64,000 nt of DNA from an uncultured Pseudomonadota bacterium (GCA_963749075.1 CAVVLJ010000021.1:32001-96000); one strand, 5' to 3'. Shown: positions 1 to 64,000, counted from the first letter of the stretch. Notes: a model not told the origin generated them from the sequence alone. Program-made: numbers and translations.

Positions 1-744
1 GTCGATCACCTCGCCGCGCGAGGTGTTGACCACATAGGCGTGCGGCCGGATCAGCTTGAGCCGCCGCGCCGACAGCAGGTGGTAGGTAGCCGGCGTGTGC
101 GGGCAATTGACCGAGATGATATCCACATGGGCAAGCATCTGGTCGAGGCTCTCCCAATAGGTGGCCTCGAGCTGGCGCTCGAGGTCGGCGTGGACGCGGC
201 GGCGGTTGTGGTAGTGGATCGAGAGCCCGAAGCCGCGCGCCCGGCGCGCCACGGCCGAGCCGATGCGGCCCATGCCGACGATGCCGAGGCGCTTGCCCCA
301 GATGCGGTGGCCGAGCATGGAGGTGGGACCCCAGCCCTCCCACTTGCCGGAGCGCAGCAGCCGCTCGCCCTCGCTCAAACGCCGCGGCACCGCGAGGATG
401 AGCGCCATCGTCATGTCGGCGGTATCCTCGGTGAGCACGCCCGGCGTGTTGGTGACCGTGATGCCGCGTTGGCGGGCGGACGCCAGGTCGATATGGTCGA
501 CGCCGGTGCCGAAGGAGGCGATCAGCTTGAGCCGCGCGCCGGCGTGCGCCAGCACGCTCTTGTCGATGCGGTCCGTGACCGTCGGCACCATCACGTCGGC
601 GCTGGCCGCGGCCTCGATGAGCTCGGCCTGCTGGAGTGGCTTGTCATCCCGGTTGAGGCGGGCCTCGAAGAGCTCCATCATGCGCGTCTCGATCACGTCG
701 GGCAGCTTGCGCGTGACGACGACAAGCGGCTTGCGCGTTGTCAT
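1..744 (-). CDS. D-2-hydroxyacid dehydrogenase (glyoxylate reductase / D-glycerate dehydrogenase family), 3' end runs off the window
   Basis: Manual translation from ATG at 744: MTTRKPLVVVTRKLPDVIETRMMELF...SFGTGVDHID...VTNTPGVLTEDTAD...GIISGQLPAHTPATYHLL; absent from the ORF track because it has no stop in the window. Confidence 0.85.
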   Translation of the reverse strand, partial: MTTRKPLVVVTRKLPDVIETRMMELFEARLNRDDKPLQQAELIEAAASADVMVPTVTDRIDKSVLAHAGARLKLIASFGTGVDHIDLASARQRGITVTNTPGVLTEDTADMTMALILAVPRRLSEGERLLRSGKWEGWGPTSMLGHRIWGKRLGIVGMGRIGSAVARRARGFGLSIHYHNRRRVHADLERQLEATYWESLDQMLAHVDIISVNCPHTPATYHLLSARRLKLIRPHAYVVNTSRGEVID

Positions 745-937
745 GGGAGCCCCCAGCCTCCGGCCGTTGCAGGCCGCCGAACTCGCGCGTCCCGACCCGG
801 CGGTGAGGTGCGGGGTGCCGCTTGCCATAACAATCCGCAAGCGGCTTGTCCAGCCCTCTAGGCCGCATCGCTTGACCAGCCGGAAGCGGCACCGCTAAAG
901 AGGGAGGGTGGATCGCCCGCCTGCGGAAACTCTTGTC

Positions 938-1453
938 ATGCCTCGCCTCGCTCGACCACCGGCACCGGGGCTCGCCCTCGCCTTCGCCATGCTGCTGCTC
1001 TCCCTATTTGCCGGCGGCGGATGGGCGGGGGCAGCCGAATCGGGCCTGCCCGTGCCGCGCTTCGTGACGCTGCGCGCGGACAAGGTCAACGTGCGCGCCG
1101 GGCCCGGGCCGCAATATCCCGTCGAATGGGTGTTCGAGCGCAAGGGCATGCCGGTCGAGGTCATCGCCGAGCACGACAACTACCGCAAGATACGCGACAT
1201 CGAGGGCACCGTCGGCTGGGTGCACCAGAACCTGCTCTCGAGCCGCCGCGCCATCATCGTCAGCGGTACCACCCGACCCTTGCGGCGCGAGCCGCAGGAG
1301 GGCGCGCGCGCCGCCGCCATGGTCGAGCCCAACGTCATCGGCCAACTCCTCGTCTGCAAGGGAGCGTGGTGCCGCATCGACGTGAACGGCTACCGCGGCT
1401 GGCTCAAGCGCACCGAGTTCTGGGGCGTCTATACCGACGAGCCGGTCGAGTAG
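938..1453 (+). CDS. Exported SH3-domain protein (two bacterial SH3_4-like repeats)
   Basis: Signal peptide followed by SGLPVPRFVTLR..VNVRAGPG..YPVEWVF..WCRIDVNGYRGW; start uncertain (908 or 938). Confidence 0.85.
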   Translation: MPRLARPPAPGLALAFAMLLLSLFAGGGWAGAAESGLPVPRFVTLRADKVNVRAGPGPQYPVEWVFERKGMPVEVIAEHDNYRKIRDIEGTVGWVHQNLLSSRRAIIVSGTTRPLRREPQEGARAAAMVEPNVIGQLLVCKGAWCRIDVNGYRGWLKRTEFWGVYTDEPVE

Positions 1454-2069
1454 GCCGCGGCCGGCCGGACGAGCCGGCTAATCCAGAATCCTTCGCCAGC
1501 TCCGCGCGCACCGCCTCGGGGAGCACCGCCATGTGGCGGTACTCCGGATGGTCGAGCCCGAGCACGATCTCGGTGCCCGGCGTCTTGAACTTGGCGGCCT
1601 GCGCGGGCGTCAGGTGGAAATGGACGAACTGGACGGAGGAGGCCTTGCCCTCCTCGGAGGTGCGCTCGAGGTCCGCCTCCGCCTCGGCCTTCACCGCCTC
1701 GCCCGCGATGCGCAAGCTGGCGGTCTCCTCGAAGCCGCCGAGACGCGCGAGAATGCGCTCGCGCCGCGCCGGCTCGTCGATCTCGATCATGACGGTGGCG
1801 ACGAGCTCGTTGCCCTTGGGCACGAGCGGGTTGTAGGCGGCGAGCTCGCCCGGCACCTGCTCGGCGCCGCCCTTCTCGGCGAAGAGCATCTCGTGCACCT
1901 GGTGCCGCATGGTCTCGTAGCACTCGAAGTAGAAGGTGGCATACGGCCCCACCTCGACGCGCCGGCGGCGCTTGAGCTCGACGATCGCGAGGCGCTCCTC
2001 GCGCCGCACCTTGCCGTAGTCCGCCATCTCCATCAGGTCGACGGCGCTGAGCTCATGCTTGCTGGCCAT
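1404..2069 (-). CDS. DUF3501 family protein (rubrerythrin-associated); true stop may be at 1478
   Basis: RRVEVGPYATFYFE, AYNPLVP, GKASSVQFVHF and LDHPEY motifs; directly downstream of the FeS oxidoreductase. Confidence 0.85.
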   Translation of the reverse strand: MASKHELSAVDLMEMADYGKVRREERLAIVELKRRRRVEVGPYATFYFECYETMRHQVHEMLFAEKGGAEQVPGELAAYNPLVPKGNELVATVMIEIDEPARRERILARLGGFEETASLRIAGEAVKAEAEADLERTSEEGKASSVQFVHFHLTPAQAAKFKTPGTEIVLGLDHPEYRHMAVLPEAVRAELAKDSGLAGSSGRPRPTRPARRYRRPRTRCA

Positions 2070-2099
2070 GGCGGTCTCCGCGGCTGTGATTGGGCCGGG

Positions 2100-3443
2100 C
2101 TAGGCGCCGAGCCCGTAGGCCCGGGCGAGGAGCTCGACCGGATGGCTGACGAGGCGCGGTTTGGCGCCGTCGCCGTCCAGGCGCTCCATGCCCTGGGCGA
2201 TGTGCGCGCCGGCGAGCGGGCATTCGGAGGAGACGAAGGCCTTGCCGCCCTCCGCCGCCTGGCGTGCCGCCGGCCGGCCCACCTTGAGGGCGGTCGCGAA
2301 ATTGTCCTTCTTGAAGCCCCAGGAGCCGCCGTGGCCCGAGCAGCGCTCGATGACCTGCAGCTCGGTGCCCGGGATGAGGCGCAGCATCTCGGCGGCCTTC
2401 TGGCCCATGTTCTGGGCGCGCGCATGACAGGCGAGATGCACGGCAATGCCGCCCTCGATCGGCCGCAGCCCTTGCGCCAGGCCCTCGCGCTTGGCGATGT
2501 CGACGATGTACTCGCTCACGTCATAGGTGGTGGAGGCGAGGAGCTTCACGTCGCGCTCGCCGGGGAGGATGAGGGGCCATTCGAACTTGAGCATGAGGGC
2601 GCAGGAGGGAACCAGCGCCACCACGTCGTAGCCCTTGGCGATCCACGGCTTGAGCGCCGCGGCCACGGCGGCGGCGCGGCCCGCCACCTCCTTGAGCATG
2701 CCCTGCTCGAGAAGCGGCATGCCGCAGCAGCCCGGATAGACCACCTCGGTCTCGACGCCGTTCTTGGCCAGGACCGCGCGCGCCGCGAGACCCACCTCGG
2801 GATCATTGTAATTGACGAAGCAGGTGGCATAGAGCACCGCCTTGCGGCCGAAGGCGGGGGCCGTGCGGTCGACTTCGAGGGGTTCGTCCTTGGCGCGCAT
2901 CGCGAAGGTGGTGCCGGCGAACTTGGGCAGCTCGGCCTCGCGGTCGAGACCGGCTGCGCTCTCGAGAAGCGGCCGCGTGAGCTTGTTCGCGCGCGCGCTC
3001 GCCCAATTGGCAAGCGGGGCGGCCAAGTTCGCGAGCTTGCCGTTGCGGTCGGTCTTGGCAAGCGCGCGGTCGGCCGCGGCCGTGCGCCCCGCGTGCGCGG
3101 AAACCGCGCGGTAGCGCAGCATCAGATGGGGAAAGTCGAGGTTGAAGGCATGCGGCGGCACATAGGGGCATTTCGTCATGAAGCACATGTCGCAGAGCGT
3201 GCAGGCGTCCACCACCGGAGCGAAGTCGGCGCTGGCAACCGCATCGAGCTCGCCCGTGGCGGAGTGGTCGATGAGATCGAAGAGGCGCGGAAAGGAGTCA
3301 CAGAGATTGAAGCAGCGCCGGCAGCCGTGGCAGATGTCGAAGACGCGGCGCATCTCGGCCTCGAGCTTGGCCGGATCGTAGAAGTCCGCCTCCTGCCAAG
3401 CGAGCGGATGCCGCGTCGGCGCCTCGAGGCTGCCTTCTCTCAT
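2100..3443 (-). CDS. Fe-S oxidoreductase (GlpC/HdrD-like, CCG domains; rubrerythrin-associated)
   Basis: [11 protein letters not shown] and CTLCDMC...CP ferredoxin motifs, CCGMP, CHARAQ, CSGHGG. Confidence 0.88.
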
Positions 3444-3471
3444 CGCTCATCCTCGCCGGTCACGGGGAGCC

Positions 3472-3535
3472 GCCAGGGGAAACTGCCAGGGGAAACTGCC
3501 AAGCGAAACTGCCAGGCGAGACTGGCCGGGAAACT
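3472..3535. repeat. Five tandem copies of a 13-bp unit (GCCAGGGGAAACT consensus)
   Basis: GCCAGGGGAAACT x2, GCCAAGCGAAACT, GCCAGGCGAGACT, GGCCGGGAAACT read directly. Confidence 0.9.
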
Positions 3536-3563
3536 GGCGCTGTCGCACCCGACCGGGCAGCCA

Positions 3564-3588
3564 GGAGGGGGAGCCTGCCGCCCCCTCC
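3564..3588 (-). terminator. Stem-loop downstream of rubrerythrin (terminator or mRNA stabiliser)
   Basis: GGAGGGGG-N9-CCCCCTCC inverted repeat; no clear U tract. Confidence 0.5.
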
Positions 3589-3615
3589 CGCAGCGCCCGA
3601 CGGTGCCGTCTTTCG

Positions 3616-4035
3616 CTACTTGATCTCGTCGAGCGCCTTATGGAAGCGGCCGGCATGCGAGCGCTCGGCCTTGGCCAGCGTCTCGAACCAGTCGGCGATC
3701 TCCTCGAAGCCTTCCTGGCGCGCGGTGCGGGCCATGCCGGGGTACATGTCGGTGTATTCGTGCGTCTCGCCGGCAATCGCGGCCAGGAGGTTGTCCGAGG
3801 TCTTGCCGATGGGTTTGCCGGTCGCCGGATCGCCCACGGCCTCGAGGAACTCGAGATGGCCATGCGCATGGCCGGTCTCGCCCTCGGCCGTGGAGCGGAA
3901 CACCGCGGCCACGTCGTTGTAGCCTTCCACGTCCGCCTTCTGGGCGAAATAAAGATAACGGCGGTTGGCCTGCAATTCGCCGCCGAAGGCGGCCTTGAGA
4001 TTTTCCTCGGTCTTGGATCCCTTGAGCGACGCCAT
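3616..4035 (-). CDS. rbr: Rubrerythrin (short form without rubredoxin domain)
   Basis: [54 protein letters not shown] di-iron motifs. Confidence 0.93.
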
Positions 4036-4167
4036 AGCAATCTCCCTTCGCATGCAAGTGACGTATGTCCAGCGGCCCGCCGCCTGTGATCCGCATCCTA
4101 AGGCGAGGCCCCGGCGGGCGGGCGCTCAGAGCACCTTATATGACCTCGTTGGGCGCCTTGTCAACGA

Positions 4168-4184
4168 ATTAGAATAATTGTAAC
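4168..4184. promoter_or_regulatory. Probable Irr-binding iron control element (ICE)
   Basis: ATTAGAA-TAA-TTGTAAC against consensus TTTAGAA-N3-TTCTAAA (3 mismatches), in the AT-rich spacer between irr and rbr. Confidence 0.65.
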
Positions 4185-4219
4185 AAATGCTCTATTATAT
4201 TGAAATTGACCGAAAACTA

Positions 4220-4636
4220 TCAGTCTTTTCGTACCCGAACGATCACGTCGACGCGCGCGATGGCGGTGCCCTCGGGAGGCGACGGCAGTGCGCCGACGGT
4301 CACTGCGTCGCCCGCGATATCCTGCAGCTCGCCGCTTTCCTCATTGTAGAAGTGGTGATGATCGGAGGTGTTGGTATCGAAATAGGAGCGTCCGGCGTCG
4401 ACGACCACCTCGCGCAGCAGCCCGGCGGCCGTGAACTGGTGGAGCGTGTTGTAAACCGTCGCGAGAGAGACCGGTATGCTGGCGCTGACCGCCTCGATGT
4501 GAAGCCTCTCGGCACTCATGTGCCGGTCGCCCTCGTCGAACATCAGTCGGGCAAGCGCCAAGCGTTGCCGCGTCGGCCGCAGGCCGGCGTTGCGCAGGCG
4601 CTCGAGGACCGGGGCGAACTGACGGGCTGCTGACAT
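4220..4636 (-). CDS. irr: Fur-family iron response regulator
   Basis: GLRPTRQRLAL, SLATVYNTLHQF, YFDTNTSDHHHF (Irr-type HHH motif). Confidence 0.85.
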   Translation of the reverse strand: MSAARQFAPVLERLRNAGLRPTRQRLALARLMFDEGDRHMSAERLHIEAVSASIPVSLATVYNTLHQFTAAGLLREVVVDAGRSYFDTNTSDHHHFYNEESGELQDIAGDAVTVGALPSPPEGTAIARVDVIVRVRKD

Positions 4637-4755
4637 GGGCCTCAAATCTGGGTCAAGATTTTCACGCAAAGCGAAGCAGATAGCCGGTACCCTGCCCTAA
4701 TCCTTGGAAAAAAGAAAGTCATCTTGCACTGCACCACGCCATTTGCCCGCGGCAT

Positions 4756-6153
4756 TCAGTCGCCGGTCAAGATGCGCTCGACCAGCTGGCGGACGGTGGG
4801 GATGAAGCCGTTGGCATAGAACGGGTCCTCGGCAAAGCGATAGGCGTTGTGGCCGGCGAACATGAGCTGGCTCTCGACATCGCCGCCGTGGCTGATGTGC
4901 TGCAGCGTCTTCTGGATGCAGAAGGAGCGCGGATCGGCCTTGCGGCCGGTGCTGTAGGGCTCGTTCTGCGACCAATTGGAGAACAGGCAGGCCGAGAGGC
5001 AGCCCATGCAGTTGATCTGGTCGGTGCGGATCTCCCGCGCCTTCTCCGGCGTCACGAAGATGATGGTCGAGTCCGGCGTCTTGAGCGCCTCGGTATAGCC
5101 CGCGGCCACCCAGGCGTCGGCGCGCCCCTTGTCGAGTGCGGCGAGATAGACGATGCGCCCGCGCGGTCCGACCGCGAAGGGCGTGTCGTGCTGGCCAACC
5201 GGCTCCATCGTGAAGGCCATCTGGCGCGCCACGCGCTCCTCGAGCTCGTGGAGGTACTTGTTCTTGACGGAGGAGGAATAGAAGCCGGTCGGGCTGAAGC
5301 GATGGAGCAGCACGTCGCCGCCCTTGAGCGTGGTCAGCCGCTGCTTCCAAACGTCCGAGATCGGGCTCTCCCGGGTGAGGAGCGGCCGAGTGCCGAACTG
5401 GAAGCAGATGGGCCCGAGCTCCGGATTGTCGATCCAGTCCTCCCATTCCCGCAAGAACCACACGCCCCCTGCCATCACGATGGGGGTGCGCGCAAGGCCG
5501 ACCTCGTTCATGAGCTCGCGCAGGGCCTTGACGCGCGGGAAGGGAGGCTCCGGCCTCAGCGGATCCTCGGCGTTGCTCAGCCCATTGTGGCCGCCGGCGA
5601 GCCAGGGGTCCTCGTAGACCACGCCGCCGAGCCAGTCGCGGAACTTGTGATAGGCGCGCTTCCACAGCGCCCGAAAGGCGCGCGCCGAGGAGATGATGGG
5701 ATAGTAATGGACGCTGTAGCGCGCGCAGATCTCGGCGATGCGATAGGGCATGCCGGCGCCGCAGGTGACGCCGTTCACGAGGTCCTTGGCGCGCTCGAGC
5801 ACGTTGTGGAGGATGGTCTCGGCCGCCGCCATCTCCCACAGGATGTTCATGTGGATGCGGCCCTGGCCCATGGCGCTCTCGTAGGCGACCTTGGCCTGGT
5901 GCACCGCTCCCTTGATCGCATAGGCGATGAGCTCCTCGTGGCGCTCGCGCCGGGTGCGGCCGTAATAGATCTGCTCGAAGAGATTGCCGGCCTCGTCGAA
6001 GAAGTCGGCATTGACGCCCGAGAAGGTGCCGACCCCGCCGGCCGCCGCCCAGGCGCCGGAACTCTCGCCGTTGGACACAGAAATGCCCTTGCCGCCCTCG
6101 ACGAGCGGCAGCACCTCGCGGCCGGAAATGAGAACCGGATTGAGCGTCCTCAC
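4756..6153 (-). CDS. Nitronate monooxygenase / 2-nitropropane dioxygenase-like flavin oxidoreductase
   Basis: LVEGGKG, TCGAGMPY, EDPWLAGGHNG, MAGGVW, FQFGTR. Confidence 0.85.
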   Translation of the reverse strand: MRTLNPVLISGREVLPLVEGGKGISVSNGESSGAWAAAGGVGTFSGVNADFFDEAGNLFEQIYYGRTRRERHEELIAYAIKGAVHQAKVAYESAMGQGRIHMNILWEMAAAETILHNVLERAKDLVNGVTCGAGMPYRIAEICARYSVHYYPIISSARAFRALWKRAYHKFRDWLGGVVYEDPWLAGGHNGLSNAEDPLRPEPPFPRVKALRELMNEVGLARTPIVMAGGVWFLREWEDWIDNPELGPICFQFGTRPLLTRESPISDVWKQRLTTLKGGDVLLHRFSPTGFYSSSVKNKYLHELEERVARQMAFTMEPVGQHDTPFAVGPRGRIVYLAALDKGRADAWVAAGYTEALKTPDSTIIFVTPEKAREIRTDQINCMGCLSACLFSNWSQNEPYSTGRKADPRSFCIQKTLQHISHGGDVESQLMFAGHNAYRFAEDPFYANGFIPTVRQLVERILTGD

Positions 6154-6431
6154 CCTTTCACAGCGCTCCTAACCTTAAGTGCCGACGGCCGCCGACGGCT
6201 GACCCCCTGGACCTCGATCGGTGGCGCGGCAGCAAAGGATATAGTGCCGTTCTGCAATGATATGAAGTGAAATCGCTGCTTTTTGAGCTCGCCGCCGGCC
6301 CCGGCTCCTCTCCCCCGAGGGCCGCACCCCGTGGTGGCCTATCGGAAAGCAGCCACAACACTTTGAGTTTGCGCCGCTTTCACGACAGGCGGGAGAGCGG
6401 CCGGCCATTCACAACCTCGCGAGGGCCGGGC

Positions 6432-7175
6432 CTAGAGGGCCGCCATGATGGCGTCCGGGGCGTCGCTGATGACGCCGTCGACGCCCCAGCCGAGGAGCTC
6501 GGCGGCGCGCGCCGGGCGGTTCACCGTATAGACGAGAAGCGGATAGCCCGCCCCTTTCACCGCGCGCACGCCCTCCGCCGCGATCCGCCGCTGATCGCAG
6601 ATCACGGCCGCGGCATCCAGCCGCTCCGCCTCGGCGCGCCAGTCGCGCGGCAAGGCAGCGACGAGATAGCCGCGCAGATAGGCCGGCGCGCGCCGCGCGA
6701 AATGAAGGAGCGCTGCCGTCTCGAAGCTGGTCACCAGCGGCAGCGGCCGCTCGCGCGGCCAGCGCCGCTCAAGCTCTGCGGCAGCCGCCTCGGCAAGCGC
6801 CTGCTCGCGGCCGCGCTCGGCCTTGAGCTCGAGATCGAAGGCGAGGCCGAGGCCGCCGAGTAGCTCGAGCGCCTCGGCGAGAGTGGGGATGCGCTCGCCG
6901 CGGTACTCGGGCGAGAAGACGGAGCCGGCATCACACGCCTTGAGCTCGGCGAGCGAGGCCGCAGCGACGGCGCCCTCTTGCCCCGTCACGCGCTCGAGGC
7001 GGTCGTCATGGAAGACGACCGGCACCTCGTCGCGGGAGAGGCGCACGTCGAACTCGACCCAGCGGCAGCCGAGCTCGGCCGCCTTCCTGAAGCCGGCCAG
7101 CGTGTTCTCCGGCGCGCGCAGGGCCGCACCGCGATGGCCGATCACCTTGGGAAGGCGGATATCCGGCCGGCTCAA
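6432..7175 (-). CDS. ugpQ: Glycerophosphodiester phosphodiesterase
   Basis: [40 protein letters not shown]; TTG start overlaps the pnp stop. Confidence 0.85.
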
Positions 7176-9349
7176 TCGCCGCCGCCCGCCTCGCGCGGGC
7201 TGCCCTCTGCGCGCTCGCCCCGGCCCTCGCGCGGCTCGCTTGGCGGGGGTGCCGCCTCCTTGCCCGTCTTCTGGTCGACCACCTTCATGGAGAGGCGGAC
7301 CTTGCCGCGCTCGTCGATGCCGAGCACTTTCACATGGACCGGGTCGCCCACCTTGACGATGTCGGAGGGCTGCTTGACGCGGTAGGGCGCCATCTCCGAG
7401 ACGTGCACGAGCCCGTCGCGGCTGCCGAGGAAGTTCACGAAGGCGCCGAAGTCGACGATCTTCACCACCTTGCCGTGGTAGATGACGCCGACCTCGGGCT
7501 CGGCCACGATGTTGCGGATCCAGTCGACCGCGGCCTGGCTCGCGTGCTCGTCGACGGCCGCCACCTTGACGGTGCCGTCGTCCTCGATGTCGATCTTCGC
7601 GCCGGTGACCTCGACGATCTCGCGGATGACCTTGCCGCCCGTGCCGATCACCTCGCGGATCTTGTCCTTGGGGATGGTGAAGGTGGTGATGCGCGGCGCG
7701 TGCTTGCTCACCCCCTCGCGCGAGCCGGCGATGGCCTTGCCCATCTCGCCGAGGATGTGCATGCGGCCCTCGCGCGCCTGGTCGAGCGCGGTGCGCATGA
7801 TCGCCTCGGTGATGCTGGTGATCTTGATGTCCATCTGGAGCGAGGTGATGCCGCGCTCGGTGCCGGCCACCTTGAAGTCCATGTCGCCGAGATGGTCCTC
7901 GTCGCCGAGGATGTCGGAGAGCACGGCAACGCCGTCGTCCTCCTTGATGAGGCCCATGGCGATGCCGGCGACGGGACGCGTGAGCGGAACGCCGGCGTCC
8001 ATGAGCGCCAGGGACGAGCCGCAGACCGTCGCCATGGACGAGCTGCCGTTCGATTCCGTGATCTCGGAGACCACGCGGATGGTGTAGGGGAAGCCGTCCG
8101 CCGCCGGCAGGAGCGGGCGGAGCGCGCGCCAGGCCAGCTTGCCGTGGCCGATCTCGCGCCGTCCCGGTGCGCGCAGGAAGCTCGCCTCGCCGACCGAGTA
8201 GGGCGGGAAGTTGTAGTGCAGGAGGAAGCGCTCGCGGTACTCGCCCTCGAGCGCGTCGATGATCTGCTCGTCCTGTCCGGTGCCGAGCGTGGCGGTGACG
8301 AGCGCCTGGGTCTCGCCGCGGGTGAAGAGGGCGCTGCCGTGCGCGCGCGGCAGCACGCCGACCTCGGCCACGATGGGGCGCACGGTGCGCGTGTCGCGGC
8401 CGTCGATGCGCAAGCCCGTCTTCAGGATGTTGCCGCGCACGATCTCTTTCTCGAGCGGCTTCAAGAGCGAGGCGGCGAGGGTGGCATCGATGCCTTCCTC
8501 GGCCATCGTCGCGAGCGCCGCCGCCTTGGCGTTGGCAACGCGCTCGACGCGCGTCTGCTTGACGGTCTCGCGGTACGCCTCGCGCAACGGCGCCTCGGCG
8601 AGCTCGGCGAGCCGGGCCGCGACCCGCTCCTTGTCCGCGTGCGCCACCGGGAGCGCCCAGGGATCCTTGGCGCAGGCCTCGGCGAGCTCGATGATCGCCT
8701 GGATCACCGGCTGGAAGCTCTTGTGGCCGAACATGACGGCCTGCAGCATGGTCTCCTCGGCGAGCTCCTTGGCTTCGCTCTCGACCATGAGCACGCCCTC
8801 CGCCGTGCCGGCGACGACGAGGTCGATCTCCGAATTCGGCAACTGGTCCATCTGGGGGTTGACGACGAACTCGCCGCCCACGCGGCCGACGCGGCAAGCG
8901 GCGATCGGGCCCATGAAGGGAATGCCCGAGATGGTGAGGGCGGCCGACGCCGCCACCAGCGCCACGATGTCGGGATCGTTCTCGAGATCGTGGCTCAGGG
9001 TCGTGCAGATGATCTGGGTCTCGTTGGTGAAGCCGGCGGCGAAGAGCGGCCGGATCGGCCGGTCGATGAGGCGCGAGGTGAGCACCTCCTTCTCGCTCGG
9101 GCGTCCTTCGCGCTTGAAGAAGCCGCCGGGAATCTTGCCGGCGGCGAAGGTCTTCTCCTGGTAGTTCACCGTGAGGGGGAAGAAGTCGATGCCGGCCCGG
9201 GCGGTCTTCTGCGCCACGGCAGTCGCCAGCACCGTGGTCTCGCCGTAGGTCGCCAGGATCGCACCGTCCGCCTGACGCGCGATCTTGCCGGTCTCGAGCA
9301 CCAGCTTGCGCCCGCCCCAGTCGAGCTCCTTGCGATAAATCTTGAACAT
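7172..9349 (-). CDS. pnp: Polyribonucleotide nucleotidyltransferase
   Basis: RNase PH domains ([29 protein letters not shown]), KH and S1 domains. Confidence 0.98.
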
Positions 9350-9522
9350 TTTTTCCTATCCTTCCGCTATCCGGCTCATTCCGGACCGCATTGCAAAGAC
9401 CCGCCGCGCGTCCTCCGGGAACCGGACCGGAACGCGGGTGTGGCCTACCCGCTCCATGCGTGCATGAGAGAGGGGGTGGCGCGTCAGCTGGGGGAATTCC
9501 CGCGGCATGGCGCGCATCGGCG

Positions 9523-9792
9523 TCAGCGGCGCAAGCCGAGACGCTTGATCAGCTCCTCATAGCGCCCGGCATCCTTGCCGTGCAGATAATCGAGCAGCCG
9601 CCGGCGCAGGCCGACCATCATGAGAAGGCCCCGCCGGGAGTGGAAGTCCTTCTTGTGGAGATTGAGGTGGTCGGTCAGGTTCTTGATCCTCTCGCTGAGG
9701 ATCGCGACCTGGACCTCGGGCGAGCCCGTATCCTTGTCGCCGTGGGCGAACTCGCCGATGAGCTCGCGCTTGCGCTCCGCGCTAATCGACAT
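9523..9792 (-). CDS. rpsO: 30S ribosomal protein S15
   Basis: [26 protein letters not shown]. Confidence 0.98.
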
Positions 9793-9815
9793 CGCATACT
9801 CCTCGAAGTCCAGGG

Positions 9816-10751
9816 TTACACGTTGAGCACGCGCACCGGATGAAGCTGGAGGACGGGAGCGCTTTCGACCCGGACGAGCGCCACCGGCTTGCCGCCGGAA
9901 AGGGCGCAGATCATTTCGCCGTCCGCGATCCCGTCGATCTTCGCCTTGTCGGCGGTGCGCAGCACCTGCACGGGGCGTCCGCTCTTGAGGAGCTTCGCCT
10001 CGATTTCGGTCAGGGCCAGCGCCGGGATGTCGGCCAGCGCGGTCACGACCGGGAGCAGGTGCTCGAGTGCGGCGGGACTATGCCCCAGCGCCTCGAATTT
10101 ATCCAGGGAAATCGCCTGCGATTCCGAGAAGCCCCCGACCGAGAGCCGCCGGAGTGCCGCGATATGCCCGTAAGTGCCGAGTGCGGCGGCCAGATCCCGC
10201 ACGAGGCCGCGCATGTAGGCACCCTTGCCGCAGGCCACCTCGAAGACCGCATGGTCGGCGTCGGGCAGCTCCAGGAGGGCGATCTCGTCGATGCGCACGA
10301 CGCGCGCCGCAAGCTCCGGCACCTCGCCCGCGCGGGCAAGATCATAGGCGCGGCGGCCCTCGACCTTGATCGCCGAATAGGCCGGCGGCACCTGCTCGAG
10401 CTCGCCCAGGAAGCCCGGCAGCGCCGCCTCGATCTCGGACCGCGACGGCCGCCGGGCCGAGACGCGGGTCAGGGCGCCCTCGGCGTCGTCGGTCGTGCGC
10501 TCCTCGCCCCAGCAAACGGTGAAACGGTAGCGCTTGGCACCCGCCATGGCGAAGGCGACGGTCTTGGTGGCCTCGCCGAGAGCGATCGGCAGCACGCCGG
10601 TCGCCAGCGGATCGAGGGTCCCGGCGTGGCCCGCCTTGGCCGCCCCAAGCGCGCGCTTCACCCGGGCCACCACCGTGGTCGAGGTGAGGCCGGCGGGCTT
10701 GTCGATGACGAGCCAGCCGTCGACCTTCTCGCCCTTGCGCCTACGCGCCAT
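9816..10751 (-). CDS. truB: tRNA pseudouridine(55) synthase
   Basis: [34 protein letters not shown]. Confidence 0.97.
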
Positions 10752-11193
10752 CGCCGTCCTCGTCGCCGGCGGCGCGCGCGGGGGCACCCGCCTCTCCGGG
10801 CACGCTCCCCTCCGCCAGGTCGCGCGCCACGGCAGGGCTTTCGAAGAGGCGATCGAGCTCGGCCGCGCGCGCGAAATCGGTATCGGCCTCGAAGACGAGC
10901 TCGGGGGCGAAGCGCAGCTTCACCTCGCGGGCAAGCTGGCCGCGCAAGTAAGCCGCGGCGCGGTTGAGCGCCTGGGCCACGGCAGCGCTGTCGCCGCCGC
11001 CGAAGCGCAAGATGCGCACCGTCGCATGCCTGAGATCGGGGCTCACGCTGACCGCGGTCACGGTGACGGAGACGCCGAGCAGATCGGGATCGCGGAAATG
11101 GCCGCGCTCGATGAGGTGTACGAGCGCCGCGCGGATCGCCTCGCCGACGCGCCGCTGGCGCTGGCTCTCGGGAAGGTTGCGATGTCTTGTCAT
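10741..11193 (-). CDS. rbfA: Ribosome-binding factor A
   Basis: SQRQRRVGE, VSPDLRHA, LRFAPELVF; located between infB and truB. Confidence 0.95.
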   Translation of the reverse strand: MTRHRNLPESQRQRRVGEAIRAALVHLIERGHFRDPDLLGVSVTVTAVSVSPDLRHATVRILRFGGGDSAAVAQALNRAAAYLRGQLAREVKLRFAPELVFEADTDFARAAELDRLFESPAVARDLAEGSVPGEAGAPARAAGDEDGDGA

Positions 11194-11249
11194 GGCATGC
11201 CCGGCGGCAATGCCGCGCGCCGGCCGTCAACGGGAGGAGGGCGCGCCGC

Positions 11250-13901
11250 TCACAGCGCGCGCGCCATCTCCTCGACCTCGTAGCACTCGATGATGTCGCC
11301 CTTCTGGATGTCCTGGTAGTTCTCGAAGGACATGCCGCACTCGTAGCCTTCCTTGACCTCGCGCACCTCTTCCTTGAAGCGGCGCAGGCTGCCGATCCGG
11401 CCCTCGTGCACGACCACGTGGTCGCGTAAGAGCCGCGCGCGCGCGCCGCGCCGCACCTGGCCTTCCGTCACCATGCAGCCAGCGACCTTGCCGGCCTTGC
11501 TGACGGCGAAGACCTCGCGGATCTCGGCATGTCCGAGCTGCTTCTCGGAGACCGTGGGCGACAAGAGGCCCGAGAGCATCTTCTTCACGTCGTCCACGAC
11601 GTTGTAGATGATCGAGTAGTAGCGGATATCCAGGCCGTCGCGCCGCGCCAGCTCGCGCGCCTGCAGATTGGCGCGCACGTTGAAGCCGACGATGAGCGCC
11701 CGGGTTGCTGCGGCAAGCGCCACGTCCGACTCGTTGATGCCGCCGACGCCGCCGTGCAGTACGCGCACCGACACCTCGTCGGTCGCCAGGCGCTGGATGG
11801 CGTTGACGATCGCCTCGACCGAGCCCTGCACGTCCGCCTTGACCACGATGGGCAGCTCCTTGGCATCGCCCGCGGCGATGCGCGAGAACATCTCGTCGAC
11901 GGTGCCGCGCGAGCCGCGCGCCACGCGCACGTCACGGAGCTTGCGCTGGCGGAACTCGGTGACCTCGCGGGCGCGCTGCTCGCTGTCGACCACGCTGAAG
12001 GAATCGCCGGCGAGCGGCGTGGCGTTGAGCCCGAGCACCTCGACGGGCATGGCCGGACCCGCCTCATCGAGCGGGCGCGCGCGGTCGTCGAGGAGTGCCC
12101 GCACGCGGCCCCACTCGCTGCCGGCGATGAAGATATCGCCCAGCTTGAGCGTGCCGCGCTGCACGAGCACGGTCGCGACCGGCCCCCGCCCGCGCTCGAG
12201 CCTCGCCTCGATCACGGTGCCCTGCGCGTTGCGCTCGGGATTGGCCCTCAGGTCGAGTATCTCGGCCTGCAGCAGGATCGCCTCCTCGAGCTTGTCGAGG
12301 TTGATCCGCTTGGTCGCCGAGACCTCGATCGCCAGCACGTCGCCGCCGAACTGCTCGAGCACGACGCCGTGCTGCAGGAGATCGTTGCGCACGCGCTCGG
12401 GATTGGCGTCGGACTTGTCGACCTTGTTGATGGCCACCACGATCGGCACGTTCGCCGCCTTGGCGTGGTTGATCGCCTCCACGGTCTGCGGCTGCACGCC
12501 GTCGTCCGCGGCCACCACCAGCACGACGATGTCGGTTACCTTGGCGCCGCGTGCGCGCATGGCGGTGAAGGCCTCGTGGCCCGGGGTGTCGAGGAAGGTG
12601 ATGCGCTGGCCGCCGGAGAGTGCCACCTGATAGGCGCCGATGTGCTGGGTGATGCCGCCCGCCTCGTGCGCCGCCACGTCGGTCGCGCGCAGCGCGTCGA
12701 GGAGCGAGGTCTTGCCGTGGTCGACGTGGCCCATCACGGTGACCACCGGCGGCCGCGGGCTCAAGTGCTCGGGCGCGTCGTCTGCGCCCTCGATGCCGAT
12801 CTCCACGTCCGCCTCCGAGACGCGCCGCACCTTGTGGCCGAACTCGGCCACTACGAGCTCGGCGGTGTCGGGGTCGATCGTCTGGTTGATCGTCGCCATG
12901 ACGCCGAGCTTCATGAGCGTCTTGATCACGTCGGCGCCGCGCTCGGCCATGCGGTTGGCGAGCTCCTGCACGGTGATCGCCTCGGGGACCACCACCTCGC
13001 GGGCGATCTTCTGTCCCGCCTCCATGAGGGCCTGGCGCGCGCGCTGCTTCTCGCGCTCGCGGGCGCGGCGCACCGAGGCGAGCGAGCGCACGCGCTCCTC
13101 CTCGCTGTCGCCGAGCGCCTGGGTGATGGTGAGCTTGCCCGTGCGCCGGCGCGGCTCGAGCCGCTTGGGGGCGAGCGCCGGGCGCGCCTTGCCCGCGGTC
13201 CGCTTGCCGGCCCGCTCGGCCTCCTCCTCTTCCTCGGGCGCCGCGGCAGGGGCGGGGACGGCCGCGAGCTTCGCCGCCACCCTGAGGGGCGCCGGCGCGC
13301 GCGCCTCACCTTCGACGGCCTCGGGGAGCGCCGCCGCCGCAGCCGGCCCGGCGGCCGCGGCCGGTTCCGCCGGTTTCGCCTCGGCGAGCGCTTCGCGCCC
13401 GCCCTCCTCATCTTTGCTCCGCGCCGCCTCCTCGACCGCGAGACGCGATTCCTCCTCGGCCTTGTGGAGCGCCTCCTCTTCGCCCTTGCGCCGCGCCTCT
13501 TCCTCGGCACGGCGAACCTCGTCGCTCTCGTGTCGCTTGCGCGCCTCGTTGTCGGCCTGCACGGCGCTCTTGAGGGCGCGCACGCGCTGGGCGCGCTCCT
13601 CCTCGGTCAGCGAGCGCGCGGCATGGGCGGCTTCCTCGGCCACGACCTCGGCATGGGCCGCCGCAAGATCGAGCGCCGGCGCCTTGACCTCGTGGAGGAG
13701 GCCGCCGGCATCCTGGGTAAAGGTGCGCTTGCGTTTGACCTCGACGGTCACCGCCTTGGAGCGGCCGTGGGGGAAGCTCTGGCGGACCTGGCCGGTCTCG
13801 ACCGTCTTGCGCAGCTCCAAACGCCCCGGTCGCGACAGTCCTAGCGGCTTCTTCGGGTCATTTTCGTGCGATTCTACCATGTCCGTCCGTTCTTCCATCA
13901 T
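11250..13901 (-). CDS. infB: Translation initiation factor IF-2
   Basis: [24 protein letters not shown] GTPase motifs; start may be 13880. Confidence 0.98.
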
Positions 13902-14566
13902 CGCCGCTCCGCCCCCTCCGCAGCCGGGCGGGCGACCCCGCCCGCTGCGGCGAATCCGCCGAGGCGCGAGGCCTCGGCCGCAAACCGCTCGGCCAAGGCA
14001 CCGGCGCCCAAGGCCACGTGAACGGCCGCATCACGGCCAAGTGCCGCCCCCAGCTCGCGCGCCGTGAACAGCTCGACGACGGGCAGCTTCAGCACCCCGC
14101 CCGGGAGCTTGGCGCGCCCGGCCTTGGAGCCGTCGATGGCCTCGACGAGCACCGCGGCGCGCCCCTCGGCGAGCCAGGTGCTGACCTGCTCGAAGCCGGC
14201 CGCCAGCTGGCCCGCGCGGCGCGCGAGCCCGAGGATATCGAGGCAGCGCCGCCTCAAGAGCGCCTCGATGCGGTCGGCCAGCCCCGCGGGGAGCTTGACC
14301 GGCGTCCGCGCCGCCTTGGCGAAGCTGCCCTTGGCACAGGCTGTTTCTACTACATCCCGCCGCGCCTGCAACCAGATTCCCCGCCCCTCGAGGCGGCCCT
14401 CGAGGTCGGGCAGCACGCGGCCCTCGGCATCCACGACGAAGCGGATCAAGCGTCCCTTGGGAAAGACGCCGCCGCTCACGATGCAGCGGCGAAAAGGGGA
14501 TGCCGCCGCCTCCGGCTTATCCGGAGGGGCAGGCTCGCATGGCTTGGTGCTCTCGTCCGCCAGCAT
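13898..14566 (-). CDS. YlxR/DUF448 plus L7Ae-like RNA-binding protein
   Basis: RRCIVSG..LIRFV..PDL...L.GRGIW; located between nusA and infB. Confidence 0.88.
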
Positions 14567-14580
14567 GATGCCCTCCCCCT

Positions 14581-16152
<1,572 letters not shown>

Positions 16153-16156
16153 TCCT

Positions 16157-16675
16157 CTACCTTCGTCGTTCGTTGGCCGCGCGCTCCTTGGCTTGAGCGG
16201 CGGCGAGCAGTTCGTCCGTCAGGACCAGGCGGGCCTTGACGATCGCATCGAACGGCAGATCGACCGCCCCCTCGGGCAAGGCGATCCGCACCATCCCGCC
16301 GGCCAGCCCCAGGAGCCTGCCGCGGAAGCGCCGGCGGCCCTCGAGCGGCGTTGCGGTCTCGATCTTCGCCTCGTAGCCGGCAAAGCGCTCGAAGTCCTTC
16401 TCCCGCACGAGCGGCCGGTCGATCCCGGGCGAGCTCACCTCGAGCGTGTAGGAGCCCGAGAGCGGATCCTCCACGTCGAGCAGCGCCGACGCCGTCCGGC
16501 TGATCGCCGTACAATCGTCGAGGGTCACCGGCCCGCCCATCGCCCGCTCCACCATGAGCTGGAGGGTGGGGCTGCGGCCGCCCGAGAGCTGCACCCGTAC
16601 GATCTCGTAGCCCATCGCCGCGAGGGAGGGGGCAAGCATGCGCTCGATGCGGCGCGGCAGCTCCGAACCTTCCAC
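16157..16675 (-). CDS. rimP: Ribosome maturation factor RimP
   Basis: YTLEVSSPGIDRPL, GRRRFRG, KARLVLTDELL; GTG start at 16675 chosen for its upstream GGGAG. Confidence 0.93.
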   Translation of the reverse strand: MEGSELPRRIERMLAPSLAAMGYEIVRVQLSGGRSPTLQLMVERAMGGPVTLDDCTAISRTASALLDVEDPLSGSYTLEVSSPGIDRPLVREKDFERFAGYEAKIETATPLEGRRRFRGRLLGLAGGMVRIALPEGAVDLPFDAIVKARLVLTDELLAAAQAKERAANERRR

Positions 16676-16743
16676 CGACGACTCTCCCGCCCCCCGCCTC
16701 GGGCCTCGCCAGCCGGACCCCATCGCCAACCGAGGCCGCATAA

Positions 16744-16776
16744 AACGAGAGAGTGGGCTTGGGACCCACTCTCGTT
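16744..16776 (-). promoter_or_regulatory. rimP leader hairpin (attenuator-like)
   Basis: Minus strand AACGAGAGTGGG-TCCCAAG-CCCACTCTCTCGTT followed by TTAT. Confidence 0.55.
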
Positions 16777-16880
16777 CCGGCCTGATACCTGATCAGTCCT
16801 TCCGGGACCACGTCGTATGCGGCAAATATAGCGATAGAACCCGGCGCTTCAAGGCTTTTTTGACCGCCTGCCGGAGCCGC

Positions 16881-17591
16881 TCAGCCGCCCCCGGCCGCCA
16901 GCGGGCGGCGGCGGTGGACGAGATAGGCGCAGCGCCGGCCGGCGGCGAGCGCCTTGGTCTCGTAGCGCGTCGGCGGCCAGCCCTCGGGGCGCTCGTCAAG
17001 GCCTTGCGGGCCGCCCGCGGGACCGGCGAAGCCGCCGTGCGCCGCCAGCGCCTCGCGCATGGCGGCCGCATAGTCCGGGTCGTCGGTGGCGAGGCGCAGC
17101 TCGGCTCCCGCCGCCATGGCGGCCGCCAGGAGATCGAGCGTCGCCCCCTGGACGAGCCGGCGCCGGCGATGGCGCTTCTTCGGCCAGGGATCTGGAAAGA
17201 GTGCGAAGACGCGGCCGAGCGAGTGGGGTGCCAGTCCCCGAAGCAGCAGCCGCGCGTCGTCGGGGAAGATGCGCAAGTTGGCGAGGCCTTCGCGCTCGAT
17301 CGCCGCCAGGAGCTTGACCACGCCATTGACGTAGGGCTCGCAGCCGATGAAGCCGACCTCGCCGTGCGCCTTGGCCTGGGCCGCGAGATGCTCGCCGCCG
17401 CCGAAGCCGATCTCGAGCCACACGCCGGCGATGCCGGGGGCGAAGAGGGTGCGCGGATCGAGGCGCTCGCCCTCCGGCGGCAGGGCCACGGCGAGGCCCG
17501 GAAGCGCCCTCCGCAGGAGGGCCTCCTGCAGCGGGCGGAGCGCCTTGCCTTTGCGGCGGCCGTAGAGACGGAGCGGGAAGGGGCCGCGCAC
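16881..17591 (-). CDS. trmB: tRNA (guanine-N7)-methyltransferase
   Basis: YGRRKGK, LEIGFGGGEHL, FPDPWPKKRH, ATDDPDY, TRYETKA; start uncertain. Confidence 0.94.
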   Translation of the reverse strand: MRGPFPLRLYGRRKGKALRPLQEALLRRALPGLAVALPPEGERLDPRTLFAPGIAGVWLEIGFGGGEHLAAQAKAHGEVGFIGCEPYVNGVVKLLAAIEREGLANLRIFPDDARLLLRGLAPHSLGRVFALFPDPWPKKRHRRRRLVQGATLDLLAAAMAAGAELRLATDDPDYAAAMREALAAHGGFAGPAGGPQGLDERPEGWPPTRYETKALAAGRRCAYLVHRRRPLAAGGG

Positions 17592-17613
17592 GGCTTGCGG
17601 CCGTGCTGCGGCG

Positions 17614-18795
17614 TCAGGCGCCGTTCGAGCCGAAGATGCGCTTGAGCTCGGGCGCCAGATCGGTCTTCTCCCAGGAGAAGCCGCCATCCGGGTCGGGCGC
17701 CCGGCCGAAGTGGCCATAGGCGGAGGTGCGCGCGTAGATCGGCTTGTTGAGCTTGAGGTGCTCGCGGATGCCGCGCGGCGAGAGGTTCACCATCTCGCAC
17801 AGCACGTGCACCAGCTTGGTCTCGTCGACGCGCCCGGTGCTGTTGGTGTTGATGTAGACCGAGAGCGGCTTCGGCACGCCGATGGCGTAGGAGAGCTGGA
17901 TGGTGCATTCGTCGGCGAGGCCGGCGGCGACGACGTTCTTCGCGAGATAGCGCGCGGCGTAGGCGGCCGAGCGGTCGACCTTGGTGGGGTCCTTGCCCGA
18001 GAAGGCGCCGCCGCCGTGGGGCGCCTTGCCGCCGTAGGTGTCGACGATGATCTTGCGCCCGGTGACGCCGGCGTCGCCGTCGGGACCGCCGATGACGAAG
18101 CGTCCGGTGGGGTTCACGTAGAAATCGCTCTCCGGGCACATCCAGCCCTCGGGCAGCACGTTGAGCACGTGCGGGCGCACGATCTCGCGCACCTGATCCT
18201 GGTCGACCTCGGCGGCGTGCTGGGTGGAGACCACGATCGAGGCGGCGCCGACCGGCTTGCCGTCCACGTAGCGCAGCGTCACCTGGCTCTTGGCGTCGGG
18301 ACCGAGCGCCGGCTCGGCGCCCGAATGGCGCGCCTCCTTGAGCGAGAGCAGGATGGCGTGGGCGTAATAGATCGGCGCCGGCATCAGCGCCTCGGTCTCG
18401 CGGCAGGCGAAGCCGAACATGATGCCCTGGTCGCCGGCACCCTCGTCCTTGTTGTCCTTGGCATCGACCCCCTGGGCGATGTCGCTCGACTGGGCGTGGA
18501 CGCGCACCAGCACCTCGGCCTTCTGCCAGTGGAAGCCGGCCTGCTCGTAGCCGATCTCCTTGATGCAGCGGCGCGCGATCTCCTCGAGCGACTGCTTGGT
18601 GATGCTCGCGGGCCCGCGCACCTCGCCCGCCAGCACCACGAAATTGGTGGTGACGAGGGTCTCGCAAGCGACGCGCGAATAGGGATCGGCGGTGAGGAAG
18701 GTATCGACCACGGCATCCGAGATGCGGTCGCACACCTTGTCCGGATGGCCCTCGGACACGGATTCGCTGGTGAAGAGATAATCGCGGAGCGCCAC
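17614..18795 (-). CDS. metK: S-adenosylmethionine synthetase
   Basis: [35 protein letters not shown]. Confidence 0.98.
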
Positions 18796-18994
18796 GGGTC
18801 ACCCCCCTTTTGCGGGCAACATCGAGAAGCAGGCCGGCCCGGCGCCGTGCACAGCAACCCCCGCCGCGGCCTGAAGCGCGGTCATGTGGCAGCCTCCGCG
18901 GGAGCGTGTCAAGGACTACGGAAGGACGGGCGCGCCCGCGGCCGCGGGGGCGGGCCCGCCTCGCCGCAGGGCGGGCCGCCGCCTCCCGGCGCGC

Positions 18995-19438
18995 TTACGC
19001 CGTGTCGCCCGCGCGCGCGAGCGCCTTGGTCAGCTCGAACACCTTCTTGCGCACGCCCGCATCGGTGATGCGGTAGTAGGCGCGCACGAGCTCGAGCGTC
19101 TCGCGCTTCGCCATCGGATCGAGCGCGAGCTGCTCGCCGTCCTCCGCCGCGTGCGTCCGGCTCGCGCGCAGCGCGGCCTCGCTCGGCATGTCATCGAAGA
19201 AGAAGGACACCGGCACATCGAGGACCCGGCTCAACTCGAAGAGCCGGCTGGCGCCGATGCGGTTGGCGCCGCGTTCGTACTTCTGAACCTGCTGGAAGGT
19301 GAGGCTGATCGCCTCGCCAAGCTTCTCCTGGCTCATGCCGAGCATGGTCCGGCGCAGCCGCACGCGGCTGCCGACGTGAACATCGACGGGGTTGGGCTTT
19401 CCGGTCTTGATACGGGTTGCGCGTAAGCGGGGTGCCAT
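18995..19438 (-). CDS. XRE-family HTH transcriptional regulator
   Basis: PNPVDVHVGSRVRLRR..LGMSQEKLG..TFQQVQKYERGANR; usual position between lnt and metK. Confidence 0.93.
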   Translation of the reverse strand: MAPRLRATRIKTGKPNPVDVHVGSRVRLRRTMLGMSQEKLGEAISLTFQQVQKYERGANRIGASRLFELSRVLDVPVSFFFDDMPSEAALRASRTHAAEDGEQLALDPMAKRETLELVRAYYRITDAGVRKKVFELTKALARAGDTA

Positions 19439-19523
19439 GTCAAACCATCATAAGTTGTTTGTGTGAGTAATATTTCAGGTGTGAAAAACATATTCACAAT
19501 TCTGTGAATGGTCAAACGCAAAA

Positions 19524-21158
19524 TTACACAAAATTGCAAGCACCCGCCCTTTTTTGCTCAACCGGCCCCGCCCTCGGCGAGAGGGGCCAGGCGAGGAGAA
19601 GCGTCAGCGCAAGGAGTGCGGCCAAGCCGCGCTCGCCGAAGCGCGCGAAGAAGGTGGGCGCCGGCAGCGGCTCCGGCAGCGGCGCATCGACGATGCCCTC
19701 CTTGCCCAGCCCGAGCCGCGCGACGACGCGGCCATAGGGATCGACCACGCCCGAGATGCCGGTATTCGCCACGCGCACGAGCGGCAGCCCCTCCTCGACC
19801 GCCCGCACGCGCGCGCTCTCGAAGTGCTGGTAGGGGCCGGAGCTGCGGCCGAACCAGGCGTCGTTGGTCACGTTGAGGAGCCAGCGCGGCCGCGGGTCGG
19901 CGGCGGCAACCTCGCCGGGGAAGATCGCCTCGTAACAGATGAGCGGGCTCACGGGCGGCAGGTGCGGCAGCACGAGCGTGCGCGGGCCCGGCCCGGCCGC
20001 GAAATCGCCGCGGCCCGGCGTCAGCTTGTCGATGGGGAGGATGCCCCGGAGCGGCACATATTCGCCGAAGGGGACGAGATGGAACTTGTCGTAGCTCGCG
20101 ACGATGCGCCCGCCGCCGTCGAGCGCCTCGAGGCTGTTGTAGTCGCGGTAGCTGCCGTCGCTTGCCGCGGCGCGGCGCAGCGTGCCGGTGAGGAGAAGGC
20201 CGCCCGGCGGCACGATGCGCGCGAGCTCGTCCTTCACCTCCGGCTCGTCCGCGAGGAAGAACGGCACCGCCGCCTCGGGCCAGATGATGGCGCTCAGCGG
20301 CCGTGCCGGCGGGCGCGTGGAGAGCCGCACCGTGGCGACGAGGTTGTCGCGCACGCGCGCCGCGTCCCATTTGTCGAGCTGCGCCACGTTGGGCTGCACG
20401 AGGCGCAAGGTGACGCCCGGCACCATGGCGCTCGTGGCACCGGCAAGGCGCAACGCACCGCCGCCCCAGAGCAGGCCCGCGAGAACGAGCGCGGCTGCAA
20501 GCGGCACGAGCGGCCGCCGAGCGGCCGCCTTGCCGCACGCCGCGGCCGGCAGTGCGGCGATCGCGACGGTCACCAGGCTCAGGCCGTAGATGCCGACGGC
20601 GGACGCCAGCTGGATCGGGGCATCCGCGAGCGTCCAGGCATAGCCGACGAGGTTCCACGGGAAGCCGGTGAAGAGCTGGCCGCGCAGCCATTCGAAGGCG
20701 GTCCACAGCGCCGCAAGGGCAAGCGCGCGGCCCATACCCTTGGCGCGCGAGAGGTGGAGCAGCAGGAGGGCAAGCGCCGAATAGACCGCAAAGCCGGCCG
20801 AGAGACCGCCCGTCGCGAAGGGAATCATCCAGCCGAAGCGGGCGAGATCGACGGTCATGGAGATGCCGATCCAATAGAGGCCGGCGAGGAAGAAGCCGAA
20901 ACCGAACCACCAGCCGAGTGCCAGTGCCTGGCGCATCCGCCGGTTGCCGTCCGCGAGCCAGAGCAGCCCCGTGAAGGACACGACGAGAAGCGGCGCGAGA
21001 TAGAAGGGCGGCAGTGCGAGTGCCGCCGAGACGCCGAGTGCGGTTGCGAGCGCGTAGCGCCGCCAGCCCGTCAGCGCCGCGAGACGCTCCGCGAGCGCCG
21101 CGAGTGCAGCGAGCGCCCCCGCGGCGGCGGGCGCCGGTGCCAGGCGCGCCGCGGTCAT
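19524..21158 (-). CDS. lnt: Apolipoprotein N-acyltransferase
   Basis: TGFPWN, VQPNV, IWPEAA, YDKFHLVPFGEY, ICYEAIF, TNDAWFG, RAVEEG. Confidence 0.96.
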   Translation of the reverse strand: MTAARLAPAPAAAGALAALAALAERLAALTGWRRYALATALGVSAALALPPFYLAPLLVVSFTGLLWLADGNRRMRQALALGWWFGFGFFLAGLYWIGISMTVDLARFGWMIPFATGGLSAGFAVYSALALLLLHLSRAKGMGRALALAALWTAFEWLRGQLFTGFPWNLVGYAWTLADAPIQLASAVGIYGLSLVTVAIAALPAAACGKAAARRPLVPLAAALVLAGLLWGGGALRLAGATSAMVPGVTLRLVQPNVAQLDKWDAARVRDNLVATVRLSTRPPARPLSAIIWPEAAVPFFLADEPEVKDELARIVPPGGLLLTGTLRRAAASDGSYRDYNSLEALDGGGRIVASYDKFHLVPFGEYVPLRGILPIDKLTPGRGDFAAGPGPRTLVLPHLPPVSPLICYEAIFPGEVAAADPRPRWLLNVTNDAWFGRSSGPYQHFESARVRAVEEGLPLVRVANTGISGVVDPYGRVVARLGLGKEGIVDAPLPEPLPAPTFFARFGERGLAALLALTLLLAWPLSPRAGPVEQKRAGACNFV

Positions 21159-22045
21159 GGCGCCGGCACCGCCGGGCGCGGCACGTTGCGCACCCGCAGG
21201 CGCTTGATGCGCCGCGGATCGGCATCGATCACCTCGAACTCCAGGCCCGAGGGGTGCGCGATCACCTCGCCGCGCGCGGGGATGCGGCCGGCGAGTGCAA
21301 AGACGAGGCCGCCCAGGGTGTCGATGTCCTCGCGCTCCTCGTCGCGCAGGAGCGGCCCGACCCGCGCCTCGAGCTCCTCGACCGGCACGCGCGCATCGGC
21401 GACGAGCACGCCGCCCGGGCCCTCGACGATGGCGGGGCGCGCCTCGTCGTCGTGCTCGTCCTCGATCTCGCCCACGATCTCCTCGACGAGATCCTCGATG
21501 GTGACGAGGCCGTCGATGCCGCCGAACTCGTCGACGACGAGGACGAGATGGCGGCGCGTGGCGCGCATCTTGAGCAGGAGATCGAGCACGCGCATGGAGG
21601 GGGCTATGAAGAGCACGGGACGCAGGATTTTCGCCACCTGGAATTCGTTCGGCCGGCCCCACCAGGCGAGCACGTCCTTGATGTGCACCATGCCGATCAC
21701 GTCGTCGAGCGACTCGCGATAGACCGGGGTGCGCGAGTGCGCCTCGTTGCTCATGACGCGCACGAGCTCGTCGAGCGAGAGGCTGTGCTCGACCGCGACG
21801 ATGTCCGCGCGCGGCACCATGACGTCGGCGGCCGTGAGCTCGTGCAGCTTGAGGATGTTGGTGAGGAGCGCGCGCTCCTGGGGATCGATCTCCGCGGCCG
21901 CCGCGTCGGTCTCCTCGATGAGCTCGCCGAGCGCCTCGCGCAAGGTGGCCTCGCCGTTGCGCGTCCAGCGCAGTCCCTTGAGCCAGTTGCGCAGGATGCC
22001 GATGATCGAGGTCCGGCCGCCGCCCGGAGACGGGGGATCAGCCAT
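21155..22045 (-). CDS. corC: CBS/CorC-HlyC family Mg/Co transport-associated protein
   Basis: DVMVPRADI, HSRTPVY, VDEFGGIDGLVTIEDLVEEIVGEIEDEHD. Confidence 0.9.
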   Translation of the reverse strand: MADPPSPGGGRTSIIGILRNWLKGLRWTRNGEATLREALGELIEETDAAAAEIDPQERALLTNILKLHELTAADVMVPRADIVAVEHSLSLDELVRVMSNEAHSRTPVYRESLDDVIGMVHIKDVLAWWGRPNEFQVAKILRPVLFIAPSMRVLDLLLKMRATRRHLVLVVDEFGGIDGLVTIEDLVEEIVGEIEDEHDDEARPAIVEGPGGVLVADARVPVEELEARVGPLLRDEEREDIDTLGGLVFALAGRIPARGEVIAHPSGLEFEVIDADPRRIKRLRVRNVPRPAVPAP

Positions 22046-22562
22046 GACGACGGCGCTCCGCGGCGTAGGGATCGGGAATGCCGAGGCCGGCCAGCGCCGC
22101 GCGCTCGAGGCGCTCCATGCGGAGTGCCTCGGCCGGGCGCGCGTGATCGTAGCCGAGCAGATGCAGCGTGCCGTGCACGACGAGGTGGGCGAGATGATGG
22201 GCGAGCGGCTTGCCCAGGGCCGCGGCCTCGCTGCGGCTGGTCTCCCAGGCGACGATCACGTCGCCGAGCAGCCGAGGCGCTCCGCCGCGCTCAGCCGCGC
22301 GCTCCCCGGGTGCCGACGCCGGGAAGGCGAGCACGTTGGTGGGCGCGTCCTTGCGGCGGTAGTCGCGGTTGAGCCGCCGGGCGAGCGCGTCGTCCGCCAG
22401 CACCAGGCTGAGCTCGCCCGCCCGCGGGACGGTACCGCCCGCGCGCCGCACCGCCGCGAGTGCCGCCTCGGCCGCCGCGCGCGCGAGCGCTTTCGCCCCC
22501 GCCGGTGCGCGGCGCCAGGCGGCACAGGATACCGAGACCGCGATCGCCACCCGCGCCGCCAT
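22038..22562 (-). CDS. ybeY: rRNA maturation endoribonuclease YbeY
   Basis: LNRDYR.KDAPTNVLAF, HGTLHLLGYDH. Confidence 0.95.
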   Translation of the reverse strand: MAARVAIAVSVSCAAWRRAPAGAKALARAAAEAALAAVRRAGGTVPRAGELSLVLADDALARRLNRDYRRKDAPTNVLAFPASAPGERAAERGGAPRLLGDVIVAWETSRSEAAALGKPLAHHLAHLVVHGTLHLLGYDHARPAEALRMERLERAALAGLGIPDPYAAERRRHG

Positions 22563-22564
22563 GC

Positions 22565-23572
22565 TCAGCCGGCTCCGCCCTTTTTCTTGGCCGCCTGCCG
22601 CGTCTCGAGAAGACGCCGGTCCTTGGCGTCATAGGCGCGCACCACGCGCGTGACGAGGGGGTGGCGCACCACGTCCTTGTCGGTGAAGCGGATGAAAGTG
22701 ATGCCGCCGACGTTCTCGAGCACGTCGATGGCATCGGCCAGGCCCGAGCGCGCGCCGAGCGGCAGATCGATCTGGGTCAAGTCGCCGGTGACGGCCATGC
22801 GCGAGTTCTCGCCGAGGCGCGTGAGGAACATCTTCATCTGCACCGGCGTGGTGTTCTGTGCCTCGTCGAGGATGATGAAGGCGTTGGACAGCGTGCGGCC
22901 GCGCATGAAGGCAAGGGGTGCGATCTCGATCTCGCCGTTGCCGAGGCGCTTGGCGACCTGATCCGCCGGCAGCATGTCGTAGAGCGCGTCGTAGAGCGGA
23001 CGGAGATAGGGATCGACCTTGTCGCGCACGTCGCCGGGGAGGAAGCCGAGACGCTCGCCCGCCTCGACGGCGGGCCGCGACAGGATGAGGCGGTCGACCT
23101 GCCCGCTCGAGAGCATGGCCACCGCGGTGGCGACCGCGAGATAGGTCTTGCCCGTGCCCGCCGGGCCGATGCCGAAGACGAGCTCGAAATCGTAGAGCGC
23201 CTTGAGATAGTCGCCCTGGACGGGCGAGCGCGCGGCAATCACGCGGCGGCGCGTCACCACCTCGATCTCGCCCTCGGCGCCGCCGCCGCGCGCCGCCTGC
23301 CTCATCGCCGCATCGACCTCGTGCATGCCCACATCCTTGCCGCCCTTGAGGCGGTGGTAGAGGGCGGTGATGGCATCGCGCGCGGTCGCCGCCTCATGGG
23401 CGGGACCCGAGATCGCCAGCTGATTGCCGCGCTGGGACAGCTCGACGCCGAGCTGCTGCTCGATGCGCGCAAGGTGCTGATCATGCTCTCCATAGAGCCG
23501 CGCCAGCAGCCGATTGTCCTCGAACTGCAGGCGGATCGGGGTGCCGTTGCCCTCTCTCGTGCCCGTGCTCAC
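22565..23572 (-). CDS. phoH: PhoH-family ATPase (YbeZ)
   Basis: [35 protein letters not shown]. Confidence 0.95.
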
Positions 23573-24972
23573 GCGTGAACCCTATCCTCCCCGCTTGGTT
23601 GACCGCGCTGCCGCTCAAGGTGCGGCGTCTCGGCGAGCCTGCCCGAGAGGCTCACCGCGTGGACGCCGGAGATCTCGACCTCGACGATGGCGCCGAGCCG
23701 TTCCTCGCCGGCCGCCACGTTCACCACCTGCATATATGGGCTGCGCCCGGCGAGCTGGCCCGGGCGCCGGCCGCGGCGCTCGAGCAGCACTGCAAGGTGC
23801 CGGCCGAGCAGGCGGGCGTTGAACGCGCGCTGCTGCGCCGCGATGAGCGCCTGGAGCCGCGCGAGGCGCTCGGCCTTCGCCTCCTCCGCGACCTGCCCGG
23901 CCATGCTTGCCGCCGGCGTGCCGGGCCGCGCGCTATATTGGAAGCAATAGGCCTGGGCGAAGCCGATCCCGCGCACCAGCGCCAAGGTTGCCGCGAAGTC
24001 CGCCTCGCACTCGCCGGGAAAGCCGACGATGAAGTCGGAGGAGAGGGCTAAGTCCGGCCGCACCTTGCGCAGGCGCTCGACGAGGCGGCGGTAATCGTCG
24101 CTGCCGTGGCCGCGGTTCATGGCGGCAAGGATGCGGTCCGAGCCCGACTGCACCGGAAGATGCACGGACGGCATCAGCTTGTCGACCTCGCCGTGGGCGG
24201 CCACGAGCTCGTCGTCCATCTGAAGCGGGTGCGAGGTGGTGTAGCGGATGCGGGCGAGACCGTCGATCGCGGCAAGCTGCCGGATGAGGCGGCCCAGGCT
24301 CCAGCTGCCGGCGTGCGCGGGCGGTCTGCCGTGATAGGCGTTGACGTTCTGGCCGAGGAGCGTGAGCTCGCGTGCACCCGCGGCCACGAGCTGCCGCGCC
24401 TCCGCCTCGATCTCGGCCGCGGGCCGCGAGTACTCGGCGCCGCGCGTGTAGGGCACCACGCAGAAGGTGCAGAAGCGGTCGCAGCCCTCCTGGATGGTGA
24501 GGAAGGCGGCGGGGCCTTGCGCGCGCCGCGCCTCGGGCAGCTCGTCGAACTTGCGCTCGACCGCAAAGGAGGTATCGAGCACTCTCTCGGCACCTGCCGC
24601 ACGGGCCACCATCTCGGGCAGGCGGTGGTAGGCCTGGGGGCCGAAGACCAAGTCGAGCGCCGGCTGGCGGCGCAGCATCTCCGCACCCTCGGCCTGGGCC
24701 ACGCAGCCGGCGACCGCGAGGATCAGGCGGCAGCCTTGCGCCTGGCGCGCCTCCTTGAGGCGGCGCAGGCGTCCGAGCTCGGAATAGACCTTCTCCGCCG
24801 CCTTCTCGCGGATGTGGCAGGTGTTGAGGATGACGAGGTCGGCCTCCTCGGCGGAGGCTGCGGCGGCGTAGCCGAGCGGCGCCAGCGCCTCCGCCATGCG
24901 GGCGGAGTCGTAGAGGTTCATCTGGCAGCCGTAGGTCTTGATGAAGAGCCTTCGCGTGGCAGCCGCACTCAT
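23569..24972 (-). CDS. miaB: tRNA-2-methylthio-N6-dimethylallyladenosine synthase
   Basis: [23 protein letters not shown] radical-SAM motif, C-terminal TRAM domain. Confidence 0.96.
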
Positions 24973-25790
24973 TGCGCCGCCTCCAGCGCCGCCTCGTCCG
25001 TCTCCTCGGCAGTACCCCGCCCGGCGAGCGCGCGCGCCACCCCGGCGGCGACGTGGCGGAAGCAGTAGTCGGCCAGCGTCTTGCGCGAGGCGAAGGCCTC
25101 GTGCGGGGCAGGGGGGTGGAACTCCACCACCACCGTGGCGTTGCCGAGGGCCGCGACCTTCCAAAGATGGGGTGCCATCTCCATGTCGCCGTACCAGGCA
25201 TAGAAGGGGCGCAGAAAGCGGCCGAGCGGCGTGCCGTCGAGCGCCACATAGGCGATCGAGACGGGCTGCACGATGAGGCGCGTGCCCTCGATCTCCTCTT
25301 GCGCCACGGCGAAGAGGGCGCTCTTGAAGGGCAGCACGCGGTTGCCGTCGTTGCTCGTCCCTTCGGGAAAAAGCACGAGCTGGTCGCCGGCGGCGAGGCG
25401 CCGCGTGATCTCGTCGCGCTGGGCCGCGGCCTGGCGGCGCTCGCGCACCACGAAGATGGTGCGCTGCAGCTTGGCGAGGAGCCCGAAGAAGGGCCAATTC
25501 GCCACCTCGTGCTTGGCGATGAAGGAGCCCTCGATGAGCGAGGCGAGCACCATGATGTCGAGATAGGAGGTGTGGTTGCTCACGAACAGCACCGGCCGGC
25601 GATGCGCCTGCTTGCCGCGCACCTCGACGGTCATGCCGAAGATGCGGCAACAGGTGCGATGATAGAAGAGCGGAATGCGCTCGCTGGCGCGCGGTCCCAG
25701 GATGAGTGCCACGACCTGCGCCGGGATCAGCGAGAGAGTCAAGCCGATGTAGAGCAGCAGCCGGACGAGCGCGCGGAGCGGCGAGCCCAT
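24969..25790 (-). CDS. olsA: Lyso-ornithine lipid / lysophospholipid acyltransferase (PlsC family)
   Basis: [14 protein letters not shown] motifs; directly downstream of olsB. Confidence 0.8.
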
Positions 25791-25794
25791 GGGA

Positions 25795-26637
25795 TTAATC
25801 CAGAGCCCCCCCGCTCTTGGCGACCCGCTCCATCGAGAAATGCTCGCGGTATTTCTCCGTCACCCAGCCGGTCTTGACGAGGATCAGCACGTCCGTCGTG
25901 TTGAACTGGTCGTCGATCACGGCGCCGTCGCCGACGAAGCCGCCGAGGCGCAGGTAGCCCTTGATGAGCGGCGGCAGCTCGGCGAGCGTGCGGCGCGGAT
26001 TGATCGTGGCGGGATCGAGCTGGCACATCTCGACGAAGCGGTCCGGAAGCGCGCGCGCGCGCAAGCCCGGCGGGGCGAGATGGTAGTGATAGAGATAGGT
26101 CAGCACGGCGGCATGCGCGCTCGCATCCGTGCCCGGCAGGCTGGCGCAGCCGAACATCAGCGCCACATCGTACGTCCAGACGTAATCGGCGATGCCCTTC
26201 CACAGGAGCTGCATGGTGCCGCGCGTGCGGTAGTCGGCGGCAACGCACGAGCGGCCGAGCTCGAGGATCTCGCCGGGATAGTCCTTGAGCTGGCCGATGT
26301 CGTACTCGCTCTCGCTGTAGAAGCCGCCCGAAGCGGCCGCCGCGGCGCGGCGGATGAGGCGGTAGGTCCCCACCACGCGCTCGCGGGCTTGGCACTTGTC
26401 GTTGTCGACCACGAGCAGATGATCGCAGGCCTCGTCGAAGCGGTCGAAGTCGAGCTTGCGGCGCGCGATCTCGGCGCTGGGCCTCGCCGACATCTCCTCG
26501 TAGAACACGCGATAGCGCAGCGCCATCGCCGCCTCGATCTCCTCGCGGTCCTGGGCGAGCCGGACCTCGAGGTTGCTCACCCGCGTCGCCGAGTCCGGTG
26601 CGGTGCGCAATTTCCTGAGCGGTGTCACCTTGCTCAC
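25795..26637 (-). CDS. olsB: Ornithine N-acyltransferase (GNAT, ornithine lipid synthesis)
   Basis: ALRYRVFYEEM, DRFD..CDHLLV, VGTYRL, LELGRSCV, LPPLIKGYLRLG. Confidence 0.88.
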   Translation of the reverse strand: MSKVTPLRKLRTAPDSATRVSNLEVRLAQDREEIEAAMALRYRVFYEEMSARPSAEIARRKLDFDRFDEACDHLLVVDNDKCQARERVVGTYRLIRRAAAAASGGFYSESEYDIGQLKDYPGEILELGRSCVAADYRTRGTMQLLWKGIADYVWTYDVALMFGCASLPGTDASAHAAVLTYLYHYHLAPPGLRARALPDRFVEMCQLDPATINPRRTLAELPPLIKGYLRLGGFVGDGAVIDDQFNTTDVLILVKTGWVTEKYREHFSMERVAKSGGALD

Positions 26638-26698
26638 GGTTGCGTCCTCCTTCTCTCGGGCGCGCGGGCGCGCTCCGGCGCCGCCAGCCGCATGTCGG

Positions 26699-27127
26699 TC
26701 ACTTCCTCGGCTTTCCCTGCGGGCCGAGCGGCACGCCGTAGAGCTCGAGGCGATGGTCGACCAGCTCGAAGCCGAGCTCGGTGGCGACTTCGCGTTGGAG
26801 CTGCTCGATTCTGTCGTTGGAGAACTCGATGACGCGGCCCGACTGGATGTCGATCAGATGATCGTGATGGGATTCCGGAATCTCCTCGTAGCGCGCGCGG
26901 CCGTCGCCGAAGTCGTGGCGCTCGAGAATGTTCGCCTCCTCGAAGAGCCGCACCGTGCGGTACACCGTCGAGATGCTGATGTGGGGGTCGATCTGCGTGG
27001 CGCGGCGGTAGACCTGCTCGACGTCGGGATGATCATGCGCATCCGACAGCACGCGGGCGATCACCCGGCGCTGGTCGGTCATCTTCAATCCCTTGTCCTG
27101 GCAAAGCTTCTCCAGCCGCGACGGCAT
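26699..27127 (-). CDS. fur: Ferric uptake regulator (Fur/Mur)
   Basis: KMTDQRRVIA, DHPDVE, STVYRTVRLF, HHDHLID, DHRLELYG. Confidence 0.93.
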   Translation of the reverse strand: MPSRLEKLCQDKGLKMTDQRRVIARVLSDAHDHPDVEQVYRRATQIDPHISISTVYRTVRLFEEANILERHDFGDGRARYEEIPESHHDHLIDIQSGRVIEFSNDRIEQLQREVATELGFELVDHRLELYGVPLGPQGKPRK

Positions 27128-27291
27128 GTCCCCATCTGCTCGTGTGGAATTGCTGCGGGCGAGTATAGCGGAAAAGCCCAGGGCCGCCTATCGCGTTCGC
27201 CGGCCCGGCCGCGGCGCCGGCACCCGCATGCCGGCCGCCGCGGGCGCTCGTGGCCGCTTCGGTCCCGCGGCCGGCCGAGCCGTCCCCGGCC

Positions 27292-27708
27292 TCAGCGGCC
27301 CGGCTTGCGGGCGCGCGTGCCCAAGCCGATTTCCTTGGCGAGCCGGCTGCGCTGCTTGGCGTAATTGGGCGCCACCATCGGATAGTCGCCCGCCAGGCCC
27401 CAGCGCTCGCGGTACTGCTCGGGCGTCAAATTGTACGCCGTCTTGAGATGACGCTTGAGCATCTTCAGCTTCTTGCCGTCCTCGAGGCAGACGATGAAAT
27501 CGGGGGTGACCGACTTCTTGATTGCCACCGCCGGCTGCGGCCGCTCGGGTGCCGCCTCGGCCGGCCGGTCGATGTCCAAGAGGCTTGCGTGGACCGATTT
27601 GATCAAGTTTGCCAAGTCCGTGACCGGGACCGTGTTCTTCGAGACGTGAGCGGCGACGATCTTCGCGGTCAAGGACAGAATTTCGTCGAGGTTCCTTTGC
27701 TCGGGCAT
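27292..27708 (-). CDS. mucR: MucR/Ros zinc-finger regulator
   Basis: PAVAIKKSVTPDFIVCLEDGKKLKMLKRHL, YPMVAPNYA. Confidence 0.95.
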   Translation of the reverse strand: MPEQRNLDEILSLTAKIVAAHVSKNTVPVTDLANLIKSVHASLLDIDRPAEAAPERPQPAVAIKKSVTPDFIVCLEDGKKLKMLKRHLKTAYNLTPEQYRERWGLAGDYPMVAPNYAKQRSRLAKEIGLGTRARKPGR

Positions 27709-27794
27709 AATACTGGCTCCTCCGGCTTGCGCTCTTGTGTTTATAAATACTTCTACCTTGCCCGACAACCTCTTTGGAGCGTCGAAAAAAGTCT

Positions 27795-28283
27795 TCACTT
27801 TTCAGACGCTTGGACGTTGGGCCCGCGGCGCATGACGAGTGCATCGGCGCTTCGGCCATTCTCCCGATGGTAGTAGGCGGCGCGTCTGCCCGCGGCCGCG
27901 AATCCGGCGCGCTCGTAAAGCGCGCGCGCCGCGGCATTGTCCGCCGCGACCTCGAGAAAGACGGCTTCGGCTCCGAGTTTCGCCGCCTTTGCAAGTGCCG
28001 CCTCGAGGAGCGCCTTGGCGACACCTTGCCGTCGGATTGCCGGCAGCACGGCAAATGTCAGGATTTCGCACTCGCCGCCGGCAGCGCGGCAAAGGATGAA
28101 GCCGAGCGGCGCCGTCTCGGGCCGCGCGGCCCTAGCGCCGGCGGCGAGCAGGGCAAAGCTGCCGGGCCGTGTCAAGAGCTCGGCGAACGCCGCGGGCGGC
28201 CACGGCTCGGCGAAGGCCTCGGCATGAATGGCGGCGAGGAGCTCGGAGTGCGCGGCCTGCACTTCCATCACGCGGTGGCTCAT
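27795..28283 (-). CDS. rimI: RimI-like GNAT acetyltransferase
   Basis: ECEILTFAV...RRQGVA, FLEVAADN, LYERAGF; overlaps the tsaB stop. Confidence 0.88.
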   Translation of the reverse strand: MSHRVMEVQAAHSELLAAIHAEAFAEPWPPAAFAELLTRPGSFALLAAGARAARPETAPLGFILCRAAGGECEILTFAVLPAIRRQGVAKALLEAALAKAAKLGAEAVFLEVAADNAAARALYERAGFAAAGRRAAYYHRENGRSADALVMRRGPNVQASEK

Positions 28284-28957
28284 GGCGCTGCCGCGCTGGG
28301 AGCCGATACGCTGGGCGGCCGGAGATAGAGCGGGGCGGGCGGCTCCGCCCGCGCCTCTCCGGCACGGCATGCCGCGAGGGCCGCCACCACTGCGGCATCG
28401 ATGTGCGCGGCCGTGGAGGCGAGGCCCACGTCGCGGCCGGCGGCCGCCAGCGCCGCGCACGCGCGCGCAGCGCCGTCGCCTGCGAGGAGGAGAGGTGCAG
28501 TACCGCTCCACGCCGCGATCCCGCTCGGCTCCAAGGCCACACCCGGGCCTGCCGGCTCGAGAGTCTCGCTGAAGGCCTGCACGAAGAGCTCGTCGCGCTT
28601 GCTCTCGATGACGGCGAGGAGGCGCCTGCCTTTGCGCTCCGCCGGGCGCGTGCCATGGGCGACGGCCGCGAAGCTGGTGATGCCGAGCATCGGGCGCGAG
28701 GCGGCGAGCGCCAGCCCGCGCAGCGTTGCCAAGCCGACGCGCACGCCGGTAAAGCCGCCCGGGCCGGTGGTGGCGGCGAAGAGATCGACCGCGGCGAGCG
28801 CCGTGCCGGCTTCCGCCGTCACCTCGAGAAGGAGCGGAAGCAGACGCTCGGCGTGGCCGCGCGGCATCGCCTCCAAGCGCCGCGCCCGGATGGCGCCGTC
28901 GGCCCAGAGGGCTGCGGAGCACGCGGCTCCCGAAGAGTCGAGGGCGAGGATCCTCAT
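28280..28957 (-). CDS. tsaB: tRNA threonylcarbamoyladenosine biosynthesis protein TsaB
   Basis: ILALDSS, GHAERL, GPGGFTGVRVG, PLYLR. Confidence 0.93.
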   Translation of the reverse strand: MRILALDSSGAACSAALWADGAIRARRLEAMPRGHAERLLPLLLEVTAEAGTALAAVDLFAATTGPGGFTGVRVGLATLRGLALAASRPMLGITSFAAVAHGTRPAERKGRRLLAVIESKRDELFVQAFSETLEPAGPGVALEPSGIAAWSGTAPLLLAGDGAARACAALAAAGRDVGLASTAAHIDAAVVAALAACRAGEARAEPPAPLYLRPPSVSAPSAAAP

Positions 28958-29019
28958 CGCCGCCGCGCCGTGCTAGAGAGACGAGCCAGATCAAGCTGCC
29001 GCCAGCCGAGGCCCGCCCC

Positions 29020-29571
29020 ATGATTCTCGTGCCGATCACCGAAGAGAGCCATCGCGTGACATTCTCGCTCGCCTATGCGACCGCGGCGAACTTCACCGGC
29101 CGGCCCATCTATCGACGGGCGGCGTGCTATCTCCATCCGCACGCGGCGGCAGCACTCGGCCGCGCCGTCGAGCTCGCCGCAGCGCTCGGCCTCCGCCTCA
29201 AGGTCTTCGATGCCTTCCGCCCCAGCGAGGCGCAGTGGGCGATGTGGGCTCATACGCCCGACCCCGAGTTTCTCGCCGACCCGCGGCGCGGCTCGCCCCA
29301 TTCGCGCGGCGTCGCCGTCGATTTGACGCTCGCCGATGGCGGCGGCGCCGAGCTCGAGATGGGCACGCCGTTCGATGCCTTCACCGAACGCTCCCATCAC
29401 GGCAGCCCGGCGGTGTCGCCGGCCGCCCAGCGCAACCGCCATCTCCTTCTCGGCCTGATGAGCGCCGCCGGCTGGGACTTCTACAGGAATGAATGGTGGC
29501 ATTACCAGCTGTTCGGCGCGCGCGGCTATCCCCTCATCTCCGACAGCGCGCTCGCGCAGCCGATGATGTGA
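29020..29571 (+). CDS. ddpX: D-Ala-D-Ala dipeptidase (M15D)
   Basis: YATAANFTG, FDAFRP, GSPHSRGVAVDLT, NEWWHY. Confidence 0.9.
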   Translation: MILVPITEESHRVTFSLAYATAANFTGRPIYRRAACYLHPHAAAALGRAVELAAALGLRLKVFDAFRPSEAQWAMWAHTPDPEFLADPRRGSPHSRGVAVDLTLADGGGAELEMGTPFDAFTERSHHGSPAVSPAAQRNRHLLLGLMSAAGWDFYRNEWWHYQLFGARGYPLISDSALAQPMM

Positions 29572-29581
29572 GGCGCGGGCC

Positions 29582-30631
29582 TCAGCCGTCATTGAACACC
29601 ACGCGCGTCACCACGCCGTCCGCGAGCCGGGCATCGTCGAGATCCGCAAGCGCGTTCGCCCGCATGACGCGGCGGAGCTCGCGCACGTAGAGAGCGCCGC
29701 GCGAGGAGTAGCGTTGGATGAGGCCCGCGAGCTTGTAGCCGTCGAGCCGCTCGTCGTGCGCGCGCTCGGCCGCGCGCAGCTCGCGGAATTTGCCGTAGGC
29801 GGCGGAGCCGTTGAGGTTCTGCGCATAGGCGCGCACCGCGTCGAGGAGGTGGTCGAAGGCACGGAGATGCTGCGCGCCGTGCCGCGTGGTGCCGGCCGGC
29901 ACGCGGGCGCCCGGCTCGTCCGCGGTGAACTGGCCAAAGAGCGCATTCGCGGCGTTTGCCGGGTGGGAGGTTCCCCAGCCGGTCTCGAGCGCCGCCTGGG
30001 CGAGGGCGAGCGAGGGGGGAACGATGTCGACGCGGCCGAGCAGATCGTCGAGCTCGTCGGGCTTGCCGCCGTACTGAGCGGCGAGGCGGATGAGCCAGTC
30101 GTGCTCGCTGAGCGTCAATGCGCCGCCGGACTCGAGATGCGCGCTCAGCGCCAGAAGGAGATGGCGCTCCTCGAGGATATTCTCGTTGACCGCGAGGACG
30201 AGGGGCAGGACGAGCTGGAAGAAGAGGGTCTTGCGCTGCGCGCTGCCATCGAGGGCGCGGAAGTCGGGCGGCAGCTTGGCCACGATGACGCGCGGCACCG
30301 CGATGGCGCCCTTTGCGTCGAGGCGATAGTCGAGGCGGCGGAACTCGCCGTCCAGGGCCGCGGCATCCTCGAGCGCCACCGTGCGCGCGACGCTCGGCGA
30401 CCATCTCGTGCCGCGCCGCGCGAAGGGGGCGTAAAGCGCATCGCCTGGCTGGGCCGCGCCGTCATCGCTGCCGGGAAGGGAGACGCGCGTGGCCTCGATG
30501 AAGGCGGCGCCGAGCGAGCCCGCCAGCTCGGCCGCCTGGCCGCAAGGGGCGAAGGCTGCGCTCATTGCCAGCGGCGCCATGCCGAGGAGCGCACGCTCGA
30601 GCGGCTTCAGTCTCAAGGTCCGCGTTGCCAT
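29582..30631 (-). CDS. Bax-like glucosaminidase (GH73) domain protein
   Basis: RKTLF...LPL....NE.I, RVDIVPPSLALAQAALETGWGTS, NALFG, YSSRG..Y. Confidence 0.82.
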   Translation of the reverse strand: MATRTLRLKPLERALLGMAPLAMSAAFAPCGQAAELAGSLGAAFIEATRVSLPGSDDGAAQPGDALYAPFARRGTRWSPSVARTVALEDAAALDGEFRRLDYRLDAKGAIAVPRVIVAKLPPDFRALDGSAQRKTLFFQLVLPLVLAVNENILEERHLLLALSAHLESGGALTLSEHDWLIRLAAQYGGKPDELDDLLGRVDIVPPSLALAQAALETGWGTSHPANAANALFGQFTADEPGARVPAGTTRHGAQHLRAFDHLLDAVRAYAQNLNGSAAYGKFRELRAAERAHDERLDGYKLAGLIQRYSSRGALYVRELRRVMRANALADLDDARLADGVVTRVVFNDG

Positions 30632-30793
30632 GAATATCCTTTCAGGCGGGTGGTCTCAGGCGAGTTGTCCGGAGGGGGGATGGCGGAGCGCCGCTAGGCG
30701 CGCGTCGCACCGGGCCCGCGCGCGGCAAGGCTGCCGCGCGGCAATCGGGCGCTGGCGGAATTCAATTGGAAACGGGTTCCGGCCGGGCGCTGG

Positions 30794-31345
30794 TCAAACC
30801 GCCCGCACCTCGACGACCTCGGGCAGATAGTGTCTCAGCATGTTCTCGATGCCGGCCTTGAGCGTCGCCGTCGAGCTCGGGCAGCCGGAGCAGGAGCCCT
30901 GCATGTGCAGGTAGACGACGCCGTCCTCGAAGCCGTGGAAGATGATGTCGCCGCCATCCTGCGCCACCGCCGGGCGCACGCGCGTGTCGATGAGCTCGCG
31001 GATCTGGGCGACGACCTCGCTCTCCTCGCCGGCCGCAACCCCGGCGCTGCCTTCGGAGGGCGCCAGGATGGTGGGCGCGCCCGAGGTGAAGTGCTCCATG
31101 ATGGCACCCAGGATCGCCGGCCTGAGGAGCTGCCACTCGCGGTCCGCCGCCTTGGTCACCGTGACAAAGTCGGTGCCCAGGAACACGCCGGACACCCCAC
31201 CGATTTGAAACAAGCGTTCCGCCAAAGGCGAGCGGTCCGCCGTCTCGGCGGTGGGAAAGTCGGCCGTACCCGAGGCCATGACTTCGCAGCCCGGGAGGAA
31301 TTTGAGGGTCGCGGGATTCGGAGTCTGCTCGGTTTGAATGAACAT
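30794..31345 (-). CDS. NifU/NfuA-type Fe-S scaffold
   Basis: MFIQTEQTPNPATLKF, VRPAVAQDGGDI, GSCSGCPSS. Confidence 0.94.
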   Translation of the reverse strand: MFIQTEQTPNPATLKFLPGCEVMASGTADFPTAETADRSPLAERLFQIGGVSGVFLGTDFVTVTKAADREWQLLRPAILGAIMEHFTSGAPTILAPSEGSAGVAAGEESEVVAQIRELIDTRVRPAVAQDGGDIIFHGFEDGVVYLHMQGSCSGCPSSTATLKAGIENMLRHYLPEVVEVRAV

Positions 31346-31482
31346 TCCGCTACCTATATAATCGGCGCCACGCCGAGTTAGATAGCGCGGGCGTGCTGGA
31401 AGATCAAGCGGACCATGATATATGCGTAGGCTCGCAGCACGGCGCCAGCGCCGATCGAGCGGTCCGGTCCAGGAGAATCCCC

Positions 31483-32736
31483 ATGAGCGAGGTGGCGCCG
31501 CGCCCCGCCGTTGACGCAGTGCTCCGGCGCTTGTCGCTGCCCGAGCCGATCGAATGGCTCCTGCTCGAGGGCCGCCGCATTCCCGATGGCCGGGTCTTCT
31601 TCGGCGCGCTCTGCGAGCGCCTGGTCGCAGCGGGCCTGCCGCTGTGGCGCGCCAATCTCTCGGTGCGCGTGCTCCACCCGCAGCTCAGCGCCGTGAACTA
31701 CGTCTGGCTGCGCGGGGCGCCGGTCGAGCGCATCGACCGCGAGCGCGGTGCCGAGCGGAGCGACGGCTATCTGGCGAGCCCGATCCGCGTCATCTACGAG
31801 GGCGCCTCCGCCTTGCGGCGCCGCCTCGATGTGGCCGAGCCGCAGCTCGATTTCCCGATTCTCGGGGAGCTGCGCGCCGCCGGCGCCACCGATTACGTGG
31901 CGATGGCGCTGCCGGACATGGAGGATCGGCCGGCCGCGATCACCTGGGCATCGGACCGGCCCGGCGGCTTCCCGGTCGAGCATCTGACGCTGCTCTACGA
32001 CATCCTGCCGATCCTCAGCCTCGTCGTCGAGGTGTACAAGGTGCGGCGTCTCGGCGCCACGCTTCTCGACGTCTATCTGGGCGCGCAGACGGGGCCGCGC
32101 GTTCTGCAAGGGGCGATCCAGCGCGGCCAGCACGAGACCATTCACGCCGTGCTGTGGTACTGCGACCTGCGCGGCTTCACCAACCTCTCGGATACCCTGC
32201 CGCACAACGAGCTCATCGAGCTCCTCAACGCCTATTTCGAGGCCGTGGGCCAACCCGTCATCGCGCACGGCGGGGAGATCCTGAAATTCATCGGCGACGC
32301 GGTGCTGGCGATCTTCCCGCTCGACGGCGGGCGCGGGAGCACGGGCGTCGAAAGCGGCGCGGCGGCGGCCGTCGAGGCGCTGGCGAACGTGCGGCGGCTC
32401 AACACGGTGCGCGCGGCGTCCGGGCTGCGCAGCATCAAGCTGGGCATAGCCCTCCACATCGGCGACGTGGGCTACGGCAATATCGGCACCCCGCAGCGGC
32501 TCGACTTCACCGTCATCGGCTCCGCGGTAAACAAGGTGGTCCGCATCGAGGCGCTTTCCAAGGTTCTGGACCGGCCGTTCCTGGTCTCCGCCGACTTCGC
32601 CCACGCCTATGGCCGGCCCCTCCTGTCTCTCGGCTTCCAGGTCCTGCGCGGCATCTCCGAGCCCGAGGAGGTCTTCGCCTACCCCGAACCCGCCGACGGC
32701 TCCGACGCTCGAGAGCCATCGGTGGCCGAGCTCTGA
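31483..32736 (+). CDS. Class III adenylate cyclase with N-terminal sensory (GAF-like) region
   Basis: CDLRGFT, LKFIGDAV, RLDFTVIG.AVN...RIE; AGGAG RBS before ATG 31483. Confidence 0.9.
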   Translation: MSEVAPRPAVDAVLRRLSLPEPIEWLLLEGRRIPDGRVFFGALCERLVAAGLPLWRANLSVRVLHPQLSAVNYVWLRGAPVERIDRERGAERSDGYLASPIRVIYEGASALRRRLDVAEPQLDFPILGELRAAGATDYVAMALPDMEDRPAAITWASDRPGGFPVEHLTLLYDILPILSLVVEVYKVRRLGATLLDVYLGAQTGPRVLQGAIQRGQHETIHAVLWYCDLRGFTNLSDTLPHNELIELLNAYFEAVGQPVIAHGGEILKFIGDAVLAIFPLDGGRGSTGVESGAAAAVEALANVRRLNTVRAASGLRSIKLGIALHIGDVGYGNIGTPQRLDFTVIGSAVNKVVRIEALSKVLDRPFLVSADFAHAYGRPLLSLGFQVLRGISEPEEVFAYPEPADGSDAREPSVAEL

Positions 32737-32874
32737 GGGCGCCGGGCACGGCGCGTACGCGTACGGCGCCCTTGGCGAAAAATTCGTTTAAATCAAGTCA
32801 ACGAACGGCGAGCGTGCGGATTGGCTCGTCGAGCGTACGTGCGGCTGGAAGCGGCTTGCAAGCACGTACTCCCG

Positions 32875-33360
32875 TCACGCAAGCAGGTCGATGCGCTCCT
32901 CGGCGAGGTTGCCTGGGACGATGGTGAGCGGCACGCGGAGCTTGGCGATGTGCTTGCCGCTCAGGGCGGAGACGAGCGGCCCAGGACCCTGCGGGCCGGG
33001 GTCGGCGCCGAGCACGAGACTGCAGATTGCGGGGTCCTCGTCGATGAGCTTGAGGAGCTCGTCGAGCGGCCGCCCTTCGCGGATATAAATCGCCGGCATG
33101 AGGCCGGTCCATTCGACCACCTTGGCCGAGAGCGCCTGGAGCTTCTCCTCGGCCTCCTGGCGCCCCTCGCGCTCGGCGAGCTTCTCGACCGCCATCCAGC
33201 CGATGCCCTCGGGCGGCTCGACCACCCAGAGGAGGGCGACGCGGCCGCCGCGCCGGCGGGCGCCGCGGCAGGCGAAGCGCAGCGCCAGGTTGAGCTCCTC
33301 GCTGCGGTCGACGACGACGAGGAAGACGTGATCGGCACCCCCCTTCGCATCCTCTGCCAT
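32875..33360 (-). CDS. Universal stress protein
   Basis: FLVVVDRSEE..ALRFA, LVLGA..GP.GPGPLV, PLTIVPG. Confidence 0.88.
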   Translation of the reverse strand: MAEDAKGGADHVFLVVVDRSEELNLALRFACRGARRRGGRVALLWVVEPPEGIGWMAVEKLAEREGRQEAEEKLQALSAKVVEWTGLMPAIYIREGRPLDELLKLIDEDPAICSLVLGADPGPQGPGPLVSALSGKHIAKLRVPLTIVPGNLAEERIDLLA

Positions 33361-33377
33361 GGCACGGCTCCGTCGCT

Positions 33378-34124
33378 TCAGGCCCTGCGGAAGATGGCGC
33401 CTGCGAGCCACCCTGCCACCAAGGCCATGGCGATTGCAATCGCGCCATAGGCCGCGGCAAAGCGGTGGGCGAAGTCGAAGATGTCGGCGCTGGCGCCCAC
33501 CTTGCTGATGACGAGGGGCGTGGTCTGGGCGCCGGCGACGGCACCGCCGCGCACGAGGAAGACCCGCACCTGATAGGTGCCGACCGGCACATTGGAGGGA
33601 AAGTTGAGGTTGACGCGGAAGAGCCGGCTGCCGAGGAACGTCACCTTGAGCGGCGCCTTGGAGTAGAGCCCCTCCGCCTCCTCGTCGCGGACGAGTGCGG
33701 CGCGGAATTCCGCGACCGCCGCCGGATCGCGCTCGACCTCCGGCACGAAGTGCAGATGCTCGCTGCCGATCTCCTCGCGCGCCTGCTCGGAGGCGGGAAC
33801 GATCTTGTCGAGCTCGCGGCTCGCCGCCACCACGTAGAAGGAGGGCACCGCGGCGAAGCTCATCTCCTTCCTGTTGAAGTAGATGCCGAGCGATCTCGCC
33901 TTGCGCCGCACGATGACGCGCTCGTCGGGCCCGCGCACCACCACCACCACGTCGCCCGGCCCCTCGACCGCACCGAAGAGCAGCACATCGGTGCCGGTGA
34001 AGCCCGTGGTGATGGCGACGAGGTGGCTCGAGAGGTCGGCGATGAGCGCCTGGGCCTGCGCCTCCGGCACCGCTGCCGCCGCGCTCAGAAGCGAGGCAAG
34101 GACGAGGGCGGCGCTACGCATCAT
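33378..34124 (-). CDS. TIGR02186 family membrane protein
   Basis: ADLSSHLVAITTGFTG.DVLLFG, VVVVRGP, FPSNVPVG; coupled to the TauE gene. Confidence 0.82.
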   Translation of the reverse strand: MMRSAALVLASLLSAAAAVPEAQAQALIADLSSHLVAITTGFTGTDVLLFGAVEGPGDVVVVVRGPDERVIVRRKARSLGIYFNRKEMSFAAVPSFYVVAASRELDKIVPASEQAREEIGSEHLHFVPEVERDPAAVAEFRAALVRDEEAEGLYSKAPLKVTFLGSRLFRVNLNFPSNVPVGTYQVRVFLVRGGAVAGAQTTPLVISKVGASADIFDFAHRFAAAYGAIAIAMALVAGWLAGAIFRRA

Positions 34125-35041
34125 CCCGGCGCCCGGGTGATCGAGTAGAGGTCCGCGGGCGGGATCACCAGCTCGTAGAGCAGCTTGCCGGCGACCGCGA
34201 GCAGCAGGACGGCGAGGAGCGCCCGCACGTGCTCGCCCTTGAGCCTGTCGTTCGCGCGCGCGCCGGCCTGGGCGCCCAGCACGGCGCCGATCAGCATGAT
34301 GAAGGCCAGCACCGCATCGACCGTCTGGGTGGTGACGGCCTGGAGGAAGGTTACGTTCGCGGTGATGAAGATGACCTGGAAGAGCGAGGTGCCGGCGACC
34401 ACGGCCGTCGGCATGCCGAGGAGATAGATCATCGCCGGCACCATGACGAAGCCGCCGCCCACCCCCATGATGGCGACCACCACCCCCACGGCGAGGCCGA
34501 GGGCGAAGGGGACGAGGGCGGAGATGTAGATGCGCGAGCGGTAGAAGCGCATCTTGAAGGGCAGCACGCGCACCCAGAGGGGATGCCGGCCGGCGCGCGG
34601 CCTGGGTGGTGCGTGGCGGTGCTGGCGCAGGAGCGCCCGCAGCGTCTCGAACAGCATGAGGAAGCCGATGACGCCGAGGAGGAAGACGTAGCTCAGCGAG
34701 ATCACCAGCTCGACTTGGCCGAGCTGGCTCAGGTGCTTGAAGAGCCACACGCCGAAGGAGGAGCCGACGAGGCCGCCGCCCATGATGACGAAGCCCATGC
34801 GGAAGTCGACCGCCTTGCGGCGCCAGTGGGCCATCACGCCGGAGACCGAGGCGGCGACGAGCTGGTTCGCCTGGGTGCTCACCGCGACCGTGGGCGGCAC
34901 GCCGATGAAGATGAGAAGCGGCGTCGTGACGAAGCCCCCGCCCACGCCAAAAAGGCCGGAGAAGAAGCCCACGATGCAGCCCAGCCCGAGCAGCAGGAAA
35001 ACGTTGACGGAGAGCTCGGCGATGGGGAGGTAGATTTGCAT
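34121..35041 (-). CDS. TauE/SafE-family permease
   Basis: MQIYLPIAE, SGLFGVGGGF, MGVGGGF.MVPAMIY. Confidence 0.9.
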   Translation of the reverse strand: MQIYLPIAELSVNVFLLLGLGCIVGFFSGLFGVGGGFVTTPLLIFIGVPPTVAVSTQANQLVAASVSGVMAHWRRKAVDFRMGFVIMGGGLVGSSFGVWLFKHLSQLGQVELVISLSYVFLLGVIGFLMLFETLRALLRQHRHAPPRPRAGRHPLWVRVLPFKMRFYRSRIYISALVPFALGLAVGVVVAIMGVGGGFVMVPAMIYLLGMPTAVVAGTSLFQVIFITANVTFLQAVTTQTVDAVLAFIMLIGAVLGAQAGARANDRLKGEHVRALLAVLLLAVAGKLLYELVIPPADLYSITRAPG

Positions 35042-35045
35042 GCCG

Positions 35046-35128
35046 GAGGACGGACGACAGAGGACGGACGACGGATGAGGTTATTCCGTCTGCCGCCGTC
35101 TGTCGTCCGTCATCTGTCGTCCGACTTC
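35046..35128. repeat. Long imperfect hairpin built from heptamer tandem repeats
   Basis: Left arm GAGGACG-GACGACA-GAGGACG-GACGACG-GATGAGG; right arm CGCCGTC-TGTCGTC-CGTCATC-TGTCGTC-CGACTTC. Confidence 0.85.
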
Positions 35129-35426
35129 AGAATCCCTTGACCGCCACGCTCGTGTGCTCGACCGCCGGCGGCTCCGCGAAGCAATGGCCGACGAGCTTGC
35201 GCCAGGACTGGAAATCCGCGGAGCCGCGGAAATCGACGGTGTGGTTCTCGAGCGTCTCCCATTTGACGAAGAGGCGGTAGCGGTGCGGCTTCTCGTGCGA
35301 GCGCTGCAGCTCCACGCCCGTGCAGCCCTTGGCGCGGCGGAAGAGCGGGGCCGCCTCCTTGACGCCGGCCTCGAAGGCCGCTTCCATGCCGGGCTTCACG
35401 TCGATCTGCGCGATTTCGAGAATCAT
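35127..35426 (-). CDS. Antibiotic biosynthesis monooxygenase (ABM) domain protein
   Basis: MILEIAQIDVKPG, RYRLFVKWETLENH..FRGS. Confidence 0.87.
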   Translation of the reverse strand: MILEIAQIDVKPGMEAAFEAGVKEAAPLFRRAKGCTGVELQRSHEKPHRYRLFVKWETLENHTVDFRGSADFQSWRKLVGHCFAEPPAVEHTSVAVKGF

Positions 35427-35469
35427 GGCGCTTCTCCCATCTTGCCTGTCGAGAGGATCGCGCCGGCCC

Positions 35470-36468
35470 CTAGACCCTGAGGAAGCCGACGATGTCCTGG
35501 ACCTGGCGCAGCACGGGCGTGGCGATCTCCCGCGCCCGCGCGGCACCTTGGCGGAGCACGCCCTCCACATAGGCTTCGTCCGCCTGGAGCCGCTTCATCT
35601 CGCTGCCGATCGGCCCGAGCACGGAAGCCGCGAGCTCGGCGAGCTCCTCCTTGAACTTCGAGAACATGGCGCCGTCGTAGCGCCGGCACACCGCCTCGGT
35701 CGGAAGATCGGCAAGCGCTGCATAGATGCCGACGAGATTGGCGGCCTCGGGCCGGTTCAAGAGCCCGACCGGGTCGCCCGGCAGCGGGTCCGCATCGGTC
35801 TTGGCGCGGCGGATCTTGAGCGCTATGGCGTCGGCGCCGTCGGTCATGTTGATGCGGGAGAAGTCCGAGGGATCCGACTTGCTCATCTTCTTGGTGCCGT
35901 CGCGCAGGCTCATGACGCGGCTCGCCTCGCCGAGGATGAGCGGCTCGATGAGCGGGAAGAAATCGACCTTGTAGTCGCTGTTGAACTTCTGCGCGATGTC
36001 GCGGCAGAGCTCGAGATGCTGCTTCTGGTCCTCGCCTACCGGCACATGGGTCGCCTTGTAGAGGAGGATGTCGGCCGCCATCAGGTTGGGATAGACGTAG
36101 AGCCCGGCGGAGGCGTTCTCGCGGTGCTTGCCCGCCTTCTCCTTGAACTGGGTCATGCGGTTGAGCCAGCCGATGCGCGCCACGCAATTGAAAATCCAGG
36201 CGAGCTCGGCGTGGGCCGCGACCTGGCTCTGGTTGAAGAGGATGGCGCGCTCGGGATCGATGCCGGCCGCGAGCAGGCCGGCGGTCACCTCGCGGGTGCT
36301 CGCGCGCAGCTCGGCCGGCTCCTGCCATTGCGTGATGGCATGGAGGTCGACGACGCAGAAGAGGCAGTGGTACTCGCCCTGCAAAAGCACCCAGTTCCGG
36401 ATGGCACCGAGGTAGTTGCCGAGGTGCAGATTGCCGGTGGGCTGGACGCCCGAGAAGATGCGGTTCAT
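35470..36468 (-). CDS. trpS: Tryptophan--tRNA ligase
   Basis: [27 protein letters not shown]. Confidence 0.97.
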
Positions 36469-36547
36469 GGCGGGGGCCTCACGTGCGGTGCGCACGACGC
36501 GCGCGGCGAGTTATGGCGGCTCGTGCGGGGAGCGGTCAAGGGCCGGC

Positions 36548-38104
36548 CTAGTCTCGTCGGCGCCCGCGGAGAAATGCACGACCGAGGAGTCCGAGCTCGA
36601 CGGCGCCAGTCGCAAGCACGAGCGCGCCATAGAGCGCCGCCCCGCCGCCGACGAGTGCCGCGAGTGCCGCGACCTTAGCCGCGAGCCCGGCGGCAAAGGC
36701 GCCGTGGAGCGCGCGTGCGCCGAGCACGAGGGCGGCCGCCATCGCAGCACTGGCAAGGACGGCGCGCGGCACGCGCCGGTGGAAGCCGGCGTCGAGGGCG
36801 AGATGCGCATGGCGCCTCAGCCAATAGGCGAGCGTCGCCGCATTGACCCAGGCGGCGGCTGAGCTCGCAAGCGCGATCCCGGTCGGCCCCAGCGGCCGCA
36901 CGAGCGCCAGGCTGAGGGCGATGTTGGCCGCCACCGCGATGACCGCGGCACGCACGGGGGTCGCCGTGTCCTCGCGGGCGAAGAAGGCGGGCGCCAGGGC
37001 CTTGACGATGACATAGGCGGGCAGGCCCAGGGCATAGGCCGCGAGTGCCGCCGCCGTCGTCCGCGTGGCAGCTGCGCCGAAGGCGCCGTGCTGGAAGAGC
37101 ACCGTGGTGATCGGCGCCGCGATCGCGGCGAGCGCCGCTGCTGCGGGCAGCGTGAGCACGAGGGCGAGCTCGAGCGCGCGGTTCTGGCTCACGGCCGCCC
37201 CCGCCGCATCGCCCGTGCGCAGCTTGCGCGCGAGCTCGGGCAAAAGGACCGTGCCGATCGCCGTGCCGATGACGCCGAGCGGCAGCTGATAGAGCCGGTC
37301 GGCGTAATAGAGGCTGGCGACCGCACCCGTGGGCAGGAGCGAGGCGATCACGGTGCCGATCACGATGTTGATCTGGATGACGCCGGCACCGAAGGCTCCG
37401 GGCAGCATGAGGCGGAGTAGGCGGCGCACCGCGGGCGTGAGCCGCGGGCGCGGCAGGCGCGGCAGGAGGCCGTGGCGCCCTGCCGACCAGGCGAGCCAGA
37501 GGAACTGGCCGATGCCCGCCACCATCACCGCCCACGCGAGGGCATGGCCGGGCTCGGCACCCCAGCTGCGCGGCAGGAGGAGGGCTGAGATGAGCGTGAG
37601 GTTTAGGAGGATGGGCGAGACCGCCGCGGCCGCGAAGCGGAAGCGGCTGTTGAGCATGCCGCCCAAGAGTGCTACCAGCGCCATGCAGAGGAGATAGGGG
37701 AAGGTGATGCGCGTGAGCTCGACCGCGAGCGCGTATTTCGCAGGGTTCGCCACGAAGCCGGGCGCCAGCGCCGCCATGAGCCAGGGCATGGCGGCGAGGG
37801 CGACCAGGGTGAAAAGCACGAGAGAGGCGAGAAGGACGGCCAGCACCTCGCCGGCAAAGGCGATGGCCCGCACCTCGCCGCCCTCGGCGTCGGCGCGGGT
37901 GAAGAGCGGCACGAAGGCGACGCTGAAGGCGCCCTCGGCCACCAGGTTGCGGAAGAGGTTGGGGAAGCGGAAGGCGACCACGAAGGCGTCGGCTACGGGA
38001 CCAGCACCCAGGGCTGCCGCGATCATCACGTCGCGCACGAAGCCGAGCACGCGGCTCGCCATGGTGTAGCCGCCGACCACGGCGCTCGAGCGCAGGAGGG
38101 CCAT
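36548..38104 (-). CDS. murJ: Lipid II flippase MurJ
   Basis: SRVLGFVRD, AFRFPNLFR..AEGAF, YADRLYQLP, FFAREDT.TP. Confidence 0.96.
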   Translation of the reverse strand: MALLRSSAVVGGYTMASRVLGFVRDVMIAAALGAGPVADAFVVAFRFPNLFRNLVAEGAFSVAFVPLFTRADAEGGEVRAIAFAGEVLAVLLASLVLFTLVALAAMPWLMAALAPGFVANPAKYALAVELTRITFPYLLCMALVALLGGMLNSRFRFAAAAVSPILLNLTLISALLLPRSWGAEPGHALAWAVMVAGIGQFLWLAWSAGRHGLLPRLPRPRLTPAVRRLLRLMLPGAFGAGVIQINIVIGTVIASLLPTGAVASLYYADRLYQLPLGVIGTAIGTVLLPELARKLRTGDAAGAAVSQNRALELALVLTLPAAAALAAIAAPITTVLFQHGAFGAAATRTTAAALAAYALGLPAYVIVKALAPAFFAREDTATPVRAAVIAVAANIALSLALVRPLGPTGIALASSAAAWVNAATLAYWLRRHAHLALDAGFHRRVPRAVLASAAMAAALVLGARALHGAFAAGLAAKVAALAALVGGGAALYGALVLATGAVELGLLGRAFLRGRRRD

Positions 38105-38106
38105 GG

Positions 38107-38547
38107 TCAGAGTGCCGCCGGCACTTCGGAAAGGGCTACGAGCCGCTCGCTAAATCGGCCGCGACCCGCGCGCGCTTTGGCGACGAGGCGCGCATCGGCG
38201 GTGACGAGAGGCAGCGCCATGGCTTCGGCCACCGCGAGATAGATACCGTCGTAAGCCGGATGATCGAGCTCGATGGCGATCGCCGCGGCCGCCGCGAGAT
38301 ACGGCCTCGTCGCCACGAGCTCGACCTCCGCACCCTCGAGCGCCCGCGCCGCCAGATCGGCCTCTTCCGCCGTCAGCTCGCGCAGCATGACTTTCTTCCA
38401 GAGAATGTTCGCGCACTCGGAAGAGAGCAGGTCCGGTGCCATGAGCCGCCGCTCGAGAAGCAACGCCGCCACGGCGCTCCCCGGCTCGTCGACCACCCAT
38501 TTGATCGCGACGCTGGCATCGACGAGCACGCGCTCGGGCAGCTTCAC
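38107..38547 (-). CDS. vapC: PIN-domain toxin (VapC)
   Basis: VDASVAIKW, ECANIL, AYDGIYLAVAE, LVTAD. Confidence 0.9.
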   Translation of the reverse strand: MKLPERVLVDASVAIKWVVDEPGSAVAALLLERRLMAPDLLSSECANILWKKVMLRELTAEEADLAARALEGAEVELVATRPYLAAAAAIAIELDHPAYDGIYLAVAEAMALPLVTADARLVAKARAGRGRFSERLVALSEVPAAL

Positions 38548-38780
38548 CGCTCGTCCCGCCCCTCGCGAAGGAGGACCTCCGCGGGCGTATGGCGCCGATT
38601 GGCCGTCATCGCGCGCAGCCTGGCGGCGATCTCCTTGAAGGACTGCCGCGGCTCCCCGCCGAGCGCCTGGCGCAGAATCTCGCGATGCTCCGCCTCCGCC
38701 GAGCGCTGATTGCGCGCCGCGCGCAGCTTGAGCTTGGCCACCAGCTCGTCATCCACGTTGCGCACGATCAAAGATGCCAT
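38544..38780 (-). CDS. FitA-like ribbon-helix-helix antitoxin
   Basis: MASLIVRNVDDEL...LKLRAARNQRSAEAEHREIL; 4-bp overlap with vapC. Confidence 0.88.
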   Translation of the reverse strand: MASLIVRNVDDELVAKLKLRAARNQRSAEAEHREILRQALGGEPRQSFKEIAARLRAMTANRRHTPAEVLLREGRDER

Positions 38781-38803
38781 GGAGTCCCAGCCGAGGTGTA
38801 TCG

Positions 38804-38842
38804 TTGATATCTTTGATATCAATTTTTCGGAAACGATGTCAA
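38804..38842 (-). promoter_or_regulatory. Sigma70-like promoter overlapped by a palindromic operator for the RHH/VapC pair
   Basis: TTGACA at 38842-38837, TATCAA 18 bp downstream; perfect inverted repeat TTGATATC-TTT-GATATCAA at 38804-38822. Confidence 0.65.
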
Positions 38843-38882
38843 GCCACCCAGGCCCTCATCCGCGCGGTTTCAGGGGCGGCAA

Positions 38883-39007
38883 GCCCGAGTGATGCTCATG
38901 GATCTTTCTCAGCTTCTGCTCGTGCTCGATCTTGAGGCCGAAGACGTCTTTCACATAGAACACGTCGACGGCGCGCTCGCCGTAGGTCGAGATCTTGACC
39001 GAGGAGA
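38883..39007 (-). pseudogene. Diverged duplicate of the glnD 3' region (second ACT domain fragment)
   Basis: 125-bp direct repeat of 40322-40446 with 11 differences counted by hand; translates SSVKISTYGERAVDVFYVKDVFGLKIEHEQKLRKIHEH. Confidence 0.93.
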
Positions 39008-39041
39008 GTGGCACAGTACGTGTCTCTCGCGGCCCTATCAT

Positions 39042-39602
39042 TCAGTCGGCACGAATGATGCCATGGCTCTCGGCCCAGGCGCGCCACTCGATCAGCTCAT
39101 GACCGGTCGGCTCCAGCTTCGCATCCTGGGTGTGATTGTCGGTAAAGATCATCAGATTTTCGCACTCCCAACGGGCGGAAGGAGCGATAAGACCGTCCAA
39201 GCCCAGCCAAGCCAGGGTGCTGCCGATCTCCTGAGTCCGCGCATAGTCGCGTTCGCCGTAACGACTCATGTCGACATCCAATGCCTCCAGATCGGCACGG
39301 GCCAAGTGAAGCGTCTTGGAGGTGGTCACCGCAAGCCGCGTCAGCTTGAGTTCCCGTGGCCCGGGCATCGGCGTCTGATCGGCCAAAAATGATACCGCCT
39401 CTGCCATGGCTCCGTCCCGCTCCAGACTGGTGTAGAGCACGTTTGTGCCAGGGTCGCCATTCTGGGGCCGCGCCCAGCGGCCGCCGTAAAGCGAGGGTGC
39501 TGTCGGATCGGCGCTCGTGCGGGTAGTGCGAAAGACCTCTCCGGAAAATGCCTCCGTCGCAAACGCACCAAGACGATCCGCAAGGTCCGGGTCATAGCTC
39601 AT
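39042..39602 (-). CDS. RES-domain toxin
   Basis: VFR, GGRW, LYTSLE..GAMAE, YARTQEIG, GLIAPSARW...NLMIF; lower GC than flanks. Confidence 0.85.
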   Translation of the reverse strand: MSYDPDLADRLGAFATEAFSGEVFRTTRTSADPTAPSLYGGRWARPQNGDPGTNVLYTSLERDGAMAEAVSFLADQTPMPGPRELKLTRLAVTTSKTLHLARADLEALDVDMSRYGERDYARTQEIGSTLAWLGLDGLIAPSARWECENLMIFTDNHTQDAKLEPTGHELIEWRAWAESHGIIRAD

Positions 39603-39614
39603 CCCCGAGGACCG

Positions 39615-39950
39615 TCAGATGTAGACACCATCCCGCAGTTGGTTAACCAATCGACGCACCTCGTCCATTTTGCCGTCCTGAATCAATTCGGCCGGTGAAT
39701 GCCCCCGAAGATGCTTCTGAGGCGAGAACAGCCATTGGCGTGCTTCCTTCGGCTCGTAAAAATCGCAGAGCTGATCGACGATGAATTCGAGCTCGAGCAG
39801 TGCCTTTTCGGTCGAGGAGTGCGGGTAGGCCTGGCCCTTGTTCCAACGCGATACTTGCTCCGGCCGCGTGCCCAGGAGGATTGCCACCTCGGTCTGCCTG
39901 ATCCCTTTGTTGCGCAGCGATTCTAGCTTTCGTGCGACCGGGCTGGTCAT
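39615..39950 (-). CDS. Xre/MbcA/ParS-type antitoxin (HTH plus DUF2384-like C-terminus)
   Basis: IRQTEVAILLGTRPEQVSRW HTH; EARQWLFSPQKHL.GHSPAELI; directly upstream of the RES gene. Confidence 0.85.
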   Translation of the reverse strand: MTSPVARKLESLRNKGIRQTEVAILLGTRPEQVSRWNKGQAYPHSSTEKALLELEFIVDQLCDFYEPKEARQWLFSPQKHLRGHSPAELIQDGKMDEVRRLVNQLRDGVYI

Positions 39951-40258
39951 GGTCTGCCGTTCCTCTTGTGCTGCAGTTTGAAAATTTCCGCTCATTCACT
40001 GGGCCCGTTCCCCGCGGGTCCGCATGGCGGCGGAATCGCAGCGCTATGCTATCGTTCATGCGGACCTGGCTCGCCCCACGATATAAACCTGCCTTTTGAA
40101 TTGCGCAATATAATGCGCTTTGTATTGCCTTTTCCTGGGATTTTCGCCAGGGCCAAGCCGCTGTCAGGCAGTGTTCGTCGCTCGAGACGGCTCACGATAG
40201 CGGAATCTCGCGAGGGGGAAGGGACGCAGGACCGTTTCGTTCCAGGGTGCGCTCTTAG

Positions 40259-43033
40259 CTAACCTGCCTCGGCGGCGGTGCGCCGCGCCGTCTCCGGCTC
40301 CCCTCCCGCCCCGGCCAGCACGCCCGAGAGATGCTCGTGGATGCGCCTCAGCTTCTGCTCGTGCTCGACCTTGAGGCCGAAGACGTCCTTCACGTAGAAC
40401 ACGTCGACGACGCGCTCGCCGTAGGTCGAGATCTTGGCCGAGGAGATCTGCAGGTTGAGCTCGGTGAGCGCCCTCGTGAGCGCATAGAGGAGGCCGGGGC
40501 GGTCGCGGCCGTTGACCTCGATGACCGTGTGGGTGGCGCTCGCCCTGTTGTCGATGAGGACGCGCGGCGGCACCTGGAAGACGTCGAGCCGGCTCGGCAG
40601 GCCGCGGCCCACCGCGGCGACCTCCTCGGGCCACAGGCGGCCGGCGAGCGAGCGCTCGATGGTGGCGGAGAGCCGGGCGAGCTTCTGCGGCCGGTCGAAG
40701 CTGTTGCCGGCGGTGTCTTGCACCGAGAAGCTGTCGAGCGCCATGCCGGTCGCCAGCGTGAAGATGCGGGCGTCCACGATGTTGCCGCCGGCGACCGCGA
40801 TGGCGCCGGCGATCTTGGCGAAGAGCCCGGCGTGATCCGCCGTATAGACGGTGAGCTCGGTGACGGCGCGGTAGGCGTCGATGCGCCAGTCGAGGGCGAG
40901 CGGCGCGTTCTCGGCCTCGGCCTGGCGGATGATGCGCGCGTGGCGTGCCAGCGTATCGATGTCGAGCGCCAGCCAATAGGCGGCCTGTCCGCGCGCCACA
41001 TGGGCCTGCCAGTCCGCCTCGCTCCACTCGGCAAGCGCTGCGCGCAGCTCCGCGAGCACGCCCCTGACGCGCGCCGCGTCGCCGTGGGTGGCGAGCGCCC
41101 CGGTGAGCACCTCCTCGGTCTTGAAATAGAGGTCGCGCAGGAGTGCCGCCTTCCAGTTGTTGAACACCTTGGGCCCGGTCGCCTTCATGTCGACGACGGT
41201 GAGCACGAGGAGGAGGCGCAGGCGCTCCGGCGACTGCACCAGGCCCGCGAAGTCGGTGATCGTCTTGCGGTCGCCGATGTCGCGCTTCTGCGCCGTGTGG
41301 CTCATGGCAAGGTGATAGCGCACCAGCCAGGCGACGGTGTCGGTCTCCTCGGGTGTCAAGCCCAAGCGCGGGCAGAGCTTGCGCGCCACCTCGGCGCCGA
41401 GCGTCGAATGGTCGCCGCCGCGTCCCTTGGCGATGTCGTGCAGCAGGAGTGCGAGATAGAGCACACGGCGGGAGAGGAGCTGATGCACGAGCTCGCTCGA
41501 CAGCGGATGCTCGGCCTTGAGCTTGCCCTGCTCGACGGCGTGGAGGAGGCCGATCGCCCGGATGGTGTGCTCGTCGACCGTGTAGACATGGTACATGTCG
41601 TACTGCATCTGGGCGACGACGCGGCCGAAGTCGGTGATGAAGCGGCCGAACACGCCGGCCTCGTTGAGCCGGCGGAGCGTCGTTTCCGGGTCGTTCGGCG
41701 AGGTCAGCATCTCGAGGAAGAGGCGGTTGGCCTCCGGGTCCTCGCGCAAGCGGGCGTCGACGAGGCGGAGCGCGCGGCGCACGCCGCGCAGCGCCTTGGG
41801 ATGGATGTCGAGGCCGTGCTGCTGGGCCACGTGGAAGAGCTTGAGGAGCTTGACCGGATCCTTGCGGAAGAGCGCCTCGTCGGCGACGGTGAGACGCTCG
41901 CCCTCGAGCTGGAAGCCCTCGATGTCGCGGCGGCGGCGGAGGAGGGCTGCGAGGCTGAAGCGCGGCGGGCGCTTGTGCTCGGCCTCGAGGGCCGCGCAGA
42001 AGATGCGCGTGAGATCGCCCACGTCCTTGGCCACCAGGTAATAGTGCTTCATCAGCCGCTCGACGCGCTGGCTGCCGGCATGGTCGGTGTAGCCCATGTG
42101 CCGGGCGATCTCCGGCTGCACGTCGAAGGTGAGGCGCTCCTCGGCGCGGCCGGTGAGCCAATGCAGCGTGCAGCGCAGTGTCAAGAGGAAGTCCTGCGCC
42201 TTGGCGAAGGCCTGGTACTCCTCCTCGGTGAGGAAGCCGAGCGGCACCAGCTCGCGCGCGTCGTCGATGCGGTAGAGGTACTTGGCGATCCAGAAGAGCG
42301 TGTGGAGGTCGCGCAGGCCCCCCTTGCCCTCCTTGATGTTGGGCTCGACCACGTAGCGCGAATCGCCCATGCGCTGATGGCGCTGATCGCGCTCGGCGAG
42401 CTTGGCGGCGGCGAAGGCGAGCCCGGTGCCGGCGATCACCTCGCGGGCGAAGCGCCGCTTGAACTCGAGATAGAGCGCCTCCTCGCCCGAGACGTAGCGG
42501 GACTCGAGAAGGGCGGTGCGGATGGTGATGTCGGCCTTGGCCTGGCGGATGCACTCGTCGATCGAGCGCGTGGCGTGGCCGACCTTGAGGCCCAAGTCCC
42601 AGAGCAGGTAGAGCATCCACTCGACCACCTGCTCGGTATAGGGCGTCGATTTGTAGGGCAGGATGAAGAGGAGATCGATGTCGGAGAAGGGTGCGAGCTC
42701 GCCGCGGCCATAGCCGCCGACCGCCACCACCGCCAGGCGCTCGCCCACCGTCGGGTTGGCAAGCGGGAAGACCCTGGTGGTGGTGAACTCGTGGAGCGTG
42801 CGCACGAGCTGGTCCATGAGGGCGGCCAGGCTGCGCACCGTCTCGCTGCCCGAGAGCTTCGCCTCGAAGCGCTTGCGCACCTGGCGCCGGCCGTCCTCGA
42901 GCGCCCGGCGGAAAGAGGCGAGCACCTCGGGGCGCAGCGCCTCCCAAGAGGTCCCGCCCGCGGCAAGTGCGGCGAGCTCCTCCGCGAGGGTGCGCCGGCT
43001 CACGGTCTCGCGCGGATTGGCAATGGCGGTCAT
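40259..43033 (-). CDS. glnD: [Protein-PII] uridylyltransferase
   Basis: AVGGYGRGELAPFSDIDLL, EPNIKEGKGGLRD, YTVDEH, LLHDIAKG, two ACT domains. Confidence 0.97.
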   Translation of the reverse strand: MTAIANPRETVSRRTLAEELAALAAGGTSWEALRPEVLASFRRALEDGRRQVRKRFEAKLSGSETVRSLAALMDQLVRTLHEFTTTRVFPLANPTVGERLAVVAVGGYGRGELAPFSDIDLLFILPYKSTPYTEQVVEWMLYLLWDLGLKVGHATRSIDECIRQAKADITIRTALLESRYVSGEEALYLEFKRRFAREVIAGTGLAFAAAKLAERDQRHQRMGDSRYVVEPNIKEGKGGLRDLHTLFWIAKYLYRIDDARELVPLGFLTEEEYQAFAKAQDFLLTLRCTLHWLTGRAEERLTFDVQPEIARHMGYTDHAGSQRVERLMKHYYLVAKDVGDLTRIFCAALEAEHKRPPRFSLAALLRRRRDIEGFQLEGERLTVADEALFRKDPVKLLKLFHVAQQHGLDIHPKALRGVRRALRLVDARLREDPEANRLFLEMLTSPNDPETTLRRLNEAGVFGRFITDFGRVVAQMQYDMYHVYTVDEHTIRAIGLLHAVEQGKLKAEHPLSSELVHQLLSRRVLYLALLLHDIAKGRGGDHSTLGAEVARKLCPRLGLTPEETDTVAWLVRYHLAMSHTAQKRDIGDRKTITDFAGLVQSPERLRLLLVLTVVDMKATGPKVFNNWKAALLRDLYFKTEEVLTGALATHGDAARVRGVLAELRAALAEWSEADWQAHVARGQAAYWLALDIDTLARHARIIRQAEAENAPLALDWRIDAYRAVTELTVYTADHAGLFAKIAGAIAVAGGNIVDARIFTLATGMALDSFSVQDTAGNSFDRPQKLARLSATIERSLAGRLWPEEVAAVGRGLPSRLDVFQVPPRVLIDNRASATHTVIEVNGRDRPGLLYALTRALTELNLQISSAKISTYGERVVDVFYVKDVFGLKVEHEQKLRRIHEHLSGVLAGAGGEPETARRTAAEAG

Positions 43034-43206
43034 GCGCTCGCCCGGCTCTCCCGGCTCTCTCCCGTATTGTCGCCGTCCAGCGAGATATAATATCGTATTT
43101 GAGGAAGGTTTGCCGTCGCCGCGAGCATGACGCCCGTCGCGGCCGTGCCTGCTGCGGCACTTGGTGCGGGATGCGGCCGGCCGTCCCAAGGCAAGGACGC
43201 TCCGCC

Positions 43207-44073
43207 ATGCGCCTCACCGTCATCGTTGCCTTCGCCGCAGGCGGCGTGCTTGCCCTCGCGTCCGCGCCGGGTGCCGCGCGCGCGAACGCGACGACGGACG
43301 CCCTGAGCGCCGCCGAGGCGTCCTTCGGGCGGCACGATTATGCCGCTGCCCTCAAGCTGCTGCAGCCTTTGGCCGATGCGGGCAATGCGGCGGCAGAGAA
43401 CGGGCTCGGCGTGCTCTACGCCGACGGCGAGGGCGTGGCCCAGAGCTATGCCGAGGCCGCGCGCTGGTATCGCATGGCCGCCGACCAGGGCTATGCGGTG
43501 GCCCAGAGCAACCTCGGCTTCCTCTACGCCAAGGGCGAGGGCGTCCGGCAGGACGATGCGCAGGCCGTGCGCTGGTACCGCCTGGCCGCCGAGCAGGGCT
43601 ATGCGCCGGCGCAGAACAACCTCGGTATCCACTACGAGGCCGGGCGGGGCATCGCCAAGAGCGACGCTGAGGCCGTGGCCTGGTACCTCAGGGCCGCCGC
43701 CCAGGGCTATGCCGATGCGGAGTCTAATCTCGGCAGCATGTATGCCGACGGCGCGGGCGTTCCGCGCGACTATGCGCAGGCGCTGCGCTGGTATCGCAAG
43801 GCGGCCGTGCAAGGCAATGCGGGCGGGCAATACAATCTCGGGGTGCTCTACGCCAACGGCGAGGGCGGGCCCAAGGACGAGGTCCAGGCTTTCATGTGGT
43901 TCAGCCTCGCCGCCGCCGCGGGCAACGCGCTCGCAGCCAAGGATCGCGACCGCCTGGCGCAGTCCATGCCGGCGGATGCGCTCGCCAAGGCGCGGCAGCA
44001 GATCGCCGCCTGGCATGCCACGCCGGAGGTCGACGAGGATGCGGGCAAGCCGCCCGCCCGCGCGGCACCCTGA
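43207..44073 (+). CDS. Exported Sel1-like repeat protein
   Basis: Signal peptide plus five 36-aa repeats of AQxNLGxxYxxGxGVxxDxxxAxxWYxxAAxQG. Confidence 0.92.
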   Translation: MRLTVIVAFAAGGVLALASAPGAARANATTDALSAAEASFGRHDYAAALKLLQPLADAGNAAAENGLGVLYADGEGVAQSYAEAARWYRMAADQGYAVAQSNLGFLYAKGEGVRQDDAQAVRWYRLAAEQGYAPAQNNLGIHYEAGRGIAKSDAEAVAWYLRAAAQGYADAESNLGSMYADGAGVPRDYAQALRWYRKAAVQGNAGGQYNLGVLYANGEGGPKDEVQAFMWFSLAAAAGNALAAKDRDRLAQSMPADALAKARQQIAAWHATPEVDEDAGKPPARAAP

Positions 44074-44168
44074 CCGCCTCGGCTGAGGCGCCCGCCGGGG
44101 TGACGAACCGAGGTGGCGCCCACTATAATGCCGGCAATTGCCGCGATTAAAGGAGGCGGAGATCGGCC

Positions 44169-44633
44169 ATGAGATTCTTCTTGGCAGCGGCGGCGCTGCT
44201 CGTCGCGAGTGCGGCCGCGGCACGGGCCAACGATCTCGCCTGCCTGAGCACGACCTTCAACCTGCTGTCGCCGAACGACAAGGTGTGCGTGAGCGAATTC
44301 GGCGACCCCAGGGTGCCCGGGGTCGTCTGCTACATCTCGCAAGCGCGCAAGGGCGGCTGGGGCCAGCCGCTCGGCCTCAACGAGGACCCCTCGAATTTCT
44401 CGCTCGCCTGCCGCCAGGTCGGCCCCATCGCCGTCGACATAGCTAAGCTGCCCAGGCGCGAGGAGGCGTTCAGCGAGAAGACGAGCATCTTCTTCAAGGC
44501 GACGCGCATCTACCGGCTGCCCGACGCGAAGCACAATTCGCTCGTCTATCTCGCCATCAGCACCAAGATCGTCAACGGCTCGCCGGCCAACGCGATCAGC
44601 ACCGTGCCGATCATGCCGTGGGCGCAGCACTGA
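44169..44633 (+). CDS. creA: CreA family periplasmic protein
   Basis: DPRVPGVVCYISQA.KGG, EDPSNFSLACRQVGP, GSPANAISTVP. Confidence 0.88.
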   Translation: MRFFLAAAALLVASAAAARANDLACLSTTFNLLSPNDKVCVSEFGDPRVPGVVCYISQARKGGWGQPLGLNEDPSNFSLACRQVGPIAVDIAKLPRREEAFSEKTSIFFKATRIYRLPDAKHNSLVYLAISTKIVNGSPANAISTVPIMPWAQH

Positions 44634-44686
44634 CGGCCCGCGCCTCGCTGGCGCGTTGCCGCACGCCGGCGCATAATGGCCGCATC

Positions 44687-45529
44687 ATGTCCATGCCCTT
44701 GTCGCACGACGCCAGGGTCCCCGCTCGCTGGAGGCGCGTCCGCCGAGACTGGAGCGCTCTCCTCCGTTGGCTCCGCCGCTGGCGCAAGCATGCGCGGCGG
44801 GCGCGGCGGAAGCTCGACGCGGCGCCGCCGGCGGCGCGAATCGCCATCATGGCGACGGCGGTCCTGGCGCTCTTCGCGGCCGCTGACCTCGTCTATCAGG
44901 TGGCAAGCAAGCCGACCGAGATGCTCTTTCCCCTGAGCGGCGCGCTCGACAAGGCGCCGGCCGAAACCTGGCGGCAATACGCCCCGCTCTTCCGCGAGTA
45001 TTCCACGGCGGCCATCACGCCCGAGCTGCTGGCGGCACTCGCCCAGGTCGAAAGTGCCGGCAATCCGGTCGCGCGCACCTATTGGCGCTGGCGCCTCGCC
45101 TGGAATCCCTTGGCGATCTTCGAGCCCGCCTCGAGCGCCGTCGGCTTATATCAGATGACCGATGCGGCCTTTGCCGAGGCGCGGCGCTATTGCATCCGCC
45201 GCCACGCCGTCGTCGAGGACGGCTGCTGGCCGGGCGACCTCTATTTCCGCGTGCTCCCGAGCCACGCCGTCGAGCTCACGGCGGCCTATCTCGACCGCGG
45301 CGTCGCGGCCGTTCTCGCGCGCCGGCCCCGCGCCAAGGCGACTGCACGGCAGAAGCAGGACCTCGCCGCCATCATCCATCTCTGCGGCGCCGGTCCGGCC
45401 ACGGCCTTCGCGCGCCGCGGCTTCCATTTGACCCCAGGCGAGCGCTGCGGCGATCACGACGCCGCGGCCTATCTCGCCCGCGTCGACGCCGTCAAGCGGC
45501 AGTTCCAGCGTCTCGCCGCCGAGCGGTAG
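44687..45529 (+). CDS. Membrane-anchored lytic transglycosylase (SLT-like)
   Basis: Basic N-terminus plus TM segment, LAQVESAGNP, SAVGLYQMT; start uncertain. Confidence 0.75.
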   Translation: MSMPLSHDARVPARWRRVRRDWSALLRWLRRWRKHARRARRKLDAAPPAARIAIMATAVLALFAAADLVYQVASKPTEMLFPLSGALDKAPAETWRQYAPLFREYSTAAITPELLAALAQVESAGNPVARTYWRWRLAWNPLAIFEPASSAVGLYQMTDAAFAEARRYCIRRHAVVEDGCWPGDLYFRVLPSHAVELTAAYLDRGVAAVLARRPRAKATARQKQDLAAIIHLCGAGPATAFARRGFHLTPGERCGDHDAAAYLARVDAVKRQFQRLAAER

Positions 45530-45544
45530 AGGGCGCGCGAGCGC

Positions 45545-45739
45545 TCACCCCTTCCCCACCATCCCCTTCAGCCGATAGAGAAGCCCGAGCGCCTCCTTGG
45601 GCGTGAGCTCGTCGGGGTGCACCTCGCCGAGCGCCTCCGCGCCCGCCTCAAGGGTGACGAGGATCTCCTCGGCGCGGGCGACGATGGCCGCCGGCAGCCC
45701 GCCGAGCTTCGCCGCGTGGATGCCGCAGGAGCGGTCCGC
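45545..45739 (-). pseudogene. Diverged duplicate of the mutS 3' end with an internal 102-bp in-frame deletion
   Basis: [64 protein letters not shown] matches mutS 49997-50293. Confidence 0.93.
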
Positions 45740-45826
45740 CCTGGCGGCGCGGCGCATGTTTCATCCCATTCGGCTTTTATCGGATAATGTTGGCGCCCGG
45801 TCTCGTTTGCGGAAGGGAGCCCCGAC

Positions 45827-46471
45827 ATGCGGTTCGGCGTGGTCATCTACGAAGGGGTCGAGCCGATCGACCTCGCGACCTTCGGCGTGCTCTCGATGGC
45901 GCGGCGCATCCGGCCGGACATCGAGATCTGCACGATCGCCCCGGAGCGCGGGCCCGTGGCGCTGGTGAATGGCCTGCGCGTCATCGCCGAGCACGATTTC
46001 CGCTCGGCGCCGCCCCTCGACGCGGTCATCGTGACCGGCGGCGCGAGCTGGCGCGCTCAGGCAGCGCGTCCGGACACGCTCGAGTTCCTCAGCCGGCGCT
46101 CGGCCGATGCGCTTCTCGTCTCGGTCTGCACGGGTGCCATGATCCTCGCAGCGAGCGGCGTGCTTGACGGCAAGGCCGCGACGACGAAGCGCGCGGTCGT
46201 GCCGCCCGAGGTGCCGCCGCTCAACGTCATGCGCGAGGCGCATCCGCGCATCGAGGTGCACGAGGCGAGCCTGGTCGACGAGGATCGCGTCATCACCGGC
46301 GGCGGGGTCACGCTCTGCATCGATACGGTGCTCCATCTCCTGATGCGGCTCTGCGGCCGCGAGGTGGCGCTGGAGACCGCCCGCATCCTCGAGTATCAAC
46401 GCGCCTGGTCGGCAAATCTCGCGCAGTTCCCGCCGCTCGTGAGGGTTGCGCAGGCTAACCCCCGGGCTTGA
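45827..46471 (+). CDS. DJ-1/PfpI family protein
   Basis: YEGVEPID, IVTGG, SVCTGA nucleophile elbow, GVLDGKAATT, ITGGGV. Confidence 0.88.
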   Translation: MRFGVVIYEGVEPIDLATFGVLSMARRIRPDIEICTIAPERGPVALVNGLRVIAEHDFRSAPPLDAVIVTGGASWRAQAARPDTLEFLSRRSADALLVSVCTGAMILAASGVLDGKAATTKRAVVPPEVPPLNVMREAHPRIEVHEASLVDEDRVITGGGVTLCIDTVLHLLMRLCGREVALETARILEYQRAWSANLAQFPPLVRVAQANPRA

Positions 46472-46608
46472 CCCAGGGAAATCGCATGCCAATTCCTGGC
46501 GAAGCGCCGGCGGTTGAGCTTCCTTGACTGCGCGGTGCGGGCTGCTACTGTGCCGGCCGGACGAGGGCGCGAGCCCGCGGCAATCACAAGACATTCAGGG
46601 AGGAGAAG

Positions 46609-47187
46609 ATGGCAGGCGCAATCTCGATTCACCCCTCGGTCGATCGCGGCATCAAGCCGGCGGCCAAGGATTTCGCGGGCGGCACCCTCTCGTGCAAATG
46701 CGCGACGAATCCCGTCAAGGTGACAGTCGCCTCGCAGTCCGCGCATAACCACGCCTGCGGCTGCACCAAATGCTGGAAGCCCGCAGGCGCCCTCTTCTCG
46801 GTCGTGGCCGTGGTGCCGCGGGACAAGCTCACCGTCAGCGCCAACGCCGACAAGCTCAAGGTGGTCGATCCCTCAGCCACGATCCAGCGGCATGCCTGCA
46901 AGGTGTGCGGCGTGCACATGTACGGCCGCATCGAGAACGCGAAGCACCCGCTCTACGGGCTCGATTTCATCCATACCGAGCTCTCGCCCGAGTCCGGCTG
47001 GTCGCCGCCGGAGTTCGCCGCCTTCGTCTCCTCGATCATCGAGAGCGGGGCCGATCCCAAGGAGATGGGCGCCGTGCGCGCGCGGCTCAAGGAGCTCGGC
47101 CTCGAGCCCTACGACTGCCTCTCGCCACCGCTCATGGATTTCCTCGCGACCGCGGCCGCCAAGGCCGCGGGCACGCTCCGCGCCTGA
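46609..47187 (+). CDS. gfa: S-(hydroxymethyl)glutathione synthase
   Basis: [56 protein letters not shown]. Confidence 0.94.
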
Positions 47188-47212
47188 GTGCCGCCGGATC
47201 GGGAGAAGAGCC

Positions 47213-48323
47213 ATGGAACGTCCGCGCAGCCGTCGCCTGGGGGGCGGGCAAGCCGCTCGCCGTCGAGACCGTTCAACTCGACGGTCCGCGCGCCGGAGAG
47301 GTGCTGGTCGAGATCAAGGCGACCGGCATTTGCCACACCGACAAATACACGCTCTCGGGCGCCGACCCGGAGGGGCTCTTCCCCGCCATCCTCGGCCATG
47401 AGGGGGCCGGCATCGTGGTCGACGTGGGCGCCGGCGTCGCGAGCGTCAAGAAGGGCGACCACGTCATCCCGCTCTACACGCCCGAATGCCGCCAGTGCAA
47501 ATCCTGCCTCTCGCGCAAGACCAACCTCTGCACCGCGATCCGTGCGACGCAGGGGAAGGGGTTGATGCCGGACGGCACCAGCCGCTTCTCCTTCGGCGGC
47601 AAGCCGCTCCTCCATTACATGGGCTGCTCGACCTTCTCGAACTTCACCGTGCTGCCGGAGATCGCCTTGGCCAAGGTGCGCGAGGACGCGCCCTTCGACA
47701 AGATCTGCTACATCGGCTGCGGCGTCACGACCGGCATCGGCGCCGTCATCTATACGGCGAAGGTGGAGCCCGGCGCCAACGTCGTGGTCTTCGGGCTCGG
47801 CGGCATCGGCCTCAACGTGATCCAGGGGGCGCGGCTCGCCGGCGCCGACATGATCATCGGCGTCGACGTCAATCCCAAGCGCGAGGCGATGGCGCGCAAG
47901 TTCGGCATGACGCATTTCGTCAATCCCAAGGAGACGGCGGGCGATCTCGTGGCCCATCTCTTCGAGCTCACCAAGGGCGGCGCCGATTACAGCTTCGAGT
48001 GCGTCGGCAATACCGAGCTCATGCGCCAGGCGCTCGAATGCTGCCACCGCGGCTGGGGAGTGAGCACCATCATCGGCGTGGCGGCGGCGGGGAAGGAGAT
48101 CTCGACGCGGCCCTTCCAGCTCGTCACCGGCCGCGTCTGGAAGGGCACCGCCTTCGGCGGCGCCCGCGGCCGCACCGACGTGCCGAAGATCGTCGACTGG
48201 TACATGGAGGGCAAGGTCAACATCGACGACCTCATCACCCACACCATGCCGCTCGAGAGGATCAACGACGCGTTCGAGCTCATGACCAAGGGCGAATCGA
48301 TCAGGAGCGTCGTGGTGTATTGA
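47213..48323 (+). CDS. frmA: S-(hydroxymethyl)glutathione dehydrogenase (class III ADH), +1 frameshift just after the ATG
   Basis: GICHTD, LGHEGAG, CRQCKSC...NLC, RPFQLVTGR; ATG at 47213 is one base out of frame with VRAAVAW. Confidence 0.9.
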
Positions 48324-48361
48324 GGGGCGAGCGGCGCGGGGCGGGCGGCGCTACGGATGAA

Positions 48362-48645
48362 ATGAACAGGTTCAGCAAAGAGCTGATCCAAAGCCTCTCG
48401 GAGGCGGTCGCGCACGCCGAGGGCAAGAAAGCCGCCGCGCGCGTACATGTGATCGAAGGCCCGGAAGTGCGGGCGATCCGCAAGCGCCTGTGCATGCCCA
48501 GCAAGCCTTCGCGCGCGCCTATCGCATCCCGCTCGCGACGCTGAAGAATTGGGAGCAGGGCCGCCGCCAGTCCGACGCACGCGCCGCCGCCTATCTCAAG
48601 GTCATCGCCAAGCGCCCGCGGGAGACGCGCGAGGCGTTGAGTTAA
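48362..48645 (+). pseudogene. Frameshifted HigA/MqsA-like HTH antitoxin
   Basis: MNRFSKELIQSLSEAVAHAEG..VRAIRKRL, then in another frame QQAFARAYRIPLATLKNWEQGRRQ..AAAYLKVIA; length 284 nt, one base short. Confidence 0.82.
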
Positions 48646-48855
48646 AGGGCGGCGGTTGGTGGCAACGCGTCCCCGATGTCGCCATGTGCAGCTATGGGCA
48701 ATGACGCCATTCGCTGAACCCAGTTCACGGATGGTCAGCCTTGATGCAATGAGAATGGCATCCTTACTGGCAACGGGCGAAAGTGGCGGAAAAAGCGATT
48801 GAAGCTTGGCCCGCCACAGGGAGCGACGTTTGACACCCTACCTGGACGCGAAGGA

Positions 48856-49845
48856 TTATAGCCGTAACGGTTGAACGTTGCGTGGTTGCACAAGCTCATT
48901 GGCGCCAAAACAGATTAGATCATCGCGCTGATTCGTCGGGAGCAATACGTTCGGCACATAAAAGGACTTGGGGTCACAGTCTTTGATTTCGATTGAAAAA
49001 AGCTGATTGGCTAGAGCGGCAAGCGAGCCTGCCGCGTGAAAGAGATGAAACGGCCCGAAGCGGACGCTAAACAGCACTATGTTGGCGGCAACGGCCTGGA
49101 GGCAATTCCAAAGTGTGGCCTCGGAGAAATGGGCTCTGCGATCGTGCTTTGTCTTATTGTAAGCTTCATACCATGGCAGCGTCTTCGTTGGGCTCGTTAG
49201 GTTCCACCCCAGAAAAGGGCGAATTGGCGGAATGTCAGTGTATCTTGGGAGGCTGATCTCGAACTCCGCAAGAAACAAAGGGCTTCCGAGCCCCACGTAA
49301 TTTTTGGTGGTGAACTGGCCGCTTGCAGGGGTGTGGACATCTGCTATTCGGAGATAATGCTTCCAAATATTTTCGACTTCCGTACAAGCGAGAATAAGAA
49401 GTTCTCGTACCTTGTGGCTGTGCGTGTTCATTGCACCGGAAGCAGGCTCGACGAAGTAAAGTAGCTCATCGAGCCGCTGCACTAGCAGCAGCAAAGCTTG
49501 CTCGGCTAACCGAAGTTCGACATTGGTAGCCCCCAAGCCTTGCAAAATCTCTTCAGTAAAATAGAGGCCAGGTCTCCACACGCCTTCTATCGTGCAGCCT
49601 ACGTCGTTCTCAGTCTCTTCGACAGCTTGTGCCCCAAAAGTCCGTTCGACCCAGTCCCGTAGTGATCCCGATTTCTTCTCCGTGACCGTCAGCCCGGGCG
49701 AGATTACCCATAGTCCTCGGTCTTTTCCATAATGGTGGACAAAGTGCGTATGCGTCTCATACGCGACGCCCCGTGGCTCCTTCTCATGAAGGGGCACCCA
49801 TCTAGGAATGGTGTGCTTAGTGTTACGGTAGACTAGCGCGCGCAC
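48856..49845 (-). CDS. Low-GC hypothetical protein with HEPN-like C-terminal domain
   Basis: 329-aa ORF in a clearly AT-richer segment lacking shadow ORFs; ELLILACTEVE and WYEAYNKTKHDR...ATL.N motifs. Confidence 0.75.
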   Translation of the reverse strand: MRALVYRNTKHTIPRWVPLHEKEPRGVAYETHTHFVHHYGKDRGLWVISPGLTVTEKKSGSLRDWVERTFGAQAVEETENDVGCTIEGVWRPGLYFTEEILQGLGATNVELRLAEQALLLLVQRLDELLYFVEPASGAMNTHSHKVRELLILACTEVENIWKHYLRIADVHTPASGQFTTKNYVGLGSPLFLAEFEISLPRYTDIPPIRPFLGWNLTSPTKTLPWYEAYNKTKHDRRAHFSEATLWNCLQAVAANIVLFSVRFGPFHLFHAAGSLAALANQLFSIEIKDCDPKSFYVPNVLLPTNQRDDLICFGANELVQPRNVQPLRL

Positions 49846-49996
49846 GACTCCGCTCCAGGGCGGTTGGATGGACGGGATATAGAATGCTTGCCTTTATGGC
49901 GCTCGTCACCAATCCAAGGATTAACCCACCCTGGGATTCTGTGGGATTTGCAATTCCCTCCAAGCCCTCCCGCCGCTCGATCGACCAAACGCGCCC

Positions 49997-52687
49997 TCAC
50001 CCCTTCTCCCCCATCCCCTTCAAGCGATAGAGGAGCTCGAGCGCCTCTTTCGGCGTGAGCTCGTCCGGATGCACCTCGGCGAGCGCCTCCTCGGCGGGCG
50101 AGGGCCCGCGCGGGAGGCCCCCTTGCGGGCGCGCGGCGGCGGCGCTGAAGAGGGGGAGGTCGTCGGCGAGGCGGGCGAGCGCGCTTGCCTCCTCGCCTGA
50201 CTCGAGGGTGGCGAGAATCTCCTCGGCGCGGGCGATGACGGCAGCCGGCAGCCCCGCGAGCTTCGCCACGTGGATGCCGTAGGAGCGGTCGGCGGCACCG
50301 GGTGCGACCTCGTGGAGGAAGACCACGTCGCCCTGCCATTCCTTGACGCGCATGGTGTAGCAGGCAAGCGCGGCGAGCTTGGCGGCGAGTGCTGTGAGCT
50401 CGTGGTAGTGCGTGGCAAAAAGGGCGCGGCAGCGGTTCACCTCGTGGAGGTGCTCGAGCGTCGCCCAGGCGATCGAGAGGCCGTCGAAGGTCGCCGTCCC
50501 CCGCCCGATCTCGTCGAGGATGACGAGCGCGCGCTCGCCCGCCTGGTTGAGGATCGCCGCGGTCTCGACCATCTCGACCATGAAGGTCGAGCGCCCGCGC
50601 GCGAGGTCGTCGGCGGCACCCACGCGGCTGAAGAGGCGGTCGACGACGCCGATGTGCGCGCGCTCGGCCGGCACGTAAGCGCCCATTTGCGCCAAGATCG
50701 CAATGAGCGCGTTCTGGCGGAGGAAGGTGCTCTTCCCCGCCATGTTGGGACCGGTCACGAGCCAGAGGCGGCGCTCGGGCGGGAGCGCGCAGTCGTTCGC
50801 CACGAAGGTGCTGTCCTGACGCTCTTGAAGTGCTGCCTCGACGACCGGATGGCGGCCGCCCGCGATCTCGAAGGCGAGGCTCGCGTCGACGAGCGGCCGG
50901 GCGTAGCGCCGCTCGACCGCGAGCGCCGCGAGTGCCGCTGCCACGTCGAGGGCGGCGAGTGCCGCCGCGGTCGCGGCTATGGCCTCGGCGCGGGCGAGGA
51001 CGGTGCTGGCGAGCTCGTCGAAGAGCGAGAGCTCGACGGCGAGCGCCTTGTCGGCGGCGCGCGCGATCTTCTCCTCGAGGCCGGCGAGCTCGGCCGTGGT
51101 GAAGCGCACGGCGCTCGCCATGCTCTGGCGGTGGATGAAGCGCCCGCCGGCGCCCGAGGGCAGCTTGTCGGCGTGCGCCGCCGTGACCTCGACGTAATAG
51201 CCGAGCACGTTGTTGTGGCGGATCTTGAGCGAGGCGACGCCCGTCTCGCCGCGGTAACGCGCCTCGAGGGCCGCCACCAGGCGCCGGCTCTCGTCGCGCA
51301 GCAGGCGCTCCTCGTCGAGTGCCGGATTGTGCCCCGCCGCGATGAAGCCGCCGTCGCGCGCGAGAAGCGGCAGATCGGGCGCCAGCGCGCGGGCGAGAAG
51401 GTCCACGAGCGCCTCGTGGCCGCCGAGCCTGGTGCTGGCCTCCGCGATCCCTGAGGGCGGCTCGACGAGCCCGGGTGCGGAAAGTGCCAGCTCGAGCTCC
51501 GCCGCCTCGCGCAAGCCGTCCCTGAGACCCGCGAGGTCGCGCGGGCCGCCGCGCCCGAGGGCCAAGCGCGAGAGGGCGCGCTCGAGATCGGGGCAGCGCT
51601 TGAGGATGCGGCGCGCGTCCTCGCGGAGGCGCTCGAGGCCGGCGAAGAACTCCACCATGTCGAGGCGTGCGGCGATCGCCGCGGGGTCGGTCAAGGGGGC
51701 GGCCAAGCGCGCGGCGAGGAGGCGGGCGCCGCCGGCGGTGACCGTGCGGTCGATGACCGAGAGGAGGCTGCCGCGGCGCTCGCCTGAGAGCGTCTCGGCG
51801 AGCTCGAGGTTGCGCCGCGTCGCCGGGTCGATCTCCAAGACCGCCCCGGCGCGCACCTGCTGCAGCCGCCCGAGACGCGGCAGCTTGCCCTTCTGGGTGA
51901 GCTCGACATAGTCGAGGAGGGCGCCGGCCGCAGCAAGCTCGGGGCGGGAGAAGCTGCCGAAGCCGTCGAGCACGGTAACGCGGTAATAGGCCTCGAGCCG
52001 GCGCCGCCCGGAATCGCTGTCGAAGCGCGCCTGAGGCTGCGGCGTGAGTTCGGCCCGCCAATCGGCGAGAAGGGCCGCGAGCGCCGGGCGCGCCAAGAGG
52101 CGGTCGGAGAGGACGAGCTCGCCCGGCTCGAGGCGCGCGAGCGTGCTCGCGAGTGCGGGCTCGTCGAGCGCCTGGACCTGGAAATCGCCGGTCGAGAGGT
52201 CGAGCCAGGCGAGTGCCAGGGCGCCCGCCGCTTCGGCCAGGGCCGCCAGGTAATTGTGCCGCCGCGCGTCGAGGAGCGTGTCCTCGGTCAGCGTCCCCGG
52301 CGTCACGATGCGGACCACGCCGCGGCGCACCACCGCCTTGCCGCCGCGCCGCTTGGCCTCGGCCGGGTCCTCCATCTGCTCGCACACGGCGACGCGGAAG
52401 CCCTGGCGGATGAGGCGCGAGAGATAGGCATCTGCCGCATGCACCGGCACGCCGCAGAGGGGCACGTCCTCGCCCTCGTGGCGGCCGCGGCGGGTGAGCG
52501 TGATGTCGAGCGCCTTGGATGCTGCCACCGCGTCCTCGAAGAACATCTCGTAGAAGTCGCCCATGCGGTAGAAGAGAAGGCAGTCCGGATGGGCGCGCTT
52601 GACCTCGAGATATTGCGCCATCATGGGCGTGGCGGGCGCCAATGCGGCAGCCTCGCGCGCGGGCGCGGGCGGAGGGCTCTCGCTCAA
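49997..52687 (-). CDS. mutS: DNA mismatch repair protein MutS
   Basis: [50 protein letters not shown]; start uncertain. Confidence 0.97.
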
Positions 52688-52969
52688 GGGCTCGGCAGGG
52701 AACGGCAAGGCTCGCTCGGCTCGCGCGCGACGGTTGCGGGAAGTGGCCAAGGCCGGCGGCACCTTAGCATGGCGCGCGAGCGCCGGGCTACGGCCGCCGC
52801 GAGCGCGCGCCGGAGCGCCGTGCAAGGCGGCCCCGCATTCTTCGTCCTTAACAGCCGTGGCGGCGAGGCGCTATGCTCGGCGAAGCGCGGGGCGGCACGG
52901 CCGCCCCTCGGCCGAGCACCGGCTCTGCGCCCCGGAAAACTCCGCACAAGACGAACGACGGAGATATTT

Positions 52970-55252
<2,283 letters not shown>

Positions 55253-55266
55253 GATAGCCGACTAAG

Positions 55267-55409
55267 CCCCTCTCCCGCTTGCGGGAGAGGGAAGGGGCCC
55301 ATCCCGAAGGGATGGGAAGGGTGAGGGACGGCCCGATGCCGGCGTGGTCCCTCACCCTCCCACGGCCTTACGGCCGCGGGCCCCTCCCTCTCCCGCAAGC
55401 GGTAGAGGG
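55267..55409. repeat. REP/MITE-like nested palindromic element
   Basis: Terminal hairpins CCCTCTCCCGCTTGCGGGAGAGGG and CCCTCTCCCGCAAGCGGTAGAGGG; internal GGGTGAGGGAC/GTCCCTCACCC stem. Confidence 0.85.
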
Positions 55410-55457
55410 ACCTCCCGCCTTGCCACGCGCCCCGCTTTGGCGGAGATTGGCGCTGCC

Positions 55458-56921
55458 ATGGCCGGCGGACCCATCCCCGTGAAGCCGCTCTTAGCGATGA
55501 CGGCGCTCCTAGCCCTGCCGCTCGCCCTCGTCCTTGCGGCGCTCGTGGCGCTCGACCGCCTCGACGCCGCCGCCGCGGCACTCGCCTTCCTCGTCATCGT
55601 GCCGGCAACCGCCTTCCTCATCCGGCCCCACCTCGCGGCCGTCGTGCGCCTCACCGCCTATCTCGACGCCCTCGCCGAGGGCGAGGACCCGGCGCCGCAG
55701 AGCCCGCTGTGGCCGCCGCTCGTGGTGGCGCTCGCCTCTGCGATCGGCCGGCTGCGCCGGCGCACCCAGGCGCGGCGCGACGACATGGCCGCCAGGCTGG
55801 CTGCCCTCGAAGCGGTGCTCGACGGGCTTCCGGACCCCCTCATCATGCTCGACGACCGGCTGCGCGTGGTGCGCGCCAACCGCGCGGCCGAGGAGCTCCT
55901 CGCCGACGAGCCCCAGGGGCGCGAGCTCTCGGCGGTCTTCCGCGTTCCCGCCCTCCTCGAGGCGGCCCAGTCGGCGCTCCGCCGCGGCGCCGGCTCGACC
56001 GCCAGCTTCGAGCTCGCGAGCCCGGTGCGCCGCGCCTTCGTCGGGCGCGTCGAGCGGCTCGCCGGCTTCGCGCGCGACGAGATCTCGCTCATCATGGTGC
56101 TGCACGACCTGACCACCGAGAAGCGCGCCGAGCAGATGCGCGCCGACTTCGTGGCCAACGCCAGCCACGAGCTCAGGACCCCGCTCGCCACTCTCCTCGG
56201 CTTCATCGAGACCCTCCAAGGCCCGGCGAGCCAGGACGCCCGCGCCCGCGGCCGCTTCCTCGCCATCATGCAGCAGCAGGCGAGCCGCATGTCGCGCCTG
56301 GTCGACGACCTCCTCTCGCTCTCCCACATCGAGCTGCGCGAGCACACGGCACCGACCGATGCGATCGACGTCGTCAAGGTGCTGCGCGGGGTGATCGACG
56401 CGCTGCAGCCCCTCGCGCGGGCGCGCGACATGCCGATCGCCCTCGAGCTCAAGGGCGAGGAGCCGCCGAGCGTGCTCGGCCACGGCGACGAGCTCGCCCA
56501 GGTGTTCCAGAACCTCATCGACAACGCCCTCAAATACGGCCGCCGCGGCACCACGGTGCGCGTCACGGTGGCGAGCGCCGAGCGCGCACCCCTGCCGCTC
56601 GGCCGTGCCCCCGCCGCGGGCCTCGTCGCCGTCGCCGTCGCGGACGAGGGCGAGGGCATCGCCAAGGAGCAGATCCCGCGCCTGACCGAGCGCTTCTACC
56701 GGGTGGACGCCGCGCGCTCGCGCGAGCTCGGCGGCACCGGCCTCGGCCTCGCCATCGTGAAGCACATCGTGAGCCATCACCGGGGCGCCTTGCAGATCGA
56801 GAGCGAGCCGGGACAGGGCAGCGTCTTCACGGTCTTCCTCCACGCGGCCGGAGCGGCACCCAGGCCCGAGGAGGACGCCGCGGCATCCTCGTCCAGTCAC
56901 GGAACTGTCACATCACCGTAG
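55458..56921 (+). CDS. phoR: Phosphate sensor histidine kinase
   Basis: PAS region, DFVANASHELRTPL, NLIDNALKY, RLTERFYRVD, GGTGLGLAIVKH. Confidence 0.92.
   Translation: MAGGPIPVKPLLAMTALLALPLALVLAALVALDRLDAAAAALAFLVIVPATAFLIRPHLAAVVRLTAYLDALAEGEDPAPQSPLWPPLVVALASAIGRLRRRTQARRDDMAARLAALEAVLDGLPDPLIMLDDRLRVVRANRAAEELLADEPQGRELSAVFRVPALLEAAQSALRRGAGSTASFELASPVRRAFVGRVERLAGFARDEISLIMVLHDLTTEKRAEQMRADFVANASHELRTPLATLLGFIETLQGPASQDARARGRFLAIMQQQASRMSRLVDDLLSLSHIELREHTAPTDAIDVVKVLRGVIDALQPLARARDMPIALELKGEEPPSVLGHGDELAQVFQNLIDNALKYGRRGTTVRVTVASAERAPLPLGRAPAAGLVAVAVADEGEGIAKEQIPRLTERFYRVDAARSRELGGTGLGLAIVKHIVSHHRGALQIESEPGQGSVFTVFLHAAGAAPRPEEDAAASSSSHGTVTSP
56894..56911 (+). promoter_or_regulatory. 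Pho box upstream of phoU
   Basis: CAGTCAC-GGAA-CTGTCAC, two direct repeats at 11-bp period resembling CTGTCAT-N4-CTGTCAT. Confidence 0.7.
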
Positions 56922-56985
56922 TAATTTCATCGCGCACCACGGGTAGGCTGGGAAACGCTGGGGGCGCGCGAGGCAGGAGAACGAG

Positions 56986-57750
56986 ATGGCCGCTGAGCAC
57001 ATCGTCAAGGCCTACGATCAGGAGCTCGACCAGCTCAACAACACGATCGCCCAGATGGGCGGACTCGCGGAGATCCAGCTTGCCAACGCCATCGCCGCGG
57101 TCGTCCAGCGCGACCCCGAGCTCGCCGCCGAGACGGTCGAGGCCGACGTGCGCATCGACGCGCTCGAGCACGAGGTGCAGGACCAGGTGGTGCGCCTCTT
57201 GGCGCTGCGCCAGCCGATGGCGCGGGATCTGCGCAACATCGTGGCGGCGCTCAAGATCTCGAGCGATATCGAGCGCATCGGCGACTACGCGACGAACGTC
57301 GCCAAGCGCGCCATCGTGCTGAGCCAGACCCAGGCGGTGAAGCCCGCCTATGCCGTGCCGCGCATGGGGGCGATCGCGCAGGCGCTCATCAAGGACGTGC
57401 TCGACGCCTTCGCCGAGCGCAACACCGAGAAGGCGATGCGGGTGTGGCGCAGCGACGAGGAGCTCGACGACATGTACTCGGGCCTCTTCCGCGAGCTCCT
57501 CACCTACATGATGGAGGATCCGCGCAACATCACGCCCTCGACGCACCTCCTCTTCATCGCCAAGAACATCGAGCGCATCGGCGACCACGCGACCAACATC
57601 GCGGAGACCGTGCATTTCCTCGTCGAGGGCGGCTCGTTCCGCGAGCACCGCCCCAAGGGCGACAATTCGAGCTTCACCGTGGTGGCGCCGAGCGCCCAGC
57701 GCGCGAGCGAGCGCGGGGCCGAGCCGGGCGAGGGGAAGAGCAACGATTAG
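56986..57750 (+). CDS. phoU: Phosphate signalling protein PhoU
   Basis: EHIVKAYDQEL, RQPMARDLR, ERIGDYA, ERIGDHATNIAE. Confidence 0.96.
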   Translation: MAAEHIVKAYDQELDQLNNTIAQMGGLAEIQLANAIAAVVQRDPELAAETVEADVRIDALEHEVQDQVVRLLALRQPMARDLRNIVAALKISSDIERIGDYATNVAKRAIVLSQTQAVKPAYAVPRMGAIAQALIKDVLDAFAERNTEKAMRVWRSDEELDDMYSGLFRELLTYMMEDPRNITPSTHLLFIAKNIERIGDHATNIAETVHFLVEGGSFREHRPKGDNSSFTVVAPSAQRASERGAEPGEGKSND

Positions 57751-57757
57751 CGAGCTC

Positions 57758-58450
57758 ATGAAATTGCACGTCCTGATCGTCGAGGACGAGGCGGCACTCG
57801 TCGAGCTGCTGCGCTACAACTTCGAGCAGGAAGGCTTCCGCGTCTCCGCCGCCGCCGACGGCGAGGAGGCGCTCATCATGGTGGCCGAGGATCCGCCCGA
57901 CATCATCGTGCTCGACTGGATGCTGCCGCTGATGTCCGGGCTCGACGTCTGCCGCCAGCTGAGGAGGCGCCCCGAGACGCGCAACGTTCCCATCATCATG
58001 CTGACCGCCCGGGGCGAGGAGGGCGACCGCATCCGCGGCCTCAACAGCGGGGCGGACGACTACATCACCAAGCCCTTCTCGCCGCGCGAGCTCGTGGCGC
58101 GCGTGCGCGCGGTCCTGCGCCGCGCCCGTCCGGCGCTCGCCGAGGAGCGCTTGAGCTTCGTCGACATCGTCATGGACTTGGCCGCCCACCGGGTGACGCG
58201 CGGCGGCCGCAACGTCCATCTCGGGCCGACCGAGTTCCGCCTGCTGCGCTACCTCCTCGAGCATCCCGGCCGCGTCTTCTCGCGCGAGCAGCTCTTGGAC
58301 GCGGTGTGGGGGAGCGACGTCTACGTCGAGCCGCGCACCGTCGACGTGCACATCCGGCGCCTCCGGCGCGCGCTCAACGGCGAGCGCGATTCCGATCCCA
58401 TCCGCACCGTGCGCTCCGCCGGCTACGCCCTCGACGACGCCCTCGTCTGA
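57758..58450 (+). CDS. phoB: Phosphate regulon response regulator
   Basis: LDWMLP, LGPTEFRLL, VWG.DVYVEPRTVDVHIRRLR, IRTVRSAGY. Confidence 0.96.
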   Translation: MKLHVLIVEDEAALVELLRYNFEQEGFRVSAAADGEEALIMVAEDPPDIIVLDWMLPLMSGLDVCRQLRRRPETRNVPIIMLTARGEEGDRIRGLNSGADDYITKPFSPRELVARVRAVLRRARPALAEERLSFVDIVMDLAAHRVTRGGRNVHLGPTEFRLLRYLLEHPGRVFSREQLLDAVWGSDVYVEPRTVDVHIRRLRRALNGERDSDPIRTVRSAGYALDDALV

Positions 58451-58466
58451 CGAGACGCCCGCGAAT

Positions 58467-58560
58467 CCCTCTCCTGCTTGCGGGAGACGGGGTTAACATG
58501 CACCAGCGCTTTCTCCGGGGTGACGAGAGAGGCGGTTCCATCCAAACGGGAACCGCTCTA
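58467..58560. repeat. Degenerate REP-like hairpin plus a second GCGGTTCC/GGAACCGC hairpin
   Basis: CCCTCTCCTGCTTGCGGGAGACGGG (58467-58491) resembles the end of the 55267 element; second stem at 58532-58556. Confidence 0.6.
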
Positions 58561-58604
58561 AGCTCCGGCCCCTCGGAAACGCGCAAGCCCCGGGGAGCAG
58601 AGCG

Positions 58605-59708
58605 ATGCCGGAGATGGCCGAGCGGGTGACGGCGGCGATCGAGGACGTCCGTGCCGGGCGCCTCGTCGTGGTGGTCGACGACGACGACCGCGAGAACGAG
58701 GGCGACCTCATCATGGCGGCGGCGCTGGCGACGGCGGAGCAGGTCGCGTTCATGGTGCGCCACACGAGCGGCATCCTCTGCACGCCGCTTGGCGCCGCCG
58801 ACGCCGCGCGCTTGGGCCTGCCCCCCATGGTCGCCGTCAACGAGGGCCTGCAGGGCACCGCCTTCACCGTCTCGGTCGATTTTCGCCACGGCTTGACGAC
58901 GGGGATCTCCGCCGAGGAGCGCTGCAGCACGGTGCGGGCGCTTGCCAACGGCAATACAGGGGCGAGCGACTTCGTGCGGCCCGGGCACGTCTTCCCGCTT
59001 ATCGCGAAGGAGGGCGGCGTGCTCATGCGCTCGGGGCACACCGAGGCGGCGGTCGATCTGGCGCGGCTTGCCGGGTTGGCCCCGGTCGGCCTCTTGGCCG
59101 AGCTCGTCAACGACGACGGCAGCGTCAAGCGCGGCGCCGAGGTGCGAAGCTTCGCCGCCGAGCATCGCCTGACGGTCATCTCGGTCGCCGATCTCATCGC
59201 CTACCGCCAGGCGCGCGAGCGGCTGGTCGAGCGCATCCGCGAGTTTCCCGTGGCGACCGCCATCGGCGAGGCGCGCGGCTACGCCTATCGCACGCCGTTC
59301 GACGAGGTGCAGCACTTGGCCCTCGTCTATGGCGCGCTCGGCGACGGCAGTGCGGTGCCGACGCGCCTTCACCGCGAGGAGATCATGAGCGACGTGTTCG
59401 GCGGCGGCCGCGTGCTGGCCAAGGTCTTCGAGCGCTTCCGCGCCGAGGGCAGGGGCGTGCTCATCTATTTGCGCGACGGCACCGCCGGCGTGCCGGCGGG
59501 CGGCCTAGCCGAGGCGGAGGCAGCGGTGCGCGGGGCGAGCAACAGCGAGGCCGCGCGCGAGCGCCAATGGCGCGAGATCGGGCTCGGCGCCCAGATCCTG
59601 CGCGACCTCGGCGTGCGCTCGATCCGCCTCCTCGCCGTGCGACCGCGCCAATATGTGGCGCTCTCCGGCTTCGGCATCTCGATCGCCGGCACCGAGCTCA
59701 TCGCCTGA
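58605..59708 (+). CDS. ribB: 3,4-dihydroxy-2-butanone 4-phosphate synthase with degenerate GTP cyclohydrolase II-like domain
   Basis: DDDDRENEGDL, TAFTVSVD, TTGISA, RPGHVFPL, RSGHTEA; C-terminal domain lacks the Zn cysteines. Confidence 0.92.
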   Translation: MPEMAERVTAAIEDVRAGRLVVVVDDDDRENEGDLIMAAALATAEQVAFMVRHTSGILCTPLGAADAARLGLPPMVAVNEGLQGTAFTVSVDFRHGLTTGISAEERCSTVRALANGNTGASDFVRPGHVFPLIAKEGGVLMRSGHTEAAVDLARLAGLAPVGLLAELVNDDGSVKRGAEVRSFAAEHRLTVISVADLIAYRQARERLVERIREFPVATAIGEARGYAYRTPFDEVQHLALVYGALGDGSAVPTRLHREEIMSDVFGGGRVLAKVFERFRAEGRGVLIYLRDGTAGVPAGGLAEAEAAVRGASNSEAARERQWREIGLGAQILRDLGVRSIRLLAVRPRQYVALSGFGISIAGTELIA

Positions 59709-59710
59709 GA

Positions 59711-60226
59711 TCAGCCTTTACCCTCGACCAGCGTGCGATAGAGGCGCGCCGCCTCGGCGCCGAAGCAGCAGAAGAGAACCCGCTCGGGCCCCGGCGCCTT
59801 GGCGAGCTCGCCCTCGACCGTGGCAAAGGCGATCGCAGCCGCGCGCGCCAGCGGAAAGCCGTAGGCGCCGGTGCTGATCGAGGGGAAGGCGATGCTCGCA
59901 GCGCCGATCTCGCGGGCGCGCGCGAGGGAATTGCGGTAGCAGCTTTCGAGCAGTCGCTCCTCGCCGTGGCCGCCGCCGCGCCACACGGGACCGACCGTGT
60001 GGATCACCCATGCGGCGGGGAGGCGGTAGCCCTTGGTGAGCTTGGCCTCGCCGGTGGGACAGCCGCCGAGAAGCCGGCACTCCTCGCGCAGCTCGGGCCC
60101 GGCCGCGCGGTGGATGGCACCGTCCACCCCGCCGCCGCCGAGCAGGGCGCTGTTCGCGGCATTGACAATGGCATCGACCGCGAGCCGGGTGATGTCGCCT
60201 TCCACGACCTCGAGCGAGTGAGCCAT
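59711..60226 (-). CDS. Macro-domain O-acetyl-ADP-ribose deacetylase (YmdB-like)
   Basis: [38 protein letters not shown]. Confidence 0.92.
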
Positions 60227-60228
60227 GG

Positions 60229-61347
60229 CTAAGGCTGGATCGCCTCCTCGGCCGGCTGATAGGCGAGGCCGAGGTCGCGCGCCACGGCCCTGTGGGTGAC
60301 CTTGCCGCGATGCACGTTGAGGCCGGCGAGGAGATGGCGGTTCTCGGCAAGGGCGCGGCGGTAGCCCTTGTCGGCGAGCTCGAGGGTGAACGGGAGGGTC
60401 GCGTTGGTGAGCGCGAAGGTCGAGGTGCGCGCCACGGCGCCCGGCATGTTGGTGACGCAGTAATGCACCACGCCCTCCTCGACGTAGGTCGGTGCCGCGT
60501 GGCTGGTGGGCCGGCTCGTCTCGCAGCAGCCGCCCTGGTCGATCGAGATGTCGACGATGACCGAGCCGCGGCGCATGCGGCGCACCATCTCGCGCGTCAC
60601 CAGCTTGGGCGCCGCCGCCCCCGGCACGAGCACGGCGCCGATCACGAGATCGGCCTGGCTCACGTGCTCCTCGATGGCGGCCATGGTGGCGAACATGGTG
60701 TGCAGCTTGGCGCCGAACTGCAAATCGAGCTCGTAGAGCCGCTTCAAGGACTTGTCGATGACGATGACGTGCGCCTCAAGGCCCATGGCCATGCGCGCCG
60801 CGTTGGTGCCGGAAACGCCGCCGCCGATGATGACGACCTTGGCCGCGGCCACCCCCGGCACGCCGCCCAAGAGCATGCCGGCGCCGCCCTGCTCCTTCTC
60901 GAGGCAGTGGGCGCCGACCTGGATCGACATGCGGCCGGCGACCTCGCTCATGGGGGCGAGGAGCGGGAGGCCGCCCGTCTCGTCGGTCACCGTCTCGTAG
61001 GCGATGGCGGCGACGCCGCTCGCAATGAGGGCCTTGGTCTGCTTGGCGTCGGGCGCCAGGTGCAGATAGGTGAAGAGCACCAGGCCCTCGCGCAGCAGCT
61101 TGTATTCGACGGGCTGCGGCTCCTTCACCTTGACGATGAGCTCGGCCGCGGCGAAGACCTCGGCGGCCGAGCCGAGCACCTTGGCGCCCGCCTTGCGGTA
61201 GGCCTCGTCGTCGAAGCCGATGCCCTGGCCGGCTGCCGTCTCGACCGAGACCTGGTGGCCGCGGTGGACGAGCTCGCGCACGCCCGCCGGCACCAGGCCG
61301 ACGCGGTACTCGTGGGTCTTGATCTCCTTGGGGACGCCTACGTGCAT
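60229..61347 (-). CDS. ald: Alanine dehydrogenase
   Basis: [42 protein letters not shown]. Confidence 0.95.
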
Positions 61348-61382
61348 GGAGCGTTTCCTCGCCTTTGCCGGAGTATGGCGCG

Positions 61383-62690
61383 TCAGGGGCGGGAGTGCCA
61401 AGCCTCGGCCGCAGGAGGTGCCGCGCGCTCGCGCAGCATGAGCCAGACGAGCGCCACCAGCCCGGGCACGCCGAGGAACGCTGAGGCGGCGAAGAAGGCG
61501 ATCCAGCCGAGCTGCTCGGCCAAGATGCCGCTCAAGGAGGAGATGAGGGTGCGCCCGACGGTCGCGAGGGAGGAGAGGAGCGCGTATTGCGTCGCCGTGT
61601 AGCCGCGCGAGCAGAGCCCGGAGAGATAGGCCACGAGTGCTGCCGAGCCCATGCCGCCGGTCACGTTCTCGGCCGCTATGGTGAGCGCGAGCATGGCGAT
61701 GTCGTGGCCGGCCCAGGCCTGGAGCGCATACATGAGGTTCGAGGCGGCTTGGGCTATGCCGCAGATGAGGAGGCTCGGGAACATGCCCAGGCGCGTCACC
61801 ATGAGGCCGCCCAGGAAGGCGCCGATGAGGGTGGCGAAGAAGCCGAAGACCTTGGAGACGCTGGCGATCTCGGAGAGCGAGAAGCCGAGGCCGATGTAGA
61901 GCGGGTTGGCCATGACGCCGGCCACCGCGTCGCCGAGCTTGTAGAGGAGGATGAAGAGGAGGATGGCGAGCCAGTGAGGCCGCCGCATGAAGTCGGCGAA
62001 GGGGGCGACCACGTGGTCGCGCGCCCAGGCCGCAACGGGCGGCGCGCCGCCTCGCCCCGGGGCTTGCGCGCGCGCTCCCGCCGCCGGCTCCGGATTGGCG
62101 AGGATCGTCGCCATGCCGATCGAGATGAGGAGCGCCATCACGTAATAGGCCGCATGCCAGCCGAAGGCGTCGGCGAGATAGAGGGCGCCGGCGCCGGCGA
62201 TCAAGAGGCCCAGGCGGTAGCCGGTCTGGATCATGGCGGCACCGGGGCCCTGCTCCTCGGGCGTCAGGATCTCGACGCGGTAGGCGTCGATCACGATGTC
62301 CTGGCTCGCCGAGAGGAAGGCGACGAGGAGGGCCAGGGCGGCTGTGGCGAGCGGCTGCTCGTTCGGCGTCAGGCTGCCGAGGGCTGTGATCGCGGCGATC
62401 AGGAGGAGCTGCACGAAGATCGCCCAGCCGCGGCGCTGCCCCAAGCGGCCGAAGAGCGGCAGCGGCAGCCCGTCAATCAAGGGCGACCACAGGAACTTCA
62501 AGGAATAGGGCAGCCCCACCGCGGCGAAGAGCCCGATCGAGGCCTTGGAGACGCCCTCCGTGGCGAGCCACGCGCTGAGCGTCGAGAAGGTGAGGAGCAG
62601 CGGCAGCCCGCTCGAGATGCCGAGGAGGAGGATGGCGAGCACCCGGCGGTCGCTGTAGACACGGAGGGCTTGGAGCCAGCTCTTCGGCAC
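61383..62690 (-). CDS. ansG-like not assigned: Muropeptide MFS transporter AmpG
   Basis: GISSGLP, KFLWSPLID, SASQDIVIDAYR, YKLGDA, ATQYALLSS; the family is AmpG. Confidence 0.92.
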   Translation of the reverse strand: MPKSWLQALRVYSDRRVLAILLLGISSGLPLLLTFSTLSAWLATEGVSKASIGLFAAVGLPYSLKFLWSPLIDGLPLPLFGRLGQRRGWAIFVQLLLIAAITALGSLTPNEQPLATAALALLVAFLSASQDIVIDAYRVEILTPEEQGPGAAMIQTGYRLGLLIAGAGALYLADAFGWHAAYYVMALLISIGMATILANPEPAAGARAQAPGRGGAPPVAAWARDHVVAPFADFMRRPHWLAILLFILLYKLGDAVAGVMANPLYIGLGFSLSEIASVSKVFGFFATLIGAFLGGLMVTRLGMFPSLLICGIAQAASNLMYALQAWAGHDIAMLALTIAAENVTGGMGSAALVAYLSGLCSRGYTATQYALLSSLATVGRTLISSLSGILAEQLGWIAFFAASAFLGVPGLVALVWLMLRERAAPPAAEAWHSRP

Positions 62691-62841
62691 GGAAGGCCTC
62701 TCTCGGGTGGGCCGCAAGCGATCTTAGGGCAGGGCGGCGGGCACGTGCTAGCGGGCTTTGGCAGCGTCGAGGCGGAAGGATTCCCCTGCGTTTCTACAGA
62801 TGATAGTGTGCTGCGCGCCGGGCCTTCCAAAGCCAACCACC

Positions 62842-63318
62842 ATGACCGGCGGGCCAACCGAGGAGCACCCCAAAACCATGCTGCGCCGCGGCGGTTGCCA
62901 GTGCGGCGCTGTCCGCTACGAGATCTCGGCGCCGCCGACCGTGGTCTATGCCTGCCATTGCCTGGAGTGCCAGAGGCAGTCGGGAAGCGCCTTCGCCATG
63001 GCCATGGTCGTCCCGGCAAAGGGCTTCCGGCTGCTGCAAGGCCAGCCGAAATCCTTCGCGCGGACCGGCGAGAGCGGGCGCACCATGCTGTGCTGGTTCT
63101 GTCCCGACTGCGGGACGCGGCTCTACCATTCGCCCGCCAAGCTTGCAGAGAACGTCAACGTCAAGCCCGGCACGCTGGACGACACCGCATGGCTGCGGCC
63201 GAGCGTGCATGTCTGGACGCGGAGCGCGCAGCCCTGGGTCCGCATCCCGAGCGACGCTATCCGGCACGACACCCAGCCGCAAGATCGCAGCTGGCTGCTC
63301 CCTCCGGAACGGCGCTGA
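62842..63318 (+). CDS. GFA/CENP-V family zinc protein
   Basis: GGCQCGAVRY, CHCLECQRQSG, FCPDCGTRL, GTLDD, HVWTRSAQPW. Confidence 0.88.
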   Translation: MTGGPTEEHPKTMLRRGGCQCGAVRYEISAPPTVVYACHCLECQRQSGSAFAMAMVVPAKGFRLLQGQPKSFARTGESGRTMLCWFCPDCGTRLYHSPAKLAENVNVKPGTLDDTAWLRPSVHVWTRSAQPWVRIPSDAIRHDTQPQDRSWLLPPERR

Positions 63319-63333
63319 GAGGAGGGGTCGATT

Positions 63334-64000
63334 GTGACGTCCGGCGCCGGCATCTCGACCGCGGCCAGCGGCGGCACGCCAGCGCGCGCGGTCTTCCGGG
63401 TGCCGCTCGCAGCGCGCCTCCTCTCGCTCTTCGGCGTGCTGGTGGTCGGCGCCGCGAGTGCTGCCATGACGGCTTTCGCCGTCGTGCTGCTGTTCGGCAG
63501 GCAATGGCAGGTCGGCCTCTTCGTCCTGGCACCCTGCGCCTGTTTTATCGCCGGCCTCACGGGCTATGTAGCGCGGGATTTGCGCGGCAAATGGGGCCTC
63601 CGCGTGGCGCTCGACGCCAACTCACTCGCCCTCGAGCTGCCTGCCGGGCGCTCGCTCATCCACCGCCCGCAAGCGACGCACGCGATCATCCCCTATGGGG
63701 ATATCGAGGCGATCGAGACGCGGCTCGAGGCCTATTCCAGCCTCGGCATGGCGAGCATGCAGCGCGCCTACGCGCTGCGGCGCAAGGGCGGCGAGCTGAT
63801 CTTCCTCTTCGAGGACCGCGCACTCGGAACGCCGCTCGCGACCCCGTATTTTCAGCACCTCGCGGCCGAGATCGCCGCGCGCGCCCAAGTCCCCTTTCGC
63901 GATCTCGGCATGGTCGAGGGCAAGGGCAGCGTCCTCGCCGTCTGGGGCACGCAGGCGCCCGACTGGGCGGCGCCTTCCCTCCCGCTCGCCCGCCAGCTGC
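63334..64000 (+). CDS. Hypothetical membrane protein, runs off the window
   Basis: GGAGG RBS then GTG 63334; open frame with two hydrophobic segments (LLSLFGVLVVGAA..AFAVVLLF; VGLFVLAPCACFIAGLTGYV). Confidence 0.65.
   Translation, partial: MTSGAGISTAASGGTPARAVFRVPLAARLLSLFGVLVVGAASAAMTAFAVVLLFGRQWQVGLFVLAPCACFIAGLTGYVARDLRGKWGLRVALDANSLALELPAGRSLIHRPQATHAIIPYGDIEAIETRLEAYSSLGMASMQRAYALRRKGGELIFLFEDRALGTPLATPYFQHLAAEIAARAQVPFRDLGMVEGKGSVLAVWGTQAPDWAAPSLPLARQL

Follow-up and report, generated by a model that had tools for sequence, protein, structure and literature searches.

Three described phenomena are close kin of the insertions reported here: insertion with long target duplication, homology-facilitated illegitimate recombination (HFIR), and 3'-end displacement. 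For restriction-modification systems, insertion with long target duplication was reportedly described by Nobusato and co-workers in 2000, HFIR, as cited in PMC5361080 and PMC2884548, is said to have been established by de Vries and Wackernagel and by Prudhomme and co-workers in 2002 and by Meier and Wackernagel in 2003, and C-terminal displacement in Rhs loci was reportedly documented by Jackson and co-workers in 2009. In its classical form HFIR costs the recipient some DNA and is not known to leave the anchor duplicated. Tyrosine recombinases that target tRNAs and gene ends leave the order gene, insert, copy of the 3' end. In the accessible text of Furuta, Abe & Kobayashi (2010; PMC2853133), the long-target-duplication class comprises inserts shorter than 20 kb with repeats longer than 30 bp and no integrase. 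The available part of Kirchberger et al. (2017; PMC5361080) presents T6SS effector arrays as formed by successive insertion near a conserved anchor, with HFIR as the proposed route, and that of the tycheposon preprint (10.1101/2020.12.28.424599) describes stacked elements separated by partial tRNA copies, the newest lying beside the tRNA.

The window, a 64,000-nt stretch of DNA from an uncultured Pseudomonadota bacterium, contains two islets in which, read on the minus strand, an intact housekeeping gene is followed by cargo and then by a diverged copy of its own 3' end. This arrangement at glnD and mutS, given in the preliminary description, was confirmed by repeat search and alignments. Intact glnD (40259..43189, minus strand; Pfam GlnD_UR_UTase, HD, and ACT) contains the repeated segment 40313-40446, and its last 54 nt, the tail, are absent from the remnant. 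The remnant (38874..39007, minus strand; 134 nt, 90% identical to 40313-40446) represents the last 134 nt of conserved sequence and lies 1.4 kb downstream of the intact end. It is included in a 61-aa ORF (38856-39041), which begins with an ATG directly next to the RES stop codon and has its own tail and its own stop, both unlike those of intact glnD; its translation matches the GlnD C-terminus with 84% amino acid identity over 43 aa (tblastn). The cargo between the two copies is a toxin-antitoxin pair formed by a RES-domain toxin (39042..39602, minus strand; Pfam RES, 3e-18) and an Xre/MbcA/ParS-type antitoxin (39615..39995, minus strand; Pfam Xre_MbcA_ParS_C, 2.1e-09). Beyond the remnant are located a FitA-like RHH antitoxin (38544..38822, minus strand; Pfam FitA-like_RHH, 9.1e-17), a vapC-type PIN toxin (38107..38547, minus strand; Pfam PIN, 1.9e-10) with no tblastn match in the loci of 14 relatives, and, 2 nt from the stop of the latter, the start codon of murJ (36548..38104, minus strand; Pfam MurJ, 1.1e-110), the conserved neighbor downstream of glnD. 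The idea that the islets replace the 3' ends of their host genes found no support; the intact glnD end, tail included, resembles that of congeners: the 3' end is 90-94% identical to theirs, and the start of the tail is similar to that of congener G004.

Intact mutS (49997..52825, minus strand; Pfam MutS I-V) is repeated over 49990-50293, i.e., to 7 nt beyond its stop codon, and the remnant is found 4.5 kb away (45538..45739, minus strand; repeat search and alignment, Pfam MutS_V end, 0.0018). The repeat search yielded two collinear blocks, 45538-45641 vs. 49990-50093 (104 nt, 87%) and 45633-45739 vs. 50187-50293 (107 nt, 87%), whose spacings of 4452 and 4554 reveal a 102-nt in-frame gap in the remnant; in the intact gene, a 9-nt direct repeat flanks the missing 102 nt on both sides. 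The remnant ORF (70 aa, 45545-45757) keeps the stop codon, and its translation matches the MutS C-terminus at 53% over 98 aa, including the 34-codon gap (tblastn). On the remnant branches, conserved MutS motifs have undergone radical substitutions. In a comparison with five congeners, the closest kin of each copy was the other copy, so that the second allele may stem from a close, unsampled lineage.

The mutS cargo comprises a DJ-1/PfpI family protein (45827..46471, plus strand; Pfam DJ-1_PfpI, 3.3e-11), the S-(hydroxymethyl)glutathione synthase gene gfa (46609..47187, plus strand; NCBIfam TIGR02820, 3.3e-99, above cut-off), a class III ADH, S-(hydroxymethyl)glutathione dehydrogenase (47202..48323, plus strand, with 47202 a provisional start because the start codon is not fixed; TIGR02818, 1.6e-184, above cut-off), and a 329-aa protein (48856..49845, minus strand) that abuts mutS. 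The ADH has a second copy on contig C4 with 82% identity. The 329-aa protein gave no match in Pfam, NCBIfam, or PADLOC, and in Atlas it falls only into 'hypothetical protein' clusters of Pseudomonadota. A 277-aa minus-strand ORF considered as the neighbor of the mutS remnant was rejected in favor of the plus-strand DJ-1/PfpI gene. The claim that the lowest-GC gene abuts the intact gene holds for mutS, where the 329-aa gene has a GC content of 0.52-0.56, as does the whole of 48600-49800, and only roughly for glnD, where the Xre gene has 0.57-0.585 and a second minimum of 0.565 lies at the RES end and the remnant. No islet of the two was found by Pfam and NCBIfam to carry both the R and M genes of a restriction-modification system.

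Three plus-strand genes separate the islets. The Sel1-repeat protein (42967..44073; Pfam Sel1, 4.6e-46, five stretches) contains 108-nt tandem units at 43372-43911; since its ORF runs across the start of glnD, where it really begins is uncertain. The other two, creA (44169..44633; Pfam CreA, 4e-45) and an SLT-domain transglycosylase (44618..45529; Pfam SLT, 5e-05), are sited elsewhere in relatives, creA having DNA matches of 85-88% on different contigs in G004, G005, and G009 and the transglycosylase matches of 74-78% in G003, G005, and G007.

Relative to all 10 sampled relatives the islets are insertions, as had been proposed: murJ, glnD, and mutS are adjacent in 10/10 of these genomes, with neither cargo nor remnants. 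At the level of genus the ends of glnD, mutS, and ubiD are single-copy in relatives. Along the full protein, MurJ amino acid identity is 75-82% within the family, with 58% for one G008 fragment, and 55-60% in three class-level relatives. Neither a donor nor a conspecific empty site was found, and the closest genomes belong to other species.

The architecture recurs in the genome, as the whole-genome self-comparison suggested earlier has established. Self-BLAST of the 5.49-Mb assembly (23 contigs, 96% complete, 5.15% estimated contamination) for repeats of 60-450 nt, 80-98% identical and 0.4-30 kb apart, gave only 33 low-copy direct-repeat pairs, glnD and mutS each being one of them; this rarity and the match of each remnant's translation to the C-terminus of its parent speak against coincidental similarity. 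The order gene, cargo, 3'-end copy was observed for eight pairs (8/33), the six further cases being xdh, secA, a copA-type ATPase gene, ubiD, a halD-like gene, and a ymdB-like gene. With two cases at 5' ends and one at a gene junction, where 89 nt across an overlapping stop/start are repeated, the total comes to 11 loci on four contigs. The copied gene ends measure 77-335 nt and are 87-96% identical, with longest identical runs of 17-83 nt, and in seven of the eight 3'-end pairs the remnant protein is 84-97% identical to the resident gene end (tblastn). The cargos vary between 0.48 and 11.7 kb, the smallest being 480-760 nt, and all 11 are GC-poor or at most average (0.55-0.685 vs. approximately 0.68 for the genome). 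Since regulators and sensor kinases occur among them, and since 5'-end and junction sites exist, the view that only 3' ends and only defense or detoxification genes are involved does not stand. Restriction-modification genes constitute the cargo in two cases, the ubiD islet (with a truncated M gene) and an MmeI-like insert. The cargo-remnant joint of the ubiD islet interrupts a C5-methyltransferase gene, matches to which start only at profile positions 187-217 of 368-412; such a cut would mark an illegitimate joint rather than an att site. Beyond the ubiD remnant, the sequence resembles the DNA downstream of ubiD in relatives, where ubiD and pmbA are adjacent in 8/10 genomes.

No integrase or transposase domain was detected by Pfam in the scanned ORFs of the glnD and mutS islets, and no inverted repeat found by the repeat search brackets either of them, in agreement with the preliminary description; the scanned cargo ORFs of the recurrent loci likewise contain no recombinase domain. 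The search for an orphan recombinase, conducted genome-wide for the tyrosine class with PF00589, gave nine Phage_integrase matches, none within any repeat-bounded segment and none closer than about 389 kb to the two islets.

The signature of selection in the copies bears on their origin. Pooled over all eight pairs, pN/pS between copies is 0.28, compared with approximately 0.5 expected had a constrained gene and a neutral remnant drifted apart in situ (binomial p = 0.004). The values for individual pairs include 0.04 (ymdB-like), 0.06 (halD-like), 0.14 (ubiD), 0.28 (mutS), and 0.45 (glnD); differences are mostly synonymous in the first three. The four pairs that make up the 'low' group were selected with the values already known. 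The four highest pairs (glnD, mutS, xdh, and secA), when pooled, are consistent with 0.5 (p = 0.45), and the glnD and mutS codon data alone are compatible with in situ duplication. In at least five of the eight pairs of the 3' type, the stop codon is where homology ends, the repeat edge lying at 0 nt from the stop for xdh and ubiD and at +2, +7, and +27 for the ymdB-like gene, mutS, and copA. The halD-like and secA copies keep the stop at the same codon position, and those of secA preserve the last two residues, encoded by different codons, and the stop despite five changes in 9 nt.

From these codon patterns we read the copies as probable alleles from diverged relatives, and on balance we lean towards the remnants being scars of homology-anchored, recombinase-free recombination with the DNA of such relatives (synonymous divergence approximately 0.08-0.3). 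The incoming DNA would find its homologous anchor in a conserved housekeeping gene end, and the other joint would be made by illegitimate joining with no dedicated recombinase. The outcome would be an intact gene, followed from the stop codon or a few bases off by non-homologous cargo, and then by another, allelic version of the gene's final 77-335 nt, dispensable and decaying. Two topologies are both consistent with the data. In the first, a circle of gene-end fragment plus cargo would integrate by one RecA crossover of the Campbell type, which would account for the 5'-end and gene-junction cases as well; the genome (96% complete) yielded no Ku homolog, so an obvious way of circularizing linear DNA is removed. 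In the second, HFIR-like one-sided events would take place twice: the cargo would enter first, anchored in the upstream gene, and a fragment from a cargo-free relative would later be anchored in the downstream gene, its unpaired flap, the gene-end fragment, being joined inside the cargo. In one viable topology, the remnant and the DNA beyond it would be the newer arrival, and not the cassette nearest the gene, which the preliminary description took to be the newest. Under either, addictive cargo such as toxin-antitoxin and restriction-modification systems would be enriched because its loss is penalized. The start of the cargo exactly at the stop codon is not thereby explained at its root, since the problem is only shifted to some previous transfer in which the donor was more distant. 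A ComEC homolog is present, as in 10/14 control genomes, and says little on DNA uptake. In this soil bacterium, small blocks of toxin-antitoxin, restriction, and detoxification genes are thus placed after conserved genes, and the diverged gene end behind each block is a scar suggestive of gain by ordinary homologous recombination rather than through a dedicated integrase.

This reading would share with HFIR one homologous anchor, one illegitimate joint, and the gain of non-homologous DNA with no recombinase, and it would account for the joint through a cargo gene and for homology ending where donor and recipient differ. It departs from HFIR in that the remnant requires a circular intermediate or a second event on the other flank. 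Divergence that looks allelic, being mostly synonymous, fits a homologous end of the HFIR kind, as does the edge at the stop codon, whereas the intact genes show no mosaic breakpoint: sliding identity gave no clear mosaic in murJ, glnD, or mutS, and outgroup polarization of ubiD was ambiguous as to which copy is native. The displaced C-termini of Rhs, CDI, and T6SS loci likewise present an intact gene followed by displaced orphan 3' ends, but at those loci the incoming end brings another toxin together with its immunity gene. In the present genome the two ends are read as alleles of one housekeeping sequence, the cargo has no relation to the gene, and no different toxin domain with an immunity gene was found in the displaced ends.

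The alternative that survives best, although we regard it as doubtful, is insertion with long target duplication, in which a staggered break would copy the 77-335 nt of the gene itself, identical at first and since decayed by 4-13%. Both classes consist of small inserts with no mobility genes and repeats far longer than transposon target duplications. As in the inserts of the accessible text of PMC2853133, the cargos here are shorter than 20 kb, lack integrase and other mobility genes in the ORFs scanned, and have direct repeats longer than 30 bp, which for glnD, mutS, and ubiD are single-copy in relatives (at genus level). The two restriction-modification cargos, the in situ fit of the four highest pairs, the junction case, which resembles a true target duplication, and the mutS remnant, where radical motif changes and a slippage-type deletion look like plain decay, all point the same way. 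Against this, the repeats in that text are identical at 43-47 of 46-47 nt, compared with 87-96% here, and most cargos here are toxin-antitoxin, detoxification, or regulatory genes rather than restriction-modification systems. The low pooled pN/pS, the almost solely synonymous differences of the ymdB-like, halD-like, and ubiD pairs, and the retention of the secA terminus are at odds with decay in place. The repeats mostly end at a stop or start codon, an edge not expected if 77-335 nt were duplicated at a random stagger, and the two glnD copies end in different C-terminal tails, each with its own stop.

Rather improbable is the site-specific alternative, according to which attP x attB recombination in gene 3' ends produced decayed elements that lost their integrase, or cis-mobilizable ones served by an integrase in trans. 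Such integration yields the observed order, with direct repeats from the 3' end of the target gene flanking the insert; its replacement-end logic would account for homology stopping at the stop codon; tycheposon stacking offers a parallel; and one of the nine tyrosine recombinases lies 7.3 kb beyond the secA remnant. Integrase islands and tycheposons, as far as the available text of 10.1101/2020.12.28.424599 goes, also keep the gene or tRNA whole with a partial copy at the far border. However, the repeat-bounded segments contain no integrase in the ORFs scanned, the cargos go down to 480-760 nt, and no end motifs common to the compared cargos were found. At least eight target genes, together with 5'-end and junction sites, make a single trans-acting enzyme implausible, one joint truncates a cargo gene, and tblastn within 60 kb on either side gave one remnant per gene and no tandem accretion. 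The preliminary description had allowed for a homology-driven or a trans-acting route: the former fits better than site-specific integration because of the many target genes, the lack of common end motifs, and the joint through a cargo gene, whereas a trans-acting recombinase found no support.

The check for mis-assembly was passed at glnD, where independent Logan contigs from a soil run, possibly the source sample of the assembly, span vapC/RHH, remnant, and RES-Xre with 2 differences over 38318-40037, and the cargo, the glnD stop, and the repeat with 0 differences over 40039-40406; the contigs listed for the mutS islet cover 48375-50006 and 45368-45608, and none among them bridges the joint 45739/45740. 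An assembly artefact that set the locus versions of two strains in tandem is very improbable and, for the glnD islet, largely refuted: the 23 contigs, the estimated contamination, and the congener-type glnD sequence co-occurring in the same soil runs would favor it, but the glnD joints are bridged independently, a false tandem join needs an overlap between cargo end and remnant start that does not exist there, the pattern is repeated at 11 loci on four contigs, and the variant letters of the runs resemble congeners rather than remnants.

Beyond this genome, no second glnD-end copy was found in 80 metagenome loci, so the pattern is not general at the glnD locus. Two close relatives of the RES-Xre pair occur in species genomes, both at contig ends and neither (0/2) near glnD. 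In three marine contigs, for which an empty-site relative exists, an unrelated RES-Xre pair likewise lies between glnD and murJ, and the gap is a recurrent landing site.

The mutS (49997-52825), glnD (40259-43189), and murJ (36548-38104) genes, all assigned by Pfam on the minus strand of the window, belong to a genome of 5.49 Mb (23 contigs, 96% complete) with a GC content of about 68%. A repeat search found again the two pairs of gene-end copies reported in the preliminary description, and the pairwise alignments are concordant. The glnD pair (38874-39007 vs. 40313-40446) is 134 nt long with 90% identity, and the mutS pair, about 200 nt long, is formed by two collinear blocks of 87% identity (45538-45641 vs. 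49990-50093 and 45633-45739 vs. 50187-50293), which differ in spacing by 102 nt. Each diverged copy, or remnant, is separated from the intact gene by cargo, which in the glnD islet includes an Xre/MbcA-type antitoxin and a RES toxin (Pfam), and in the mutS islet a 329-aa gene with a GC content of 52-56%, a class III alcohol dehydrogenase, gfa, and a DJ-1/PfpI protein. Further accessory genes are located past the remnants, namely a FitA-like RHH antitoxin followed by a PIN (VapC) toxin past that of glnD (Pfam), and SLT, creA, and a Sel1-repeat gene past that of mutS. As stated previously, no integrase or transposase domain was found in either islet; the nearest of the nine Phage_integrase hits in the genome is about 389 kb away. 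Pfam, NCBIfam, and PADLOC returned no family for the 329-aa protein, which matched only hypothetical-protein clusters in Atlas. A 277-aa minus-strand ORF (45761-46594) was rejected as a wrong-frame ORF over the DJ-1 gene. Both remnants are still parts of ORFs, of 61 aa for glnD (38856-39041, its ATG directly abutting the RES stop codon) and of 70 aa for mutS (45545-45757). A second class III alcohol dehydrogenase, with 82% DNA identity to the mutS-islet copy, is encoded on contig C4 (358074-358974), so that the islet copy represents a duplicate function.

The murJ, glnD, and mutS genes were matched in all 10 other genomes of the order (11 species genomes in total) and are adjacent wherever they lie on one contig. 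According to BLAST boundaries, the glnD-murJ gap is 67-474 nt in four congeners vs. 2154 nt in the studied genome, and the mutS-glnD gap is 272-2113 nt vs. 6807 nt. The comparison at mutS-glnD-murJ proposed in the preliminary description was extended to 14 relatives' loci, in which tblastn detected none of the RES, Xre, VapC, RHH, Sel1, CreA, SLT, GFA, ADH, and 329-aa proteins (these ten being the islet and accessory genes in the query set), and matched the glnD end and the mutS end only once each per locus, in both cases within the gene proper. Both islets and the blocks past their remnants are therefore considered gains in the lineage of the studied genome. DNA matches to creA, SLT, and ADH occur elsewhere in the relatives' genomes, and the mutS-glnD gap of one relative (G003) contains a different 370-aa ORF, by eye similar to zinc alcohol dehydrogenases. 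Only 2 nt separate the stop codon of vapC from the murJ start (38104-38109), and the upstream spacer of the congeners is lost; judging from this arrangement, the translation site of murJ would have to sit inside the end of the toxin gene.

Strain-chimera mis-assembly, the artefact that the preliminary description had named as a threat to its reading, is largely excluded for the glnD islet. The stretch is present in two soil runs of one study; one of these runs may be the sample behind the genome assembly, its contigs coming from an independent assembly. A 1719-nt contig of this run corresponds to 38318-40037 with two differences and spans RHH, the remnant, and RES-Xre, and a 368-nt contig corresponds to 40039-40406 with no differences and spans the cargo, the glnD stop codon, and the repeat. 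For the mutS islet, 48375-50006 and 45368-45608 are covered, and among the contigs listed none crosses the joint at 45739/45740. Variant letters in the soil runs are of the congener type, not of the remnant type. Two run joints (38178>43117 and 45873>50775) were not relied upon, as their sides measure no more than 21-23 letters.

The preliminary observation holds, and the pattern extends further than it described. The self-alignment of the whole genome suggested in the preliminary description (plus-strand self-BLAST, 8888 hits) yielded 256 nearby pairs, 33 of which passed the filter for length (60-450 nt), identity (80-98%), distance (0.4-30 kb), and low copy number. These were sorted using Pfam on surrounding ORFs, PADLOC, and junction print-outs. 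Eight pairs have the order of intact gene, cargo, and copy of the gene's own 3' end, adding six such cases to glnD and mutS; three more have another geometry, one lies in an ordinary mobile context, and the remaining 21 were judged by ORF context alone (paralogues, internal repeats, or unclear). The six additional 3' cases include xdh, encoding a xanthine-dehydrogenase-type Mo subunit (135-nt repeat, 90% identity; cargo of a HigB-like toxin and an HTH antitoxin), secA (119 nt, 90%; 592 nt of low-GC DNA, with IS1595 and IS3 transposases past the remnant), a copA-type P-ATPase gene (242 nt, 94.6%; 11.7 kb with LTXXQ, response regulators, CheR, a hybrid kinase, Ysc84, and MlaC), ubiD (335 nt, 96%; Vsr, a 391-aa protein of no assigned function, and a C5-methyltransferase), a HalD-like gene (77 nt, 92%; an HTH protein), and a YmdB-like gene (160 nt, 94%; a split PDC-S01 candidate defence ATPase). 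Two cases show a 5' geometry. An amidohydrolase gene has a second copy of its first 220 nt at a distance of 1.1 kb upstream, and the two copies enclose an LTXXQ protein; for an RDD-family gene, the copy of the gene start lies 5.8 kb upstream, and the intervening cargo includes an EAL response regulator and a hybrid kinase. In the remaining case, the genes of an aromatic amino acid lyase and of an ornithine cyclodeaminase flank an MmeI-like type IIG enzyme, with an 89-nt repeat over their overlapping stop and start codons; the MmeI-like ORF enters a 27-nt remnant of the lyase gene end and uses its stop codon, overlapping the ornithine cyclodeaminase start (contig C2, locus L050, 2355-2385). The pair in a mobile context is a 77-nt repeat (92%) of a resolvase 3' end located 1.2 kb downstream, with an adjoining phage-type integrase (C16:1199000-1206000). 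The GC content of the 11 cargos varies between 0.55 and 0.685; they share no end motifs or common element, and no second, older remnant was found within 60 kb on either side, each gene having a single one.

The first of two regularities that limit the possible mechanisms is that the homology between the copies stops at the stop codon. The homology ends exactly at the stop codon for xdh and ubiD, and 2, 7, and 27 nt past it for the ymdB-like, mutS, and copA-type pairs, respectively. The halD-like copies retain the stop at the same position, and the secA copies conserve the last two residues and the stop despite 5 nucleotide changes in 9. For the amidohydrolase gene, no more than about 7 nt separate the repeat's start from the earliest possible start codon. 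With a random staggered cut duplicating 77-335 nt, the edge would be expected to fall at any distance past the stop, from 0 up to the length of the repeat. The only exception is glnD, the copies of which enter different C-terminal tails, each with its own stop codon; the beginning of the tail of the intact gene resembles that of a congener (G004). At the other side of the cargo, the ubiD joint appears to be illegitimate rather than a conserved attachment site, since it cuts the methyltransferase (profile matches start no earlier than positions 187-217 of 368-412, at the residue marking the ORF's exit from the remnant), the DNA past the remnant resembles that downstream of the relatives' ubiD, and the cargo begins 3 nt past the stop of the intact gene. 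The ubiD and pmbA genes are adjacent in 8 of the 10 relatives (gaps of 147-1366 nt), with no listed match within the ubiD cargo.

Differences between the copies are biased to synonymous sites, with a pooled pN/pS of 0.28 over the eight 3' pairs. The dN/dS values (Nei-Gojobori counts) increase from the ymdB-like (0.04), halD-like (0.06), ubiD (0.14), and copA-type (0.26) pairs to those of mutS (0.28), glnD (0.45), secA (0.52), and xdh (0.79). Copies identical at insertion, followed by a neutral remnant and a constrained gene, would give about 0.5; this is rejected by the pooled counts, as 41 of the 89 differences are nonsynonymous vs. an expected fraction of 0.61 (p = 0.004). The four lowest pairs, grouped after the values were seen, depart from the expectation with p = 1.4e-4, and for the four highest pairs, including glnD and mutS, it is not rejected (p = 0.45). 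Compared by eye with outgroups and five congeners, the mutS copies share derived states and are mutually nearest; the mutS remnant has a long branch and radical changes in conserved MutS motifs, and its 102-nt gap sits between two copies of a 9-nt direct repeat, as in slippage. The glnD remnant has a longer branch than the intact copy and a GC-to-AT bias. Outgroup polarisation of xdh gave 10 remnant-derived vs. 5 intact-derived changes, and that of ubiD (by eye, with two congeners, G004 and G005) was nearly balanced, many sites being ambiguous. In sliding windows, the identity of murJ, glnD, and mutS to four congeners and three family members revealed no clear mosaic. In our reading, each pair started out as two alleles from separate but closely related lineages (dS 0.08-0.3), after which the dispensable copy decayed, more so in older pairs.

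Recombination with the DNA of a diverged relative, with a homology anchor in the conserved gene end and an illegitimate joint at the other side, fits the data best. The preliminary description had left a choice between a trans-acting and a homology-driven route; the latter is favoured by the stop-codon edges, the synonymous bias, and the glnD tails, and the former is disfavoured by the many targets and the lack of conserved cargo ends. Two topologies can be envisaged. In the first, a circle carrying a gene-end fragment and the cargo would enter by one RecA crossover; this would cover the 3', 5', and junction cases alike, the cargo would be the newcomer, and the structure once formed could leave again via recombination between the repeats. 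In the second, the cargo would enter anchored in the upstream gene without a remnant, and later a fragment of a cargo-free relative, anchored in the downstream gene, would have its unpaired gene-end flap joined inside the cargo, so that the remnant and the DNA beyond it would be newer. Whether the newest cassette lies closest to the gene, as the preliminary description proposed, would thus depend on the topology. This second topology would account for the short remnants, the truncated methyltransferase, and the native-like GC content of the accessory genes past both window remnants. Cargo starting exactly at the stop would be explained indirectly, by a first transfer from a donor with nothing homologous past the stop. 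No Ku homologue was found in the genome (96% complete), which encodes a ComEC homologue, like most bacterial genomes. The classical outcome of homology-facilitated illegitimate recombination (HFIR) is deletion, not duplication, which counts against the proposed reading.

Among the alternatives, long target duplication as such (Furuta et al., 2010; PMC2853133) fits the outline of the structures and could be the correct account of the MmeI junction case, but leaves the stop-codon edges, the synonymous bias, and the two glnD tails unexplained. It is also conceivable, though we consider it rather improbable, that the islets are recombinase-free mobile cassettes, consisting of addictive or useful genes with a gene-end homology arm, which would circle out by RecA at the repeats and re-enter by one RecA crossover at the same gene, leaving hybrid diverged repeats at each round; if so, the long target duplications of restriction-modification systems would be products of allelic recombination and not duplications. 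A dedicated site-specific recombination system does not fit, given the lack of a recombinase in the scanned ORFs of any islet, the many targets, the non-conserved cargo ends, and the size of some cargos, only 480-760 nt.

Searches for a donor and for a conspecific empty site returned neither. None of the 10 other genomes of the order gave a match to the RES-Xre DNA; two relatives at the protein level (77 and 61% identity), each in a species genome and at a contig end, have no glnD nearby and no flanking repeats. Among 80 metagenome loci with a glnD end (60-88% amino acid identity to the query), 27 have murJ as the next gene and none has a second glnD-end copy, so that the architecture is not a general one here and could be peculiar to the studied lineage; the enlarged gaps of five loci (L053, L055, L100, L126, and L127) showed no repeats. 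Three marine metagenome contigs (L116-L118, about 6435-7613), which exemplify the first event of the second topology, carry in the glnD-murJ gap a RES-Xre pair on the opposite strand that is unrelated to that of the window (36 and 31% identity). It begins about 9 nt past the glnD stop, in place of 11-17 nt, with no remnant and no target duplication. A near-identical contig (L107) has an empty site and a different glnD stop codon (TAA vs. TGA).

The closest known systems include long target duplications around restriction-modification systems (PMC2853133), HFIR where it gives rise to small variable segments (PMC2884548), T6SS and Rhs loci with displaced 3' ends (PMC5361080), and tycheposons, i.e., stacked integrase-borne elements with partial tRNAs between them (preprint). 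In the literature searched on long target duplications, HFIR, merodiploids, integrase-free islands, and tycheposons, we found no diverged, mostly synonymous copies of housekeeping gene ends around toxin-antitoxin or detoxification islets. Accessory DNA often resides in hot spots between core genes without mobile-element genes, and its entry route is mostly inferred. Here, one genome offers 11 dated scars, each preserving a second allele of the anchor sequence, which would record incoming DNA from a close but distinct lineage with the conserved gene end as the pairing site. If the proposed reading is true, a mostly synonymous diverged gene-end copy that ends at the stop codon, 0.5-12 kb downstream, becomes a countable signature, which could gauge across genomes the rate of homology-anchored capture of toxin-antitoxin, restriction, and detoxification genes. 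The long target duplications that have been described around restriction-modification systems since 2000 would also gain a testable explanation.

Several repeats were encountered during these comparisons. A 44-nt REP- or MITE-like element is present in many copies (89-98% identity) throughout the genome and its relatives (e.g., C4:47364-47407), including one copy between pmbA and the ubiD remnant. Another repeat, about 200 nt in length, occurs over 20 times in the genome (80-90% identity); one of its copies (C17:150099-150313) lies beside an 87-nt stretch next to recJ (C17:149957-150045) that is 95% conserved across genera and probably represents a tRNA gene. One relative (G008) contains two murJ-glnD segments on separate contigs (C122 and C129; 76-79 and 71-79% identity to the window), which could be due to duplication of the region, to a second strain, or to contamination (4%). 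The gene divergent from glnD encodes Sel1 repeats in 4-5 tandem 108-nt units with 68-73% identity (window 43372-43911).
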